Below are positions 1-64,000 of a stretch of DNA of 64,000 nt, one piece after another. This DNA comes from Minisyncoccota bacterium (GTDB lineage: Bacteria > Patescibacteriota > Patescibacteriia > SG8-24 > DYFX01). The notes beneath the pieces are model-generated. The model made no database searches. It worked only from the letters and a program-made list of their open reading frames with translations, and was not told the origin of the DNA. Both the position numbers and the translations under genes were made by a program. The stretch spans positions 1,555 to 65,554 of the forward strand of contig JBPOIQ010000002.1 in assembly GCA_052034355.1 (NCBI GenBank), written 5' to 3'. Numbering within the stretch: position 1 is the stretch's first letter; the number at the start of each line of letters is the position of its first letter.

Positions 1-501
1 CAGCATCAGGAAAAGAGCGGCGCCGATTTGCGCTACACTGATCCGGAAACCAACGAAAAATACCTGCCCCACGTCATTGAACCGTCGCTCGGCGTCGACC
101 GTACGCTGCTCGTCGTTATGCTCGAGGCCTATCACGAGGAACAGGCGCGCACCGCCGAGGAAGGGGAGACCGATCTTCGTGTCGTCATGCGTTTCCCGAA
201 AGCGCTCGCGCCTTTCAAGGTCGCGATGCTCCCGCTTTCCAAGAAGGAAGAGCTTTCCGTTCCGGCCCGCGCCCTGGCCGCCAAGCTCCGCCAGAAATGG
301 GCCGTCGACTATGATGAAACGCAGTCCATCGGCAAGCGCTACCGCCGCCAGGATGAAATCGGTACGCCGTACTGCGTCACCTACGACTTTGATTCGCTGA
401 ACGACCAATCGGTCACCGTGCGCGATCGCGACACGATGCAGCAGGAACGCGTGAAGATCGACGAGCTCGAAGGTTACATCACATCCAAGCTCGGCTTCTA
501 G
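1..501 (+). CDS. glyQS: glycine--tRNA ligase (class II alpha2-type), C-terminal anticodon-binding region; the 5' part of the gene lies upstream of the window
   Basis: Frame is open from nt 1 (the ORF track 28..501 starts at an internal TTG). The tail ...FPKALAPFKVAMLPLSKK...RYRRQDEIGTPYCVTYDF...VTVRDRDTMQQERVKIDELEGYI matches the conserved GlyRS C-terminus. Stop codon at 499-501. Confidence 0.7.
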   Translation, partial: QHQEKSGADLRYTDPETNEKYLPHVIEPSLGVDRTLLVVMLEAYHEEQARTAEEGETDLRVVMRFPKALAPFKVAMLPLSKKEELSVPARALAAKLRQKWAVDYDETQSIGKRYRRQDEIGTPYCVTYDFDSLNDQSVTVRDRDTMQQERVKIDELEGYITSKLGF

Positions 502-502
502 C

Positions 503-1783
503 ATGTCCTTGTTTCAAACAGCCAAACTCAAAAACGGCACGAGAGTGATTCTCGTGCCGTCGCGCGATACGCAGGCCGCCACCGTGCTGGTGCTCTTCGA
601 GGTCGGCAGCCGCTACGAGAACGGAAAACTCGCCGGCGCTTCGCATTTTGTCGAGCACATGATGTTCAAGGGTACCGAACGCCGCCCGACGACGATGGAT
701 ATCAGCCGCGACCTCGATTCCGTCGGCGCCGATTACAACGCGTTCACTGGAAAAGACCATACCGGGTATTACGTGAAGCTCAATGCTTCGCATATCGAGC
801 TGGCCGTCGACATGCTTCACGACATGCTTTTCCATTCCACGTATCGCGCCGAAGAAGTCGCGCGCGAACGCGGCGTCATCAAGGAGGAGATCAACATGTA
901 CGACGACAATCCGATCATGCGCGCCGAAGAGCTCTTGGAAGAATTGGTCTATGAAGGCACGCTCGGGCGGCCGATCGCCGGCACGCACGCCACGATGGAC
1001 GGCATCGGGAGAGATGAACTCCTTCGCTGGCGCGACCAGGCCTACGCGCCTTCCCGCATGATCGTCGCGGTCGCCGGCAAATTCGAACCGTCGGTTCTCG
1101 AGCTTCTCGAGAAGACCTTCGGTAGCGTGCAGGAGCCGAAAAAGAAGCTAAAAACTTACCCAGCCTCGCGTTTGCGGAGCGGCGGGGCTCGTCTTGCGCT
1201 ACAATATAAGGAGACCGAGCAGGTCCAGTTCGCTCTGGGCTTCCCGGGTTTGCCGTACGGGCACAAGGACGCCGCGGCGCTGTCGGTGCTGACGACGGTT
1301 TTGGGTGGAGGGATGTCGTCGCGCCTCTTTACGGAAGTGCGCGAACGGCGCGGCTTGGCGTATTCCGTGCACGCGAGCCTGAGCCCGTACCAGGACATCG
1401 GAAACTTCGCGATCCAAGCCGGCCTTATGAAGGCCAAGCTGGACGAAGGCATTACGGTGATCCTCAGGGAGCTCGGTAAGGCGGCGCAAAAGGGCGTGAC
1501 GGCGGAAGAGCTGAAGCGCGCGAAAGAATACATCAAGGGCAAGACGGTTCTCGGCCTCGAAGAATCGAGCGCGCTCGCGGAATTTTTCGCCAAGCAGGAA
1601 CTCTTGCAGAAAAAGATCCAGACGCCGGAAATGCGCTTGGAACGCATCGATAAGGTGACGCGCGAGGACGTGCTCTCTGTCGCCAAGAAGATGTTCCGCA
1701 CATCAGGACTCTCCGCCTCCTTGATCGGACCGTTCAAGGACAAGGCGCGATTCATGAAACTTCTTAAGATTCCGACGCGATAA
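503..1783 (+). CDS. M16 family zinc metallopeptidase (insulinase/PqqL-like)
   Basis: Inverted zincin motif HFVEHMMFKGTERR (HxxEH) near the N-terminus. 426 aa with the two-domain M16 layout. Start is 2 nt after the glyQS stop. Confidence 0.8.
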   Translation: MSLFQTAKLKNGTRVILVPSRDTQAATVLVLFEVGSRYENGKLAGASHFVEHMMFKGTERRPTTMDISRDLDSVGADYNAFTGKDHTGYYVKLNASHIELAVDMLHDMLFHSTYRAEEVARERGVIKEEINMYDDNPIMRAEELLEELVYEGTLGRPIAGTHATMDGIGRDELLRWRDQAYAPSRMIVAVAGKFEPSVLELLEKTFGSVQEPKKKLKTYPASRLRSGGARLALQYKETEQVQFALGFPGLPYGHKDAAALSVLTTVLGGGMSSRLFTEVRERRGLAYSVHASLSPYQDIGNFAIQAGLMKAKLDEGITVILRELGKAAQKGVTAEELKRAKEYIKGKTVLGLEESSALAEFFAKQELLQKKIQTPEMRLERIDKVTREDVLSVAKKMFRTSGLSASLIGPFKDKARFMKLLKIPTR

Positions 1784-1786
1784 CAT

Positions 1787-2539
1787 ATGCGCAAGCTGTT
1801 TTTCGCCAACTGGAAAATGTACCTGAGCGATGCCGATGCGGAAGCGTTGGCTCGCCAGTTTTTGGACGCGGCGCTCGAAGCGCGCGTCGACGTCGCGATC
1901 GCTCCGGGCTTCACAGCTCTCGATCGCGTCGCTCGCGTGCTTCGAGGCTCTCCGGTCTCGCTCGGCGCGCAGAACGTCTTTTGGATGGATGGGGGAGCGT
2001 ATACGGGTGAAGTTTCCCCGCATCAATTGACGGCGCTCGGAACCCGGTACGTGATCCTTGGACACTCCGAACGCCGGGCGTATCTCGGCGAGACGAACGA
2101 CATGATCGCGAAAAAAACCAAGGCGGCTATGGAGGCCGGATTGATCCCGGTCCTGTGCGTCGGCGAGACGAAAGAAGAGCGGGAAGCCGGGCGCCAAGAG
2201 GCGGTCGTCGGCGAGCAGCTTGAGATTGCGCTTGCCGGCGCGCGTATTTCTGCCGAACGGCCGCTTGTCGTTGCCTACGAGCCGCGCTGGGCGATCGGCA
2301 CGGGTACGCCCTGCAAGCCCGAGGATGTCACTGCAATGCACGGCCACATCCGCTCCGTCATCGACGCGCTTTTGGATGGTGATGCGTTGTCGTACGTCCG
2401 CGTGCTGTATGGAGGTTCCGTCGACGCTTCGAACGCCGAGTCGTTTCTCGAGCTTCCGGCGGTTGACGGCATGTTGGTCGGTGGAGCAAGCGCTCGCCCT
2501 GCTGACGTGCGCGCGTTGTTCGATCTTCTTTCTCGCTGA
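1787..2539 (+). CDS. tpiA: triose-phosphate isomerase
   Basis: N-terminal NWKM motif (FFANWKMYLS), ...VILGHSERR..., ...CVGETKEERE..., and the YEPRWAIGTG, YGGSV C-terminal motifs are all TIM hallmarks. Confidence 0.9.
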   Translation: MRKLFFANWKMYLSDADAEALARQFLDAALEARVDVAIAPGFTALDRVARVLRGSPVSLGAQNVFWMDGGAYTGEVSPHQLTALGTRYVILGHSERRAYLGETNDMIAKKTKAAMEAGLIPVLCVGETKEEREAGRQEAVVGEQLEIALAGARISAERPLVVAYEPRWAIGTGTPCKPEDVTAMHGHIRSVIDALLDGDALSYVRVLYGGSVDASNAESFLELPAVDGMLVGGASARPADVRALFDLLSR

Positions 2540-2541
2540 GT

Positions 2542-3444
2542 ATGTGGACCATCGTCGGCATTTTGCTCGTGCTCTCCGGCCTCGCGCTGATTTACGGCGT
2601 GCTGGTGAAAAAATTTCCTCAGCTCAAGCTGATCGATCTTTCCACGCTTGCCAAAGAGCGGCATGAGGCGGTCAAAAAACGCATCATGCAGGATCGTTTC
2701 GAACGTTCGCTCGGAAAAATCCAAGGCAAGACCAACGAAGCAGTCGATGCCGCGTCTTCGCGCGTCAAAAATTGGTTTGAACGCGCACAGGACAAGTTGA
2801 AGGGGATGGAAGCGCGCATGGACGGGCATGTCCGAAAGCCGACGACTGCGGCGGAGCATGCCAAGGCGGCCGCCCGCCTGCCGGATCTTTTAGACCAAGC
2901 CGATCATGCGCGGCTTGAGGAGCGTTACGAAGAGGCAGAGAAGCTCTATATCGAGGCGCTCAAGGCCGACGCGAAGAACGTTGAGGCCTATCGCGGGTTG
3001 GCCGAGCTGTACCTCGCGCAAAAGCAGCCGGATCAGGCGGCGGAAATCCTCGAGTTTTTGCTCCGTTTGCAAAGTGACGACGATCGCGCGTTGGGGCGCT
3101 TGGGGCAGATCGAGGCCGGTCGTGGAAACTTCGAGGAGGCCGAGGCACGCTACCTGCGTTCTATCGAGCTTACGGCCGGTGCGACGGTCTATCGCGCCGA
3201 ATTAGGAAGGGTCTACCTGACCCAGGGAGACGGCCGGAAAGCGGCCGACCAGTTCCGTATGGCGCTCCAGGCCGAACCGCACAATCCCAAGTACCTTGAT
3301 TATTTTTTGGAGGCGAGTATACTCGTAGGCGACGCAGACGCGGCTCGGGAAGCCCTTTCGGCCCTGGAAGAGGTGAACCCTGAAAACGCCAAGCTCGAGG
3401 AGTTCCGAGGTCGGATCTCCGAAATGACCGTAAAAACCTCATAG
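2542..3444 (+). CDS. membrane-anchored TPR-repeat protein
   Basis: N-terminal transmembrane (TM) helix (IVGILLVLSGLALIYGVLV) followed by a helical region with TPR-like repeats (AYRGLAELYLAQKQPDQAAEILEF..., AELGRVYLTQGDGRKAADQF...). Confidence 0.55.
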   Translation: MWTIVGILLVLSGLALIYGVLVKKFPQLKLIDLSTLAKERHEAVKKRIMQDRFERSLGKIQGKTNEAVDAASSRVKNWFERAQDKLKGMEARMDGHVRKPTTAAEHAKAAARLPDLLDQADHARLEERYEEAEKLYIEALKADAKNVEAYRGLAELYLAQKQPDQAAEILEFLLRLQSDDDRALGRLGQIEAGRGNFEEAEARYLRSIELTAGATVYRAELGRVYLTQGDGRKAADQFRMALQAEPHNPKYLDYFLEASILVGDADAAREALSALEEVNPENAKLEEFRGRISEMTVKTS

Positions 3445-3557
3445 AACGACCGATCCTGGCTTGGATCGGCCCGTAAGCGGGCCGAGGAGGATCGGCCGGT
3501 ATGCAGACGCGAGCATGGTTTGACCATGCGCGCGAGGACGTGCCGGACAAGCAGTAA

Positions 3558-3633
3558 GCCGACGTAGCTCAGTTGGTAGAGCGTGTCCATGGTAAGGACA
3601 AGGTCACCGGTTCAATCCCGGTCGTCGGCTCCA
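3558..3633 (+). tRNA. tRNA-Thr (anticodon GGT)
   Basis: Cloverleaf folds by eye: acceptor GCCGACG/CGTCGGC, D-arm GCTC-AGTTGGTA-GAGC, anticodon stem TGTCC/GGACA with loop ATGGTAA, T-loop TTCAATC, CCA encoded. Confidence 0.85.
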
Positions 3634-3734
3634 TCGAAAAACATCCTGCGCGATCGCGCAGGATACGCTAAACCGCCATCAAGGCTGGGTTTGCCCAGCT
3701 GCGAAGGAGGAGCAGCGTGCCCGGCAAGCGACGT

Positions 3735-3821
3735 GGGCAGTTACTCAAGCGGTCAACGAGGGCAGACTGTAAATCTGCTGGCCTTGTGCCTTCCAAGGTT
3801 CGAATCCTTGACTGCCCACCA
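3735..3821 (+). tRNA. tRNA-Tyr (anticodon GTA), type II with long variable arm
   Basis: GGGCAGT...GCAGACTGTAAATCTGC...long variable arm...AAGGTTCGAATCCTTG-ACTGCCC-A-CCA. Anticodon loop CTGTAAA. Confidence 0.85.
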
Positions 3822-3883
3822 GGGCATAGCGTTTCACGGGAGTGGAGCGCTGCGTCCTGCACGAAAAAACGGCGAAAGGCTGC

Positions 3884-3959
3884 GCCACCTTAGCTCAGCT
3901 GGTAGAGCACCAGTTTTGTAAACTGACGGTCCTGGGTTCGAGTCCCAGAGGTGGCTCCA
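3884..3959 (+). tRNA. tRNA-Thr (anticodon TGT)
   Basis: Acceptor GCCACCT/AGGTGGC, D-arm GCTC-AGCTGGTA-GAGC, anticodon loop TTTGTAA, T-arm CTGGG-TTCGAGT-CCCAG, CCA encoded. One A-C mismatch at the base of the anticodon stem. Confidence 0.8.
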
Positions 3960-4054
3960 CCCCCCCAGATCTACCCAAAAACCCGAGAAGTAAGCTACTC
4001 TTGACGTCAGAACCGTCTTCGAGTATCCTTCTCCTATCATTCACCGCAGTTGCT

Positions 4055-4210
4055 ATGTCCCAGGACAACCTCATCAAACTCGAGTGCACCGAGTGCAAGC
4101 GGGCCAATTACCACTCCCACAAGAACAAGAAGAAGCTCAAAGCCCGTATTGAGCTCAAAAAGCACTGCGAGTGGTGCAAAAAGCACACGGTCCACAAGGA
4201 GACCAAGTAA
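4055..4210 (+). CDS. rpmG: 50S ribosomal protein L33
   Basis: 51-aa product [51 protein letters not shown] with the L33 zinc-ribbon Cys pairs. ATG at 4055 is internal to ORF-track 3842..4210. Confidence 0.85.
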
Positions 4211-4217
4211 AAAACAT

Positions 4218-4240
4218 CCCCCGAAAGGGGGTTGTTTTTT
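4218..4240 (+). terminator. intrinsic terminator after rpmG
   Basis: GC stem CCCCCGAAAGGGGG followed by TTGTTTTTT. Confidence 0.75.
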
Positions 4241-4263
4241 ATGGTACTGTAGAGGCTCATCTA

Positions 4264-4661
4264 TGGAGCGCGCGTATTTTGAATCTCTCGCTTCCAAAGC
4301 CTTCAGCTCGATCCCTGAGCGTTTTTTGAAACGGCTCGGCAATGTCGTGATTCTCGTTGAAGATCGTCCGACGCCAGAACAGAATGCGGTCGGTGCGCAC
4401 GAAGGCGAGGAAGACCTCGACATCCTCGGCCTCTATGAAGGCACGCCGCTCACCGAGCTGCCGGGCGACCCGAGCGGCACGCTTCCGGATGTCATCGCCC
4501 TGTTTCAAATACCGATCGAGGAAGAAGCGGAAAGCTCGGGACTCGAACCGTTTGTCGTGATTCGCCAAACGCTCATTCACGAGATCGGCCATCATTTCGG
4601 CCTGGACGACGAAGAGATCGAAAAGATATTTGAGGAGAGGTGGGAGAATGATGACAAATGA
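4264..4661 (+). CDS. small zinc metallopeptidase-family protein (HExxH; DUF1025/MPMin-like)
   Basis: 132 aa from ATG 4264 (internal to ORF-track 4050..4661). Motif LIHEIGHHFGLDDEE. Confidence 0.6.
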
Positions 4662-4729
4662 AAACCGACGGTGCAGTGACCGTCGGTTTTCCATGGCAGG
4701 TGCAACAGAGGAGATTCGGCCACCTGTCC

Positions 4730-5029
4730 TCATGTCGTATATCTCTCATCTAGATTGACTTGTAGTTTGGAAAGCACGGGGTTGGGGATGTTGTCTCGAA
4801 CGCGCTTAATGTCAGCATCTGAGACAACTGAACGGGCAAACTCGCTTATCCAGGTCGAATCTGATCCTGATAGCAGTGCGAATCGGACCGCGTCTCCCGT
4901 TTCCTCATTTTCGACGAGTAAGTTCTGATCGTTTTGATTCGCAAATTTCCTCAACCGTCCACGAAGCATTATGCCATGCAGCGACGAGATCGATCTGATT
5001 TCGTAGATATCCCAATAGAGAAGATTCAT
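4730..5029 (-). CDS. hypothetical protein (low-GC cassette)
   Basis: 99-aa ORF 13 nt downstream of the GIY-YIG gene on the same strand. Local GC is clearly lower than the surroundings. No recognisable motif. Confidence 0.35.
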   Translation of the reverse strand: MNLLYWDIYEIRSISSLHGIMLRGRLRKFANQNDQNLLVENEETGDAVRFALLSGSDSTWISEFARSVVSDADIKRVRDNIPNPVLSKLQVNLDERYTT

Positions 5030-5041
5030 ATCTTTGTCATC

Positions 5042-5311
5042 TTAACACAGAGGTTTATGCAAGCCAGCCTTGATCCGATTCAACAACGGAACCGCTATCG
5101 ACCCGCTTGTCTTCACAGATGCCTCCCGTCGGCGTGCTGCTTCTTCAGTTACGTAGGCTTCGTAATACACCAGCCGGTACGGACGGCGCGGTTTGGTCGA
5201 GGTTACGGAGCCATCGTTGTGTTCTACGAATCTGCGACGCAAGTCTCCGCTTGAGCCTTTGTAGAAATAGGCCGGTTCCTTTTGGCTTTGTAGGATGTAG
5301 AAATACCACAT
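5042..5311 (-). CDS. GIY-YIG nuclease family protein (YhbQ/UPF0213-like, standalone ~90 aa)
   Basis: WYFYILQSQKEPAYFYKGSSGDLRRRFVEHNDG...YRLVYYEAYVTEEAARRREASVK reproduces the GIY..YIG..R..H..E core of standalone GIY-YIG proteins. Confidence 0.7.
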   Translation of the reverse strand: MWYFYILQSQKEPAYFYKGSSGDLRRRFVEHNDGSVTSTKPRRPYRLVYYEAYVTEEAARRREASVKTSGSIAVPLLNRIKAGLHKPLC

Positions 5312-5330
5312 ATGCCAGCTGACCTATAAC

Positions 5331-5363
5331 AAAAGCGTACCGCCATGCAAGGGGTACGCTTTT
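5331..5363. terminator. strong hairpin flanked by an A-run and a T-run (bidirectional-type terminator)
   Basis: AAAAGCGTACC-gccatgcaagg-GGTACGCTTTT. Lies between the tRNA-Trp 3' side and the GIY-YIG start on the minus strand. Confidence 0.6.
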
Positions 5364-5467
5364 GTAGCTGCGTCGGGAGCCAACGAAGCGCGGCCTGCAT
5401 GTTATGGTGGGCTACCCATAGGTAACCCGCCGTACGTGGCAGGCCACGTCGATCGCGAACGACGGGG

Positions 5468-5538
5468 CCGAGGCGGTACGAATCGAACCCACCACAAGGG
5501 TTTTGGAGACCCTTGTGATACCATTTCACCACGCCCCC
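5468..5538 (-). tRNA. tRNA-Trp (anticodon CCA) candidate with imperfect T-stem and acceptor pairing (possibly a low-scoring or pseudo tRNA)
   Basis: Minus strand reads GGGGGCG-TG-GTGA-AATGGTA-TCAC-A-AGGGT-CTCCAAA-ACCCT-TGTG-GTGGG-TTCGATT-CGTAC-CGCCTCG-G. D-arm and anticodon arm are canonical. The T-stem has one G-G mismatch and acceptor pair 1-72 is G-G. Confidence 0.45.
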
Positions 5539-5611
5539 GTGGTTTTTGATCAACGCCAGACTATCATTTTCCCGTTTTTTTGGCAACGATAGGAGGAGGT
5601 TTCGACGCGTT

Positions 5612-5654
5612 GAGGAGGGGTGAGCGAAGCTTTGCTAACGAGGAGGGGTGAGCG
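5612..5654. repeat. two copies of a 15-nt direct repeat GAGGAGGGGTGAGCG (5612-5626 and 5640-5654) in the divergent tRNA-Trp / ung upstream region
   Basis: Exact 15/15 identity with 28-nt spacing. A TTGACG(-35)-like box and TTGTAAT follow before the ung ATG. Confidence 0.5.
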
Positions 5655-5694
5655 GCTTGACGCGAGGCTCTCTTTTCCTTTGTAATGGAGACGT

Positions 5695-6402
5695 ATGGAC
5701 GTGCGACTTGAACCCTCTTGGAAGGAACAGTTGAAGGAGGAGTTTGAGAAGCCGTATTTCACGCGTCTCGCCGATTTCGTGCGTCAGGAATACAAAACGA
5801 AAGCGGTGTATCCGGCCCCGAAGGATATCTTCGCGGCGCTTGAGTCGGTGCCGTTCGATCGGGTACGCGTCGTCGTGCTCGGCCAAGACCCGTATCACGG
5901 TCCTGGGCAGGCGCACGGGCTCTGCTTCTCGGTTCCGGAGGGCGTGCCGAAACCGCCGTCGCTTCAGAACGTCTTCAAAGAAATCAAAAGCGACCTTGAA
6001 TTGCCGGTTCCGGAAAATGGGAATCTGCAGCACTGGGCCGACCAAGGCGTGCTCCTGCTAAATGCGACGCTCACGGTCGTGAGCGGTCAAGCCGCTTCAC
6101 ATCAGGGTAAAGGGTGGGAAGAGTTTACGGACACGATCGTCAAAAAACTGAACGATGGCCGAAAGGAGCTCGTCTTCCTTCTCTGGGGCGCGTATGCCCA
6201 GAAGAAGGGCGCGCATATCGACCGTAAGAAGCACTTGGTTCTCGAAGCGCCGCATCCTTCGCCGCTCTCGGCGCATAATGGATTCTTTGGTTGCCGGCAT
6301 TTCAGCAAGGCGAACGCGTATTTGCTCGAGCGCGACCAAGCGCCGATTCAATGGATAAAAAACGCACCGAATGAAATCGACGTGCAAAGCGTCGGTTGGT
6401 AA
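5695..6402 (+). CDS. ung: uracil-DNA glycosylase (family 1)
   Basis: VVLGQDPYHGPGQAHGLCFSV (water-activating loop), LLLNATLTV, HPSPLSA (the Leu-intercalation loop HPSPLS). Confidence 0.9.
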   Translation: MDVRLEPSWKEQLKEEFEKPYFTRLADFVRQEYKTKAVYPAPKDIFAALESVPFDRVRVVVLGQDPYHGPGQAHGLCFSVPEGVPKPPSLQNVFKEIKSDLELPVPENGNLQHWADQGVLLLNATLTVVSGQAASHQGKGWEEFTDTIVKKLNDGRKELVFLLWGAYAQKKGAHIDRKKHLVLEAPHPSPLSAHNGFFGCRHFSKANAYLLERDQAPIQWIKNAPNEIDVQSVGW

Positions 6403-6926
6403 CGCCTATGTCGCTTGAACTCAATCGATCGGAACTGGAACGCGCCCTCGAACTCGCGGCGCTCGGCGACCGGCTGATCAACGGCCATCGTCCGGAGGAA
6501 GAGCGCTCGGCGATGCATGACGCACCTCTTCAAAAACTCCTCGCACTCGCCGAGGAGGAAGGGTTGGGGTACCTCGTTGCCGTAAACGAACGCACAGGTG
6601 AACTGAAACCGTCCGAAGCGCTCATGGCGCGCTTGGCGCTCGCCGGATACGTCGCCGACTACGACGACTGCGTGTTCTGGGATGAACTTGCGATCCGCCT
6701 TGCGGAGCGCGACGTGCGCGCCGAGCTCGGAGCTGCGGTTTTTGACGCGCTGCCGCCGCATGAACGCCATGAACGCGTCGATGCGCTCGCGGAGACATAC
6801 GATCGCGAGTTCGATGTCCGCGGCGTCGATCGTCTCAGGCTTGAGCGCGCGCGCCGGGCCCGGGCCGTGCGCGACGGGCTCACCGAACGCCTTCTTAAAC
6901 TTTTCGATGACAACGAGAAACAATGA
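6396..6926 (+). CDS. hypothetical protein (charged, helical; Ala/Leu/Arg/Glu-rich)
   Basis: 176-aa ORF overlapping the ung stop by 7 nt and overlapping the next gene start by 4 nt. No recognisable motif. Confidence 0.45.
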   Translation: MVTPMSLELNRSELERALELAALGDRLINGHRPEEERSAMHDAPLQKLLALAEEEGLGYLVAVNERTGELKPSEALMARLALAGYVADYDDCVFWDELAIRLAERDVRAELGAAVFDALPPHERHERVDALAETYDREFDVRGVDRLRLERARRARAVRDGLTERLLKLFDDNEKQ

Positions 6927-7510
6927 AGCTGATTGAATTCGTCGGCATGCCGAGAAGCGGCAAGTCCACGCAAGCGGAATTGCTCAAGAAGGCGCTTGAG
7001 ACGCATGGAAAGTCGGTGCTGCTTTTGACCGACCGCGAGCACATGGCGCGCATGAACGTGCCGCCGCAAGAATCGCTGGCGTTCGCTTTGGGCTATTACG
7101 GTCAGCTGCTCGATTCCTACTATACCTATAAGGACAAGGCCGACGTTATGATCATTGATCGTGGCTGGAGCGACGCGGCGGTTTGGGCGGACGTGTATCG
7201 CGCCACGAAAGTCGTGACGGAGGACGAGGCGCAAGCGCTGATCGGCTGTTTCGGCCGTTTTGCCCGCTTGGCCACGGCCGTTGTCGTCATGCGCCTTGCG
7301 CCGGAGACGTCGCTTGAGCGTCACGGGTCCGCTTTGCATGAACGCGTCGACGAGGTCGCCATGAATCCGGAATGGCTGGCGGCGCTTTTTGAGGCATACG
7401 AAAAGAGAAAGAAGACGTTTACGAATCCGGTCGAAATTGACGGCACGCTTCAGCCGGAAGAAGCGCACGCGCGCATCATGGATTTTTTGGAGTCCACCGA
7501 TTCGATTTGA
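6923..7510 (+). CDS. P-loop nucleoside/nucleotide kinase, thymidylate-kinase-like
   Basis: Walker A GMPRSGKST, DR motif IIDRGWSD, and a LID-like LAPETSLERHGS resembling Tmk DVTPEVGLKRARARG. Divergent, so tmk assignment is tentative. Confidence 0.5.
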   Translation: MKLIEFVGMPRSGKSTQAELLKKALETHGKSVLLLTDREHMARMNVPPQESLAFALGYYGQLLDSYYTYKDKADVMIIDRGWSDAAVWADVYRATKVVTEDEAQALIGCFGRFARLATAVVVMRLAPETSLERHGSALHERVDEVAMNPEWLAALFEAYEKRKKTFTNPVEIDGTLQPEEAHARIMDFLESTDSI

Positions 7511-7529
7511 GAAAAGAAAAAGACCGCGC

Positions 7530-7910
7530 TTAGGCGGCCTGTTGGTAGAACCAAGGCGTTTTGTGGCCGGGAAAGTCGACGTGCACGCACGTCGGAATCT
7601 TCGGCAGGCATTGCTTCTTGTCGAGCTTGCCAGCCATCGCTAGCGTGGCGCGCCAGCCTTCTTGGGCCTCGGCGAGTGTAGCGAACTCCCAGACGCGCGA
7701 GCCGACGTCGTTGAAGTACACGTGGATCACGAACCGTGGCCGGGCGTCAGGCGGGTCATCGATCTCCAGCAGTTCCTGGTAGCCCTGCACGTCGGCTTCG
7801 CAGTTCGTACACGCGTATTGGTGCTGCGTCATCGCAGACAATGCTCGCATGCCGTACCATCCATGCCAGACGATTTCGCCGGCAGGCGTTTTCTTTCCGA
7901 TGGATTGCAA
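7530..7910 (-). CDS. hypothetical Cys-containing small protein
   Basis: 126-aa ORF with Cys pairs (CTNC ... C...C). No known motif recognised. Confidence 0.4.
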   Translation of the reverse strand: MQSIGKKTPAGEIVWHGWYGMRALSAMTQHQYACTNCEADVQGYQELLEIDDPPDARPRFVIHVYFNDVGSRVWEFATLAEAQEGWRATLAMAGKLDKKQCLPKIPTCVHVDFPGHKTPWFYQQAA

Positions 7911-7942
7911 GGTTCACCTCCTTGCCGTGGACCCTACCTCAA

Positions 7943-8734
7943 TTATTTCTTGAGCGCAACTAATGCGAGGAACATCGGGATTTCGTTGCGTGCGATATTC
8001 TCCGCTTTGGCTTTTGGGCCGGAGTCGCTCGTTTTGTGCGACGTCCATTCTTCCAAATTCTCGATCACGAAACCGTGCTTCGCGAGCGCGTGGACGTACG
8101 TTTCGAGTGGGCGGTGATAGGAATGCGTGACGATGCCTGGTTTTGATCCTGGGTGTGCCTGCACCGGCACGTCGTAAGCGCCGAGATATTTATCGACGCG
8201 GCGATATTGCAGCTTGCGGTTTTCGTCCCAGCCCCAGCCGCTTTGGCGGAGCTGGCGGAAGGCCGGGTGGTTCATGACGATGACGAAGCGCGCGCCAGGC
8301 TTCAAAACCTTGGAAGCGTCCCGAAAGACGGGAAAAATATCATCGATGTTTTGAATGGCCAAAATGCAACTAGCGCCGTCAAAAGAGGCGGCGGGATAGC
8401 GCGAGGCAAAATCACGGGCGTCGAGGACGGCATAGTCGGCGTTTTCGGGCGCGCGCGCCTTGGCTCGCTCGATCAACGTCGGGGCGGCGTCAAAACCAGC
8501 GACGTGAACGGAGGGTTTGCGCGCGATCTGGCGCGTGAATGCCCCCTCGCCGCAGGCAATGTCGAGATAGCGTTTTCCGGGAGCGGGGGAGAGGAGGCGT
8601 TCGGTGCCGGGGAAAACCACGGCTTCCTGGACCGTGTCCTCCTTGTCCAAATACGAACCATACCAACGGGAAACGCCTTCCCAGCTGGTTTTCGGGCCTC
8701 GCGGTTTTTGCTGAAACGGTTTGCGGCGCTGCAT
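7943..8734 (-). CDS. class I SAM-dependent methyltransferase
   Basis: Motif I LDIACGEGAF, an acidic motif II (VAGFD), and motif IV-like region. 263 aa. Confidence 0.75.
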   Translation of the reverse strand: MQRRKPFQQKPRGPKTSWEGVSRWYGSYLDKEDTVQEAVVFPGTERLLSPAPGKRYLDIACGEGAFTRQIARKPSVHVAGFDAAPTLIERAKARAPENADYAVLDARDFASRYPAASFDGASCILAIQNIDDIFPVFRDASKVLKPGARFVIVMNHPAFRQLRQSGWGWDENRKLQYRRVDKYLGAYDVPVQAHPGSKPGIVTHSYHRPLETYVHALAKHGFVIENLEEWTSHKTSDSGPKAKAENIARNEIPMFLALVALKK

Positions 8735-8823
8735 AGTGAGTAGCCTAGCGCATTGGAGCGTTGACGTGAAGCGCTGAAACTGCTAGCTTCAAAATACGGT
8801 CGTGATCGACCGAAGGAGGGTTC

Positions 8824-9609
8824 ATGCCCCGCAATCAAGAAAAGACCGACTATATCGACGTTGTCATCGAGGGCATTCACCATGTGTCTGATGCTCCTCT
8901 CACGGTCGAAGTGCGTGTCGATCCTGAGAGCAATGAGAAGGAAGCGCGCGCGAAGCTTGCGAACGCTGAACCGGGGGTCAAGAGGCTGTATCTTCAGTGG
9001 AGGTACAATGCCGGCGATCCAGGTTGGTCCGACGAGATCTTGTCGATCAACCTCGCGACCAAGCGGTTGGACGACCATGGTGCGGGCAATCCGCTCTTGG
9101 GACGCCAACGCGTCGGATCCGGCGCGCTCGGCGTGGTGATCCTCGCGTCGCCAGCACTCCTGTTCCTCTCACCGTATCTGATCGCGCGTTCGCGCGTGCA
9201 TGCCGTGCGTGAAGCGCGCGCCGGCATGTCGCGTCATGCCATCGCTCTTTTGGACAAGCTCCGCGGTCAGCTCGATCAGGAGACTGCTTCGTTGCTCGAA
9301 GAAGTGTTCAAGAACGAGTGGCAGCGCGACAAGAAGCTCGAGCGTCGCCTGACGTTCGAGGAGGCGCACAAGCTGCTCCTCGCGTGTCATCTCGACGTGT
9401 CGCGCTTCGGGGAAGCGAGCGCGCGGCCGTACGGAGAAGCGAGGCACTGGTTCGATGATCAGGGCGACCACGTTGCCGCGTACGAGTACGAAGACGGCCA
9501 AACCGATCCGCCACGCCTGCGCGTGTGCGGGGGGGTCTTCCTCGGCCGCCAAGCGCGGTCGCTGCTCGACGTCTGCAAGACGCGCACCGATCAATCCGAC
9601 GACAAGTAG
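8824..9609 (+). CDS. hypothetical membrane-associated protein
   Basis: 261 aa with a central hydrophobic helix (GALGVVILASPALLFLSPYLIA). No known motif. Confidence 0.45.
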   Translation: MPRNQEKTDYIDVVIEGIHHVSDAPLTVEVRVDPESNEKEARAKLANAEPGVKRLYLQWRYNAGDPGWSDEILSINLATKRLDDHGAGNPLLGRQRVGSGALGVVILASPALLFLSPYLIARSRVHAVREARAGMSRHAIALLDKLRGQLDQETASLLEEVFKNEWQRDKKLERRLTFEEAHKLLLACHLDVSRFGEASARPYGEARHWFDDQGDHVAAYEYEDGQTDPPRLRVCGGVFLGRQARSLLDVCKTRTDQSDDK

Positions 9610-9672
9610 GTCGTCGGTTTTTATATTGACGAAAACGGGTTTTCGGAGTAGACCTGTGACGGGAGGTAACCG

Positions 9673-11799
9673 ATGAAAACGCTCTTTTTGGCCTGGTTGT
9701 GTCTCTTGTTCGTGGCCTGCGGTTCGAGAGAACCGCCCAGGCAGGACAGTGGAAAGACGGACGTTGTGCCCGTCAGTCCGCCCGTCGTTTTGAAGACGGT
9801 GCGCGTGTATGTCGTCCCGTTCTCCGACGTCGATCAGAAGGGGATGGACTACTTCTCTCTCGGTCTGGCGCTGTTTGCAAACGCGCGGCTCGAAGAGCTT
9901 TCCCAGGATGCCGAAGCGTCGAAAGCGCTGGCGGAGAGGGGATACAAGCTCGAAGCTGTCGTTGGTTCGCACGTGCTGCCTGAAGAGTCGGCAAGGCTCG
10001 CGACTGAGCGACCAAACGACATTTCGCTCGCCGCGATCCATGCGGCTGCGAAACGCGCGGGCGCCACGCACGTGCTGACCGGCTACTACAGCGGTCGTGT
10101 CGAGCGTTGGTCGCTCAGCGTCGTGTTGTACGAAGTCGGTGCCGACCGCCTGCGTGAAATCGATCGCGTGACGGAAGAGAAGATGATCTACGCTTCTTCT
10201 CGCGACGTGCCGAAGCCTTCGCACCCCGGCGTGCAGGGTGACATGGCGCACGCCATGCTCGGAAGCGGGATCGTGAAGACGTTCGCCAAGGCGGGCATCG
10301 ATCTGCCTCCCGCGTATGTCGAAGCGCTCTCGCGACCGCAGACGCCGGACATCGTCTCCTTCATCAACCTTTCTCGGGCGTATCGAGCTCTGCTCACGAG
10401 CGACGAGGATGATGCGATGAAGGCGGCGCTGGCGTACGCGGAGAATGCCGTCAGGATCTGGCCGCGCTATCAGATCGCGCGCCGGCTCTATGCCTGGCTG
10501 CTCTGGCAGACCGGTCTCCCGGAGAAGGCGCGGATGCATTACCAGGAAGCGCTCAAGGATGATCCCAAGGACATTCGTTCGCTCCTGGCGTATGGACGCG
10601 TCGAACTCGATACTGGTCAATACGATGAGGCGCGGGCGAGCTTCGAAGCTGCCGTGGCGCTTCGTTCCGAAGATCCGCTTCTTCACTACTGGCTCGGCGA
10701 GGCGTATGCCAAGCTCGGCCGGGTGCAAGACGCGATCGCTCGTTACGAAACGAGTCGTGACTTCGATCCTGGCAATCTCGATGCGCGGCACGCGCTGGTC
10801 GGCTTGTACGCCAGCGAGCGTCGCTATGCGGATGCCGCGAAGGAACTGCGTGTCATCATTTCGGCGGAACCGGACAATGGTGATCCGATCTACCTGCTCG
10901 CTGCCTGCGAGCGCGCGCTCGGCCACTCGGACGAAGCGTTCGCCGCCTACGACCTCGGCCTTTCTCGATTTCCGAACAATGCGAAGCTCCGCAAGATCCG
11001 CAAAGCGGCGGAGAAAGACGGCAACGGAACGTTTGCCGCCGGACTGCATGTGACGGACGCGCTTCGCGGCCGCATGGAAACGATGCGCGCGGAGTTCCAG
11101 GAAGCCGTCAACGACGGCACTTGGCTCCTGGCGCATGAGAAGGAAGCGGCCTGCGCCGACGGTCTGGCCGGAAGCGATTATCTCTTTGCCCGCGAACGCG
11201 GCGGAGAGTACGAAGCGCATGGCAAGGAACTGCAAAGCCGCGTGCACGCCGTGCGGACGCTGCTCAAGGATGATTGGGGACTGCTCCTGACGCCCGACGA
11301 GCTCGCGCTCGCCGAAGACCTCCTGCGCTACGAGCAGGTGTCCTTGCGCGATTACCGCGAAATGCGGACGGCTTACAACGGCACGTTCAAGCGCATGCTC
11401 TCCGAGCGCGGATGCAACCTTGATCCGCAAGCGGTACGAGCGGCGAAGATCGAAGAAGTGCGCGAGCGTAACGGCAAGCGATACGTGACGATGCCTGAGC
11501 CGCCCAAGCGCGACAACTCCGGTATCTCGCCGGTCGTGCCGAACGATGCGGTCGACAACGTCACGTTCTACGTCGAGAACCTCTCGAACGAAGATATCGT
11601 GCTCGTGCTCGACGGCCGCGCTCTCGCGCCGTCCGTACCGCCCTACGTCGGTACCGGAGACCTGCCTCAATACTCGACCCCGATCGGGGAGCATCAGTTG
11701 TGCCATGTCGCAAAGTCGGCCAAGCCGGAATGCGTCGGCACGAATATCCGTACGTTCGTGGTGGACGAGGGTCTCGTCTACCGCGTCCAGGACCAATGA
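9673..11799 (+). CDS. TPR-repeat lipoprotein (708 aa)
   Basis: Signal peptide with lipobox MKTLFLAWLCLLFVAC-G. Multiple TPR-like repeats (HYWLGEAYAKLGRVQDAIARYETSRDFDPGN, ARHALVGLYASERRYADAAKEL...). The long minus-strand ORF 9169..11796 is antisense to it. Confidence 0.65.
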   Translation: MKTLFLAWLCLLFVACGSREPPRQDSGKTDVVPVSPPVVLKTVRVYVVPFSDVDQKGMDYFSLGLALFANARLEELSQDAEASKALAERGYKLEAVVGSHVLPEESARLATERPNDISLAAIHAAAKRAGATHVLTGYYSGRVERWSLSVVLYEVGADRLREIDRVTEEKMIYASSRDVPKPSHPGVQGDMAHAMLGSGIVKTFAKAGIDLPPAYVEALSRPQTPDIVSFINLSRAYRALLTSDEDDAMKAALAYAENAVRIWPRYQIARRLYAWLLWQTGLPEKARMHYQEALKDDPKDIRSLLAYGRVELDTGQYDEARASFEAAVALRSEDPLLHYWLGEAYAKLGRVQDAIARYETSRDFDPGNLDARHALVGLYASERRYADAAKELRVIISAEPDNGDPIYLLAACERALGHSDEAFAAYDLGLSRFPNNAKLRKIRKAAEKDGNGTFAAGLHVTDALRGRMETMRAEFQEAVNDGTWLLAHEKEAACADGLAGSDYLFARERGGEYEAHGKELQSRVHAVRTLLKDDWGLLLTPDELALAEDLLRYEQVSLRDYREMRTAYNGTFKRMLSERGCNLDPQAVRAAKIEEVRERNGKRYVTMPEPPKRDNSGISPVVPNDAVDNVTFYVENLSNEDIVLVLDGRALAPSVPPYVGTGDLPQYSTPIGEHQLCHVAKSAKPECVGTNIRTFVVDEGLVYRVQDQ

Positions 11800-11804
11800 A
11801 TACG

Positions 11805-11834
11805 GCCTCTGTCATCACGACAGGGGTCTTTTTT
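11805..11834 (+). terminator. intrinsic terminator after the lipoprotein gene
   Basis: CCTCTGTC-atcac-GACAGGGG followed by TCTTTTTTCG. Confidence 0.65.
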
Positions 11835-11836
11835 CG

Positions 11837-11865
11837 TTGACATGGGGGGTTGCCAGGTATATATA
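11837..11865 (+). promoter_or_regulatory. sigma70-type promoter for the PBP gene
   Basis: TTGACA (11837-42), a 17-nt spacer, TATAAG (11860-65). About 70 nt upstream of the ATG at 11936. Confidence 0.55.
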
Positions 11866-11935
11866 AGGAGTTTATTCCGGGAACGAGTGTTCCCGGGATA
11901 CCGTACGCAAACGCGTCCTTCACAAGGAGGGCACC

Positions 11936-14900
11936 ATGTGGCAATGGCTCAAGCGGCAGCTCGATCGAGGCTTGTTGGTATTCAAGGTAGCGATCGCTTA
12001 CGTCGTCATCCTGGCGATCCCGTTGACCATCGTGCTCATGCCTGGTCGTCTCGGGGTGCCGGCGCGGTTTGCTTTCCCACTCGCCCTTATCGTCCTTCCG
12101 GCGCTCTACGCGCTTTGGAGAACGTTCAAGGGTATCGCTGCCCTGGTTGCCAGGTCGGCAGTCTTCCTCTGGAAGTTCCGGCTGTTCCGCGGGATGGTCT
12201 TCACGGCGTCAGCCGCGCTGGCCGTCGTGATCGCGCTCATGAACGTTCTGCGTTCCGGCGCGTACATGCGGCTGGGTCTCATGTGCGAAGCGATCGGACT
12301 CTTCGGTATTTTCGCGGCCGCGTTTCTCTCGAATCCGCCCGAGCGCATCCTTGCGCGCATGCGGAGCTGGAGAGTCTCGCCCGCGTATTCCGGCGCGTTC
12401 AACATCTTCCGCATCGCCATGTGGCTCATTGGCATCGCGCTCATCGACTGGTGGCTCTATGCCATGGTTGACGGGCTACTCTGGGGCAACTGGCTCATGT
12501 TGCCGTGGCAGTGGGTCGGCAACCTACCGTACTTCGTCGAGATCTTCTTTGCGCCGTTGGAACATCCGATTGCCCTCGCGACGCTTCCACCGATCGTCTT
12601 CACGTTCTTTGCGCTGCTGGCGCGTCCTCCGTACGTGCGACGCGCTGCACCACGCAAGGTGTTGACGATTCGCAGCGTACCGCCGGGACTGCGTCGTGCC
12701 TTCAAGCGGCTCTACGGTGGAATTCCGATGTATACGATCGAGCGGGAGCCGAAGTTCGTGCAATTCACCGCTCCAGACGGAAGCGTTGGCCAAGCCGGCG
12801 AACGATTCGTCTTCATGCGGATGCTTTGCACGGGATTCGCGCTCGGGACCCTTCTGACTTGCGTGATCCTCACGCGGCTCGCTGAAGGATTCGTTCAAGA
12901 GATGCCCGACGATCTCTCCAGCGTCGAAAGCTATCAGCCGGTCGTCTCGACGATCGTGCTCGATCGCAACAAGAAGCTGATGTGCAGCTTTTCGCTCGAG
13001 AATCGCACGTGGACGGATCTTGAAAACGTTCCGGGCTACGTGCAAGAGGCGTTCATCGCTTCGGAAGACAAGACGTTCTGGACGCATGATGGGCTCGATC
13101 CGAAAGGTATCCTGCGCGCGCTTCTTCACAACTTGAGGGACAAAAACGCGCAGCAAGGCGCCTCGACGATTACTGCCCAAGTGATCAAACAGGTCGTGCT
13201 CAAGGACTCGAGTCCGACGATCGAGCGCAAGCTCAAGCAGTTCTTCTTGGCCGTCCGTCTTGAGAGAGAGATGGCAGAGAAGTACGGGCGCCGCAAAGCC
13301 AAAGAAAAGATTCTCGAGGTCTATCTGAATCACGTGTACCTCGGCAAGAACGCCTACGGCGTCGAGGCTGCAGCGGAAACGTATTTCGGAAAGTCCGTTC
13401 GGAATCTGACGTTGGCCGAAGCGGCGATTCTGGCCGGTTTGCCGAAGGCGCCATCGGATGATTCGCCCGACGGGCATTTCGACCGCGCCAAGGTGCGTCA
13501 GCGCTACGTGCTCGGTCGCATGCGCGAGAATGGCGTGATCACGAAAGCTGAGTATGAAGAAGCACTTCTCGTGCCGATCACGCTCATCAAGCGTGCGCAC
13601 CCGTTCAACATGGCGACGGCGCCGTTCGCTTGCGAGGAAACCCGCAAATTCGTCGAACGCACGTTTGGCTATGACGCGGTGTACAAGCAAGGTTTGATCA
13701 TTCACACAACCTTCGATCTCGTTCGCCAGCGCCAAGCGCAAGTCGATGTACGATTCGGTCTGCGCGAGCTCGAACGTCGCCTGGGTTTTGCCGGTCCGGA
13801 AGGACATGACAATGACGCCGGGTCGACATGCGAGCACCCGATGGGATTGGTTGTCGATAATGCTGTCGAAGCAAACGCACGCGTCGTTGCGCGTAGCGGC
13901 TCGTCGATCACGCTATGCGTGCGCGGTCATGCCTTTCCGCTCGATGCGGAGGACGTAGATCGTGTTGTCAGGTGGGAGCGAGCCAAGTCGGGTCGCAAGC
14001 TCGTTCTTGGGGATCTCCTCACGGTTCGCATTGAGACGAGGGAAAAGGGTGATGGTACGTCCGAACGCTTCGCGTTGACCGCTCGCCGTACCGGCGGGAA
14101 GGATCATCCTGAAGCGTTGCAGGCCGCGATCGTCGCCATCGATCCACAAAGCGGGGAAATCCGCGCGCTGGTCGGAGGCTACGATTGGAACGAGAGCCAG
14201 TTCAACAACGCCACGCAAGCGCGGCGTCAAACGGGCTCCTCGATCAAGCCATACGTTTATCTGACGGCGCTCATGAACGGAAAGACGGTCGTCTCGACCG
14301 TGCTTGATGCGCCGATCTGTCTTCCGACCGCTTCCGGCATGTGGTGCCCGACGAACTATTCGGGCCCCAGAACGACGCGCGTCTTCTATGGCACCGTCGA
14401 TCTGGTCACGGCGCTCGCGAAGTCGCTCAACTCCGTATCTGTCCGGCTTCTCGTCGAAGTTGGTCTCGATAAGGCGATTGCGACGATGCGCGCGCTCGGT
14501 ATCCGCTCGCCGATCGTTCGGGTCTTTCCCTTGGCTGTCGGAACTCCCGAGATCACTCTTTGGGAACACACTGCCGGCTACGCGACGATCCTTTCGAACG
14601 GACGCGCGATGGCGCCGCAGAAAGAAGGCTACGCTCCCGGCATCTTCGTGAAGTCGGTCGAAACCTTCGTTCGGACTCCATCCGGCCATTCCGAGCTAAA
14701 GACGATTTATACCGCGCCGGAACGTCCGGAAACGCAGGCGGTGCCTTCGGGCGACGCCTATGCGATGACGGAGCTCATGCGCGGCGTGGTCGAGTTCGGA
14801 ACCGGTACGCGCGCCAAGAAGTTGCGTCGTCCTGTGGTCGGCAAGACCGGTACGACGAACAACTTCCAGGACGCGTGGTTCATGGGCGGTACATCCGATC

Positions 14901-15202
14901 TCGTCGTTGGTACCTGGGTCGGACGCAGGACGCCTGCTCCGATTGCGAGGGAAGCGACGGGTGGTGTCGTAGCGCTTCCGATCTGGCTCGCCTTCATGGA
15001 ATCGGTCTTTCCGGTCCCTGCGGACGGCCAGCCGTTCTCGACGCCGCCTCGGGATTTCCCGATCCCGAACGACGTCACACTCCTACGTCGAGGTACGACC
15101 GACAATGGCCGCACCGGCCTCCTCCCGTTCCAACGGGGGAAGACGCCGGACGCCTATCTCGAAGCGCCAAACGCCGACTTCGGCCAAGGCGCCTTCGAAT
15201 GA
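11936..15202 (+). CDS. class A penicillin-binding protein (bifunctional glycosyltransferase family 51 (GT51)/transpeptidase) fused to a ~270-aa polytopic N-terminal membrane domain
   Basis: GT51 motifs EDKTFWTHDG and GASTITAQVIKQ. Transpeptidase motifs SGSSIKP (SxxK), SLNS (SxN), KTGTT (KTG). The first ~290 aa carry about six or seven hydrophobic helices before the canonical anchor helix. Confidence 0.85.
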   Translation: MWQWLKRQLDRGLLVFKVAIAYVVILAIPLTIVLMPGRLGVPARFAFPLALIVLPALYALWRTFKGIAALVARSAVFLWKFRLFRGMVFTASAALAVVIALMNVLRSGAYMRLGLMCEAIGLFGIFAAAFLSNPPERILARMRSWRVSPAYSGAFNIFRIAMWLIGIALIDWWLYAMVDGLLWGNWLMLPWQWVGNLPYFVEIFFAPLEHPIALATLPPIVFTFFALLARPPYVRRAAPRKVLTIRSVPPGLRRAFKRLYGGIPMYTIEREPKFVQFTAPDGSVGQAGERFVFMRMLCTGFALGTLLTCVILTRLAEGFVQEMPDDLSSVESYQPVVSTIVLDRNKKLMCSFSLENRTWTDLENVPGYVQEAFIASEDKTFWTHDGLDPKGILRALLHNLRDKNAQQGASTITAQVIKQVVLKDSSPTIERKLKQFFLAVRLEREMAEKYGRRKAKEKILEVYLNHVYLGKNAYGVEAAAETYFGKSVRNLTLAEAAILAGLPKAPSDDSPDGHFDRAKVRQRYVLGRMRENGVITKAEYEEALLVPITLIKRAHPFNMATAPFACEETRKFVERTFGYDAVYKQGLIIHTTFDLVRQRQAQVDVRFGLRELERRLGFAGPEGHDNDAGSTCEHPMGLVVDNAVEANARVVARSGSSITLCVRGHAFPLDAEDVDRVVRWERAKSGRKLVLGDLLTVRIETREKGDGTSERFALTARRTGGKDHPEALQAAIVAIDPQSGEIRALVGGYDWNESQFNNATQARRQTGSSIKPYVYLTALMNGKTVVSTVLDAPICLPTASGMWCPTNYSGPRTTRVFYGTVDLVTALAKSLNSVSVRLLVEVGLDKAIATMRALGIRSPIVRVFPLAVGTPEITLWEHTAGYATILSNGRAMAPQKEGYAPGIFVKSVETFVRTPSGHSELKTIYTAPERPETQAVPSGDAYAMTELMRGVVEFGTGTRAKKLRRPVVGKTGTTNNFQDAWFMGGTSDLVVGTWVGRRTPAPIAREATGGVVALPIWLAFMESVFPVPADGQPFSTPPRDFPIPNDVTLLRRGTTDNGRTGLLPFQRGKTPDAYLEAPNADFGQGAFE

Positions 15203-15208
15203 GCTCAG

Positions 15209-15237
15209 ACCCCCTGCCAAGCGGCAGGGGGTTTTTC
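15209..15237 (+). terminator. intrinsic terminator after the PBP gene
   Basis: CCCCCTGCC-aa-GCGGCAGGGGG followed by TTTTTCTATTTTTT. Confidence 0.75.
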
Positions 15238-15350
15238 TATTTTTTCGGGGGTCAGAAGAGGGTTGACAAAACCCTTGTTTTACGCTAGACTACCTCGGTT
15301 CCGGCGTGTTGCCGGGGCATCAACCTCCACCGCTCTTTCAAGGGAGTGTC

Positions 15351-16505
15351 ATGTCGAAGGAAAGCTCGACGAATCCGGTTCCATTCGTGATCGCGGCGAT
15401 CATCATCGCCGCCGTCGCGTTCGGGCATACGAAGAAGGAGCGGCATGCTGGTGGCGGGCGCGACGCGTCCGTTTCCAACGACAGCTCCGACAACGAAGCC
15501 TCGGAAGGAGAAGAAGAGAGCGGCGCGGCGCCGTCCGACGGTACGGCGCGCGTCGTCCTCGTGTCGCTCGACGGCATGCACGTGAAGTTGATCGACGTCA
15601 TGCCGCACCTGCGGCAGATGTTCGACGAAGGCTCATACACGCTGAAGGCGCGGGTGCCCTGGGCTACGCTCGAGGTGCCCGACGAAAACGGCGTGTCCGC
15701 GAGGATCTCTCGCGGCGCCACGACGGCCGTCTCGCACGCTGCGCTCTTCACGGGCGCGGATCCCGAGGTGAACGGCGTGACGAACGAGCCGATCGACGAC
15801 GCGCATCACACGCGCCACGTCCACGGCGTCGCGTTTCGATGGACTCCGCTTTTGGTGAAAGAAACCATCTTCACCGCGGTGGAGCAGTCGGGACGAGGCG
15901 TCCGTGCCTACGTCGAGAAGGGGAAGCTGGTCGGCCTGCTCCGCGCCGACGGTTCCGAAACCGGGATCGTCACGAGGAACAGTATCGATCGGTTCGCTCT
16001 CCGCGACTGCGAGGCGTTCAAGGACGCTTCGGCCGGCTTGATCGTCTTGCACTTCAAGATGATCGATGGCGCCGGGCATAACGTCGGTTGGCTCACTCCC
16101 GAGCAGTACAAGGAGGCTGAGATCATCGACGGCAAGCTCAAGGTGATCCGGGACTGCATCGCTGTGGCCGACGCGCGCGACGGTCTCTCGACCACGCTGA
16201 TCGTGACCGCCGACCACGGCGGTACGCCCGGCCTGAAGAAGGGCCACAGCGCGAACGATGACGACAATCGTCTCGTTCCATGGGTCATCGTCGGTCCCGG
16301 CATCAAGCGGGGTTACGAGATTGTTGGTCGGAACGACTTGCCGCCTATCCGGAATCCCCGGAACGGTGGTCCGAGCGTGCCAGCCGCGATCAACCTCTAC
16401 GACACCGTGCCGACGATCTTGCGCATCCTGGGCTTGCCCAGGAGCGCGATGCCATCACTCTCGGTTCAAGCAAAGTCCGTCGACGAAGTCTTCGTTACGG
16501 ACTGA
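15351..16505 (+). CDS. alkaline-phosphatase-superfamily enzyme, nucleotide pyrophosphatase/phosphodiesterase (NPP)-like, membrane anchored
   Basis: ATG 15351 (MSKESS...) followed by a TM helix. RVVLVSLDGMH is the NPP metal-site motif, with VTADHGG later. The upstream part of ORF-track 15306..16505 is unlikely to be coding. Confidence 0.6.
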   Translation: MSKESSTNPVPFVIAAIIIAAVAFGHTKKERHAGGGRDASVSNDSSDNEASEGEEESGAAPSDGTARVVLVSLDGMHVKLIDVMPHLRQMFDEGSYTLKARVPWATLEVPDENGVSARISRGATTAVSHAALFTGADPEVNGVTNEPIDDAHHTRHVHGVAFRWTPLLVKETIFTAVEQSGRGVRAYVEKGKLVGLLRADGSETGIVTRNSIDRFALRDCEAFKDASAGLIVLHFKMIDGAGHNVGWLTPEQYKEAEIIDGKLKVIRDCIAVADARDGLSTTLIVTADHGGTPGLKKGHSANDDDNRLVPWVIVGPGIKRGYEIVGRNDLPPIRNPRNGGPSVPAAINLYDTVPTILRILGLPRSAMPSLSVQAKSVDEVFVTD

Positions 16506-16520
16506 CAACTCGCTCAGGTC

Positions 16521-16551
16521 GCGCCTTCATCACACGAAGGCGCGATTTTTT
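16521..16551 (+). terminator. intrinsic terminator
   Basis: GCGCCTTC-atcacac-GAAGGCGC followed by GATTTTTTG. A TATACT -10-like box follows immediately. Confidence 0.7.
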
Positions 16552-16565
16552 GTTATACTGAAACC

Positions 16566-16856
16566 ATGAAACATCCCGAGGATCCCGAAGCGCTGCTCTT
16601 CCTGGCTGAAGCTGGGGGTGACGTGCCCGAAGCCGACCTTCACGGTCTGTATCCTGCACAAGCGCTTGAGAGTGTTGAGCGGCTGCTCAATGCCGCGTTC
16701 GTGCGCGGAGACCGCGTCGTGCGCGTGATCCACGGGAAGGGGGAAGGGCGTTTGCGCGAGGCGCTTCATCGCGCCTGCAGGAGCCATCCGCTCGTGGAAC
16801 GCTTTCGGGAAACTTCTGGTGGGGGAGCGACGGTACTTTTACTTGTCGAACGTTGA
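16566..16856 (+). CDS. Smr (small MutS-related) domain protein
   Basis: DLHGLYPAQALESVERLL...VVRVIHGKGEGRLREALHRAC matches the Smr LHG...IHGKG core. Confidence 0.65.
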   Translation: MKHPEDPEALLFLAEAGGDVPEADLHGLYPAQALESVERLLNAAFVRGDRVVRVIHGKGEGRLREALHRACRSHPLVERFRETSGGGATVLLLVER

Positions 16857-16859
16857 TCT

Positions 16860-18197
16860 ATGGATCGTCATTTTCGCAAAGCTTGGGTCGTGACCGCGGA
16901 CATGGGGTACGGACACGAGCGCGCTTCACACGCGCTGACCGATTTGGCGTACGGGGATCCGATCGTTTCAAATAATTATCCCGGTATCCCTGAGCGCGAC
17001 AAAAAGATGTGGCGCGCGACGCGCTTGCTCTACGAAGCTTTCTCGCGATTCAAATCGGTGCCGATCCTGGGCGAGATCGCTTGGAGCGTTTTCGACAACA
17101 TGCAGGAGATCGAACCGTTTTATCCGCGGCGCGACTTGTCGAAGCCGAGCTTGCAGGTGCTCCAGCAGTATTATCTGATTGAAAAGAAAGGGTTGGGATC
17201 CGACCTTATCGCGACTTTGCGCAAGAAGCGCAACCTCCCGCTCGTTTGTACGTTCCCGCTGCCGGCCTTTGCTGCCGACTATTTCGATTATCCCGAAGAT
17301 ATCTATCTCGTGACGACGGACGCCGACATCAATCGCGCCTGGGTCGCGAAAGATCCCAAGCGCAGCCGCGTGAAATATTTCGCTTCGAACGGTCGCGTTG
17401 TTGAACGCTTAAAGCTGTACGGCGTCCCGTCTGACCGCATTTTCCTGACAGGTTTTCCGTTGTCGAAAGACTTGATCGGAGGACCTTCGGCAGAAACCAT
17501 CAGGAAGGATTTGGGCGAGCGGCTGTGCCATCTCGATCCGAACGGGATTTTCCTGGCAAAGTACGAGGAGACGCTACGTTCGACGATCGGCGCCGGAAAT
17601 TGCCGGATGACGCCGACGCATCCGCTCACGCTTACGTTCAGCGTCGGCGGCGCGGGCGCGCAACGCGAACTCGGTCTTGAAATCGCGGAAAGCCTTCGTG
17701 AAAAAATCCGCCGAGGCAAAATCGTCCTCAACCTGGTTGCCGGCACGAAAAAGGACGTCGCGTTGTATTTCAAGAAGAGACTGGTTGAAATCGGTTTGGG
17801 TAGCGACCTCGGAGAAGGGGTGCGCGTGCAGTACTATGCTGACCGCGCTTCGTACTTTCGGAAATTCGATCAACTGTGCCGGCATTCCGATATCTTGTGG
17901 ACCAAGCCGAGCGAGTTGTCGTTTTACACGGGTGTCGGCCTTCCGATCATTGTCGCGCCCCCGATCGGTTCGCAGGAAGTGTATAACGAGCATTGGCTTC
18001 GCACCGTCGGCGGCGGTACGCCGCAGGGGGATCCGAAGTACACCAACGAATGGCTGTTCGACTGGGTCGAATCCGGCGGTTTGGCGCGTATGGCCTGGAA
18101 CGGCTTCATTGAAGCCCCGACGCACGGCGCTTATCGTATCGAAGAAATCATCACGGGCATGGAAGTCGAACTTCCTCAGCTACCGTTGATCATCTAG
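16860..18197 (+). CDS. UgtP/MGDG-synthase-like glycosyltransferase (GT28 superfamily)
   Basis: N-terminal WVVTADMGYGHERASHAL resembles UgtP ILTANYGNGHVQVAKTL. Later YLVTTDADINRAWVAKDPKRSRVKYFASNG and TGFPLSKDL resemble UgtP [25 protein letters not shown] and TGIPIRPQF. Confidence 0.55.
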   Translation: MDRHFRKAWVVTADMGYGHERASHALTDLAYGDPIVSNNYPGIPERDKKMWRATRLLYEAFSRFKSVPILGEIAWSVFDNMQEIEPFYPRRDLSKPSLQVLQQYYLIEKKGLGSDLIATLRKKRNLPLVCTFPLPAFAADYFDYPEDIYLVTTDADINRAWVAKDPKRSRVKYFASNGRVVERLKLYGVPSDRIFLTGFPLSKDLIGGPSAETIRKDLGERLCHLDPNGIFLAKYEETLRSTIGAGNCRMTPTHPLTLTFSVGGAGAQRELGLEIAESLREKIRRGKIVLNLVAGTKKDVALYFKKRLVEIGLGSDLGEGVRVQYYADRASYFRKFDQLCRHSDILWTKPSELSFYTGVGLPIIVAPPIGSQEVYNEHWLRTVGGGTPQGDPKYTNEWLFDWVESGGLARMAWNGFIEAPTHGAYRIEEIITGMEVELPQLPLII

Positions 18198-18198
18198 C

Positions 18199-19185
18199 AT
18201 GCGAGGTTCGCACGGACGCGTGATCGCCATGCTTCTGATCGGTGTCGCTACGACGGCGTCGCTGTTCTTGTGGTATCGGTCTGCGGCGCCTCGAAAGCAG
18301 GCGGTCGCCTATGGCGTCACTTTCTCGACCTCCTATGCGAAGGAGCTTGGGTTGGATTGGAAGCAGGCGTTTATTGCGACACTCGACGATCTTGGCGTCA
18401 GGCATTTCCGCATCCCTGTCTATTGGAACGCCGTTGAAAAGGAGCAAGGTGCGAGAGACTGGTCGGAAGTCGATTGGATGCTTGAAGAGGCCGAGAAACG
18501 CGGTGCAAGCGTGATTCTGGCGGTGGGTCGGAAAACGCCTCGTTGGCCGGAGTGCCACGTGCCGGAGTGGGCGATGGCGCTTTCGCCCGAAAAGCAAAAC
18601 GAACGCGTGCTTGAATTTTTGGCTGCGGAAATCGAGCATTTTAAAGACGCTCCGGCTGTGAAGCGATGGCAAGTCGAAAACGAACCGATGTTTCGGTTCG
18701 GAAAATGCCCGCCTCCCGACCGTGAAATGCTGAAGAGGGAAATCGCGCTCGTACGCGAGCTGGACACGCGGCCTGTCATGGTGACCGACAGCGGCGAGTT
18801 GTCGAGCTGGCTCCGTGTGGGGCCCTTGGCCGACGTGCTCGGCATCAGTATGTATCGACTCGTGTGGAACTCGACCGTGGGAACGTTGTACTGGCCGGTT
18901 GCGCCGACGTTTTATAAAGATCGGATTCGGTTTCTGAAACCCGTGCTGCGTGACGTCGTTGTGAGCGAATTGCAGGCTGAGCCTTGGTTCCACAAGGCGG
19001 TGGCCGAGACGCCGCTTGAAGAGCAGTTCGAGCAGATGAACCCGGTAAAGCTCAGGTCGAACATACGCTTCGCGGCAGCTTCCGGTGCATCAGAGGTGTA
19101 TCTGTGGGGCGTCGAATGGTGGTATTGGGCCTCGCGTCAGGGTCGTCCGGAACTGTGGGAAGCGGCAAAACCTTTTTATCAATAA
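18199..19185 (+). CDS. membrane-anchored glycoside-hydrolase-like protein (TIM-barrel, GH5-like NEP motif)
   Basis: N-terminal TM helix and a conserved RWQVENEP segment typical of GH clan A acid/base. Assignment is tentative. Confidence 0.4.
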   Translation: MRGSHGRVIAMLLIGVATTASLFLWYRSAAPRKQAVAYGVTFSTSYAKELGLDWKQAFIATLDDLGVRHFRIPVYWNAVEKEQGARDWSEVDWMLEEAEKRGASVILAVGRKTPRWPECHVPEWAMALSPEKQNERVLEFLAAEIEHFKDAPAVKRWQVENEPMFRFGKCPPPDREMLKREIALVRELDTRPVMVTDSGELSSWLRVGPLADVLGISMYRLVWNSTVGTLYWPVAPTFYKDRIRFLKPVLRDVVVSELQAEPWFHKAVAETPLEEQFEQMNPVKLRSNIRFAAASGASEVYLWGVEWWYWASRQGRPELWEAAKPFYQ

Positions 19186-19192
19186 CGCCACT

Positions 19193-20332
19193 ATGAAAGA
19201 AGGCGCGACCGTTTCGCGGGTGCTTGAGGGCGTGAATATCCTGCCTGAGCTTTTGGATGCCACGCCAAACGCCTGCCTTTTCATCTTGGAAGACGGGACG
19301 ATCGAATTTGCGAGCCGTGCGTTCGGGGAGCTCTTCGGCATTGAACCCTCGGCGATCGTCGGTCGCACGTTGAAAGATGTCGAACAGGAGTGGTCCGGAA
19401 AATTTGCCGATATTCTGTCGTATCACGAAACGGTGACACATCCGTTCGAAGATCGGGAGACGCGTTTTTTGCGCGATGTCGAAATCTCTTCCCCGGAACG
19501 GGCGTTTCTTGAGATGAAAAGCAGTCCGGTGCGCAAGGAGGGCTCCTATCTTGGCCGTTTGTGGGTCATTCGCGATATTACGAATGAACGGGAAATCACG
19601 CAGCTCAAAATCCGCTACGGCGGCCAGCGCAACGCCGACGAACTGAAGTCGAAGTTCATGACAGTCGTTTCGCATCAGCTGCGCACGCCGATGAACGTCA
19701 TGCGGTGGAATTTGGACGTGCTGCTCTCCGGCGACGCCGGCGAGATTCCGAAAGAGGCTGCCGATCTGCTGCGCGACGCCTACAAGAGCCTGATCGTCAG
19801 CTTGTCGATCATCGACGACATGCTTCTCGCGGTCGATATCGAGCAGCAGGCGTTCCGTCTGGAAAAAGTCTCGGTCGACGTTTCGGCGATTATCGGAAAA
19901 GTCGTACGCGATTTTTCACGCAGCGTCTCGTTGCGCAAACAGACGCTTGTATTCGATCCACCCAAGAACCTGACGCCGCTCTTCGTCGATCCGGCACGTA
20001 TAGAAAAGGTGTTTATTCGATTGCTCGATAATGCCGTCAAATATACGCCGGACGGCGGACGGATCGCGATCGAAATCCATCCGACGAAAGACTCGCTGGA
20101 CATCGAGTTCCACGATTCGGGTATCGGTATGTCGGATGCCGACCGTGAACGGTTGTTCGAGCGGTTTTATCGCTCCAAACGCGCTATTGAAATGAATCCG
20201 AATGCTTCCGGTCTTGGGCTCTTCATCGCCAAGTTTATCGTCGCGGCTCATGAAGGGCAGCTCCGGTACCGTCCGGCAGACGGCGGCGGTTCCGTTTTTA
20301 CGGTCTCTTTGCCGCGACGCGCTTCTTCGTGA
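19193..20332 (+). CDS. PAS-domain sensor histidine kinase
   Basis: ATG 19193 directly after the previous stop. H-box VSHQLRTPMN, N/G boxes (RLLDNAVKYT, DSGIGM), GLGLFIAKFIVAAHEGQL. The N-terminal ~150 aa are PAS-like. Confidence 0.85.
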   Translation: MKEGATVSRVLEGVNILPELLDATPNACLFILEDGTIEFASRAFGELFGIEPSAIVGRTLKDVEQEWSGKFADILSYHETVTHPFEDRETRFLRDVEISSPERAFLEMKSSPVRKEGSYLGRLWVIRDITNEREITQLKIRYGGQRNADELKSKFMTVVSHQLRTPMNVMRWNLDVLLSGDAGEIPKEAADLLRDAYKSLIVSLSIIDDMLLAVDIEQQAFRLEKVSVDVSAIIGKVVRDFSRSVSLRKQTLVFDPPKNLTPLFVDPARIEKVFIRLLDNAVKYTPDGGRIAIEIHPTKDSLDIEFHDSGIGMSDADRERLFERFYRSKRAIEMNPNASGLGLFIAKFIVAAHEGQLRYRPADGGGSVFTVSLPRRASS

Positions 20333-20392
20333 TGCCGCTTGTTTCGGGATCGTGTTTCGGGTATGATGCCCGCATAAGTCTTGCGTTTTCCC

Positions 20393-20767
20393 ATGGCTAA
20401 AACCGTATTGATCGTCGAGGATGAACCGAGCATGCAGCGAGCGCTCAAAAGCAAGCTCGAGCATGGCGGTTACGACGTGAAAGCCGCTGCCGACGGCGAG
20501 GAAGCAGTGACGATTTTGAAGACGGTGGTGCCGGAGCTGGTGCTGCTCGATCTCATCATGCCGAAAATCGACGGCATTTCCGTCCTGCGTCAGATGAAGG
20601 CGGATGATCGGCTTCGTTCCGTGCCCGTCATCATTCTCACGAACCTCAGCTCAGGCGATAAGGTCGCCGAAGCGATGGCACTCGGCACATTCGACTTCCT
20701 CGTGAAGGCGAACTACTCCCTGGACGACGTCCTTAGAAAAGTCACGGAACGGATCGGAGCACCGTAA
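20393..20767 (+). CDS. single-domain response regulator (CheY-like REC)
   Basis: MAKTVLIVEDEPSMQ..., phospho-acceptor LVLLDLIMPKIDG, T/K positions (ILTNLS, FLVKA). No output domain. Confidence 0.8.
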   Translation: MAKTVLIVEDEPSMQRALKSKLEHGGYDVKAAADGEEAVTILKTVVPELVLLDLIMPKIDGISVLRQMKADDRLRSVPVIILTNLSSGDKVAEAMALGTFDFLVKANYSLDDVLRKVTERIGAP

Positions 20768-20799
20768 GCCCTTGACCGGGCGCGCGGGAAGGAGGACCT

Positions 20800-21930
20800 G
20801 TGCCGATACCACATCACATTTTGAAAGAACCCAAGATCGATGAAGCTGTCGATCTTCTTTTGCGCGACGCGGCGACCTCCGACGTTACGGAGATTTTCTT
20901 GTTGCCGACGGCGAAGGATGCGGTCGTGCGCGTGCGACGCGACGGCATGGTGCACGAATGGTTTCATCAATCGAAAGAATCGCATGCGCGATTCGTTCGT
21001 CATTTGAAAACGCTGGCGCGATTGCGCGACGACGTCGAGTATACCTGCCAGGAACACGCTTTGCGCCGCGTTGTGGGCAACATTGAAATCGAGGGCCAGC
21101 TCGCGGTCGTTCCTGTGCTTGAGGGGGAGAAGGCCGTTCTGCGGCTTCATTCGCAGCGTCCGGGATTGGCCGAACTCGGCCTCTCGACCGCACAGCGTGC
21201 CCAGATCGAACGTTGTTTGAAAAAACCTTCTGGACTGCTCGTGCTTGCCGGACCGCGTCGCTCTGGCCGTACGACGACGCTCTATGCGCTTTTGGAGAGC
21301 GCGCATGCTTTGGGGAGGCAGGTTTCGCTCATCGAGTCCGTCTCGGAAGCCGAACTGCACGGCATCGATCAGGAGACGACGGATCCGGTTTCCGGAAGAA
21401 CGACGTCGGCGCTCTTGCGCGCGGCAATTGCGCGCGGGGCGGACGTACTTGGTCTTGGGGCTGTGCGCGACGAATCGACCGCCGCACTTGCCGTCTCCGC
21501 CGCCGAGCATCGTCTCGTGATTGTCGTTGTCGAAGGTGGGACACTCACGAAGGCTTTGAACAGGCTGTTGGAATTGCGGATCGAACCTCGCGCTTTGGCG
21601 CGCGTCTTGTCGGGAGTGCTTTTGCAGCGCCTTGCGCGGCGCGTTTGTGCTGAGTGTCGCAAACACGTCACGCTCTCCGTCGAGGAGGCTTCGCGCGCTT
21701 GGCCGCGAGCGCTGGTGCAGCGCGTGTTCGGAAAGAATCGCTCGCAGACATTCGTGCGCGGGGCGAAGTGCGCCGCTTGCCGATACACCGGCGATCGAGG
21801 GCAAGTCGGCTTGTTTGAATGGAGGAATTTGCTCGTGCCGGAACGACATCCGGCGACGTTGGTCGACGACGGAGTCAGGAAAGCGCTTTCCGGAGAGATC
21901 GCTCCGGAGGAAATTTTGCGCCTGTCGTAA
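20800..21930 (+). CDS. GspE/PilB-family secretion-ATPase homologue with degenerate catalytic motifs
   Basis: Walker A position reads GPRRSGRTTTLYA (canonical GPTGSGKTTT; Lys replaced by Arg). Asp-box and His-box positions are diverged. The Walker B region GAVRDES and the C-terminal tetracysteine CAEC...CAACRYTGDRGQVGLFE are retained. Confidence 0.7.
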   Translation: MPIPHHILKEPKIDEAVDLLLRDAATSDVTEIFLLPTAKDAVVRVRRDGMVHEWFHQSKESHARFVRHLKTLARLRDDVEYTCQEHALRRVVGNIEIEGQLAVVPVLEGEKAVLRLHSQRPGLAELGLSTAQRAQIERCLKKPSGLLVLAGPRRSGRTTTLYALLESAHALGRQVSLIESVSEAELHGIDQETTDPVSGRTTSALLRAAIARGADVLGLGAVRDESTAALAVSAAEHRLVIVVVEGGTLTKALNRLLELRIEPRALARVLSGVLLQRLARRVCAECRKHVTLSVEEASRAWPRALVQRVFGKNRSQTFVRGAKCAACRYTGDRGQVGLFEWRNLLVPERHPATLVDDGVRKALSGEIAPEEILRLS

Positions 21931-22198
21931 GATCGTTTTCGGCGACCGAAGAATGGCGACAGGGTGCGTTCTTGACGGGCGCGGAAGGGTGTGCTATACA
22001 GGCGTTGATCTGGGCGCCTGTCCCAGGGGTTCCGCGCCACGCCTCCTCACGTGGTGGCAGGATGTACCGACGCGTCGAGACTCGAGGCCGTCGGTTGTGA
22101 GCCGACACGCCGCCATGAATACCGGATTCACGGCGGTTTTTTATTTGCTATACTGTGCCCATCTTCTGAGTATTATCCACACCGGCTGGCCGTACCGT

Positions 22199-22777
22199 AT
22201 GTCCAAAGAAGTCGTCCTCGACATTGAAACGCAAAACAGCTTTGCCGACGTCGGCGGAGCGAACCATGACAAGCTCAAAATTTCGCTGATTGGCGTCTAT
22301 TATTACGAAACCGACGAATACGTCAGTTATCTCGAGCATGAATTGCCGAATCTTTGGCCGCGCCTCGAACACGCCGAACGGATCATCGGGTACAACACCA
22401 AAGGATTCGACTATTTGGTGATGAACGCCTACTACGCGGGCGACGTTTCGGTATTTCCAAGCCTCGACATTCTTGAAGAAATCGCCAAGGCACTCGGTTT
22501 CCGCGTGAAACTTGACGATGTCGCTTCGGCGACGCTCGGGTACGGCAAGTCCGGACACGGTCTTCAAGCGATTGAATTTTTCCGCAAAGGCGAACTCGAC
22601 AAGCTGCGCGACTACTGCTTGATGGACGTCAAAGTCACCAAGGAAGTCTACGAGTACGGCAAGGCGCACGGCGAGGTGTTTTACTTCGACCGCGCCGGCG
22701 TGAAGCGCGCCGTCAAGGTAAATCTCGGCATGCCCAGCGCGAAACCGAATCCGATCAACCTGACGATGCCGTTTTGA
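22199..22777 (+). CDS. DEDDy-type 3'-5' exonuclease (DnaQ/RNase-D-like fold)
   Basis: ATG 22199 (internal to ORF-track 21632..22777). Exo I VLDIETQ, Exo II GYNTKGFDYLV, Exo III YCLMDVKVTKEVY. Confidence 0.55.
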   Translation: MSKEVVLDIETQNSFADVGGANHDKLKISLIGVYYYETDEYVSYLEHELPNLWPRLEHAERIIGYNTKGFDYLVMNAYYAGDVSVFPSLDILEEIAKALGFRVKLDDVASATLGYGKSGHGLQAIEFFRKGELDKLRDYCLMDVKVTKEVYEYGKAHGEVFYFDRAGVKRAVKVNLGMPSAKPNPINLTMPF

Positions 22778-22793
22778 GACGTCGCACGGAGAA

Positions 22794-22819
22794 ATAAAAA
22801 ACTGACCGCAAGCGGTCAG
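22794..22819 (-). terminator. intrinsic terminator for the minus-strand small membrane protein gene
   Basis: CTGACCGC-aa-GCGGTCAG hairpin with the A-run on the plus side, which gives a U-run on the minus strand. Confidence 0.6.
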
Positions 22820-23061
22820 AAGAAGAACGATCCGACAGTGTCGTAGAGGAGCCAGCCCAGGATCAGGGCCGCGATGTAGAGCCCGTAGAGCATGATCGCC
22901 GCACCAGCGATGCGCGCGTACAGCGGCCTCGGGGTGACCATCGTGAGGAAGCCTGCGGCAGCGATGGCGAATGCTCCGATCAGGAGGTGCCCGCTGCGGA
23001 AGGCGAGATAGCCCAGAATCCCCAAGGCGTAGATGGCGATTTTCAACGTTTTTTCGGACAC
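22816..23061 (-). CDS. small membrane protein (81 aa, three predicted helices)
   Basis: Hydrophobic ORF with its own terminator. Not antisense to a better gene over most of its length. Confidence 0.45.
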   Translation of the reverse strand: MSEKTLKIAIYALGILGYLAFRSGHLLIGAFAIAAAGFLTMVTPRPLYARIAGAAIMLYGLYIAALILGWLLYDTVGSFFF

Positions 23062-23203
23062 GACGGCCTCCTTTTGGCGATGTCGCCAGCGTAGGCGAAG
23101 AAGAGGGGAACGTCAATATGGGGGTCTTGATACGTCGGTCGCGACCGACGTATCTTGCCAAAACCGCCCGGGGCATGTAGGATGGCCACGTTCACCAGCC
23201 CGT

Positions 23204-23278
23204 CGGAATGTAGCTCAGCGGTAGAGCGCTCGCTTCGGGTGCGAGAGGCCGCAGGTTCAATCCCTGTCATTCCGACCA
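23204..23278 (+). tRNA. tRNA-Pro (anticodon CGG)
   Basis: Acceptor CGGAATG/CATTCCG, D-arm GCTC-AGCGGTA-GAGC, anticodon stem CTCGC/GCGAG with loop TTCGGGT, T-loop TTCAATC, CCA encoded. Confidence 0.85.
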
Positions 23279-23362
23279 TGGAAAACACTCGGTTACGCCG
23301 GGTGTTTTTCGTACACCACGGTTTCTTGACCCGTTCGCCACGCGTTCGTGTAGAATGCCACC

Positions 23363-24628
23363 ATGGATCTCTTCGACCTCAAAACTGAAAAAACCAAGGA
23401 ATCCCAGACGCCGCTCGCGGAACTTATGCGCCCGCGGATGCTCGACGACCTTGTCGGGCAAGAGGAGCTGGTCGGCGAGGGGTCGTCGTTACGCACGCTT
23501 TTGGAGTTGGATGCGGTCCCTTCGATGATTTTTTGGGGGCCGCCCGGAGTCGGCAAGACGACGCTTGCGAGAATCATCGCCGGCATGACCAAGTCGCGCT
23601 TCGTTTCGCTTTCGGCTACCAGTTCCGGCATTGCCGACTTGAAGCGCGCGGTTGAAGAGGCACGCGAACGCCGGGTGCTTCATGGCGACAAGACGATCGT
23701 CTTCGTCGACGAAATTCATCGCTGGAACAAGGCGCAGCAAGACGCGTTCCTGCCGCACGTCGAGGACGGCACGGTTACCCTGATCGGCGCCACGACGGAG
23801 AATCCTTCGATCGAAGTCAACAGCGCTTTGTTGTCGCGTTCGCGCGTGTTCGTACTCAAGGCGCTGACGGTTGAAGCGATCGAGGCGGTGCTTGATCGCG
23901 CGCTCGCGCTCGTGCAGGAACGAGGTGTGTATCCCTACAAAATTAAGCTCGACAAGGAGGCGGTGAAATACCTGGCGAGGATCGCGAATGGCGACGCGCG
24001 CTCGGCCTTGAACGGCCTGGAACTCGGACTACGCAGCGTTCGGCCGGACGCGAAAAACGTGGTATTCTTGAAGAAGGAAGCGCTGGCCAAAACGCTTCAA
24101 AAAAACCATCTCCTGTACGATCGCCAGGGCGAAGAGCACTACAACATCATCTCGGCGCTGCATAAGTCGATGCGCGGTTCCGATGCCGATGCCGCGCTCT
24201 ACTGGCTCGGCCGCATGCTCGAAGCGGGAGAGGATCCTCTGTATGTCGCACGTCGCATTGTGCGGTTCTCTTCGGAAGATATCGGACTCGCCGATCCGCA
24301 AGCGCTCGTGCAGTGCGTGGCCGCGTACCAGGCATGTCACCAGCTCGGAATGCCGGAGTGCAACGTGATCTTGGCGCAGGCCGTGGCATATTGCGCCCGC
24401 GCGCCGAAATCGAACGCGCTGTATGTCGGATATCAAAAAGTCCAGTCCGACATCCGCGAGTTTCCGAACGAGGGCGTGCCGCTCCATTTGCGGAACGCGC
24501 CGACCGCGCTCATGAAAAACGTCGGGTACGGTAAAGGCTATAAATACAATCCAGATTTCAAGGAGCCGGTCGAACAAGAGTATTTGCCGGCCGCATTGAA
24601 AGGAAGGAAGTATCTCGAAGATGTCTAA
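23363..24628 (+). CDS. rarA: replication-associated recombination protein A (AAA+ ATPase)
   Basis: FWGPPGVGKTTLARIIA Walker A, VFVDEIHRWNK Walker B/sensor, and the MgsA C-terminal helical domain. Confidence 0.85.
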   Translation: MDLFDLKTEKTKESQTPLAELMRPRMLDDLVGQEELVGEGSSLRTLLELDAVPSMIFWGPPGVGKTTLARIIAGMTKSRFVSLSATSSGIADLKRAVEEARERRVLHGDKTIVFVDEIHRWNKAQQDAFLPHVEDGTVTLIGATTENPSIEVNSALLSRSRVFVLKALTVEAIEAVLDRALALVQERGVYPYKIKLDKEAVKYLARIANGDARSALNGLELGLRSVRPDAKNVVFLKKEALAKTLQKNHLLYDRQGEEHYNIISALHKSMRGSDADAALYWLGRMLEAGEDPLYVARRIVRFSSEDIGLADPQALVQCVAAYQACHQLGMPECNVILAQAVAYCARAPKSNALYVGYQKVQSDIREFPNEGVPLHLRNAPTALMKNVGYGKGYKYNPDFKEPVEQEYLPAALKGRKYLEDV

Positions 24629-25802
24629 ACGCGCCATTATTCTCGGAGCGTTCGCGCTGGTCGCTGTCGCGACGGCTTTCTCTTTTTTGCGCGAACCCGA
24701 TCCGCAAGCCGTCCTTCGCCAGGCGGCGAAAAACGTGCTGGCGGAAAAATCGTTTCATCTCGACGTGCGCGGAACGATCGTCGGTTTGCCGAAAGGACTT
24801 GAGGGCGGCGTCGTAGCTGATGCGACGGGGGTCGACATGACCGCGAGTATGGATATCGATCGCACTGATCCGATGCGCCAAGCTTCGGTTTCGACCTTCG
24901 AATTGATGCAAGGCCTTTCGACGGGCGGTCAAGCCAAGCTTGCAGGTGAGGCGCGTCGCAAGAATGGCGTGCATTATCTGCGCCTCAGCGCGTTGGAAGG
25001 TGTTCAAGGTCTTGAAGCAAAGCGCATTGTCGGCACGTGGATGAAAGCTGGGCAGCCGTTTATCGACTTGTTGCTCGCTTCCGGCGCGCCGGAGCCGGAT
25101 ATGGATGCCTCCGAAGTAGAAGCGATGAAGCTTCGCGCGCGTTCGGTTGATCTGTTCACGGTCGTGAAAAAACTCCCGAACGAGACGGTTGCAGGCGCGA
25201 AATCGTTTCACTATGCGGTTGAGTTGAATATGGAGGTCGTTTCGGCGCTTCTTTTGAAGCGTCGGGAAATGCGGTTGGACCGGGAGATGACCTCCGAAGA
25301 CGTGCTGGCCGTCACGGAAGAGCTTCTGCAATGGAACCGGCCAGTTGGCGAAATTTGGGTTGATGCGCGCACGCGGAAGGTGAAACAGCTCACGCTGGGT
25401 ACCGCGCTTGGACAAGATGGTAAAGGAGGCGCTGCCGCCGCGACACTCACGTTTTCCAACGAGGGTAAACCCGTCACTATTCAGGTTCCGGAGGCGGAAG
25501 ACGTCGATAAGGTGCTCGGTCCGCTTTTTGAAAAACGCCTGAGCCTGTCTGGTTCGCGCGCCAAAACGCAAGGCTCCGCTGAAGCCGAGAAAGAAACCGC
25601 AACCGCTCTGCCCGTCCTTCCGGGGACGGCTGCACAAAATACCGACACCGACAACGATGGATTATCCGACGCGCAAGAAGCTTTTTACGGCGCTGATGCT
25701 TGGAATCCCGACACCGACGGCGACGGTTATATGGACGGTCTTGAGGTCGACAAAGGCATGAATCCGCTCGGTCCTGGGCCTTTGTTCGGATTCGGTCTAT
25801 GA
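24621..25802 (+). CDS. membrane-anchored hypothetical protein with C-terminal thrombospondin-type-3-like Ca-binding repeats
   Basis: N-terminal TM helix. C-terminus DTDNDGLSDAQEAFYGADAWNPDTDGDGYMDGLEVDKGMNP (DxDxDG repeats). Confidence 0.55.
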   Translation: MSKRAIILGAFALVAVATAFSFLREPDPQAVLRQAAKNVLAEKSFHLDVRGTIVGLPKGLEGGVVADATGVDMTASMDIDRTDPMRQASVSTFELMQGLSTGGQAKLAGEARRKNGVHYLRLSALEGVQGLEAKRIVGTWMKAGQPFIDLLLASGAPEPDMDASEVEAMKLRARSVDLFTVVKKLPNETVAGAKSFHYAVELNMEVVSALLLKRREMRLDREMTSEDVLAVTEELLQWNRPVGEIWVDARTRKVKQLTLGTALGQDGKGGAAAATLTFSNEGKPVTIQVPEAEDVDKVLGPLFEKRLSLSGSRAKTQGSAEAEKETATALPVLPGTAAQNTDTDNDGLSDAQEAFYGADAWNPDTDGDGYMDGLEVDKGMNPLGPGPLFGFGL

Positions 25803-27502
25803 ACCGCCTGCGGCTTCTGCGTATCGGTTTTTTTGCCGTCGGCCTGCTGCTTATCGGGCAGTTATTTCGCATCCAAGTACTCTCGCACGACTTCTACGCG
25901 GCGTTGGCTGAAGGTCAGCACGACCTTTTTGAGCATTTGTTTCCGGCGCGCGGAAAGATTTATGCGCGGGATCATCAGTCCGGCGACCAGACGTTTCTCT
26001 TGGCGACGAATCGTACCTTGAACTTGCTGTTTGCGGAGCCGTTCCGCATCAAGAATCCCATCAATACCGCCGACGCGCTCGCGCCGATTTTGAATATCGA
26101 CGCTGCGGAACTCAAAAATAAGATCTCGAGCCCGACGGAACGGTATCGCGTGCTGGCGCGCAAGCTTGATGATGAAACGCGGAAGAAGATCGAGGTTTTG
26201 CAGCTCGAAGGGATCGGTTTTACGAAAGAAGATTTTCGTTTTTATCCCGAAGGCGGCACGGGCGCGCAGATGCTCGGCTTCGTCGGGGAGAGCGACAAGG
26301 GGAAAAGCGGGCGCTACGGCATTGAAGGCTGGTTCGACAAGGAGCTCGCGGGCGCACAAGGATATCTGCAATCGGAGAAGGATTCCCGAGGCCGCGTCAT
26401 TGCGGTCGGCAATCGCACGATCCAGCCGGCCAAAGACGGCGATGATATCGTCTTGACGATTGATCGTACGGTGCAGTACGTCGCCTGCAAAAAACTCGAC
26501 GAATGGATCAAAAAATTCAACGCGCAGAAAGGCAGCGTTGTGATTCTTGATCCGCATACGGGCGGCATCATTGCCCTGTGCAACGCGCCGACCTTCGACC
26601 CCAACGAGTACGGGAAAATTGAAAATGTCGACGTCTATAACAATACGGCGATCTTTGAGCCGTACGAATCCGGTTCCGTGTTCAAGACGATCACGATGGC
26701 AGGCGGACTCGATTCCGGAAAAGTGCTGCCTACGACGATCTTCGACGATCCGGGTGAAATCAAAATCGGGCCGTTCACCATTCGCAACTCCGATCTCAAG
26801 GCGCATGGCCGCGTCGATATGACGACCGTGCTGGCTGAATCGCTCAACACAGGCATGGTCGACGTGGTGCATACTCTCGGACCGCAGAAGTTCTTGAGCT
26901 ACGTACGCGACTTCGGCTTCGGCCAAAAAACCGGAATCGAATTGCAGTCGGAGGGCGCAGGCAACATTGAGCCGCTTTCTCGCAAAGGCGATATCTGGTC
27001 GGCAACCGGTTCGTTCGGGCAAGGCATTACGGTTACCGTCTTGCAGCTCGCCTCCGCGTACGGAGCGATCGCCAACGACGGCGTATTGTTGAAACCGTAC
27101 ATCATCGACGAGATCCGTCATGGCGACGGTACGGTCGAGAAGCGGGCGCCGAAAACCGTACGAAACGTCATTTCGAAGCGCGCTGTCGATCTGCTCTCCG
27201 GCATGCTTGTCGCCGTCGTCGAGAAGGGGCATGGTAAGCGTGCCGGCGTTCCGGGGTATTGGATTGCCGGTAAAACCGGCACTGCCCAGATTCCGCGAGC
27301 CGACGGTGGAGGATATGAAGTCGGACCGACGATCGGCTCGTTTGCCGGGTTCGGGCCGGTCGACGATCCGAAGTTCGTGATGGTTGTCCGGGTCGACCGC
27401 CCCGAAGGCGTGCAGTTTGCCGAGTCGACTGCGGCTCCACTCTTCGGCGACATCGCCAAATATCTGCTGGATTATTATCAGGTACCGCCGACGCGCAAAT
27501 AA
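25799..27502 (+). CDS. class B penicillin-binding protein (PBP2/FtsI-type transpeptidase)
   Basis: N-terminal TM, dimerisation domain, SGSVFK (SxxK), SLN, KTGTA motifs. Confidence 0.85.
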   Translation: MNRLRLLRIGFFAVGLLLIGQLFRIQVLSHDFYAALAEGQHDLFEHLFPARGKIYARDHQSGDQTFLLATNRTLNLLFAEPFRIKNPINTADALAPILNIDAAELKNKISSPTERYRVLARKLDDETRKKIEVLQLEGIGFTKEDFRFYPEGGTGAQMLGFVGESDKGKSGRYGIEGWFDKELAGAQGYLQSEKDSRGRVIAVGNRTIQPAKDGDDIVLTIDRTVQYVACKKLDEWIKKFNAQKGSVVILDPHTGGIIALCNAPTFDPNEYGKIENVDVYNNTAIFEPYESGSVFKTITMAGGLDSGKVLPTTIFDDPGEIKIGPFTIRNSDLKAHGRVDMTTVLAESLNTGMVDVVHTLGPQKFLSYVRDFGFGQKTGIELQSEGAGNIEPLSRKGDIWSATGSFGQGITVTVLQLASAYGAIANDGVLLKPYIIDEIRHGDGTVEKRAPKTVRNVISKRAVDLLSGMLVAVVEKGHGKRAGVPGYWIAGKTGTAQIPRADGGGYEVGPTIGSFAGFGPVDDPKFVMVVRVDRPEGVQFAESTAAPLFGDIAKYLLDYYQVPPTRK

Positions 27503-27503
27503 T

Positions 27504-28781
27504 ATGATCAAACATCTTCAGGCCGTTCTCGCGTTTTTGGCGCGCACGACGCTCGCCAGGTACGCGCCCAAGATCGTCGCCGTGGCCGGTTCGGTTGGGA
27601 AAACATCGACGACGCGCGCCGTGACCGCGACCTTGGCCCGCTCGTTTTCCACGCGGGGGAGCGTGAAGAATCACAACAACGAAATTGGCGTGCCGCTCAC
27701 GATTCTCGGCGAGCCGAAGTCGGGCGGACGCTCGCCGTTCGCTTGGGCCGCGATTCTGTGGCGCGGTTTCCGGCTTGCGTTTGGACCGGCGCGGCCGTAT
27801 CCGAGCGTTTTGGTTCTTGAAATGGCGACCGATCATCCGGGGGACTTGGCGTACCTCGCTTCGATCGCGCCGCCCGACGTCTCCGTGCTGACCGCAATCG
27901 CCGAAGAGCATACGGAATTTTTGGGAGACTTGGATGGCGTGGCGAAAGAAGAGGGGACGATCGTGCGCGCGCTTGGCGAGCAGGGAACGGCTGTCTTGAA
28001 CGGGGATGACCCGCGCGTCGCTGCACTGCGGCAAGAATCGTCTCAAGCGATGCTCTTCGGTTTTGGCGAGGCGGCGCATGTGCGCGCCGAACGCGTTCAG
28101 CCGGAGCTTGCACTCGGTACCGTGTTCACGCGCTTCGATTTGGTAATCGGTGGACATCGGTATCCCGTCAATCTTCCGAATGCCCTCGGCGACGGCAATG
28201 TGTATGCCGCGCTCGCGGCTGCGTCGGTCGCACTCGCGTTTCATGTCGATCCGGCGGTCATTCCGTACGGACTCGCCGAGTATCAGCCGCCGCCGGGACG
28301 CTTGCGCGTTTTGCCGGGCATCAAAGAGACGATGTTGGTTGACGATACCTACAACTCTTCACCGCGCGCGGCTGAACTCGCGCTCGCGACGTTTCAGCGC
28401 CTGCCGCTTCGTTCCGGCGGGCGGCGCATTGCCGTTCTCGGCGACATGCTTGAACTCGGAATGTTGACGGAATCGGCGCACGAGCGCATTGGTCGGTTGG
28501 CGGCTGCTTCCGGCGTCGAGTGGTTAATCGGCGTCGGATCCGCTTCCGCGATGTTGTGTCGTGCCGCGCGTGATGTGGGAATGGCTGAGGAACGGGTGTT
28601 TCATTTTCCGAATGCGCAGGAGGCCGGTCGTTTTTTGCAGGAACGGGTAGGCCAAGGAGACATGCTTTTGATAAAAGGCTCACAAGGCGTTCGTTTGGAA
28701 AAAATCGTCAAAGAATTGATGGCGGAGCCGGAGCGGGCGGAAGAGCTCCTGGTACGACAATCCAAGGATTGGCTGAACTAA
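27504..28781 (+). CDS. murF: UDP-N-acetylmuramoyl-tripeptide--D-alanyl-D-alanine ligase
   Basis: ATG 27504, 1 nt after the PBP stop. Mur ligase P-loop VAGSVGKTSTT and Mur-ligase central/C-terminal domains. Confidence 0.8.
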   Translation: MIKHLQAVLAFLARTTLARYAPKIVAVAGSVGKTSTTRAVTATLARSFSTRGSVKNHNNEIGVPLTILGEPKSGGRSPFAWAAILWRGFRLAFGPARPYPSVLVLEMATDHPGDLAYLASIAPPDVSVLTAIAEEHTEFLGDLDGVAKEEGTIVRALGEQGTAVLNGDDPRVAALRQESSQAMLFGFGEAAHVRAERVQPELALGTVFTRFDLVIGGHRYPVNLPNALGDGNVYAALAAASVALAFHVDPAVIPYGLAEYQPPPGRLRVLPGIKETMLVDDTYNSSPRAAELALATFQRLPLRSGGRRIAVLGDMLELGMLTESAHERIGRLAAASGVEWLIGVGSASAMLCRAARDVGMAEERVFHFPNAQEAGRFLQERVGQGDMLLIKGSQGVRLEKIVKELMAEPERAEELLVRQSKDWLN

Positions 28782-28801
28782 GCGAAAAAAGCCAGCGCCT
28801 C

Positions 28802-28830
28802 TTGACAGAATCGGCTTTTTGGGCTAAATT
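28802..28830 (+). promoter_or_regulatory. candidate sigma70 promoter for the kinase gene
   Basis: TTGACA, 17-nt spacer, TAAATT. Confidence 0.35.
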
Positions 28831-28859
28831 CAGCCGTTTCCTGGGCGTTCGCCTCTGGA

Positions 28860-30497
28860 ATGTCCTTTGACCAAACTGGTCACCAAACACACAGCCTACC
28901 TCGAGAAAAGGAGGTCCCCTTGGCCAAGCTCTCTGATACCGACCGCGAGTTGGGCGAGAAGCTCACTCGTGGGCGACGGGGGGCGGACATCGCTCCGCCG
29001 TCACAGCGAAAGATCGGCAAGTACGAGATCGCGCGGAAGCTCGGCTCCGGTGGTATGGGGGACGTGTTCCTCGCCATCGATCCGGATCTCGGGCGTGAGG
29101 TCGCCATCAAGGTGATCAATCTCCCGATCTCCATCTCCACGCCGGAGGCGATGCGCACGCTGAGCGATCGTTTTCGTCTCGAAGCGCGATCGGCCGCCAA
29201 GGTCGCACATCCCAACGTGGTGACGATCTACGAGTTCTCCGAGATGGCAGGCAAGCACCTGCTCGTCATGGAGTACATCCACGGTCGTACCCTCAAGGAG
29301 TTGATCGAGGGTGGCAAGGCGTTGCCCCCGGTGCAAGCCGCGCGCCTCGCGATTGATGTCTTGGATGGACTCGCCGCTATTCACAAGGCGGGCATGATCC
29401 ACCGCGACGTGAAGCCGATGAACCTCATGCTGACCTCCCAAGGTCGCGTGAAGATTCTCGACTTCGGACTCGTGAAGGACACTTTGCAACCCAGCGACCT
29501 GACCCAAGTGGGCATCGTCGCCGGTTCGCCGTCCTACATGGCGCCCGAACAGACCGGTCTTGTCACGGGCAAGGTTGATGCGCGGTCGGATCTCTACGCA
29601 CTTGGCGTCGTGCTCTTCCAGCTTCTCACGGGTCATCTGCCGTTCAGTGGCAACAACCTGATCGAGACTCTGAGACAGCATTGCCAGGTGCCGGTTCCGC
29701 CCGTCGCGACTCCCTGGGGTCCGGCTCCATTCGAGATGGTCGAGATCGTCCGCAAGGCGATGTCGAAAAAGCCCGATGAACGGTTCGCCTCGGCCGAGGA
29801 TATGCGAGAAGCACTTCTGCGGTTCACCGAGTCGAAACCGGCGATCAGCGGCTTGTCGAAGACGCTGCCGGCTCATGAAGCCACGCCTCCGGCGGTGTCG
29901 CGCACGATGACGCCTTCGGGTGTCGGGACGCCTCGTCGCCTTGCGCCGGTCGCGGCCAATGCGACGTCGAGCCAACGCCCGCGTTCCCCAAGCGTTCCAC
30001 CGCCGATCCCGGCCCGTGCTCCCAAGCCGAGCGTTCCGCCGCCCAGCCCTCCTGCGATGCCTGTCCAGGCCTCAAAGAGGAGCTGGTCGTGGACACTGCT
30101 CGGCTTCGTCTCGGCGATCGGGTTTCTCGTCGTCTGGCTGTACGTCACCGGGCGTACCCCGTGGAGCGCACGCGCTTCTCAGGCACGCATGGGGCTTGCG
30201 GGTTCGGCGGCTGCTACTTTGGCGCCCGACGCGTCCGTGCCTGTTGTCGTGCCGACGGCCGATGATGGGTGCAAGGCGTACGAAGAGATGAAGCTCGGTC
30301 GCGCGATCGAGATTCTGAAGCCGCTCGATGTCGGCGCGCTGAGTGCCGAGCAGCTCTTCTGCCTCTGCGCTTCCGAGCACGCGCTCGGACACGCCGATGA
30401 ACAGAAGGACTGTCGGCTCTACCTGAAACATCCCCTCCGCGATCGCGGCAAGGCGCGACAGGTCGAGCACTGGCTCTCCAAGCCCGGCACGCACTAG
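28860..30497 (+). CDS. Hanks-type Ser/Thr protein kinase with Pro-rich linker, TM helix and extracytoplasmic C-terminal domain
   Basis: LGSGGMGDVFLA (Gly loop), AIKVI (VAIK), HRDVKPMN, DFGL, SPSYMAPE. Pro-rich segment, then TM WTLLGFVSAIGFLVVWLYV. Confidence 0.85.
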   Translation: MSFDQTGHQTHSLPREKEVPLAKLSDTDRELGEKLTRGRRGADIAPPSQRKIGKYEIARKLGSGGMGDVFLAIDPDLGREVAIKVINLPISISTPEAMRTLSDRFRLEARSAAKVAHPNVVTIYEFSEMAGKHLLVMEYIHGRTLKELIEGGKALPPVQAARLAIDVLDGLAAIHKAGMIHRDVKPMNLMLTSQGRVKILDFGLVKDTLQPSDLTQVGIVAGSPSYMAPEQTGLVTGKVDARSDLYALGVVLFQLLTGHLPFSGNNLIETLRQHCQVPVPPVATPWGPAPFEMVEIVRKAMSKKPDERFASAEDMREALLRFTESKPAISGLSKTLPAHEATPPAVSRTMTPSGVGTPRRLAPVAANATSSQRPRSPSVPPPIPARAPKPSVPPPSPPAMPVQASKRSWSWTLLGFVSAIGFLVVWLYVTGRTPWSARASQARMGLAGSAAATLAPDASVPVVVPTADDGCKAYEEMKLGRAIEILKPLDVGALSAEQLFCLCASEHALGHADEQKDCRLYLKHPLRDRGKARQVEHWLSKPGTH

Positions 30498-30564
30498 CAC
30501 ATTTCTCTGAGAGGTACGCCACGCGTGCCTCTTTTCTTATTGACAAAAATGTTTTTTTCGGGGA

Positions 30565-31263
30565 ATGTGGCGGTTGCCAGACAAGGAGTCTGCGATGTTC
30601 TTTTCAATTCCTGTCGTTATCATGTTCTTCGCATGGGCGCTCGTGTCCGCATCTCTCGAAGTTCATATCGAGGGCGCGCACGGTTGGGCGAGGAATTTGC
30701 CGACGTGGCGCCGCACCCATGGCGGACCAGCCTTTCGCGTCGCGCAAGTCGTATTCATGGGCGGACGTCCCGTCACCGGGTACCATCTCAACATGTTCTC
30801 GCTGCAGCTCGTGGCGCTGCATCTCTGCTACGCGCAAGGCGTACCGATCACCTGGAGAAACGAATGGGCGATCTTGTCTATCTTTTTCCTGGTCTGCCCG
30901 ACGTGGGACTTCCTGTGGTTCGTCTTGAATCCGGCCTACGGCACGAAGAAGTTCACGAAGGAACACGTCGACTGGCATGGCGGTCGTCCGTGGCTGTTCG
31001 GCAAATTCCCCGTGGATTATGCCGTAGGCGCGCTTCTGTCGCTCGTGTTCGCGGTGCTTGCCGCCGAGCCGCAGAAAGATCCTCTGAACCTGATCAACAT
31101 GGCAGGAGGATATTTCACCTGGGCGCTGCTTACGTATCTCACGAAAGACCTTGTCGGCCCGTGGTATCGCCGCCGCCGCGTGCGTCTTCTTGCGGGCAAC
31201 GATCAGCCGATCATTGAAGTCAACATGGATAGCGATAAGGTGGACTCATCCGACGAAGGATGA
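30565..31263 (+). CDS. integral membrane protein of unknown function
   Basis: About five hydrophobic helices. The likely start is an internal Met (MFFSIPVVIMFF...). Confidence 0.45.
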   Translation: MWRLPDKESAMFFSIPVVIMFFAWALVSASLEVHIEGAHGWARNLPTWRRTHGGPAFRVAQVVFMGGRPVTGYHLNMFSLQLVALHLCYAQGVPITWRNEWAILSIFFLVCPTWDFLWFVLNPAYGTKKFTKEHVDWHGGRPWLFGKFPVDYAVGALLSLVFAVLAAEPQKDPLNLINMAGGYFTWALLTYLTKDLVGPWYRRRRVRLLAGNDQPIIEVNMDSDKVDSSDEG

Positions 31264-31503
31264 GTTTTTTGTTCCAGCGAAGGTGCTCCGTATTTTGGAT
31301 GAGTGAGCGTCATAAGGGTAAGAGAAGCGTCGCAACGACCTGGGCTTTTGAAGCTCGTCGTGTTCACCATCGTTTTCTCAGGATGACGAGCGTTGTGTGC
31401 AGCCTGTAATTGTAGAGGTATTTAAAACACGGTACACTGCTCTTCAGCGTGTTGAAAACGTGCTTTTGGTCAATAAAATGGTCGAAATACCTCACTGGAC
31501 ATT

Positions 31504-34338
31504 ATGAGTAAAAACAAGTTTGAGAAATCGATAAGTTCGGACGAGCATATCCAGTCTGACCTGCAAGATGCTGGGATAAGCCGTCCAGACGAATGGAAGG
31601 AGGCGACGGATGTAGAAATAAAAGGGATGGAATTTGCGGGTGATGAGCTTTTTGAGGAGAGACGGGCAAATATTGCAGATATGATGGCACGTATCGTTGA
31701 GGGTGATCTTCAGTCAGGCGAAATCATCCGCGCTTCTCCTAATTTCCAGCGCGAGATTGCGACACAGTTCATCGAGAATTATCGGGGGTATGAAGTCGCC
31801 AAACATCTCGAAGTGTTCCCATGCCTCGACCACGGACAGCTAGCCCAGCGGCTCATTGCTGCCGGTCAAGGCGGCGTTGTCGCACGGTATCTCGACAAGT
31901 TCCAAGTCTCCGACCAGTCCATTGCCTGGCAGCTCATTGATGCTGGTTTTAGTAGGGAAGTCACTCAGCATCTCGACAAGTTCGACAACCTCAATCTTGC
32001 GCAGCTCGTCCTGCGGCTCATCGCTGAAAACAGTGCTGAGGATGATGATCACCGCCTAGACCTGCACCTCGACAATTTCCCGGGCCTCGACCGCCTGCAG
32101 CTAGCCCAGATGCTCATTGTTGACAGAAACGGCTGGTACGTTGTCCGACATCTCGACGAATTCCCAAGCCTCGACCACGGACAGCTCGCCCAGCAGCTCT
32201 TTGCTGCCGGAGAAGGTGCTGTTGTCGCCGGATACCTCGACAAGTTCCAAGGCCTCGGTCGTGAAAAGCTTGTCGAGCTCTTCCTGCTCGACTTGCCAGA
32301 AGGAATGCGTACGTCCGTCGCACCGTATTTCGGAGACTGGTTCGATGGTACGCGCCCAACCTTCGCGAATTTTTTCGCACAACTGAAAAAAATGGACGCT
32401 CTTGTTACAGAGCGTCCGGAGCTCGTGAAGGACCTCCTCGACCCCGCCATCAAAGCCCAGGGTATCGGAGCTTTTCGCGTCCTTGAATCCATCACTACAC
32501 TAGCCCAAGCTGGAGCCGTCGCTTCGCGCGAAGACAGCGCCATCCTCGCCCATATCGTAACCACCAAAGGTGTGCGTGCCAATGATGGCCTTCTTTTCCT
32601 CGTGGGTGGTCTTCGTGGTTCCGAAGGCGGCGGGTTTGTAGACGAAGAAGGGCAAGACATCGGTTGGCAGGCAGATCAGGCCTTTGCGGCGTCAAAAGAA
32701 TCGAGCAAACCTTTTTTCAAGACGCCTCTTTCTCAGAATCCCCACCTCGGCTCTTTCCTCGATTCCGGCATGCCCTTGATTGACACACTGTATAAAAAGC
32801 ATGAGGCAGTCATGACAGACGCCTCGCTCAATCCTACCGAAAGGAATCAAGCCCTGTCCGCGCTTCAAGAGCACATTCGCGTGTTGATCGAGCGAGTACG
32901 TGATGGCAAGATCGAAGAGGCTGATCTCCGCGACGACTCTTTCGTTGGCATCGTCTACCACGTCTTCCCGCCCGCCACGACGCTCGACCGCGGACAATAC
33001 CGGAACTTGCTTTCGTGTCGCCAAGACCGCAGTGCTGATCTGCCGGAAGCCTGGGGCTCGCTCAACGAGGCCTCCGAAGCGCGTCTTGAAGTCGCTCGCG
33101 GCGCCTGGGTTCTTAGGGAAGGTGAGCGAACGGACACGAACGCCTGGCGGTCATTGTCCGAAGCCATTCGCGACGTGAACACGAAGCCAATTGATCAGTG
33201 GAATGATGCTGCCGCGGCTCTCTCAGGCAAACGCCTCGTAGAGGCGCTTGGGAATCAGAAGGCTATGAACAAGGATCGCACCGACCTCCTCAAGGCGATC
33301 TACGCCTTCCACCGCTCAGCCAACGGCGCGACGCTCACGACCGACACATCCTCGCGGGAAGGGCTTCTCGAGATCAAGGAATACGCCGGCGATCGCATGA
33401 AGGATACCATTGACCTCCTTCTCAAGGCCTATGCCAACGCAGACCCGTCCGGTTACGAAAAAACTGTAAAAGAAGCGACGACGGTTTCCATTCAGGAGAA
33501 AGCCAAGAAGGGTATCTTCAAGCAGTTGCTGAACATCCTGGGTACGCTCTCTATGGACGCTGAAGAGACCAACATTCGCTTCAAAGCGGTCCTCGACCGC
33601 TATGGGATCCATGTGGAGGGCGACGCGCTTTCGGAGGTTCTCAAGGTTGTCGAAGGCATTCCCAACAATGACGACACAGCGCAAAGGAAAGCCGTCGAAC
33701 AATTCCTGAAAGGTCTTCTCGATGGCGCAGCGATGAGCCGCAACGCCGGCAAACTCTCCGTCGATATCACGAACCGTCTCATCGGCGACGACTACGCATC
33801 CATGCAGGAGGAGATGGGCCGGTATGAGTTTCAAGAGGACGCCGAGGGTAGCAAAGGCGACATCTTCCACTTAGAAGTCTCGAAGAAACGCGCCCACGCC
33901 GTCGCTGGCCTCAACATGGGTGTCTGCGTGGCTGTTGATGAGCAACTTTGGCAGAAGGAAACCTTTTCGAACGTCATCCTGTGGGATGCCGAAGGCACTG
34001 CTCGTGGTGGTATGCATTTCGAGATCGTCGAGGACGACAACAAGACTTATTTATCCCTGCCGGGCATCAACCCGTCGGGTTCCGCTATTGGCCAAGCTGG
34101 AGCCGAGAAGCTCTTCGATGGCATGCTTTCGTATGCCAAGGAAGCCGCACGCCGCATCGGAGCGGAGGCCGTCCTGATTCCGACTGCTTCGGTCATCCAC
34201 TCGAATCGTGCCGAGATGCAGTCCGTGCTTGCCTCGAAAGGGTACAAGACCCTCTCGCTTAAAAAAGGATCGCATGAGTTCTCATACGCGCCGCATCACT
34301 ACTCATGGAACGATGCATTCGTCGTTGAATTGGAGTGA
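31504..34338 (+). CDS. large hypothetical protein (944 aa) with N-proximal tandem ~28-aa repeats; low-GC gene
   Basis: Single long ORF preceded by a ~240-nt AT-richer gap. Six repeats of consensus HLDxFPxLDxxQLAQxLIxAGxGxVV. C-terminal ~150 aa have a GNAT-like pattern (LSLPGINPSGSAIGQAGAEKLFDGMLSYAKEAARRIGAEAVLI), which is only an inference. Confidence 0.6.
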   Translation: MSKNKFEKSISSDEHIQSDLQDAGISRPDEWKEATDVEIKGMEFAGDELFEERRANIADMMARIVEGDLQSGEIIRASPNFQREIATQFIENYRGYEVAKHLEVFPCLDHGQLAQRLIAAGQGGVVARYLDKFQVSDQSIAWQLIDAGFSREVTQHLDKFDNLNLAQLVLRLIAENSAEDDDHRLDLHLDNFPGLDRLQLAQMLIVDRNGWYVVRHLDEFPSLDHGQLAQQLFAAGEGAVVAGYLDKFQGLGREKLVELFLLDLPEGMRTSVAPYFGDWFDGTRPTFANFFAQLKKMDALVTERPELVKDLLDPAIKAQGIGAFRVLESITTLAQAGAVASREDSAILAHIVTTKGVRANDGLLFLVGGLRGSEGGGFVDEEGQDIGWQADQAFAASKESSKPFFKTPLSQNPHLGSFLDSGMPLIDTLYKKHEAVMTDASLNPTERNQALSALQEHIRVLIERVRDGKIEEADLRDDSFVGIVYHVFPPATTLDRGQYRNLLSCRQDRSADLPEAWGSLNEASEARLEVARGAWVLREGERTDTNAWRSLSEAIRDVNTKPIDQWNDAAAALSGKRLVEALGNQKAMNKDRTDLLKAIYAFHRSANGATLTTDTSSREGLLEIKEYAGDRMKDTIDLLLKAYANADPSGYEKTVKEATTVSIQEKAKKGIFKQLLNILGTLSMDAEETNIRFKAVLDRYGIHVEGDALSEVLKVVEGIPNNDDTAQRKAVEQFLKGLLDGAAMSRNAGKLSVDITNRLIGDDYASMQEEMGRYEFQEDAEGSKGDIFHLEVSKKRAHAVAGLNMGVCVAVDEQLWQKETFSNVILWDAEGTARGGMHFEIVEDDNKTYLSLPGINPSGSAIGQAGAEKLFDGMLSYAKEAARRIGAEAVLIPTASVIHSNRAEMQSVLASKGYKTLSLKKGSHEFSYAPHHYSWNDAFVVELE
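31801..32295 (+). repeat. degenerate tandem repeat array (~84-105 nt units) inside the 944-aa gene
   Basis: Visible at DNA level (e.g. cacggacagctagcccagcggctcattgctgccgg... / cacggacagctcgcccagcagctctttgctgccgg...) and as protein repeats. Confidence 0.7.
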
Positions 34339-34392
34339 GTGTACCGGCGGATGGATGTGATAGTCGGAAAAGAAAAAACCGACAATGTCGGT

Positions 34393-35253
34393 TTAGGGAG
34401 TCATATCGGGTGTGGGGATCGAAGATCGCTGCGCGGCGAGCGCGAGCAGCTCGTCGTTGGTAAGACGCTTGCGCGCGATCGACTTCCAGCCCGTGTCTTG
34501 CACGGAAGCGCTTTCGTGGACGCGCACGCGGCGCATCCAGTCGAACGTCGCTGAGAGTGCGTTGGTGTCGGGGTCACGGCGGCTGTAATGAAACAGCTCG
34601 CAGTTCCAGATCCGGTGCTCAGGCGCTCTTGAGCGATACATGGCCTCGAATTCGTCCTTCGAGAGGTGCTCGAAGATCGTACGGATCGCCCAGAGCGCTT
34701 CGCGGTGCGTGATGCAGAGCATCGTACCTTCTTCGTGTCGTAGGCCGCTCAGCATGAACCGGATCCGCTTGGCGACATCCCGGATGCTTTCGCCTTCGGG
34801 TGGCACCCACGTGTACGGGGCATCGAGCTGTGCCTGCTCGTGCAAGCGCCATTCAGAAATGCCTTCCTGCGTTTCCGGCAACGCGACCGTTCCGAGACTG
34901 CGCTCCACGAGATGCGGTTCGATGATCCATTCGGCGTCCGGAAGTTGGAGGCAGCCAGAGGTTTCGGCCGTACGGGGGAGTGGCGACGTGCGATAGTGAT
35001 CGATGTGGAAGCCCAGAGCATTCCTCAGCCAGTCGCCGAGCAAACGGGCCTGGTTTCGACCGTGGTCAATGAGCGGGACGTGATCCGGGTGCCGACCAGC
35101 CAGCAGGCGCCGAGCCTCTTCAGGTCTTCCTTGCTTCATGATCTGCGTCGCGAGGTTCGCGACGGATTTTCCGTGGCGTCCGAAAAGAATGTCGGTGAGT
35201 GCGAGCATCGGTTCCTCCCAGCTTTTCCTATTATGGCAGCCACAAACGGACAA
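34393..35253 (-). CDS. histidine phosphatase family protein (phosphoglycerate-mutase-like)
   Basis: RHG catalytic motif LFGRHGKS near the N-terminus (true start probably the internal Met before it) and a downstream conserved His region. ~270 aa. Confidence 0.65.
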   Translation of the reverse strand: MSVCGCHNRKSWEEPMLALTDILFGRHGKSVANLATQIMKQGRPEEARRLLAGRHPDHVPLIDHGRNQARLLGDWLRNALGFHIDHYRTSPLPRTAETSGCLQLPDAEWIIEPHLVERSLGTVALPETQEGISEWRLHEQAQLDAPYTWVPPEGESIRDVAKRIRFMLSGLRHEEGTMLCITHREALWAIRTIFEHLSKDEFEAMYRSRAPEHRIWNCELFHYSRRDPDTNALSATFDWMRRVRVHESASVQDTGWKSIARKRLTNDELLALAAQRSSIPTPDMTP

Positions 35254-35300
35254 GATCGATGGGCAGGGTCATGAGCGTTCTCCTCGCCGGCTGTTTAACA

Positions 35301-35333
35301 AAAAAAGCCCCCACCGTCAAGGTGAGGGCTTTT
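35301..35333 (-). terminator. terminator hairpin immediately 3' of tRNA-Glu on the minus strand
   Basis: AAAAAAA-GCCCCCACCGTCAAGGTGAGGGC-TTTTT, with A- and T-runs on both sides. Confidence 0.55.
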
Positions 35334-35412
35334 TGGTACCGCGTAGGGGATTCGAACCCCTGATTTTCGCCGTGAGAAGGCGACGTCCTGGACCGGGCTA
35401 GACGAACGCGGC
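35334..35412 (-). tRNA. tRNA-Glu (anticodon CTC)
   Basis: Minus strand GCCGCGT-TC-GTC-TAGCCCGGTCCAG-GAC-G-TCGCC-TTCTCAC-GGCGA-...-AGGGG-TTCGAAT-CCCCT-ACGCGGT-A-CCA. Closely resembles bacterial tRNA-Glu. Confidence 0.8.
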
Positions 35413-35437
35413 GGGCGCTTAGGAAGATAGCACGCAA

Positions 35438-35971
35438 GTGGAAGGCTGTCCAGTGATGTGCTATATTCCTAAGGATTTAATTTCAACGTTTTTTATGTTT
35501 CACAAGCTCATGCACAATCCGCTCATGATGCACCTGCGAAAGCCTTGCAACGCCGATGTGGCCAAGCTTCTTTTGCGCGTTGCGGTCGGCGCGATTTTTG
35601 TCTTCCATGGAAAGATGAAGCTCTTCGGCGGATTGGCCATGACGGCCGGTTTCTTCGGCAAAATTGGCGTGCCGATGCCTGCGCTCATGGCGCCGTTCAT
35701 CGGCGGCGTCGAGTTCTTCGGCGGCATTCTCCTGATTCTCGGCTTGGCCGTGCGCCCTGTCGCGCTCTTGCATGCCGCGACGATGGTTGTTGCCATCTTG
35801 GCCGCCAAGGGTCTCTCCTCCTGGGCCAAGATCGAGTTCGAAGTGGTCCTCTTGGCCGCATCTCTCAATCTCTTTTTCTCCGGCGCCGGCGCCTACGGTC
35901 TCGATGCGCTGCTCATGAAGAAAAGCGCGAGCGAGCACGATGCCGCCATGCCGATGGCACCCAAGGCCTAA
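35438..35971 (+). CDS. DoxX family membrane protein
   Basis: Hydrophobic four-helix pattern LLLRVAVGAIFVFHGKMKLFG...GGVEFFGGILLILGLAVRP typical of DoxX. Confidence 0.65.
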   Translation: MEGCPVMCYIPKDLISTFFMFHKLMHNPLMMHLRKPCNADVAKLLLRVAVGAIFVFHGKMKLFGGLAMTAGFFGKIGVPMPALMAPFIGGVEFFGGILLILGLAVRPVALLHAATMVVAILAAKGLSSWAKIEFEVVLLAASLNLFFSGAGAYGLDALLMKKSASEHDAAMPMAPKA

Positions 35972-35989
35972 CATTGACGCGAAGCCGAA

Positions 35990-36982
<993 letters not shown>

Positions 36983-36989
36983 GACGTTT

Positions 36990-37652
36990 ATGGTTGACCT
37001 GTGGCGGAGTTTCTTAGTCGCGCCGCTTCTCGATCTCCTCATCTTTTTCTACGAGACGATCGCTTTCGGTAACCTCGGATTGGCGGTTATCGAGATGACG
37101 TTTCTTTTGCGTCTCGCCTTGATTCCTCTCACAATCAAGGCGGAACGGGACGCGGCGCGGTACGAACATCTCGAGGCGCAAGTCGCCGACATCCAAGAGC
37201 GTTTCAAGTACGACGAGGTATTGGCGGGGGAGCACATCCGCGCGTTCCTCAAGGAACACAAAGTGAGCCATTGGGCCAAAGCGATGATTCTGTTTCTGCA
37301 GCTCATCGTCATGATCGTGCTCTACCAGGTGTTTCAGCGCGGCATCTACGGCGGGTTCAATCGCCCGATCAATACCACGTTTTTCGGCGCTGAGCTCGGC
37401 GCGCGCAACTTTTATTGGTCGCTGGCCGTCGGTCTCCTGCTTCTTGTCGAGATCACGTTCGAACAGCGTAAGGTCGCGCACCTGCTGCAGAAGAAGGATG
37501 CCGTCTATCGCTACGCTTTCCCGGCTTTTACCGTCGTGGTATTGTCGATCTTGCCGATGGCCAAGAGCCTGTTTGTCCTGACCTCGATGGTATTTTCTTT
37601 GACCGTCTCTAACCTTCGCCGCGCACTATGGCCGACCGACTCGACCAAATGA
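36990..37652 (+). CDS. yidC: YidC/Oxa1-family membrane protein insertase (short form)
   Basis: GLAVIEMTFLLRLALIPLTIKAERDAARYEHLEAQVADIQERFK matches the conserved YidC TM2/amphipathic region. ~5 TM helices, 220 aa. Confidence 0.6.
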   Translation: MVDLWRSFLVAPLLDLLIFFYETIAFGNLGLAVIEMTFLLRLALIPLTIKAERDAARYEHLEAQVADIQERFKYDEVLAGEHIRAFLKEHKVSHWAKAMILFLQLIVMIVLYQVFQRGIYGGFNRPINTTFFGAELGARNFYWSLAVGLLLLVEITFEQRKVAHLLQKKDAVYRYAFPAFTVVVLSILPMAKSLFVLTSMVFSLTVSNLRRALWPTDSTK

Positions 37653-38209
37653 TGTATTCGTTCGTGGTGGAAGATGTCCTCAAAGGGCTCTTCATTCACG
37701 TTCCGCCCGGGTATGTCGCCTGTGTGTACGATTTGGGTCGCGGCGTTTTGAAAAAAGTGATGATGCCGGGGCTGCATCTCAAGATCCCGTTTTGGCAGAA
37801 AGCCAAGCTCTTCAACACGCAAACGCTCGAATATTCGATTTCCAAGGAGTTTGATCCGTCGCATGCCAGGGCATTGGGCGATGAGCCCGTGCTGGCGCAA
37901 ACGGTCGACGGCAAGCGTGTCTCGGTCGAAGGAACGGTGCTGCTTCGTCTCGATATCGAGCAGATTCCGACGATCTGGCAGACGATCGGCGACGACTTCG
38001 TGCAAAAAATCGTCCGGCCGACGATCCGAAGCCGCATGCGCATGATCGCGGCCCGTTTCACGTTCGCCGACGCCATTTCGGCCAAGCGCGACCAGATCGA
38101 AATCGAAACGAAGCAGGAGCTCGAGCGCATCTTCTTCCCGCGCGGCATCCGCGTCGAGAATGTGCTGCTCTCCGAAATTCGCGAAACACACGATGAAGAA
38201 AAACAGTGA
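37649..38209 (+). CDS. SPFH/band-7 domain protein
   Basis: ATGA overlap with the yidC stop. Sequence is consistent with a prohibitin/stomatin-like beta-alpha core. No strong TM. Confidence 0.5.
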   Translation: MMYSFVVEDVLKGLFIHVPPGYVACVYDLGRGVLKKVMMPGLHLKIPFWQKAKLFNTQTLEYSISKEFDPSHARALGDEPVLAQTVDGKRVSVEGTVLLRLDIEQIPTIWQTIGDDFVQKIVRPTIRSRMRMIAARFTFADAISAKRDQIEIETKQELERIFFPRGIRVENVLLSEIRETHDEEKQ

Positions 38210-40922
38210 CCGCGCCTGGCATGCGCTCGATGCCGATGAAGCGCTCAAGGAGCTGGCTTCTTCGGTGGAGGGGCTGACGGATGAAGAAGCGGCCTCGCGG
38301 CTTGCAACCTACGGTCCGAACGAACTTCCCGCAGAAGCTTCGACTTCGCGGCTTTTCCTGTTTCTGAAGCAATTCAAAAGCGCGCTTGTGTACGTGCTTT
38401 TTGTGGCTGCCGCGGTTTCATTTTTTTCGGGCCATGCGCTCGATGCCGCGGCGATCGGCTTGATCGTTTTCGCGAACGCGCTTATCGGATATGCGCAAGA
38501 ACGCAAGGCGGAAGCCGCGATCGCCAAGCTCAAGGCGATGGTCGTGCCGACCGTGACGGTGAAGCGTAATGATCACACCGTACGTATCGAATCTTCAAAG
38601 CTCGTACCGGGAGACATCGTGCTGATCGCGCAAGGCGATCGCATCGCGGCGGATCTGCGGCTCGTGAGCTCGCGCGATCTTGAAATCGACGAAGCGGCGC
38701 TGACCGGAGAATCGCTCCCTTCTTCCAAGAAGACCGCTTCGGTCGCGCAAGACGCCGTACTCGGCGATCGATCTTCGATGGCGTTCATGGGCACGCTCGT
38801 GGTTTCCGGCGAGGGGGCGGGTGTCGTCATCGCAACGGGCCGCGCCACGGCCTTTGGGCAGATTGCCCAATCGTTGTCCGTCATCAAACGCGAGCAGACG
38901 CCGCTTGAGCGGCGTGTGAATAGACTGGGTGGTGGTTTAGCGATCGCTGCCGTCGTATCCGCCGGCATCATCTTCTTTATCGGCGTTCGGCAGGGACTTG
39001 AACCGCTCGACATGTTCCTGGTCGCGATTGCGATGGCCGTGTCGAGTATTCCGGAAGGCTTGCCGGCCGTCCTCGCCGTCGTGCTCGCGATTGGCGTCCA
39101 ACGTATGGCGCGGCGCAGCGCGATTACGCGCCGTTTGCCGGCGGTTGAAACCCTCGGGACGGTCGATATTATTTGCACTGACAAGACGGGTACGCTGACG
39201 GAAAACCAAATGACCGTGCGCACGGTTTTCACCTTGACGCACGAGATCGCGGTGACGGGCGAAGGATGGGCGCCAAAAGGCGAGTTCTTGATCGCGGGCG
39301 CGAGAGCCACTCCGGCGGAGCATCCTTCGTTTTTGCATCTTCTGCGCGTGGCGGCGTTGTGTAACCATGCGGCGGTTGAAGAGCGTGATATGCGTTGGGC
39401 GGCCTCCGGCGATCCGACGGAAGCTGCGCTGGTCGTCTTGGCCGGCAAGGGCGGTTACGAAAAAAACGACTTGCTGCGCGCAGAGCGTACGCTCGATGAA
39501 ATTTTGTTCACGTCGGAGCGGAAGTATCGGGCAATTTTGCATGAGTACGTCGCTCCAGGCGATCAACCGACGCGCGAGATCATGATCATCGGAGCCGCTG
39601 AAGTCATTCTCAATATGGCGGCCTCGGCGGCAGAACAAGGGACATCGCATCCGCTGACGCCGGCGACGCGCGCGAAATTGGAAGCCGGCGCGCGCTCCAT
39701 GGCCGACGGCGCGCTTCGCGTGCTCGCGGTCGCGTACAAGCGCGTCGATGCGGTAAAGGCGGAATTGCATGAAAAAGACCTGCACGGACTGACGGTTCTC
39801 GGTCTTGTAGGCATGATCGATCCTCCGCGCAAAGACGTGCGCGAAGCGATCATGTCCTGCAAACGCGCGGGGATCAGAGTAATCATGAACACGGGGGATC
39901 ATCGCGATACGGCCGTCGCGATTGCGCGCGAAGTCGGAATTTTGGAGCGCGCCGAAGATCTCAACGGGAAGGTTTTTACGGATGATGACGTCGTGGCGAT
40001 GTCCGACGCGCGCCTGCGTGAGGCGCTGGGGCACGCTGCAGTCTTCGCCCGTGTTTCGCCGCAAACCAAGCTTCGTATCGTAAGCGCCCTTCAGGCGCTT
40101 GGACATACGGTGGCCATGACCGGCGACGGCATCAACGACGCGCCGGCGCTCAAACGGGCCGATATTGGCGTCGCGATGGGGATCACAGGCACGGACGTGA
40201 CGAAAGAAGTCGCGGAAATGGTGCTGACCGACGATAATTTCGTTTCCATTGTCGCGGCGGTTGAAGAAGGTCGTATCGTGTACCGCAACGTCAAGCAAAC
40301 CGTGGCGTATCTTGTCATGACGAACGTCGGAGAAGTCGTGACGATTCTTGCCGCGCTCGTGCTGGCCTTGCCGATCCCGCTCCTGCCCGCGCAGATTTTA
40401 TGGCTCAATCTCGTGACGGACGGCTTTACGGGCGTCGCGCTCGCCGCCGAACGTCAGCACGGCGACGAGTTGTCGCAGCCTCCGCGGCGCAAAGACGCGC
40501 GCATGCTTTCTCGCAGCGTTTTCGTACTGACGGCATTTACGTCCACGCTTATGGCGGCGGGCACGTTGCTCATGTTCGGTTGGGCCGATCAGCGCGATGG
40601 TGAAGCCTATGCCCGCACCGTAGCGTTCCTTGCGATGACGTTCTTCCAGCTCTGGAACGTGTTCAGCTTGAGGTCCGTCACGGCTTCTGTATTCACGCTC
40701 GGTTTCAGGGCGAACCGGTGGGTTCCGGTCGGCGTTTCCGTTTCGATCGCGCTAGCCGCGCTCATCATCTATGTGCCGGCTCTGCAGAAAGTTTTTGGTC
40801 TCGCTGCCGTCGGTTGGAAGGAATGGGCGCTTGCGGTCGTTGTCAGTTCCTCCGTGCTTTGGCTTGTCGAAGGATGGAAAATCTTGATCCGTCTCGGCGT
40901 CATTCCGAAGCGCTGGCTCTAG
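38193..40922 (+). CDS. P-type cation-transporting ATPase (type IIA/Ca2+- or Mg2+-ATPase-like)
   Basis: DKTGTLT phosphorylation motif, TGES actuator-like region, GDGINDAPALKRADIGVAMG hinge motif, ~10 TM helices. Start chosen as ATG 38193 (ORF-track 38160). Confidence 0.85.
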   Translation: MKKNSDRAWHALDADEALKELASSVEGLTDEEAASRLATYGPNELPAEASTSRLFLFLKQFKSALVYVLFVAAAVSFFSGHALDAAAIGLIVFANALIGYAQERKAEAAIAKLKAMVVPTVTVKRNDHTVRIESSKLVPGDIVLIAQGDRIAADLRLVSSRDLEIDEAALTGESLPSSKKTASVAQDAVLGDRSSMAFMGTLVVSGEGAGVVIATGRATAFGQIAQSLSVIKREQTPLERRVNRLGGGLAIAAVVSAGIIFFIGVRQGLEPLDMFLVAIAMAVSSIPEGLPAVLAVVLAIGVQRMARRSAITRRLPAVETLGTVDIICTDKTGTLTENQMTVRTVFTLTHEIAVTGEGWAPKGEFLIAGARATPAEHPSFLHLLRVAALCNHAAVEERDMRWAASGDPTEAALVVLAGKGGYEKNDLLRAERTLDEILFTSERKYRAILHEYVAPGDQPTREIMIIGAAEVILNMAASAAEQGTSHPLTPATRAKLEAGARSMADGALRVLAVAYKRVDAVKAELHEKDLHGLTVLGLVGMIDPPRKDVREAIMSCKRAGIRVIMNTGDHRDTAVAIAREVGILERAEDLNGKVFTDDDVVAMSDARLREALGHAAVFARVSPQTKLRIVSALQALGHTVAMTGDGINDAPALKRADIGVAMGITGTDVTKEVAEMVLTDDNFVSIVAAVEEGRIVYRNVKQTVAYLVMTNVGEVVTILAALVLALPIPLLPAQILWLNLVTDGFTGVALAAERQHGDELSQPPRRKDARMLSRSVFVLTAFTSTLMAAGTLLMFGWADQRDGEAYARTVAFLAMTFFQLWNVFSLRSVTASVFTLGFRANRWVPVGVSVSIALAALIIYVPALQKVFGLAAVGWKEWALAVVVSSSVLWLVEGWKILIRLGVIPKRWL

Positions 40923-41065
40923 ATTGACGCGAGAGTGTTTCCGTGCAATCCTGCACGGGAGGAGGATCGTATGAGCATTGCCGCTCCCGAAGGAAAAAAC
41001 GCGCTGACGCGCTCGATTGATCTCGTCTTCGTTGCGAAGAAGGCATGTGAGCGTCTCCGCACGTC

Positions 41066-41500
41066 GTGGCTCGGATTCTGGCTGGGCTCGTTTCGGAGGA
41101 AGTCGTGAATCGATCGCGGCTGCGCGGTCTGAACCTTTCGCTTCTCGCCGCCTCGATCGCTCTCACGGTCGAAGAAGCTTCCGCGCGCGGCGAGCCGGTT
41201 GCGATCATGGACATCGATCGGCCCGAACCGCGCCAAGGCGCGACGGGCAAGACGGTACCGATCGTGATCATCCTGCGAACCGTCCCCGAGGAGACGGAGC
41301 CGTTCATGGCGATCGAAGATCTGATCCGGAACGGAAACGGTTTCCGCGCTTCCCTCGCGCACTTGCAGGTTCGTCGTTCGCCGATGCCGACGCGCGCCGC
41401 GCTGTCGCCCAAAGCGCGGCGCAAGATCGATCCGACCAAACCCCTCAAACCCAAGCCGCCAGCGCGCAAACCGCCGCTGCGCCGCAAACGCAGGCCCTGA
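41066..41500 (+). CDS. hypothetical small protein with Lys/Arg/Pro-rich tail
   Basis: ORF ending exactly at the terminator hairpin. The competing frame 41017..41637 runs into the next minus-strand gene. Weak support only. Confidence 0.3.
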   Translation: MARILAGLVSEEVVNRSRLRGLNLSLLAASIALTVEEASARGEPVAIMDIDRPEPRQGATGKTVPIVIILRTVPEETEPFMAIEDLIRNGNGFRASLAHLQVRRSPMPTRAALSPKARRKIDPTKPLKPKPPARKPPLRRKRRP

Positions 41501-41518
41501 GACTCAGGGCTTTTTTTT
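41494..41518 (+). terminator. intrinsic terminator
   Basis: GCCCTGAG-actc-AGGGC followed by TTTTTTTT. Confidence 0.75.
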
Positions 41519-41561
41519 ACAGCCTTCGTTTCCGCTATGTGTTTCGCGAGGCCGTGCGGCA

Positions 41562-42476
41562 CTATTTAAACAGCTTGTCGGCGTCGGACATGAAGGTGTC
41601 TGGTGTCGAAGTGATGAGACTTTCGCCTCTGCGTTGAGCCTCCTTGTAAAGCTCGTTCATGACGCCTATTTGCTGAAACATCGATTTACCGGCGAATTTT
41701 TCAGGAAACAGATTGAACGGCGTTAATTGATTGGTGTCCATATAGTATTGCGTCGGATCGGTTCGATCGACATACACCGGTACGGTCTTCGCTCCGAGGC
41801 GTAGGGGATTGATCGCTCCGGGCTTTGATCCAATCAGTTTTCCGTTGTAGGTGCGCGAAGCGCCGGAAAGAGGGTCGATCGCCGTGGCGCTGATATTCCA
41901 GCCCGCTCGCGATTGAAGCTCTTGGGGCATGACCGTCGTTTCCTGAATGCTCTTGATGGCGCTTACCTCCGTGATCGTTGCGTCCACGCGCGCTCCGTCG
42001 CGCAGGAAACGTTTCCTCTTCTGTACGGCGAGACGGCCTGCGAAACCGATCATCAAAAAGACAAGAAAACCGACGAAGGATCCGATCGGGGCGAGCCATA
42101 GCGCGGAGAATGAATTGATCTCGGCGCTTTCAGGTCGTTTGGGGTTGTAGAGCACGTCAACGCGCTGACCGATTTTAGGAAATTCCCCCATACTGAGACC
42201 AGACGTGAAGGTGTATGTCTTTCTGTCCGGAGTCGCGAACGTGACAATGGGCGCATAGGTCACGGAATAATGGCTCCTTGTACCACTGACGCGGCCGCGG
42301 CGCTCCTCAATGCCGGTGATCTGTCCATTCGCCTTCTCTCCGCTAACCGTATAGAAAGCACCTCCTGTAAAGACAAGGAAGCCAAAAAGAAAAAATACGG
42401 CACCGCCGAGACCGAAGATCATGGCTTGCATGTTGGGGTCGCGATTGAGCTTACTCTCCAGTGTTTTCATAGTCAC
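41562..42476 (-). CDS. DUF3592-like membrane protein
   Basis: N-terminal TM, a beta-rich middle, a second TM pair (WLAPIGSFVGFLVFLMIGFAG) and the RxxG..V.A.I pattern typical of DUF3592. GTG start. Confidence 0.5.
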   Translation of the reverse strand: MTMKTLESKLNRDPNMQAMIFGLGGAVFFLFGFLVFTGGAFYTVSGEKANGQITGIEERRGRVSGTRSHYSVTYAPIVTFATPDRKTYTFTSGLSMGEFPKIGQRVDVLYNPKRPESAEINSFSALWLAPIGSFVGFLVFLMIGFAGRLAVQKRKRFLRDGARVDATITEVSAIKSIQETTVMPQELQSRAGWNISATAIDPLSGASRTYNGKLIGSKPGAINPLRLGAKTVPVYVDRTDPTQYYMDTNQLTPFNLFPEKFAGKSMFQQIGVMNELYKEAQRRGESLITSTPDTFMSDADKLFK

Positions 42477-42600
42477 TTCAGTTTATCAAAAAAGAGGACT
42501 CGTGACGAGTCCACCGAGAAATACCGATCCTGCATCGAGGTTCCCGTTACACGAGCGAACCTCAAGCAAGTACTGCGCACTGTTGAAGGTTTGTTGCGGC

Positions 42601-42635
42601 AAAAAAATAAAACGGACTTCGCACGGGAAGTCCGT
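42601..42635 (-). terminator. minus-strand intrinsic terminator inside the 42477-42908 intergenic region
   Basis: Minus strand reads ACGGACTTCCCGTGCGAAGTCCGT followed by TTTATTTTTTT. Confidence 0.6.
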
Positions 42636-42908
42636 CAGAGACAGGCCCGAAGGCCCCTGTTCTTGGCGTCGAAGGCCTTGCGACGAGCGTCGCTGTGGCC
42701 CGGACGGAAGCGGTTCTCGACCATTGCAACGGCAGAAAGCCATTGCAGGGAGGGCACGCTTGCGTACGCCGCTCATTGGTTCGCCGTGGCCGTGCTCTTG
42801 AGGGGGAGGCAGAGCACAACACTTCGGCGTTCCATGAGAGAGAACAGTCGCCTGGCCGACACGCGGCCTTCTTTGATAGGTACGTTCTAGCAGATCGCCG
42901 CCGGGCTG

Positions 42909-43412
42909 TCAAGAGAGGCCGGCGAGGGCGATCGGCAGGGCTCGAAGATGGATCCATTCGAGCGCGAAGCCGAAGAGGAACCAGAGGCCGACGTATTCCG
43001 GCTTGATGTACCGCCAGATCCGCCAGGACGACTTGCGGTAGCGCCACGGGCATTCGCCGACGGTCTCTTCCAGGATGAAACCCCACGAGAATTCGAACAG
43101 GTAGGTGCAGAAGGCGTAGAACACGCCGCGCTGCCACCAGGCATAGCCGTAGAAGTTCGGCCACGCCTCGTCCATGATGTTGAACGCGAAGGTCGCCGAG
43201 ACGGCGTACACTGGGAAACTCCACAGGTTGGTGCAGCAGGGGAGCTTCCAGTCGACCTTCTCCTTTCGCCAGAGGCTGCGGACGACGTTGCCGATGCCGA
43301 TGAAGATGTCTTCGGCCGAGAAGGCCAGGACGGTGTAGAGAACGAGTTCGATGAGATGTGAACGCACGTGGACCTCCGCCTGCACCATTGCGGATTTTGC
43401 CTGAAATGTCAA
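42909..43412 (-). CDS. polytopic membrane protein of unknown function
   Basis: 167 aa, Trp/Phe-rich helices. No motif recognised. Confidence 0.45.
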   Translation of the reverse strand: MTFQAKSAMVQAEVHVRSHLIELVLYTVLAFSAEDIFIGIGNVVRSLWRKEKVDWKLPCCTNLWSFPVYAVSATFAFNIMDEAWPNFYGYAWWQRGVFYAFCTYLFEFSWGFILEETVGECPWRYRKSSWRIWRYIKPEYVGLWFLFGFALEWIHLRALPIALAGLS

Positions 43413-43425
43413 GCTTGGAACCCTT

Positions 43426-43465
43426 CTTGACGACTCGTTAGCACTCGTATATTCTGAGTGCTAGA
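43426..43465 (+). promoter_or_regulatory. sigma70-like promoter overlapped by a CIRCE operator (HrcA binding site)
   Basis: CTTGACG (-35-like), then TTAGCACTC-gtatattct-GAGTGCTAG, which matches the CIRCE consensus TTAGCACTC-N9-GAGTGCTAA at 17/18 positions. The TATATT -10 lies in the spacer. Confidence 0.8.
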
Positions 43466-43469
43466 AACT

Positions 43470-44159
43470 ATGGAACAGCTTGATTCTCGCCAGGAAATCC
43501 TGCTGAAACTCACCGTCCGACGCTTCATCCAAAGCGCCGAGCTGGTCGGTTCGGCGTGGCTGGCCGATGAATCCGGCCTGGACGTCTCCTCGGCGACGAT
43601 CCGAAACGAACTCGCGGCGCTCGAAGAACAAGGATTCCTGCTCCAGCCACATACGTCAGCCGGACGCGCGCCCAGCGAAAAAGGCTACCGCTATTACGTC
43701 GACCGCTTCCTCGAAAGGAAAAAGCCCGGTCCTGCCGCGATGCACGCGCTTGTCGAAGCGGTGAAAGCCGCCGAAGAGGAAGATGACAAGCTGCGCCGCG
43801 TCGCCAAGGCGCTCGCCGAACTCGCGAACGAATCGGCGCTCGCCGCCTTCGCTCCGCGCGACGTCTACTACACCGGCCTCTCCAATTTGTTCGCGAAGCC
43901 CGAGTTCAAACAACTCTCGCTCGTTGCCTCGATGTCGCGCGTGCTCGATCATCTCGACGAGACGATGGAAAAGATGTTCCCGGAAGTCGGCTCCGACGCG
44001 CGCATCCTGATCGGTTCGGAAAATCCCTTCGGCGCCGAATGCGGGCTTCTCGTCGTGCGCTCGCCGATCGGCCTGCTCGGCCTCCTTGGCCCGATGCGCA
44101 TGGACTACGACACCGATCTCGCCCTTCTTGAAACAGCCGTTGAAACGCTCAAAAACTGA
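43470..44159 (+). CDS. hrcA: heat-inducible transcription repressor HrcA
   Basis: MEQLDSRQEILLKLTVRRFIQSAELVGS...SSATIRNELAALEEQGFL...SEKGYRYYVDRFL matches the HrcA winged-helix region. The ORF-track GTG start (43458) lies inside the CIRCE right arm, so the ATG ~12 nt later is preferred. Confidence 0.85.
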   Translation: MEQLDSRQEILLKLTVRRFIQSAELVGSAWLADESGLDVSSATIRNELAALEEQGFLLQPHTSAGRAPSEKGYRYYVDRFLERKKPGPAAMHALVEAVKAAEEEDDKLRRVAKALAELANESALAAFAPRDVYYTGLSNLFAKPEFKQLSLVASMSRVLDHLDETMEKMFPEVGSDARILIGSENPFGAECGLLVVRSPIGLLGLLGPMRMDYDTDLALLETAVETLKN

Positions 44160-44170
44160 ACCCACCCAAT

Positions 44171-44247
44171 GTCATTCTGAGCGAAGCGAAGAATCTGCTT
44201 TCTTCCCCGGAAGAATAAAACAGATCCTTCACTGCGTTCAGGATGAC
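44171..44247. repeat. 77-nt imperfect palindromic element (27-nt arms GTCATTCTGAGCGAAGCGAAGAATCTG / CAGATCCTTCACTGCGTTCAGGATGAC around a TCTTCCCCGGAAGA mini-hairpin) in the hrcA-grpE spacer
   Basis: Arms are reverse complements at 21/27 positions, and the centre is itself palindromic. Confidence 0.6.
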
Positions 44248-44258
44248 ATAACAAATAT

Positions 44259-44765
44259 ATGTCTGACGAAGAAAAGAAAACTGAAGAACAGACGCAAGAC
44301 GACTTCGTTGAAAAAACTCCCGTCACGTCGGCAGAAGAAAAATGCGTCGAGTTGGAACTCAACTGGAAGCGCGCGCTCGCCGACTACCAGAACCTGAAAA
44401 AAGACGTCGCGCGCGAACGCGCCGAGATGGGGCAGTACGCCACCCTCCGCGTCGTCGAACGCTTCCTGCCCGTCTTCGACAACTTCAATACCGCCATGGA
44501 GCACATGCCGAAGTCCGACGACAAGACGGTCGTGAACTGGGCGGTCGGTGTCGGCTTTATCCAAAAGCAGCTCGAAGAAGCGCTCCGCGACCTCGGCCTC
44601 ACGATGATCAAGACGATCGGAGAAGCCTTCGATGCCACCAAGCACGAAGCGGTCGGCGAAGAAGAAAGCGACAAGACGCACGGCACGATCCTGAAAGAGG
44701 TTCAAGCCGGCTACGAGATCAACGGGAAGACGGTGCGGCCGGCGAAAGTGATCGTCGCGAAATAA
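44259..44765 (+). CDS. grpE: nucleotide exchange factor GrpE
   Basis: Coiled-coil N-terminus, then LPVFDNF...AMEH...GFIQKQLEEALRDLGLTMI...EAVGEEES...GYEINGKTVRPAKVIVAK, the GrpE C-terminal beta-domain signature. Confidence 0.85.
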   Translation: MSDEEKKTEEQTQDDFVEKTPVTSAEEKCVELELNWKRALADYQNLKKDVARERAEMGQYATLRVVERFLPVFDNFNTAMEHMPKSDDKTVVNWAVGVGFIQKQLEEALRDLGLTMIKTIGEAFDATKHEAVGEEESDKTHGTILKEVQAGYEINGKTVRPAKVIVAK

Positions 44766-44788
44766 AAGGGCGCGACCTTGCGCGACGA

Positions 44789-44823
44789 TCATCCTGAGCG
44801 AGCCGCGCGAGTCGAAGGATCCG
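44789..44823. repeat. second copy of the TCATYCTGAGCGAR...CGAAGRATCYG element, downstream of grpE
   Basis: TCATCCTGAGCGAGCCGCGCGAGTCGAAGGATCCG shares its 5' 17 nt and 3' 11 nt with the 44171 copy. Confidence 0.5.
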
Positions 44824-44844
44824 TGGTTCTAAAACGATAAACAA

Positions 44845-45144
44845 ATGCATATGTTGCTCAAAAGCGATCTTGAATGGGACGAAGAATACGAAAAGCACAG
44901 CTTCTCTTTCAAAGAGTGGCCGAAGTTCCTGATGTTTTTCCGCTTGAGCGGCGACTCGCTCGTGACCGTCCCGACCCGCGTCGTCGGCGACAAAGGCACC
45001 GAAATGCGCGACCAAAAAATCCGCCTGGCAGACCTCCCGAAGCACAAAGCGGGACTCAACAGCATCAAGCTGAGCGTGCAGACGCAGAATAAACTAGTGA
45101 AGTTTGATACGGTCGGGGCTAGCTTCAAGGCGTTGGCGAAGTGA
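44845..45144 (+). CDS. hypothetical small protein (99 aa)
   Basis: ORF between grpE and hsp20. No motif. Confidence 0.35.
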   Translation: MHMLLKSDLEWDEEYEKHSFSFKEWPKFLMFFRLSGDSLVTVPTRVVGDKGTEMRDQKIRLADLPKHKAGLNSIKLSVQTQNKLVKFDTVGASFKALAK

Positions 45145-45166
45145 TTGCGAATTAGCTCAGATCACT

Positions 45167-45445
45167 ATGTATAAGGTTATCGTTTTTTCTGAGACCATTC
45201 ATAAGCCAGAAAGTCGCAAAGGCGGCAGTTTTGCTGTTGAGGTAAGTGAGGATTTTGGAGATGAGAGTAATATCGATGCCAAAATCAAAGAAACAGCTGC
45301 CAAGGTTAGCTTCACATCCAACGAAGGAACATTCTGGGTTGTACTAGAAGGTAACGGTCTGATCTTGCAGGGTACTGTTCAGGACGTTAACCACGATGCG
45401 GAACATTTTGAGATTTTGGAGAAAGTGTCGGTGAGAACTTTGTAA
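45167..45445 (+). CDS. hypothetical small protein (92 aa), markedly low GC
   Basis: ATG 45167 (MYKVIVFSE...). GC is about 42% by eye against ~60% elsewhere. Ends 1 nt before the hsp20 start. Confidence 0.4.
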   Translation: MYKVIVFSETIHKPESRKGGSFAVEVSEDFGDESNIDAKIKETAAKVSFTSNEGTFWVVLEGNGLILQGTVQDVNHDAEHFEILEKVSVRTL

Positions 45446-45446
45446 T

Positions 45447-45851
45447 ATGTCCCTCCTCCCAAAAAACCAGAACCCTCTCGAAGACTTGGATCGAGGTCTC
45501 ATGGATCTCTCCAAAGGCTTCATCCCAGCGGTCGACGTCTATGAAAACGGCAACGATATCGTTGTCGAGACGGCGCTTGCGGGCGTTGATCCGAAAGACG
45601 TCGAAGTCACGGTCGAAGGCGGCGTGCTGACGCTTCGCGGCAAAACAGAGCACCGCAAGGAAGTCGACGAGAAGGATTATCTCTATAAGGAAGTCCGCTA
45701 CGGCGCCTTCCAGCGCAAGATCGCCCTGCCCGCGCCGGTCATCGGTGAGAAAGCGGAAGCGACCTCCGAGCACGGACTCCTGCGCATCACCATTCCGAAA
45801 GCCGACGAAGGGGAGAAGAAAGAAATTAAGATTGAAGTGAAGGGGAAATAA
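45447..45851 (+). CDS. Hsp20/alpha-crystallin family small heat-shock protein
   Basis: [40 protein letters not shown]...[25 protein letters not shown], the alpha-crystallin domain pattern. Confidence 0.85.
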
Positions 45852-45862
45852 CCAATAACCAC

Positions 45863-45933
45863 CCCGGCGGAGGCCGGGGTCCACGCTCTAACGATTCAAA
45901 CACCTCTAGTGCTGGATCCCGGCCTCCGCCGGG
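45863..45933 (+). other. 16-bp perfect GC-rich inverted repeat (CCCGGCGGAGGCCGGG ... CCCGGCCTCCGCCGGG) with a 39-nt loop between hsp20 and dnaK
   Basis: Exact reverse complements. No U-run follows, so it is not a canonical terminator. Confidence 0.6.
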
Positions 45934-45958
45934 ATGGAATGACATCAACTACACACAT

Positions 45959-47845
45959 ATGCCTAAAATTCTCGGTATCGACCTCGGTACGACAAACTCC
46001 TGCATGGCCGTCATCGAAGGCGGTCAGCCGAAGGTGCTCGAAAACAAAGAAGGCGCGCGCACGACGCCGTCGATGCTGGCGATCTCCAAAGCGGGGGAGC
46101 GCCTCGTTGGACTTCTCGCCAAGCGCCAGGCCGTCGTCAACCCGACCAACACCATCTACTCCGTGAAACGTTTGATCGGACGCCGTTGGGAAGATCCGGA
46201 AGTGCAGCGCGACGCCAAGCTCTTCCCGTTCAAACTGACGAAGTCGGGCGAAGGCGCGAAGATCGTCATGGGCGATAAGGAATACTCGCCGCAAGAAATC
46301 TCGGCGATGATTCTTCAAAAACTCAAAGCGGACGCCGAAGAAAAAATCGGCGAGAAGATCGAGGAAGCCGTCATCACCGTGCCGGCCTACTTCGACGACG
46401 CCCAGCGCCAAGCCACGAAAGACGCGGGCGAAATCGCCGGCCTCAAAGTGCGCCGCATCATCAACGAACCGACGGCTGCCGCACTCGCCTACGGTTTCGA
46501 CAAGAAGAAAGATGAAAAGATCGTCGTCTACGACCTGGGTGGCGGCACGTTCGACGTCTCGGTACTCGAAGTTTCCGCCGACACCGTTGAAGTGAAAGCC
46601 ACGAATGGCGACACGCATCTCGGCGGCGACGACTTCGATCAGCGCCTCATCACCTGGATCGTCGAAGAATTCAAGAAAGCCGAAGGCGTCGATCTCTCCA
46701 AGGATCCGCTCGCTTTGCAGCGCATCAAGGAGGCCGCCGAAAAAGCCAAGATCGAACTCTCGACCGCGGCCACGTCCGAAATCAACCAGCCGTTCATCGC
46801 CTCCGACCCGGCCACCGGCCCCAAGCATCTCGTCATGACGCTCTCGCGCTCCAAGCTCGAAGAGCTCGTCGGCGACCTCGTCGAAAAGACGCTCGAACCG
46901 ACGAAGAAAGCCTTGGCCGACGCCAAACTTTCCGTCTCCGACATCAACGAGATCGTGATGGTTGGTGGTATGACGCGCATGCCGCTCGTCCTCGCCACCG
47001 TCGAAAAATTCTTCGGCAAGAAGCCGAACGTTTCGGTGAACCCGGACGAAGTCGTCGCGATCGGCGCGGCAGTCCAAGGTGGCGTCTTCCAAGGCGACGT
47101 CAAAGACGTCTTGCTTCTCGACGTCACTCCGCTGTCGCTCGGTCTTGAAACGATGGGTGGTGTCTCGACAAAACTGATCGAGCGCAACACCACGATCCCG
47201 ACGGCCAAAACGCAGGTCTTCTCGACCGCGGCCGACAACCAGCCGGGCGTCGAAATCCACGTCCTCCAGGGCGAGCGCGAAATGGCGGCCGACAACAAGT
47301 CACTCGGACGCTTCATGCTCGACGGCATCCCGCCGGCACCGCGCGGTGTGCCGCAAATCGAAGTCACTTTCGATATCGACGCCAACGGTATCCTGAACGT
47401 GAAGGCGAAGGATAAAGCTTCGGGCAAGGAACAGAAAATCACCATCACCGCCTCGACCGGCCTCTCCAAGGAAGAAGTCGAGCGCATGAAGAAGGACGCC
47501 GAGATTCACGCTTCGGAGGACAAAGCCAAGCGCGAGATGGCCGACCTCAAGAACAACGCCGAGACGATGGTGCACACCACCGAAAAGATGCTCAAGGACA
47601 TGGGCGAGAAGATGAAACCGGAAGACAAGAAAGCACTCGAAGAAAAACTCTCCGCGCTCAAAGCGGTAAAGGACGGCGCCGACCAGGAAGCAATCAAGAA
47701 AGCCGCGAATGAACTCACCGACCTCGCGCAAAAAATCGGTGGAGAAATGTACAAAGAAAATCCTCCAGCGGGCGAGGCTTCGAACGCCGACAAGAAAGAA
47801 GGCGACGGACCGATCGAAGGCGAAGTCGTCGATAAGAAGGAATAA
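45959..47845 (+). CDS. dnaK: molecular chaperone DnaK (Hsp70)
   Basis: [35 protein letters not shown], full-length 628 aa with EEVD-less acidic tail. Confidence 0.95.
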
Positions 47846-47855
47846 AAAAGCGCCT

Positions 47856-48515
47856 CTATCGTGTAGAGGCGCGACAGAACGCGCACTCGCCGTGATGCAC
47901 GGCGCAGGGGAGGCACCACGCGGCTGCTTCCCCGGCGGTCCAATGACCGCACCGAGCGGCGCGGGTCATGGCCGGATGCCAGCGTGAGGGCCGCGGACAG
48001 TTCGCGCATCGGGCGGGAGGCGTGTCTCTCAGTATTTGGCCGAAGACCCTGCTCCAGATCGGTCGCTTGTGGCGGTAGTGGTAGATCTGGTGCGGCTGCA
48101 TGGAGTCGACGAGATCGAGCGGAATCGCCGCGATCTTCTCGGCCACGGCAGCCTCCGCCGGCGAGAAGCCGTCCTTGCTCGAGGCGAGCTTCTCGCGCAT
48201 GAGCTGCGCGGCCGACGTGATGCCGTAGGATTTCACCAGAGTCACGAAGGCGTCAAAGAGCGTCTCGAAGACGTCTTGGCGCTCCAGTTCCGTCTCCGAG
48301 AGCGTTGAAGCTCCGCAGGCCTGACATTCATTCTTGGACGCGGCGCATCTCTCGCACATCGAGTGCGTGTAGTAGACCAATTCGACGCGCGCGCCTCCGA
48401 TATGCGTGCAATACGGACAGTACACTCGCGGCGATCCGTCGCCCGGCGGTCGCGTCTTGTACTGCGCGATGCGCGCGTCCCAGTCGACCGACTTGCATGG
48501 GTTGCAGAGATGCAT
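47856..48515 (-). CDS. Cys-rich hypothetical protein (four CxxC pairs; zinc-ribbon-like) encoded antisense between dnaK and dnaJ
   Basis: N-terminal CNPC...CPYC...CERC...CQAC. The C-terminal third looks low-complexity, so the true 3' end may be shorter. Could still be a GC-driven artefact. Confidence 0.4.
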   Translation of the reverse strand: MHLCNPCKSVDWDARIAQYKTRPPGDGSPRVYCPYCTHIGGARVELVYYTHSMCERCAASKNECQACGASTLSETELERQDVFETLFDAFVTLVKSYGITSAAQLMREKLASSKDGFSPAEAAVAEKIAAIPLDLVDSMQPHQIYHYRHKRPIWSRVFGQILRDTPPARCANCPRPSRWHPAMTRAARCGHWTAGEAAAWCLPCAVHHGECAFCRASTR

Positions 48516-48592
48516 TACGCCCTCCTGTAGAATGAACGTTGATACACCAGGACTATCCTAATACCGCTTCGCCGTCAAGGCGCTTGCCTCGC

Positions 48593-49657
48593 ATGAGCAA
48601 AGACTACTACAAGATACTCGGCGTAGAAAAAAACGCCTCCGACGAGGAGATTAAAAAAGCGTTCCGAGTTTTGGCACATAAGCATCATCCGGACAAGGAA
48701 GGTGGGGACGAAGCGAAGTTCAAAGAAATCAACGAAGCGTACCAGGTCCTGTCGGATTCCAAGAAGCGCGCGCAGTACGACCAATTCGGTTCGGCCGGTC
48801 CAGGCTTCGGCGGCTTCGGTGGCCAGGGGTTTGGCGGCCAAGGCGCCAATTTCGACATGGGCGATTTGGGCGAGATGTTCGGCGACATGTTCGGCTTCGG
48901 CGGCCAGCGTGGGGGTCGACGCCAAGCGCGCGGCGGAGATATCGAAGTGAACGTGACGATTTCGTTCCACGACGCGGCGTTTGGCACGGAAAAAACGCTT
49001 GAGCTCTACAAGCCCGTTGCCTGCGGCGCGTGTTCCGGTACCGGTATCCCGCCAGGTTCGAAAATGATCACTTGCAAGACGTGCGGCGGCCAAGGCCGTG
49101 TGCGTCAGATGCAGCGCACGATCTTGGGCAGCTTCGAGGCGGTCACGACATGTGGCCAGTGCCGCGGTTCCGGCAATGTTCCGGAGAAAGAGTGCAAGGA
49201 GTGCGGTGGCGCGGGCGTGAAACGCGAGAAGACCTCGATGACGGTCAAAATTCCGGCCGGCATCGATCACGGAGAGACGATTCGCGTGCAGGGCGGCGGC
49301 GAAGCCGGTCCGCATGGTGCGCAGAACGGCGACTTGTATCTGCACATCCGCATCCAACCCGACACGCGTTTCGAACGCGATGGTTTTGACGTCTATTCGA
49401 ATCTTGAAATCGGCTTCGCCGACGCGGCGCTCGGTGCGGAGAAGGAAATTGAAACCCTCGACGGCGCGCTCACGATCAAGATCCCAGCAGGCGTCCAAGC
49501 GGGCGAAGAGATCCGCCTCAAGAATCGCGGCGTGACCCGTCTCCAGGCCTCCGGCCGCGGCGACCACTACGTCCGCGTGCGCATCCGCACGCCCAAGCAC
49601 CTTTCCAAAAAGGCAAAACAGCTCCTGGAAGATTTTCAGAGGGAAGAGAACGTCTAG
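48593..49657 (+). CDS. dnaJ: molecular chaperone DnaJ
   Basis: ATG 48593 ([11 protein letters not shown]...). J-domain HPD (HKHHPDK), Gly/Phe-rich region, four CxxCxGxG zinc-finger repeats ([32 protein letters not shown]), C-terminal domains. Confidence 0.9.
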
Positions 49658-49758
49658 CCCTCTTCATCCAGACGTAGGGCTGGCCGAACGCCCAACTTAT
49701 CCCCAAGCCCGAAGATAAGCGAAATAAGGTATACTGGCTTCATCAACCATTACGCCTT

Positions 49759-52700
49759 ATGCGCATCGCCACGACCGACCGCAAGCTTTTCGTTTCGCTC
49801 GTTGCTTTTGTTGCGTTGGCTTTCGGTGCGGGCGCCGCTCACGCGCAATTCGCCGCGCCGACCTGCACGCCGCCGAACTGCAGTCCGGCTGTCATTCAGA
49901 ATATTCCGATTGCAAGCGGAGCGCAGAACGCGAGCATTAATATTACGGGCGACGCCAAAGTCGGCGCCACGTTTCAAGCGGGTGGAAGTACGCCTGTCTT
50001 GAACGCGTCTGGTCAAAATCTTTATTACGGAAACGTTGCGGGCACCTCTTCGGCTGGCAGTCTTTTGTTGCTCCAGTTCGGAGCCGCGGATCGTTTCCGT
50101 ATCGGCCTTACCGGTGACGTTACTTCGCAGGGTGTGTACTCTAGCGCGGCCGGAAGCGTCGGCGTGCCTTCGTATACGTTCAACGGTGATTCGAACACGG
50201 GTCTCTATTCGCTCGGCGCGGATGCGATTGGTGTTACGACTGGCGGCGTCAACCGTCTCATGATTAACAATGGCGGTGTATCGATTGGTACCGGTGTTTT
50301 GTATGCACCGGCCGGCACGGTGAGTGCGCCTGGCCTCTCCTTTAACGGTGATCCTGATACCGGCCTGTACAGGACTGCAGACAACGTCATGAACGTGGCA
50401 ACGAACGGTGTGCGCACGATGGTGTTCTCCGCCACGAACAGCGTTGTTGTTCCGGGCATGCTTCATGTGCAAGGAGGCTTGGATGCGAACCTTGGCGGCA
50501 ATGGAAGCGGCATCACCAACATCAATGCGAATAATATCACCTCCGGCACGTTGAATGATGCGCGCTTGTCTTCGAACGTCGCGTTGTTGAACCGCACGGG
50601 TCAGACCTTCACGGGTACAAATACGTTCAGCAGTCTGACAACGTTCGGTGCAAGCGCTGGACCGGTTATCTCGATCAACAACTCGGTTGGCGGCGTTGAA
50701 ATCGGCGGTATCAGCGAGAATGCTTTCAACTTTTATACGCAGGGTTCCATTTATAACCAGATCGACAGCAACAACAACTCGACCAACTCGTACTACTGGC
50801 TCAACGGAGCCGGTGCGAACGTCATGACGTTGGATGAAAGCGGCAACTTTGATGTCGAGGGTATGGTGACCTTGGGAAGCCCTGACATGCGGCTTTTGAA
50901 CCCAGGAGAGAATCTGATTTATGGAAACGTCGATCAATTCGCTGCTGGAAATATTCTGCTTTTGCAAGCGGAGTCCGTAGATCGTTTCAGTGTTGATGCT
51001 GATGGTAACGTTGTCGCAGCCGGCACGATAACGTCGTCCGGGCAAGCGGTCTGTCTCCAGAACGGCGCCAACTGCCCGCAGAGCGTCGGTGGATTTGGTA
51101 CTCCGAACGCACTTGCAAAATTCGATGCTTCAGGTTACGCGCTGACAAGTTCGTCAATTACGGATGACGGAGCCACGATCGGTGTCGGCGGCGCACCGAG
51201 CGCTAGCTATGCCATGACGGTGTACGGTGTCATCTATGCCAACGCGCTCTCGACGCCGAGAATTGATGCATATGCGCCTGGTGCTGGCGCTACGGCCATT
51301 TATGGTACAGCGGATGGTGCCGGATCGACGGGTATTTATGGTTCAGGTGCTTCAACCGGTATCTACGGAAGCTCGGCGGCAACGGGTGTCTATGGCCGCT
51401 CCACTGGAGCCGGCGCTGGTGTCTACGGTAGTTCGAGTTCGGGTTATGGTGGTGATTTCTCCTCGTTGCGTGTTGCGGGCGTTACCTTGTTTCAAGGCGG
51501 TGTGACGCTTGCGAACAGCACGACGCTGCAGCTGGGTCTTTCCGCGGTTGACGTCGGCGGCACGAACGGTCGCATGTATTACAACAGCACCACGAACAAG
51601 TTCCGCTGCTATGAAAACGGTTCGTGGCAGGACTGCCGCGACGGCGGCATGGGCGGAAGCGGTACGGTGAACACGATTCCGAAATTCACGGCCGCTTCAA
51701 CGATCGGAAACTCGACGTTGACCGACGATGGCGTAACTGTTACGGCTGCGCAAAACTTTGCGGTCAACGGCAATACAACGATCGGTAACGCGGCAGCGGA
51801 CACGTTGACGCTGACGGGAACTGCAGTTGCGACGCCGAACAACCTCAACATCGACGCGAACACACTGTATGTCGACGCGCTCAACAACCGCGTCGGCGTG
51901 GGCACTAACGCTCCAGGTACGACCTTGGCAGTGGCCGGAACGCTGGCCGTGACCGGGAACACGACGCTTGGCGATGCGGCGGCTGACCGCACGACGATCA
52001 ATGGCGAACTGGTTCTTGGAAGCCAGGCGACAAACCCTGCGGGCGTGAACGGTATGATGTTCTACAACTCGCTCAACAACAAGTTCCGCTGCTACGAAAA
52101 CGGAACTTGGATTAACTGCGGTGGAGAGGAGGATACGCTCGATACGGTTGCGGTGCGCGGCGCGATTGCCTACAGAAGCCTCGCGATTGATACGAATGGT
52201 GGCGGAACGTTCCTTGGAGGCGAGGCTCTGACGATCGAAGGAACCGGAACAGGCATCTATTCGAGCGCCACCGACTACGGCGTGCGCGGTAACACGACCG
52301 GCGTGAACGGTATCGGTGTCTGGGGTGGTGGCCAATTGTACGGAGGTTACTTCGGAGCGACGTCTGCTGCGGGGTATGCGGTTCGTGCGGATGCCTTCTC
52401 GGCGAACAACATTGCTGTCTATGCGCAAGGTCGCCTTCAAGTCACGCAGACCGCAGGTTTCGGCGGTGCTGCGCCTTCCGCCGCGTATGGTATCCAAACG
52501 CAGGGTAACTACGGCATTGTGAGCTACGGGCAAGGTGCCAATAACGCGAACTACGGCGGTTACCTCTATGGTAGCGGCGCCACAACGGCCAACTACGGTG
52601 TGGCGGCCTACGGTATCGGCGGCACGACGGCCTATGGTGTCCTCGCGTACGCACAAGGCGGCACGAACAACTACGCGTTGTACGCGACACTTGGTTCCAT

Positions 52701-53286
52701 CCGTACCACTTGCGCCACGAACGACTCTGAAACGGACAGCATCGTTTGCGAAGACATCGCCGAAGTCTACGAGACGGGCGAGCATACCGAACCCGGCGAC
52801 GTGATCGTGTGGAGGCCGGACGTCGACAACAAAGTCTACAAGTCGCGAAAACCGTACGAAGACGGCATCGCCGGCATCTACTCGACTTCCCCGGGCGTGC
52901 TCATGGGTAACCAGGATGTCAACGGCAAGTACGGCGTCGAATTAGGTAACGCGAACACGGCTGAGACGATCAAGAAACTCGGCTCGACGCATGCGGCGGT
53001 CGCTTTGGCCGGGCGCGTACCCGTCAAAGTCACGCTCGAAGGCGGCGCGATCAAACCCGGAGATCTTCTCACCAGCTCTTCGAAAGCCGGTTATGCGATG
53101 AAGGCAAGCAAAACAGGTCGCGTCGTCTGCATGGCGATGGAGTCGTTCGATGAGTATTCGAAGGGCGACAAGGTCATGTGCTATGTCAATCCACACCAGT
53201 GGGTTGATCCGCGCGAGTACGACGGCCTCAAGTCAGACTTGGAGAGCATGAAGGCCGATATCGAAGCGCTGAAAGCGAAAAAGTAA
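49759..53286 (+). CDS. giant secreted repeat protein (1175 aa) with phage-tail-fibre-type repeats and Gly/Thr/Asn-rich beta-rich body
   Basis: Signal peptide MRIATTDRKLFVSLVAFVALAFGAGAAHA. Repeats ...GVPSYTFNGDSNTGLYSLGADAIGVTTGGVNRLMI... / ...APGLSFNGDPDTGLYRTADNVMNVATNGVRTMVF.... Long G-Y-G-rich repeats (YGGYLYGSGATTANYGVAAYGIGGTTAYG). C-terminal coiled-coil-like tail. The minus-strand ORFs 49750..51045 and 51697..52785 are antisense to it. Confidence 0.75.
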   Translation: MRIATTDRKLFVSLVAFVALAFGAGAAHAQFAAPTCTPPNCSPAVIQNIPIASGAQNASINITGDAKVGATFQAGGSTPVLNASGQNLYYGNVAGTSSAGSLLLLQFGAADRFRIGLTGDVTSQGVYSSAAGSVGVPSYTFNGDSNTGLYSLGADAIGVTTGGVNRLMINNGGVSIGTGVLYAPAGTVSAPGLSFNGDPDTGLYRTADNVMNVATNGVRTMVFSATNSVVVPGMLHVQGGLDANLGGNGSGITNINANNITSGTLNDARLSSNVALLNRTGQTFTGTNTFSSLTTFGASAGPVISINNSVGGVEIGGISENAFNFYTQGSIYNQIDSNNNSTNSYYWLNGAGANVMTLDESGNFDVEGMVTLGSPDMRLLNPGENLIYGNVDQFAAGNILLLQAESVDRFSVDADGNVVAAGTITSSGQAVCLQNGANCPQSVGGFGTPNALAKFDASGYALTSSSITDDGATIGVGGAPSASYAMTVYGVIYANALSTPRIDAYAPGAGATAIYGTADGAGSTGIYGSGASTGIYGSSAATGVYGRSTGAGAGVYGSSSSGYGGDFSSLRVAGVTLFQGGVTLANSTTLQLGLSAVDVGGTNGRMYYNSTTNKFRCYENGSWQDCRDGGMGGSGTVNTIPKFTAASTIGNSTLTDDGVTVTAAQNFAVNGNTTIGNAAADTLTLTGTAVATPNNLNIDANTLYVDALNNRVGVGTNAPGTTLAVAGTLAVTGNTTLGDAAADRTTINGELVLGSQATNPAGVNGMMFYNSLNNKFRCYENGTWINCGGEEDTLDTVAVRGAIAYRSLAIDTNGGGTFLGGEALTIEGTGTGIYSSATDYGVRGNTTGVNGIGVWGGGQLYGGYFGATSAAGYAVRADAFSANNIAVYAQGRLQVTQTAGFGGAAPSAAYGIQTQGNYGIVSYGQGANNANYGGYLYGSGATTANYGVAAYGIGGTTAYGVLAYAQGGTNNYALYATLGSIRTTCATNDSETDSIVCEDIAEVYETGEHTEPGDVIVWRPDVDNKVYKSRKPYEDGIAGIYSTSPGVLMGNQDVNGKYGVELGNANTAETIKKLGSTHAAVALAGRVPVKVTLEGGAIKPGDLLTSSSKAGYAMKASKTGRVVCMAMESFDEYSKGDKVMCYVNPHQWVDPREYDGLKSDLESMKADIEALKAKK

Positions 53287-53300
53287 TCTCATGAGGCAAA

Positions 53301-53332
53301 CAAAAATCGCTCCTGTTTGGGAGCGATTTTTG
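53301..53332. terminator. bidirectional intrinsic terminator
   Basis: AAAAATCGCTCC-tgtttg-GGAGCGATTTTT, symmetric. Serves the converging genes ending at 53286 (+) and 53335 (-). Confidence 0.75.
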
Positions 53333-53334
53333 TG

Positions 53335-53940
53335 TTACGGATTGGTCGGCGGGGCCGTAGGGGGCGTGAATGCCGACGTGGGTTCCGGGAAGGCGACGGC
53401 GACTTCCGTCGCTTCGAAGGAGGTCGCGCGGAGGATGTCCGCTCCTGCCGTCACGGTGATGAGTTCTCCGACTTTGATATCCGCGAGCGCGATGGTTTGC
53501 TGCTGCATGAGCGATGGCGGCGGAAGCGGGCGGCCGCTTTCGTCTGCGCGCGGTCGGGACGTCTCTTCGTCGATCTCTGCCTGAGTTTTTGGCACCAGGC
53601 GGTACACTTTCGTTCCAGAGGCGATCGTTACGTTTCTTTCTTTCGGCGCATTGATCGTCTCAAGCGGGTTCGAAGTGGTAAGATCCGCTTCGAAGGTGAG
53701 TGTGTTTCCCGAGATGTCTTTGACTCGTCCGGTCAGGACGCGTGTTTCAGTCAGTGCCGGCGGGAGAAGCCCGGAATCGGCCAGTTTTTTCTGGGCGGCG
53801 GCGTACCCTTCCTCATAACTTCCTTTGCCCAAGGAAAGGGGATTGATGGGCGTACCGGTCGAGACGCGTCCGGTTCCGTAGCCGGCCACGAAACCCACGG
53901 CCAAGCCGGCAAGGGCCAGAGCCGCTTTCTTCATGTCCAT
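53335..53940 (-). CDS. secreted hypothetical protein
   Basis: Signal peptide MDMKKAALALAGLAVGFVAGYG. Pro-rich C-terminus. Confidence 0.5.
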   Translation of the reverse strand: MDMKKAALALAGLAVGFVAGYGTGRVSTGTPINPLSLGKGSYEEGYAAAQKKLADSGLLPPALTETRVLTGRVKDISGNTLTFEADLTTSNPLETINAPKERNVTIASGTKVYRLVPKTQAEIDEETSRPRADESGRPLPPPSLMQQQTIALADIKVGELITVTAGADILRATSFEATEVAVAFPEPTSAFTPPTAPPTNP

Positions 53941-53985
53941 ACGTCATTGTGAATAGGACTAAGCTGGTGCTAGTATACCATAACT

Positions 53986-55359
53986 ATGCAGCTCTACGAT
54001 TCTCTGAGCAAAAAAACGAAGCAGTTTCCCGAAGAAAGCGTCGGTCCAGTGACGATCTACGCCTGCGGCCCCACGGTCTACCACTATGCTTCGATCGGAA
54101 ACCTCAGGACCTTTTTGACGACGGATACGCTTCGCCGGTATTTGGAATATCGAGGCCGCGAAGTGCGACTGGTGATGAATATCACCGACGTCGGGCATAT
54201 GCTGAACGACGCCGATGTCGGCGAAGATAAATTGGAGGTCGCGGCGGCGAAGGAAGGGAAAACGCCCGAGGAGATCGCGCGGTTCTACGAGGAAATTTTT
54301 TTCCGCGACATGGACGCGCTCGGATTCAAGCGCGCATGGAAGCACCCGCGCGCCACGGAACATATTCCGCAAATGGTGGCGCTGGTCGAAAAACTTCTCG
54401 AAGAGGGTCATGCCTACGTCACGGAAAAAGGCGACGTGTATTTCGACGTCGCTTCGTTTGCTGGATACGGAAAGCTCTCCGGTAACTCCGTCGAGGATCT
54501 TGTTGCTGGTGCGCGCGTCGAGGTGAAAGACGATAAAAAGCATCCGGCGGACTTCGCGCTTTGGATCCAGAATCCGAATCACGTCATGCAATGGAAAGGC
54601 CCGCGCGGCATTCAGGGTTACCCCGGTTGGCACCTCGAGTGCTCGGCGATGGCAAAAGAGTATCTTGGCGACACGCTGAGCTTGCATGTCGGCGGCGAAG
54701 ATTTGAAATTTCCGCACCACGAATGCGAAATCGCCCAGTCCGAAAGCGCCAATCATGCGCCTTTTTCGCGCCACTGGCTACACGTCTCATTTCTCCTGGT
54801 CGAAGGAGAAAAAATGTCGAAGTCGAAAGGGAACACCTACACGCTCTCCGACCTTGTCGCGAAAGGCTACTCGCCCGAAGCGGTGCGTTTCCTGCTGCTT
54901 TCCTCCCACTATCGCACGCAATTTAACTTCACGTTCGACGGTCTCAAGGCTGCCGAGCGGACGCTTGCCCAGATGAGAGCCGTTGCGGAAACCTTCGCAT
55001 CCGCGGAGTCCGTGAAGGGTTCATATGAGGAACGGTTGATCGAGGCGATGGATACCGACCTGAACGTCTCGGCGGTCTTGGCGCTCGCGCATGAATTCAT
55101 GACGGAAGCGAACAAGGGTATGATCGATCAAAAGGAGGGTGCTTCCTTCCTGCGCGCTTTCGACACGATCTTCGGTCTCAAACTTTTTGAAGTACGGGCT
55201 CAGGAAATTCCCGAAACCGTGCAGGCGCTTGCTCAAATGCGTATTGAAGCGCGCGTAAACAAGGACTGGACCGCCTCCGATCGTTTGCGTGACGAGATCG
55301 CCGCCAAAGGTTGGGTCGTTGAAGATACGCCGCAAGGACAAAAATTGAAAAAGGCGTAG
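53986..55359 (+). CDS. cysS: cysteine--tRNA ligase
   Basis: HIGN-type motif region ([19 protein letters not shown]), KMSKS motif (KMSKSKGN), WHLECS zinc site. Confidence 0.9.
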
Positions 55360-55393
55360 AAAGAAAAACTCCGCGATGATCGCGGAGAACCGT

Positions 55394-56065
55394 TCATTTC
55401 CGCAAAGCGTTGGCTCTAGCCAACTCTTTGATCGGGATATGACCGAAGTCTGTAGTGAAGAGCGTGTAGGCTCCGATATCGTCGCCGAGGTGGTCACGGT
55501 AGATCTCTTCCATGATCGCCAGGCCGATTTCCGAGTCCGGGATGTTGACGATCCCGACGTACTCTTCCTCTTGTTCCGGCCTCTGAGGTGTTTCGGCGGC
55601 CGACGGCGTTGACGTGCGCGCCGACGGATGGATGAAGGCATTCGCTCTCGACGCTTGGGGTGCCGAGAGGTATCTGCCCGTCCGTACGCGGATGTGGCGA
55701 TAACTGCCGGAAGGGGACGGAGTCTCCTTTTTCGCGTCCGCCGTATCGACCCACCCATCATTCGGGTTGGGGCACCCGATGTGTAGGATGTCCCCGAAGC
55801 GGATATGCGGCTGCTGCTCTCGAGTCACGCCCCAGGCGTCGGGATGGGTGGCAATCAAGAACAGGACAAGATCGATCCCCGAGTCGTTGCAGGGGATGTT
55901 GAGCAGTATAGCCTCGCGGTTATCGGGCGCTAGACGCACGCGCAGCGAGGGAATGTCCGTCAATCTCGGCGGAGTCCGCGTCTTGCCAGACAAAGGGGCG
56001 GCTCCTTTCTTGCCGCCTTTGGTGCTGCCTAGAACAGGAATACTGCCTTTGCTGTTTCCAGCCAC
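55394..56065 (-). CDS. hypothetical protein (basic N-terminus; possible small hydrolase-like core around HIGCPNPNDGW)
   Basis: 223-aa ORF. L,D-transpeptidase or metallo-phosphoesterase affinity considered but not supportable. Confidence 0.4.
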   Translation of the reverse strand: MAGNSKGSIPVLGSTKGGKKGAAPLSGKTRTPPRLTDIPSLRVRLAPDNREAILLNIPCNDSGIDLVLFLIATHPDAWGVTREQQPHIRFGDILHIGCPNPNDGWVDTADAKKETPSPSGSYRHIRVRTGRYLSAPQASRANAFIHPSARTSTPSAAETPQRPEQEEEYVGIVNIPDSEIGLAIMEEIYRDHLGDDIGAYTLFTTDFGHIPIKELARANALRK

Positions 56066-56080
56066 GGGTTTTCTCTCCGT

Positions 56081-56593
56081 TTGGAAGGTTCAGTGACGCA
56101 CTGCTCGCAGTATAGGTATGCTATACTAAAGAAGTCAACGCCTATGCCGCCAGGAGCGCCTACGCCCGGTTTTGAAGAGGTTCCGGCGATTCCGGAGCAA
56201 CGCAACGAGGTTCCCGAAACCGGGGCCTCATTTGAGTCTTCTCAACCCGCTGTTGAACAACCTCCGGAAACCGTACCGGTCGTGCAAGATGTGCCGGTAT
56301 CGGCACCGGTTGCGCCGGCTCCGAAAGATCCATCCGTGCGCGCCGTCGAGCATATTCTTGAAGAAGACTTGGGCGACGCATTTCACAAGATGACGCCGGA
56401 GTTGCAAATCAAGTTCCGAAAAGAGGGCGAGCGCATCACGTCGATCATTGTGACGATGGTGCGCAATGCCAAAGTGAACGCGCGCGTCGTTTTGAAACTG
56501 ATCGCGACGTGGCTCAAGATGATTCCCGGCGTCAATCATTTTTTTCTGGCGCAAGAAGCCAAGATCAAGACCGATAAGATCTTGAAGCTATGA
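56081..56593 (+). CDS. hypothetical protein with Pro/Glu/Val-rich N-terminus; translationally coupled to the downstream ATPase
   Basis: Stop overlaps the start of the 56590 gene (ATGA). The likely start is the internal Met (MPPGAPTPGF...). Confidence 0.4.
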   Translation: MEGSVTHCSQYRYAILKKSTPMPPGAPTPGFEEVPAIPEQRNEVPETGASFESSQPAVEQPPETVPVVQDVPVSAPVAPAPKDPSVRAVEHILEEDLGDAFHKMTPELQIKFRKEGERITSIIVTMVRNAKVNARVVLKLIATWLKMIPGVNHFFLAQEAKIKTDKILKL

Positions 56594-59043
56594 ACCCGTT
56601 CCAGTTTCCCGATCTTTTCCCGTTCCTTCTGCCGGTCGTACCGTTCGTGATCGGCGTCTTCGCGTTCCTGATCGTGCTCAGAATCGTCCGTCGTGTGCTC
56701 ACGGCGCGGGCCGAAATCGCGCGCGGCTTCGACAACGTCGTCATGTTGGTCACGGTACCGAAAGAGTCCGGGGAAAAGGATGGTGGACAGCGCGACAAGT
56801 CGCTTCAGGAAATCCAGGCCGCGATCGCCGTGGCCGAAGGCGTTTTCAAGAGCGTCGGCGGATTGAAAGCCGAGCACGGATTCCGCGCCTGGCTCGCGGG
56901 ACGCGGCGACGTGATCGCTTTTGAAATCGTCGCGACTGGCGGCCTCGTTTCGTTTTACATTTCCGCACCGAGGCGCTTCCGGGAATTCGTCGAGCAGCAG
57001 GTGCACGCCCAGTATCCTCTCGCTCAAATCGAAGAAGTTTCCGATTACAACGTTTTTCAGCCGAAAGGCACGATCGCGAGTGCGCACCTCGTGTTTGGTC
57101 GCGAGAATTTCTTTCCGCTGCATACCTACAAGAAGCTTGAAACCGATCCGCTCAACGCGCTGACGAACGCTCTGGCGAAAGTCGAAGCGGGGGATGGCGC
57201 CGCGATCCAGATTTTGGTTCGTTCGGCGCCGAAGGTCTGGCGCGAAAAAGGCGTGAAGATCGCTTCGCTCATGCAGCAAGGGCGTTCGTACGATCAGGCG
57301 CGCAAGGGTTCGAGCCTCATTAAGCACGGAACCCAGGAAGAAAAGACGGGGGAGAAGGCCAAGGAATACCGTCTGTCGCCGCTTGAGGAGCAGATGGTGA
57401 AGTCTATCGAGGAGAAAGTCGGACAGCTCGGTCTCGACGCCAATATCAACCTAGTCGCTTCGTCTCCGACCCCCGGGCGTGCGGAACTTGTCTTGGGGAA
57501 CCTGATCGGTGCTTTCAATCAGTTTTCGAGCCCTCAGTACGGCAACGCATTTAAGCGCGTGAGCGAAGGGAAGAGCCGTATCGTCAGCGATTTTATCTTG
57601 CGCGTCTTTCATGATAAGCGCCGCATGGTGCTGACCCCGGACGAGCTCGCGAGCCTCTGGCATCTCCCGCTGACATCGACGGAAACGCCGAACATCCGCT
57701 GGCTCACCGCGCGCAAAGCGCCGCCGCCGTCGAACCTTCCGAAGGAAGGAACGCTTTTGGGTATCATCAAATACCGAGGACAAGAGCATCCGGTACGCAT
57801 CAAGGCGGCGGATCGTCGACGCCACATGTACATCATCGGTAAATCCGGCTCCGGTAAATCCGAGTTCATCAAGGCGATGGTGCGTCAGGATATCGAGGCG
57901 GGACGCGGCGTCTGCGTCATCGATCCACATGGCGACTTGGCGCAGGATTGCCTCGCGTTCGTGCCTAAACAGCGCGCGGACGACGTTATTTATTTCTCGC
58001 CGGCCGATTCCGAGCGGCCGATGGGTTTGAACCTGCTTGAGTACGACGAGCGCTATCCTGAGCAGAAGACGTTCGTGATCAACGAGATGCTCAAGATTTT
58101 TGACAAGCTCTACGACCTCAAGTCGACGGGCGGTCCGATGTTCGAGCAGTACATGAGAAACGCCATGATTCTCGTCATGGACGATCCGGCTTCCGGATCG
58201 ACGCTCATGGAAATTCCGAGAGTCCTGTCCGACGAGCGTTTCCGCGCGTACAAACTGTCGAAGTGCAAGACGCAGGTCGTGAAGGATTTCTGGCTGAAGG
58301 AAGCGTCGAAGGCCGGCGGCGAGGCCTCGCTCGCGAACATGGTGCCGTACATCACCTCGAAGCTCACGCCATTCATCACGAACGATATCGTCAGGCCGAT
58401 CATCGGTCAGCAGAAGAGCGCGATTAACGTGCGCGAGGCGATGGATCAGCAGAAGATCTTGTTACTCGATCTGTCGAAGGGTAAGCTTGGCGACCTGAAT
58501 GCCTACCTGATCGGCATGGTCTTGGTCGGAAAGATTCTTATGGCTGCGCTCTCGCGCACCGACCTTTCCGCCGAAGAGCGCAAGGACTTCTACCTCTACA
58601 TCGACGAGTTCCAGAACTTCATCACGGATTCGATCGCCACGATTCTTTCGGAAGCGCGCAAGTACGGACTCGATCTCACGATCGCGCACCAATACATCGG
58701 ACAAATCTCGCAAAAGGGGGATACGGCGATTCGCGATGCGGTCTTCGGCAACGTCGGTACGATGATCGCGTTCCGCGTCGGTCCGGAAGACGCAGACTTC
58801 CTCGGCAAAGAATTCGCGCCGGTCTTCACGCCGTTCGATCTCGTGAACGTCGAGGCATATACCGCGAATGCCAAGCTCTTGATCGACAATACGGCGTCTC
58901 GTCCGTTCAATATGGCGATGGCGCCCATTCGGAAGCCGGACACCCGCCTCACAGCGGCTATCAAGCAGCTCTCGCGTCTCAAATACGGACGCGACCGCGA
59001 GATCGTCGAAGCGGAAATTCGCGAACGCTTGAGATTTATTTAA
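56590..59043 (+). CDS. VirD4/TraD/TraG-like type IV coupling-protein-family ATPase (DUF87/HerA-like P-loop), membrane anchored
   Basis: N-terminal TM helices. Walker A YIIGKSGSGKSEF, CVIDPHGDL, Walker B-like LYIDEFQNF, TIAHQYIGQ. 817 aa. Confidence 0.6.
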   Translation: MNPFQFPDLFPFLLPVVPFVIGVFAFLIVLRIVRRVLTARAEIARGFDNVVMLVTVPKESGEKDGGQRDKSLQEIQAAIAVAEGVFKSVGGLKAEHGFRAWLAGRGDVIAFEIVATGGLVSFYISAPRRFREFVEQQVHAQYPLAQIEEVSDYNVFQPKGTIASAHLVFGRENFFPLHTYKKLETDPLNALTNALAKVEAGDGAAIQILVRSAPKVWREKGVKIASLMQQGRSYDQARKGSSLIKHGTQEEKTGEKAKEYRLSPLEEQMVKSIEEKVGQLGLDANINLVASSPTPGRAELVLGNLIGAFNQFSSPQYGNAFKRVSEGKSRIVSDFILRVFHDKRRMVLTPDELASLWHLPLTSTETPNIRWLTARKAPPPSNLPKEGTLLGIIKYRGQEHPVRIKAADRRRHMYIIGKSGSGKSEFIKAMVRQDIEAGRGVCVIDPHGDLAQDCLAFVPKQRADDVIYFSPADSERPMGLNLLEYDERYPEQKTFVINEMLKIFDKLYDLKSTGGPMFEQYMRNAMILVMDDPASGSTLMEIPRVLSDERFRAYKLSKCKTQVVKDFWLKEASKAGGEASLANMVPYITSKLTPFITNDIVRPIIGQQKSAINVREAMDQQKILLLDLSKGKLGDLNAYLIGMVLVGKILMAALSRTDLSAEERKDFYLYIDEFQNFITDSIATILSEARKYGLDLTIAHQYIGQISQKGDTAIRDAVFGNVGTMIAFRVGPEDADFLGKEFAPVFTPFDLVNVEAYTANAKLLIDNTASRPFNMAMAPIRKPDTRLTAAIKQLSRLKYGRDREIVEAEIRERLRFI

Positions 59044-59120
59044 CTATCCACATGCGCCTCGATAGCGCGGCGGCACGCCGTATGCTATAGAGAACGGGAA
59101 GAATCAAACAAAAGCTCACT

Positions 59121-59831
59121 ATGGAATGGCTTACCGAAGAAATTGATCACGAAGCACAATCGTCCGGTTCCGAAGCTGTGGCGACTAAAGACATGCCGGA
59201 TCGCTTGGATGCCCTTGTCGATGCGGTCGTTCGTGCGGACATGGCTCCGAGCAAGGCAGCGACGCTTCGTTCTATCCTCAAAAACGTACGCGACTCGATC
59301 GACAACGCCCTGAAACTTCTTGAAGAATCGGGGCCTGAAACGAGAAGGGTGCAGCCGGGACTCGTCCAGGAGACGCAAACTTGGAACGTGACCGCCATTC
59401 CGCTCGTGCCGCCTTCGCAGAACCCTGCCGACACTTTTTCATCCAGCGAACGCGTGGTGGAAGGCGTCTTTGACGGCCAAGAAATGGTCGGCGACGACGG
59501 CAAGGGCTACGCCGTACCTCCGAACTACGCTTCGAAATCGAAGCTGGTGGAAGGGGACATGTTGAAGCTCACGATCGGTGGCCGCGGGAACTTCATCTAC
59601 AAGCAGATCGGACCGATCGAGCGCCAGCGTTTGATCGGCACGCTCGCGTTCGATCAGGAGACGAGTCAGTATCTCGTCGTTGCGGGCGGACGCTCTTGGA
59701 AGGTGATCAAAGCGTCCGTAACGTACTATAAAGCCGAAGCCGGCGACGAAGCCGTTATTCTCGTTCCGAAGAACGCACCGTCCAAGTGGGCGGCCGTCGA
59801 AAACATCATCCGCAAGAAGCCGCAGCTCTAA
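59121..59831 (+). CDS. hypothetical protein
   Basis: 236-aa ORF with an acidic N-terminus and a beta-rich C-terminal half. No motif recognised. Confidence 0.4.
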   Translation: MEWLTEEIDHEAQSSGSEAVATKDMPDRLDALVDAVVRADMAPSKAATLRSILKNVRDSIDNALKLLEESGPETRRVQPGLVQETQTWNVTAIPLVPPSQNPADTFSSSERVVEGVFDGQEMVGDDGKGYAVPPNYASKSKLVEGDMLKLTIGGRGNFIYKQIGPIERQRLIGTLAFDQETSQYLVVAGGRSWKVIKASVTYYKAEAGDEAVILVPKNAPSKWAAVENIIRKKPQL

Positions 59832-59849
59832 GAAACTCATTGGCCTGTC

Positions 59850-61403
59850 ATGACCGTACTGTATAGAAAATACAGGCCCAAGACGTTCGCGGAAGTCGCG
59901 GGGCAGGAGCATGTCAAAGCGGCACTCGCGAACGAAGTTGCCACCGATCGCGTCGCGCACAGCTACCTGTTTTCCGGACCGCGCGGCGTGGGTAAAACGA
60001 GCCTTGCGCGTATTTTCGCCAAGGCCCTGAATTGCCGCGAGCGTTCCAAGGAAGGCGAGCCATGCGGCGCCTGTGAAGCGTGTCTTGAAATCGCCGAAGG
60101 GCGCGCGCTCGACGTTGTTGAAATCGATGCTGCCTCGCATACAGGTGTCGATAATGTCCGCGAGCAGGTCATTGAGAACGCGCGTTTCGCTCCGTCGAAG
60201 CTCGCCTACAAGGTCTTCATCATCGATGAAGTCCACATGCTTTCGACATCGGCGTTCAATGCGCTTCTCAAGACGTTGGAAGAGCCGCCAGCGCGCGTCG
60301 TCTTTATTTTGGCCACGACGGAACTCCACAAGCTTCCGGCCACGGTGATTTCGCGCTGCCAGCGTTTTGATTTCCGAAAGATCCCGGCAGCGGAACTTAC
60401 GGCGCGTCTCGAAGGCCTGGCAAAAAAGGAAGGGTTCTCCGTCGAGGAGAGCGTTCTTTCGGCCGTTGCACGCTTGAGCGAGGGGTGTTTGCGCGACGCT
60501 GAGAGCTTGCTCAGCCAAATCTTTTCCTTAGGCGAGAAAAAAATTACGGCCGAAACGGCGGCGCTTGTTTTGCCTATCGTTTCTTCCGAAGCTGTCGACG
60601 GACTCATGCAGGCGCTCGTCGCCCGCGATGCGGGCGCGACCTTGGCGGCCTGGGAAAAGCTGCTTGCCTCCGGCGCCGATCCCGTCCGCATTGTCGCGGA
60701 ATTGATCGAGCGCGGCCGCGAGACCGCACTGGCTTCCATGAAAGACGCCGGGAACGGCTTGGCGCACGCGTCGGCCCTGCTTGAACGCCTCGTGCGCGCG
60801 CATGCCGAGATGAAACGATTGGATCCTCCGGAATTGGGTTTTGAATTGCTGCTCGCGGAGTGGTGCGCTGAACCGGCACGCGCAGCGGAACCGCCGAGAC
60901 GTGACCCTCCGCCACCCGCACCACCCGCCTCGAATCCTCCAAAAGCTGAAGCGCCGAAGCCCGCCGCAGCCGAACCGTCCGCGCCCGAGCCGCTCAATAC
61001 CGAACGCGCTGAAACACTTCCTTCTGGAGACGGTGTCGCAATCAGTCAGGTGAAAGAAAAGTGGACGGAGATCCTGGTTGCCGCCCAGAAGCGGAACCAT
61101 GGGCTTCCGTATATGCTCGGCGCGGCCGAGCTTTTGGATTGCGAAGGCGGTCTTCTGACGATCGGATTTCAATATGCCATGTATCGCGACCGTTTGAACG
61201 ACAAGCGTCATCGCGATTCTTTTGAAGCGGCGCTCGGCGAAGTGCTTGGCGCGTCCGTGCGCGTCAAAGCGATTCTCGTCGCGCAGCGCACGGACGGTCT
61301 AGTCGAACCTTCGCCGCACATTCAGGTTGAAGCCTCGGCGAATCTTCCGGAAGGATTCGCGGATTTGGTCAAAGAATTCGGAGGTACTGTCGCTGCCGGA
61401 TAA
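59850..61403 (+). CDS. dnaX: DNA polymerase III subunit gamma/tau
   Basis: YRPKTFAEVAGQEHV, Walker A GPRGVGKTS, zinc module CGACEAC, FIIDEVHML Walker B, SRC motif (VISRCQRF). Confidence 0.85.
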   Translation: MTVLYRKYRPKTFAEVAGQEHVKAALANEVATDRVAHSYLFSGPRGVGKTSLARIFAKALNCRERSKEGEPCGACEACLEIAEGRALDVVEIDAASHTGVDNVREQVIENARFAPSKLAYKVFIIDEVHMLSTSAFNALLKTLEEPPARVVFILATTELHKLPATVISRCQRFDFRKIPAAELTARLEGLAKKEGFSVEESVLSAVARLSEGCLRDAESLLSQIFSLGEKKITAETAALVLPIVSSEAVDGLMQALVARDAGATLAAWEKLLASGADPVRIVAELIERGRETALASMKDAGNGLAHASALLERLVRAHAEMKRLDPPELGFELLLAEWCAEPARAAEPPRRDPPPPAPPASNPPKAEAPKPAAAEPSAPEPLNTERAETLPSGDGVAISQVKEKWTEILVAAQKRNHGLPYMLGAAELLDCEGGLLTIGFQYAMYRDRLNDKRHRDSFEAALGEVLGASVRVKAILVAQRTDGLVEPSPHIQVEASANLPEGFADLVKEFGGTVAAG

Positions 61404-61445
61404 ACGCAATACGAAAATCCCTCTCCGTACGGAGAGGGATTTTTC

Positions 61446-62921
61446 TTATTCGGCGTAGTAGAACTTCTTCGGAGGCATGCGGCGCTTGCCACCCTTCTTA
61501 CCGCCGAAGCTGCTGGAACGGCTCTGGGAACCGCCTTGGCTCTGTCCTTGATAGGACGGCGAGCTCGAGGCTTGGCTGTGTCCGCTGGAATGGCTCGGAG
61601 AGCTTCCTTGGCGCGGTGCGTAGCCGCTGTGACCGCCAGAGCGGCCTTGGTAGCCGCCACGGCTTCCGCCTTGGCTGCTCGTGGAGTGCGGTCGGCTGTG
61701 GTAGCCGCCGCGCCCGCCTTGCGGGCGAGGCTGCCAGACACCGAGGTCGGGGCGCTCAGCTTCGTGGTGCATGGGGCGCTCCGGGGGCAGTTCCTTCGGC
61801 AGAGGCGTAATCGGCAGCATCTTGCGCGTCAGGCGCTCGATATCGCGAACCTCGCTGCCCTGGTCGGGCTGGGCGAAGGTGATGGCCTTGCCGAGGCGTC
61901 CTGCGCGGCCGGTGCGGCCGATGCGGTGAACGTAGTCGTCCGGATTTTCCGGAACGTCGAAGTTGATGACGAGTTCGATGCCCGTCACGTCGATGCCGCG
62001 AGCGGCAATATCGGTGGCGACGAGGACGCGATGCTTGCCGGTCTTGAAGCCTTCAAGAGCGGCTTTGCGCTGGTTCAAGCTGCGGTTGGAGTGGATCTCG
62101 TCGGCGCCATGACCCATGCCGCGAACGGCGCGAGCAACTTTCTTGGCGGAGAACTTCGTGCGCGTGAACACCAGGACGGAACCTTTGTGCTCGTCGAGCA
62201 CCTTGTCGAGCAAGCGGAGTTTCTGATCCTTGCGCACGACGTACATTTCTTGCGCCACCGTTTCGGCGAGCGAACCCTGGCGGGCGATCTCGACGCGGAC
62301 GGGCGTCTTCATGTGGTTTGCGGCGATCGAGACGATATCTTCCGGCATGGTGGCGGAGAAGAGCATCGTTTGGCGCTCCTTCGGCACGGTGCGAAGAATG
62401 CGGTTGATCTGCGGCAGGAATCCCATGTCGAGCATGCGGTCGGCTTCGTCGAGGACGAGGATCTTGATATCCGAGAGATCGACGGTTTTCTGTTGCAAGT
62501 GATCGATCAAGCGACCCGGGGTCGCCACGATGACGTGGGGGTTGCGGCGTAGCGTGTCGATCTGCTGGCGCATGGAAGCGCCGCCGATCAAAACCGCGGT
62601 GCGGATGCCCATGTCTTTTCCGAGCTTGTGCAGCGTTTCATCGACTTGGAGCGCGAGCTCGCGGGTCGGCAAAAGCGCCAAACCGCGTCCTTTGTGGATC
62701 GCGAGGCGTTGAAGCATCGGAACGCCGAAGGCCAGCGTTTTGCCGGTACCGGTTTGGGCGATACCGATCATGTCCTTGCCCTCAATGGAGACGGGGATGG
62801 ACTTGTGTTGGATCGGGGTCGGCACGGTGTAATTGTGCTTGCCCAGGATTTCCAACAATTTAGGGGCGATGCCAAGGCCATGGAAGGCCAGGCCGTCGCC
62901 GGACGGGAGCGGTTGCGACAT
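61446..62921 (-). CDS. DEAD-box ATP-dependent RNA helicase with Gly/Ser/Arg-rich C-terminal tail
   Basis: Q-motif/PTPIQ, AQTGTGKT (motif I), DEAD (VLDEADRM), SAT, HRIGRTGR (motif VI). The tail is GGRGGYHSRP...GGSRGGYQGRSGG. Confidence 0.85.
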   Translation of the reverse strand: MSQPLPSGDGLAFHGLGIAPKLLEILGKHNYTVPTPIQHKSIPVSIEGKDMIGIAQTGTGKTLAFGVPMLQRLAIHKGRGLALLPTRELALQVDETLHKLGKDMGIRTAVLIGGASMRQQIDTLRRNPHVIVATPGRLIDHLQQKTVDLSDIKILVLDEADRMLDMGFLPQINRILRTVPKERQTMLFSATMPEDIVSIAANHMKTPVRVEIARQGSLAETVAQEMYVVRKDQKLRLLDKVLDEHKGSVLVFTRTKFSAKKVARAVRGMGHGADEIHSNRSLNQRKAALEGFKTGKHRVLVATDIAARGIDVTGIELVINFDVPENPDDYVHRIGRTGRAGRLGKAITFAQPDQGSEVRDIERLTRKMLPITPLPKELPPERPMHHEAERPDLGVWQPRPQGGRGGYHSRPHSTSSQGGSRGGYQGRSGGHSGYAPRQGSSPSHSSGHSQASSSPSYQGQSQGGSQSRSSSFGGKKGGKRRMPPKKFYYAE

Positions 62922-63059
62922 GTAGAGAGATAGTGTCAGTGACCCGAGGCCCCTAGGTCACGACAACTGCCGCTACGGGATCGAGTCCAGCCCTGTTAAC
63001 AGGGCTCCTGATTAAGGTTGTACGATAGCACGTCCCGGCAAAAACGTCAATGTTTGAGC

Positions 63060-63833
63060 TTATTCGCCGAACAAGCCGAGGGCGTTTCCATGAAAAACCT
63101 TGGCAGCGTTTCGTCCTGCCAGTTTCTTCACGACGCTAACATAGGAACGCATGTCGCTGATCGGCCAATCGCTGCCGTAGAGGATTTTTCCGGAAGACTC
63201 AGTAATCAAGTCGAACTTACGCCAAAGCTCTGCAAAGTGAGCGCGCTGGGTCTGGTTGAATGACCCATAGACGAAACCTGAGCAGTCAGCAAAGACGTTT
63301 TTGTTCTTGTAGCAGACCTGTGCAGCGTCGATAACCCAAGGGCTTCCGAGGTGAGCGATGACGATCTTCAAATTCGGCATTTCCGAAGCAAGATCGTCGA
63401 TATGAAGCGGGTGGGCGAATTTCAGTTTTGCACCGCCAATCGCGTCATAGGTATCTCCCATATGGAAAATTGCCGGCCGGCCATGCTTCTCAAGCAGTTT
63501 CATGTATGGTCGTAGGCGGCGGTCGTTCGGATAGAAGTGTTCGTAACCGGTATAAAATTTAATGCCGCGGATATCGCCTTTGGCGAGCCATCGCTCAACT
63601 CTGGGAAGCGATGGTTGAAATGCCTTGAGGGTGGGGGAGACCGTGCCGATGCCGAAGAGCGCTTTTGGATGCGGCGCGATCTCTTGAAGAAGGTGCTCGG
63701 TCGTAAGGCCGTTAATCGTAGCAGCAAAGACGGCTGCGCGGTCAACGCGCGCACGCCGCATTTCTGCAAGCAGCGACGAAACGGTTTTTTGGCCGCTGCG
63801 GAGGCCGATGTGTGCGTGCGCGTCGATAATCAT
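63060..63833 (-). CDS. amidohydrolase-2 family metal-dependent hydrolase (TIM barrel)
   Basis: MIIDAHAHIG start motif (HxH), a conserved His region (IAHLG) and Asp (DWP) near the C-terminus. Confidence 0.6.
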   Translation of the reverse strand: MIIDAHAHIGLRSGQKTVSSLLAEMRRARVDRAAVFAATINGLTTEHLLQEIAPHPKALFGIGTVSPTLKAFQPSLPRVERWLAKGDIRGIKFYTGYEHFYPNDRRLRPYMKLLEKHGRPAIFHMGDTYDAIGGAKLKFAHPLHIDDLASEMPNLKIVIAHLGSPWVIDAAQVCYKNKNVFADCSGFVYGSFNQTQRAHFAELWRKFDLITESSGKILYGSDWPISDMRSYVSVVKKLAGRNAAKVFHGNALGLFGE

Positions 63834-63867
63834 GTTAGAATTGTATCAGCATTGTAAAAAAAAATCC

Positions 63868-64000
63868 ATGCAAGAAATTCAACCTCCGCATGCAATTCCG
63901 AACGAAGGGCACAAGTTGTTCTTGGCCGGCAGTATCGAAATGAATAGCGCCGAAGAATGGCAGAAAAACGTGTTGGATCGCCTGGCGGAAACGGACTGGA
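63868..64000 (+). CDS. 5' fragment of a gene (possibly nucleoside 2-deoxyribosyltransferase-like Rossmann protein); continues beyond window
   Basis: ATG 63868, MQEIQPPHAIPNEGHKLFLAGSIEMNSAEEW... runs open to the window end. Not in the ORF track because it is truncated. Confidence 0.3.
   Translation, partial: MQEIQPPHAIPNEGHKLFLAGSIEMNSAEEWQKNVLDRLAETDW

Follow-up and report, generated by a model that had tools for sequence, protein, structure and literature searches.

Closest described systems

Experiments have shown that the mosaic adhesive trimer (MAT) fibres of Bdellovibrio bacteriovorus reside on the cell surface, where they bind glycans of the prey (Caulton et al. 2024, PMC10769870), and their layout comprises a signal peptide, a conserved beta-rich N-domain of ~130 aa and a trimeric fibre, intertwined along its length, carrying S74 or other tips (PMC10769870). 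Fibres of the S74 type (endosialidase K1F, the T5 L-shaped tail fibre, MyRF) carry a C-terminal trimerisation chaperone that is removed by self-cleavage, and the trimeric phi29 protein gp12 carries its Peptidase_G2 domain (PF11962; PDB 3gqh, 6qz9) at the end of the spike. In phage receptor-binding proteins a conserved N-terminal attachment part is combined with a distal part that is swapped, as in host-range switching.

For Patescibacteria, the structures so far implicated in host attachment are mainly type IV pili and unnamed adhesins (PMC12206443, PMC11665869), and our literature search found no paper linking this group with tail-fibre-like or S74/G2 fibres. Here we analyze a gene from a 64,000-nucleotide stretch of Patescibacteria DNA (the whole stretch is referred to as the window), which is a concrete candidate for a receptor-binding fibre in host-cell recognition by ultra-small Patescibacteria/CPR bacteria: a single gene, fixed in its locus, whose product combines a conserved putative anchor with a swappable tip. 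We consider it probable that the product is exported by Sec, forms a homotrimeric fibre on the cell surface, with a conserved anchor near the cell and an exchangeable tip for receptor binding, and undergoes autoproteolytic maturation.

Like the MAT fibres, the Patescibacteria fibre is encoded by the cell and not by a prophage. The two are alike in layout: behind the signal peptide comes a conserved N-domain of ~100-130 aa, and then a long fibre that has features of phage tail fibres and C-terminal tips that can be exchanged, many members of both groups terminating in the autoproteolytic chaperone S74. Both are found in bacteria living on other cells. The envelope of Patescibacteria presumably differs from that of the diderm Bdellovibrio. 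Furthermore, Bdellovibrio has 21 MAT paralogues, against one copy with the anchor motif found per Patescibacteria genome, and the MAT paper (PMC10769870) describes S74 and non-chaperone tips, with no mention found of a G2/phi29-type chaperone and without Patescibacteria in its list of other taxa. The present locus suggests that phage-like mosaic fibres in the style of Bdellovibrio also occur in an unrelated, episymbiotic phylum.

The fibre gene and its locus

The fibre gene occupies positions 49759..53286 of the plus strand, on which all protein features below also lie, and according to the ORF list it starts with ATG and codes for 1175 aa plus a stop codon, exactly as given in the first-pass annotation. 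The orthologues keep the start MRIxTxxRK in the alignment, and the identical protein was found on 4 contigs out of several sequencing runs, showing that the ORF is no assembly artefact. The gene had been described as standing alone between dnaJ and cysS. It is clear that dnaJ (48539-49657) is indeed the direct upstream neighbour, but a 201-aa gene on the minus strand (53335-53940) separates the fibre gene from cysS (53986-55359). The proposal that the gene has its own terminator was confirmed by RNA folding, which revealed a 15-bp bidirectional hairpin (53300..53333) between the convergent fibre gene and 201-aa gene, with a dG of -22.4 kcal/mol and a z of -5.24, and with none of 200 shuffles being as stable; a simple terminator scan missed the hairpin because the T-run belongs to the stem.

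At least 10 Patescibacteria genomes, with DnaJ identities of roughly 70-95%, have an orthologue in the dnaJ-[fibre]-cysS slot. In every recovered locus the fibre gene follows dnaJ, cysS lies downstream wherever the contig reaches, and the full gene order hrcA-grpE-hsp20-dnaK-x-dnaJ-FIBRE-m201-cysS-...-dnaX is the same as far as the contig permits. A scan of 185,579 species genomes found the N-terminal motif at one locus per genome, and tblastn of the protein against the window gave no paralogue.

A leftover tail-fibre gene of a prophage, or the fibre of a tailocin or other particle encoded elsewhere, would explain the tail-fibre repeats, the phage-type C-terminal chaperone and the NCBI name “tail fiber domain-containing protein” given to orthologues. 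This origin is nevertheless very improbable and largely refuted, since at least 10 genomes share the slot after dnaJ, the ORF is intact and does not differ between samples, and the base composition of the gene is similar to that of the rest of the window. Also, virion and tailocin fibres are assembled in the cytoplasm and would not be expected to carry a Sec signal peptide. The first-pass annotation had noted the lack of phage genes nearby, and no capsid, terminase or integrase was found among the window ORFs scanned (20 by Pfam, 10 by PHROGs, 2 by both), the scanned remainder being housekeeping genes. In the orthologue flanks available (up to 10 kb per side), where phage structural genes would have spoken for a prophage remnant, only housekeeping genes were found. 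The conserved slot together with the signal peptide thus supports the earlier suggestion of a surface fibre owned by the cell, and the gene is most likely a fixed chromosomal gene and not a dead prophage.

No reverse transcriptase was found among the window ORFs scanned, and a DNA repeat search of the window gave no template/variable repeat pair of a diversity-generating retroelement. The fibre gene evolves at the same pace as several small neighbour genes, and its rapid divergence is therefore not specific evidence of an arms race. A 172-aa gene beside S74-type orthologues and a 169-aa gene beside the orthologue P0008 were considered as co-varying partners and rejected, as they are mutually unrelated and absent from the window.

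The N-terminal domain

A Sec-type signal peptide is predicted at aa 1-29 (49759..49845) by direct reading: the N-terminus MRIATTDRKLFVSLVAFVALAFGAGAAHA, followed by QF, contains a charged n-region, a hydrophobic core and an AxA motif, in agreement with the first-pass annotation, with a predicted signal-peptidase-I site between AHA and QF. Across 25 relatives A29, Q30 and F31 are invariant or nearly so.

The signal peptide is followed by a conserved domain at aa 30-130 (49846..50148), which starts with QFAAPTCTPPNCSPAVIQNI... and contains two invariant Cys residues and then an NLxYGNV...LLLLQ...DRF module. This is the best-conserved stretch of the fibre protein: AQFxxPxCxPPxCxPxVIQNI is invariant in all orthologues, which share 72-96% identity with the fibre protein over aa 1-100 versus 12-60% distally. 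The domain is without match in Pfam, PDB and PHROG, its structural model is of low confidence (pLDDT 30-46), and a word-indexed search with the N-terminal 135 aa returned zero matches, not even the identical protein, which we take as a limitation with short queries against long proteins and not as absence. We propose that aa 30-130 could serve as the cell-proximal anchor. Known anchoring motifs (LPXTG, SLH, lipobox) are absent from the fibre protein, which counts against the surface-fibre reading.

Typical traits of S-layer genes are a signal peptide, a conserved N-terminus followed by variable sequence and a strong terminator, all of which are found here, and the gene is apparently single-copy at a fixed locus among housekeeping genes. 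Such a structural surface-coat protein would be abundant and fast-evolving, with a conserved N-terminus binding the wall and no specific role in cell binding. We find this unlikely, since no S-layer or SLH family was matched in Pfam or NCBIfam, phage tail-fibre repeats are present, and the known chaperone-proteases of the G2 and S74 types belong to trimeric fibres and spikes and not to lattice proteins.

Repeats, Cys-loop modules and shaft

Whole-protein sequence searches against Pfam, NCBIfam and PDB gave nothing useful. A PDB match to the GhpA “grappling hook” was discarded as noise, with no single stretch above threshold. Two tail-fibre-type repeats at aa 131-235 (50149..50463), starting with VPSYTFNGDSNTGLY... 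and APGLSFNGDPDTGLY..., were identified by PHROG and tblastn matches. They contain the motif xPSYTFNGDxxTGLY at aa 137-150 and 190-204, the two copies behind the repeat reported in the first-pass annotation, and no other part of the protein matches a phage family; the family matched, over 2 stretches with E 1.5e-7, is PHROG 28766 (“tail fiber protein”). A tblastn against 50,697 phage genomes gave a single match, the tail fiber of Synechococcus phage S-LBS1, with 40% identity to aa 90-178 (E 8e-5). In the monomer model the repeats are beta-strands (pLDDT 50-66). Only ~100 of the 1175 residues, plus the C-terminal domain, are demonstrably phage-fibre-like.

By direct reading, a second NLxYGNV...LLLQ...DRF...G module is found at aa 383-423 (50905..51027), and the orthologue P0008 contains the NLxYGNV...DRF module three times. 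The reported Gly-Tyr-rich repeats were recovered from composition and autocorrelation. Repeat region 1 at aa 480-570 (51196..51468) consists of STGIYGSGA-type units of ~9 residues with autocorrelation peaks at 9 and 18 residues; the composition is G 19% and Y 8% for residues 440-620 and G 23% and Y 10% for residues 800-980, and the period is ~9 residues over 505-560 and 13-14 over 905-980. The internal repeats escaped self-BLAST, being too short or too diverged, and are visible by eye, by DNA repeat search and by autocorrelation.

Two Cys-loop modules, GTNGRMYYNSTTNKFRCYENGSWQDC at aa 601-626 (51559..51636; pLDDT 63-73) and GVNGMMFYNSLNNKFRCYENGTWINC at aa 762-787 (52042..52119; pLDDT 66-84), correspond to the two copies of DNA direct repeat D3, which are 72% identical, the second module being the best-modelled internal part of the protein. 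Shortly after it follows the conserved junction EEDTLDTVAVRG at aa 790-801 (52126..52161), with a helix predicted at 794-801 in the monomer model, and then the distal shaft/tip at aa 802-996 (52162..52746) with Gly/Tyr-rich repeats of 13-14-residue periodicity. With a pLDDT of 43.7, the AF2 monomer model of the whole protein was poor and was left out of fold searching; since it is unreliable in the distal shaft, a beta-solenoid or trimer fold can only be suggested for this part.

The Gly-rich 14-residue periodicity resembles YadA-head repeats, and one relative of the C-terminal domain shows a marginal YadA_head match (E 0.098), as might be expected of a trimeric autotransporter or another classical adhesin of the YadA or RTX type. 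That the fibre protein belongs to this class is not supported and appears extremely improbable: the YadA anchor, head and stalk and RTX were all without match in Pfam and NCBIfam, and the C-terminus is a chaperone domain with a coiled coil and no beta-barrel anchor. A match to a known S-layer or autotransporter family, which the first-pass annotation had named as grounds for abandoning its reading, was thus not found.

The C-terminal chaperone domain

The first-pass annotation had pointed to chaperone domains as a promising search, and this was fruitful: most orthologues carry S74, and the present protein carries a phi29-gp12-type (Peptidase_G2-like) intramolecular chaperone/autocleavage domain undetected by Pfam at aa 997-1151 (52747..53211). 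The domain is predicted to have the fold of the C-terminal autochaperone fragment of gp12, and a conserved acidic D-x-A-E motif is found at its start, D999-I-A-E1002 (52753..52764), where the sequence predicts a scissile bond between E998 and D999. Among 26 family members D999 and A1001 never vary, and at least 90% have E1002. In the alignment the motif falls on S691-D692-F-A-E695 of full-length phi29 gp12, so that D999 is placed at residue 1 of the crystallised C-terminal fragment 3gqh (DFAEYFE). PF11962 was not matched at E<=1 by the whole protein or the excised domain, the Pfam gathering score not being reached; it was weakly matched by 4 of 26 relatives of the domain (best E 7.8e-4), and the match between the family profile and the gp12 sequence was weak (E 0.16) and covered the first 60 residues only. 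The assignment as G2-like therefore rests mainly on the predicted fold.

The domain is followed by an amphipathic helix or short coiled coil at aa 1152-1175 (53212..53283; helix 175-198 of the domain model, pLDDT 97), in which direct reading gives the heptad pattern L1157/L1161/M1164/I1168/L1171. As in gp12 the domain stands at the end of the fibre, which is predicted to be trimeric as gp12 is, a prediction based on the chaperone domains and the coiled coil. Compared with gp12 there is a 28-residue insertion and the added terminal coiled coil, the remainder of the fibre is unrelated to the tailspike beta-helix, and the Sec-exported fibre must fold outside the cytoplasm.

The phi29 appendage that carries a domain of this type recognises wall teichoic acid (PMC11476376), and a distant relative, P0038, bears the pectate-lyase-type domain PF12708. 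The protein could accordingly be a secreted or surface-bound tailspike-like enzyme, a polysaccharide or teichoic-acid depolymerase degrading the envelope of a partner cell in the way that phi29 gp12 acts on wall teichoic acid, with binding being secondary. This also seems improbable, slightly more so than an S-layer role, as no enzymatic or pectate-lyase-type beta-helix domain was found in the fibre protein or its 24 closest relatives, and the shaft consists of short Gly/Tyr repeats and Cys-loop modules and not of a long right-handed beta-helix.

Exchange of the distal cassette

Neither Peptidase_S74 (PF13884) nor its SDxRxK motif is present in the fibre protein, and its chaperone is of an unrelated fold. 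Among 25 aligned family proteins, the fibre protein included, 17 (the same-locus orthologues P0003, P0004, P0005 and 14 others) end in Peptidase_S74, and the SDxRxK motif accompanies PF13884 in 17/25; the G2-like domain ends five, this protein among them. The family profile matches the S74 structures 6f45 and MyRF 7dc3, and a coiled coil likewise terminates the S74-type orthologues.

The junction EEDTLDTVAVRG is common to G2-type and S74-type orthologues and marks the boundary of the exchange: past ~aa 800 the identity to S74-type orthologues drops from 60-90% to 12-50%, and the distal shaft/tip co-varies with the type of C-terminal domain. A variable C-terminal tip on a conserved scaffold, which in the MAT fibres forms S74 and non-S74 subgroups, is found here as G2-like and S74 cassettes at the same locus. 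The best explanation of these sequences is that the first ~800 residues were inherited vertically and that the distal cassette (~aa 800 to the end, chaperone included) has probably been exchanged between lineages. The arrangement resembles that of phage receptor-binding proteins, except that a cell envelope, and not a baseplate, would be the attachment site of the conserved part. Two unrelated self-cleaving chaperone modules, cleavage being predicted here, interchange in orthologous cellular genes, and since both do the same job in the same position, this argues that the shaft needs a trimerisation chaperone. The functional logic of the G2-like fibre would be that of the S74 fibres, with the chaperone putatively removed by self-cleavage.

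Proposed maturation and function

The unfolded chain would cross the membrane by means of the signal peptide, after which the phi29-gp12-type chaperone domain and the terminal coiled coil would set three chains in register and nucleate the folding of the Gly/Tyr-rich beta-structured shaft from the C-terminus. Self-excision of the chaperone between E998 and D999 would then expose the distal tip, aa 802-996, as the ligand-binding end and putative receptor-binding part, while the invariant N-terminal domain, aa 30-130, would hold the fibre on the cell surface. Maturation of phi29 gp12 reportedly involves ATP, which is absent outside the cell, and this counts against the trimeric, self-processing surface fibre that we favour.

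We infer that the most likely function is the recognition of, and attachment to, a host or partner cell. It is possible, if rather doubtful, that the fibre is the main host-recognition device of a Patescibacteria lineage, with recombination swapping the distal cassette, including the chaperone type (G2-like or S74), and thereby changing the host specificity, as in phages. If true, a single gene could reveal the host range of uncultured episymbionts and perhaps allow it to be re-engineered.

Distribution of the G2-like domain

The G2-like DxAE domain, unannotated by Pfam, was found in ~32,000 protein clusters, a very large branch of the phi29-gp12 chaperone domain family that is almost without annotation. 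The word-indexed search with the C-terminal domain missed P0001, P0002 and P0008, a limitation for a short query and long proteins. The domain might serve large CPR surface proteins in general as an extracellular folding module that needs no cytoplasmic ATP. In a sample of 10 top hits the source was named for four; all four were Patescibacteria, and some of the proteins were giant.

The fibre gene and its protein product

The fibre gene (49759..53286 on the plus strand) opens with an ATG and encodes 1175 aa, in agreement with the first-pass annotation. Four contigs, from several sequencing runs within one project, carry this protein in identical form, which speaks against both an assembly artefact and a pseudogene. 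Read directly, its N-terminus, MRIATTDRKLFVSLVAFVALAFGAGAAHA|QF, shows the n, h and c regions of a Sec signal peptide, and residues A29, Q30 and F31 vary hardly or not at all in 25 relatives. The signal peptide, the repeated PSYTF motif and the Gly/Tyr-rich repeats described earlier can all be seen in the sequence: aa 137-150 and 190-204 each carry the motif xPSYTFNGDxxTGLY, Gly and Tyr are abundant in two regions (G 19-23%, Y 8-10%), and autocorrelation gives a periodicity of about 9 residues at aa 505-560 and of 13-14 residues at aa 905-980. Beyond that list two more modules are each present in two copies, namely NLxYGNV..LLLLQ..DRF (aa 85-125 and 383-423) and a Cys-loop module, GxNGxMxYNSxxNKFRCYENGxWxxC (aa 601-626 and 762-787), which is also seen as a DNA repeat. 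The terminator region between the fibre gene and the convergent minus-strand gene m201, encoding 201 aa, holds a 15-bp hairpin at 53300-53333 (dG -22.4 kcal/mol, z -5.2).

A phage-type domain at the C-terminus

Judged by sequence searches, the fibre protein resembles phage proteins only a little. Pfam and NCBIfam searches gave no matches, and a single PHROG family was matched (28766, 'tail fiber protein', E 1.5e-7) over the two PSYTF repeats. Among 50,697 phage genomes tblastn gave one match, to the tail fiber of Synechococcus phage S-LBS1 (aa 90-178, 40% identity, E 8e-5).

The decisive phage-type feature is the C-terminal domain at aa 997-1151 (window 52747-53211, plus strand), with the conserved pattern D-x-A-E ... 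GDVV ... ALAGRVPVKV ... GD.LT.S..G.AMKA. A first search with this domain found it in 73 proteins, and in the family the D and A of D-x-A-E are invariant and the E nearly so. The motif aligns with S691-D692-F-A-E695 of the phi29 pre-neck appendage protein gp12, at the exact start of its crystallised C-terminal fragment 3gqh; the sequence match is weak (E 0.16). AlphaFold2 modelled aa 977-1175 with confidence (pLDDT 86, pTM 0.80), placing a 24-residue helix with a heptad pattern directly after the domain. Its Foldseek matches among viral models (E 1e-9 to 1e-3) bear the names pre-neck appendage, tail protein and tail fiber. In modelled fold and in sequence motif the domain corresponds to Peptidase_G2 ('IMC autoproteolytic cleavage domain'), yet it does not match the Pfam model at E<=1; 4 of 26 domain relatives do match it, with a best E of 7.8e-4.

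The size of the family was determined by a full HMMER scan of the domain profile against 1.84 billion cluster representatives, which returned 31,963 proteins at E<=1e-3; of these, 25,870 reach E<=1e-10 and 4,381 reach E<=1e-30. Many of the best matches are very large (2,000-5,766 aa), and the domain often lies several hundred residues before the C-terminus. Ten top matches were looked up, and the four that bear an organism name are all from Patescibacteria (Woesebacteria, Falkowbacteria and one labelled just 'Patescibacteria group bacterium'). The best short matches, from the first search, belong to Omnitrophota, Woesearchaeota and Uhrbacteria. The DxAE / ALAGRVPVKV branch (proteins P0143-P0292) is very large and essentially invisible to Pfam, which barely detects it.

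The fibre gene occupies a conserved chromosomal slot

We compared the genomic surroundings of the closest relatives with those of 10 loci picked up in a scan of 185,579 species genomes. The gene had been placed between dnaJ and cysS, and dnaJ does end 101 nt upstream and cysS does follow downstream, but the convergent m201 precedes cysS. In every retrieved locus the fibre gene comes directly after dnaJ, with a 169-aa gene in between at one locus, and the 201-aa gene and cysS are found downstream wherever the contig is long enough. The order of the block is hrcA-grpE-hsp20-dnaK-x-dnaJ-FIBRE-m201-cysS-x-x-(817-aa DUF8128/TraG-like ATPase)-x-dnaX. The slot is kept from genomes with 98% DnaK and 95% DnaJ identity to genomes with 88% DnaK and 69-72% DnaJ identity, and is found in the complete 1.17-Mb chromosome CP129476.1.

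The flanks, which the first-pass annotation had proposed to inspect over 10 kb, were followed for up to 10 kb on each side at the orthologous loci and hold no phage genes. The other window ORFs scanned are housekeeping genes (M16 peptidase, triosephosphate isomerase, two PBPs, histidine kinase, MgsA, Ser/Thr kinase, Dus, P-type ATPase, DEAD helicase and a TPR lipoprotein), and the base composition of the fibre gene resembles that of its surroundings. For these reasons, together with the fixed slot, we reject the reading of the gene as a prophage remnant, and the earlier proposal of a surface fibre owned by the cell is both supported and sharpened.

The neighbouring genes have features of their own. 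m201 (53335-53940, minus strand) encodes a protein with an N-terminal membrane helix, and all genomes whose contigs reach beyond the fibre gene have it there in convergent orientation. Its divergence is fast (35-69% identity across genomes), a family search found nothing, and a partnership with the fibre would be pure speculation. Between dnaK and dnaJ, and opposite to them in strand, lies a 219-aa Cys-rich ORF with several CxxC pairs (47856-48515, minus strand). An ORF is found at this position in all related loci covering the interval except L008, where tblastn detected none; identity between genomes is just 30-48%, and the 219-aa ORF has no family match. The 817-aa DUF8128 / DUF87 / TraG-TrwB-like ATPase (56590-59043, plus strand), 3.3 kb downstream, resembles a type IV secretion coupling protein, matches PHROG 5156 (E 7e-71) and shows unusual conservation within the clade (82-93% identity). 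It may be part of the Patescibacteria T4SS discussed in bioRxiv 10.1101/2025.01.22.634366. Seven related MAGs (L008-L013, L015) are titled 'uncultured Gammaproteobacteria bacterium', probably a deposit error since their gene order and 70-98% DnaK/DnaJ identity match Patescibacteria genomes.

Two chaperone types and an exchangeable distal cassette

A search with the whole fibre protein gave 69 matches. About 30 of them, from Patescibacteria metagenome-assembled genomes, have the N-terminus AQF..P.C.PP.C.P.VIQNI in common. The Peptidase_S74 domain has earned several of these the NCBI name 'tail fiber domain-containing protein', an automatic annotation that the S74-bearing orthologues already have. 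PF13884 is present in 17 of the 25 aligned family proteins, the window protein being counted among the 25 and itself having no match to PF13884, which leaves it outside the S74 group. The S74 motif SDxRxK is carried by P0003-5, 10-12, 14-21, 24, 26 and 29, and the G2-like domain by the window protein (P0001), P0002, P0006, P0007 and P0008. Appendage proteins of phi29-like phages show the same alternation, with G2 in phi29 and S74 in GA-1.

Identity to the window protein was followed in sliding windows of 50 residues. The S74-type proteins P0003, P0004 and P0005 are 46-96% identical to about aa 800 and just 12-50% thereafter, while the G2-type proteins P0002 and P0006 are 78-94% identical over aa 950-1150, with a fall to 12-60% in the middle portion of P0006. 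The break is preceded by a junction common to both cassette types, (E/A)DTL(D/E)(T/S)VAxRG, which is predicted to be helical. Thus inheritance with the locus covers the proximal 800 or so residues, and the distal 375 or so, made up of shaft, tip and chaperone, act like a cassette that can be exchanged. In the same comparisons the flanking core genes are 83-98% identical and the fibre 56-69% even in its conserved part. Since three small neighbours (x219, m201 and x223) diverge as fast, fast divergence alone is no strong evidence for selection. The DNA repeat search revealed no DGR-type repeats.

A gene for a predicted 172-aa lipoprotein directly follows the fibre gene in S74-type loci (L001 13493-14011 and L003 13538-14056). 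It is 65% identical between the two genomes, is absent from the window and from L004, the other G2-type locus reaching past the fibre, and may travel with the S74 cassette.

A putative fibre for contact with partner cells

The signal peptide suggests export of the fibre by Sec. The C-terminal chaperone and the coiled coil would then hold three chains in register and template the Gly/Tyr-rich shaft, and the chaperone would cut itself off at E998|D999, leaving the tip exposed. The basis for both steps is homology with phi29 gp12, along with the fact that S74 holds the equivalent place in the orthologues. The strongest argument for a shaft that is an obligate trimer, although indirect, is the replacement itself, as two unrelated chaperone-protease modules hold the same position in orthologous genes. 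A 2009 study in Mol Cell by Xiang et al. is reported to have found that gp12 maturation involved ATP; as ATP would be absent outside the cell, this poses a difficulty for a gp12-like maturation of an exported fibre. No known anchoring motif is present in the fibre protein, and the invariant N-terminal domain may retain it on the cell.

The closest described system is the superfamily of mosaic adhesive trimer (MAT) fibres of Bdellovibrio (PMC10769870), whose layout of a signal peptide ahead of a conserved N-terminal domain (about 130 aa in MAT, without a PDB homologue) is also that of the window fibre. MAT fibres are trimeric, have S74 or non-S74 tips, were shown on the predator surface and bind glycans, and self-cleavage of S74 in a cellular fibre has been demonstrated for Bd3182, whose model is about 55 nm long (PMC10769870); by analogy the window fibre might measure tens of nm. 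The window fibre differs in its phylum, its distinct conserved N-terminus and its G2-type instead of S74 chaperone; the table of MATs in other taxa holds Omnitrophica and several predators, with no Patescibacteria and no G2-type tip (PMC10769870). The window fibre would work like a MAT fibre, but as the model of its N-terminal domain is unreliable we do not file it as a MAT member. Cultivated Patescibacteria are obligate episymbionts (PMC12206443), and from this lifestyle and the MAT precedent the fibre would be expected to bind a partner cell. For host recognition by CPR bacteria the gene offers a concrete candidate, with every functional step inferred.

Other features of the window

A 944-aa ORF (31504-34338, plus strand) without a Pfam or PHROG match consists of repeated units, HLDKF..L...QLAQ.LIAAG.G.VVARYLDKF, each about 27-28 residues long. 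At the DNA level they show up as repeat families D1 and D2. The longest ORF at 9169-11796 (minus strand, 875 aa) has the look of a spurious antisense ORF due to high GC content; the plausible gene there is that of a 708-aa lipoprotein with TPR-like repeats (9673-11799, plus strand). A 393-aa ORF (24621-25802, plus strand) with bacterial thrombospondin type-3 (calcium-binding) repeats adjoins a PBP2-type transpeptidase and may be another surface protein. Three tRNAs are clustered at 3558-3956 on the plus strand, and three more lie at 5468-5538 (minus), 23204-23275 (plus) and 35337-35412 (minus).
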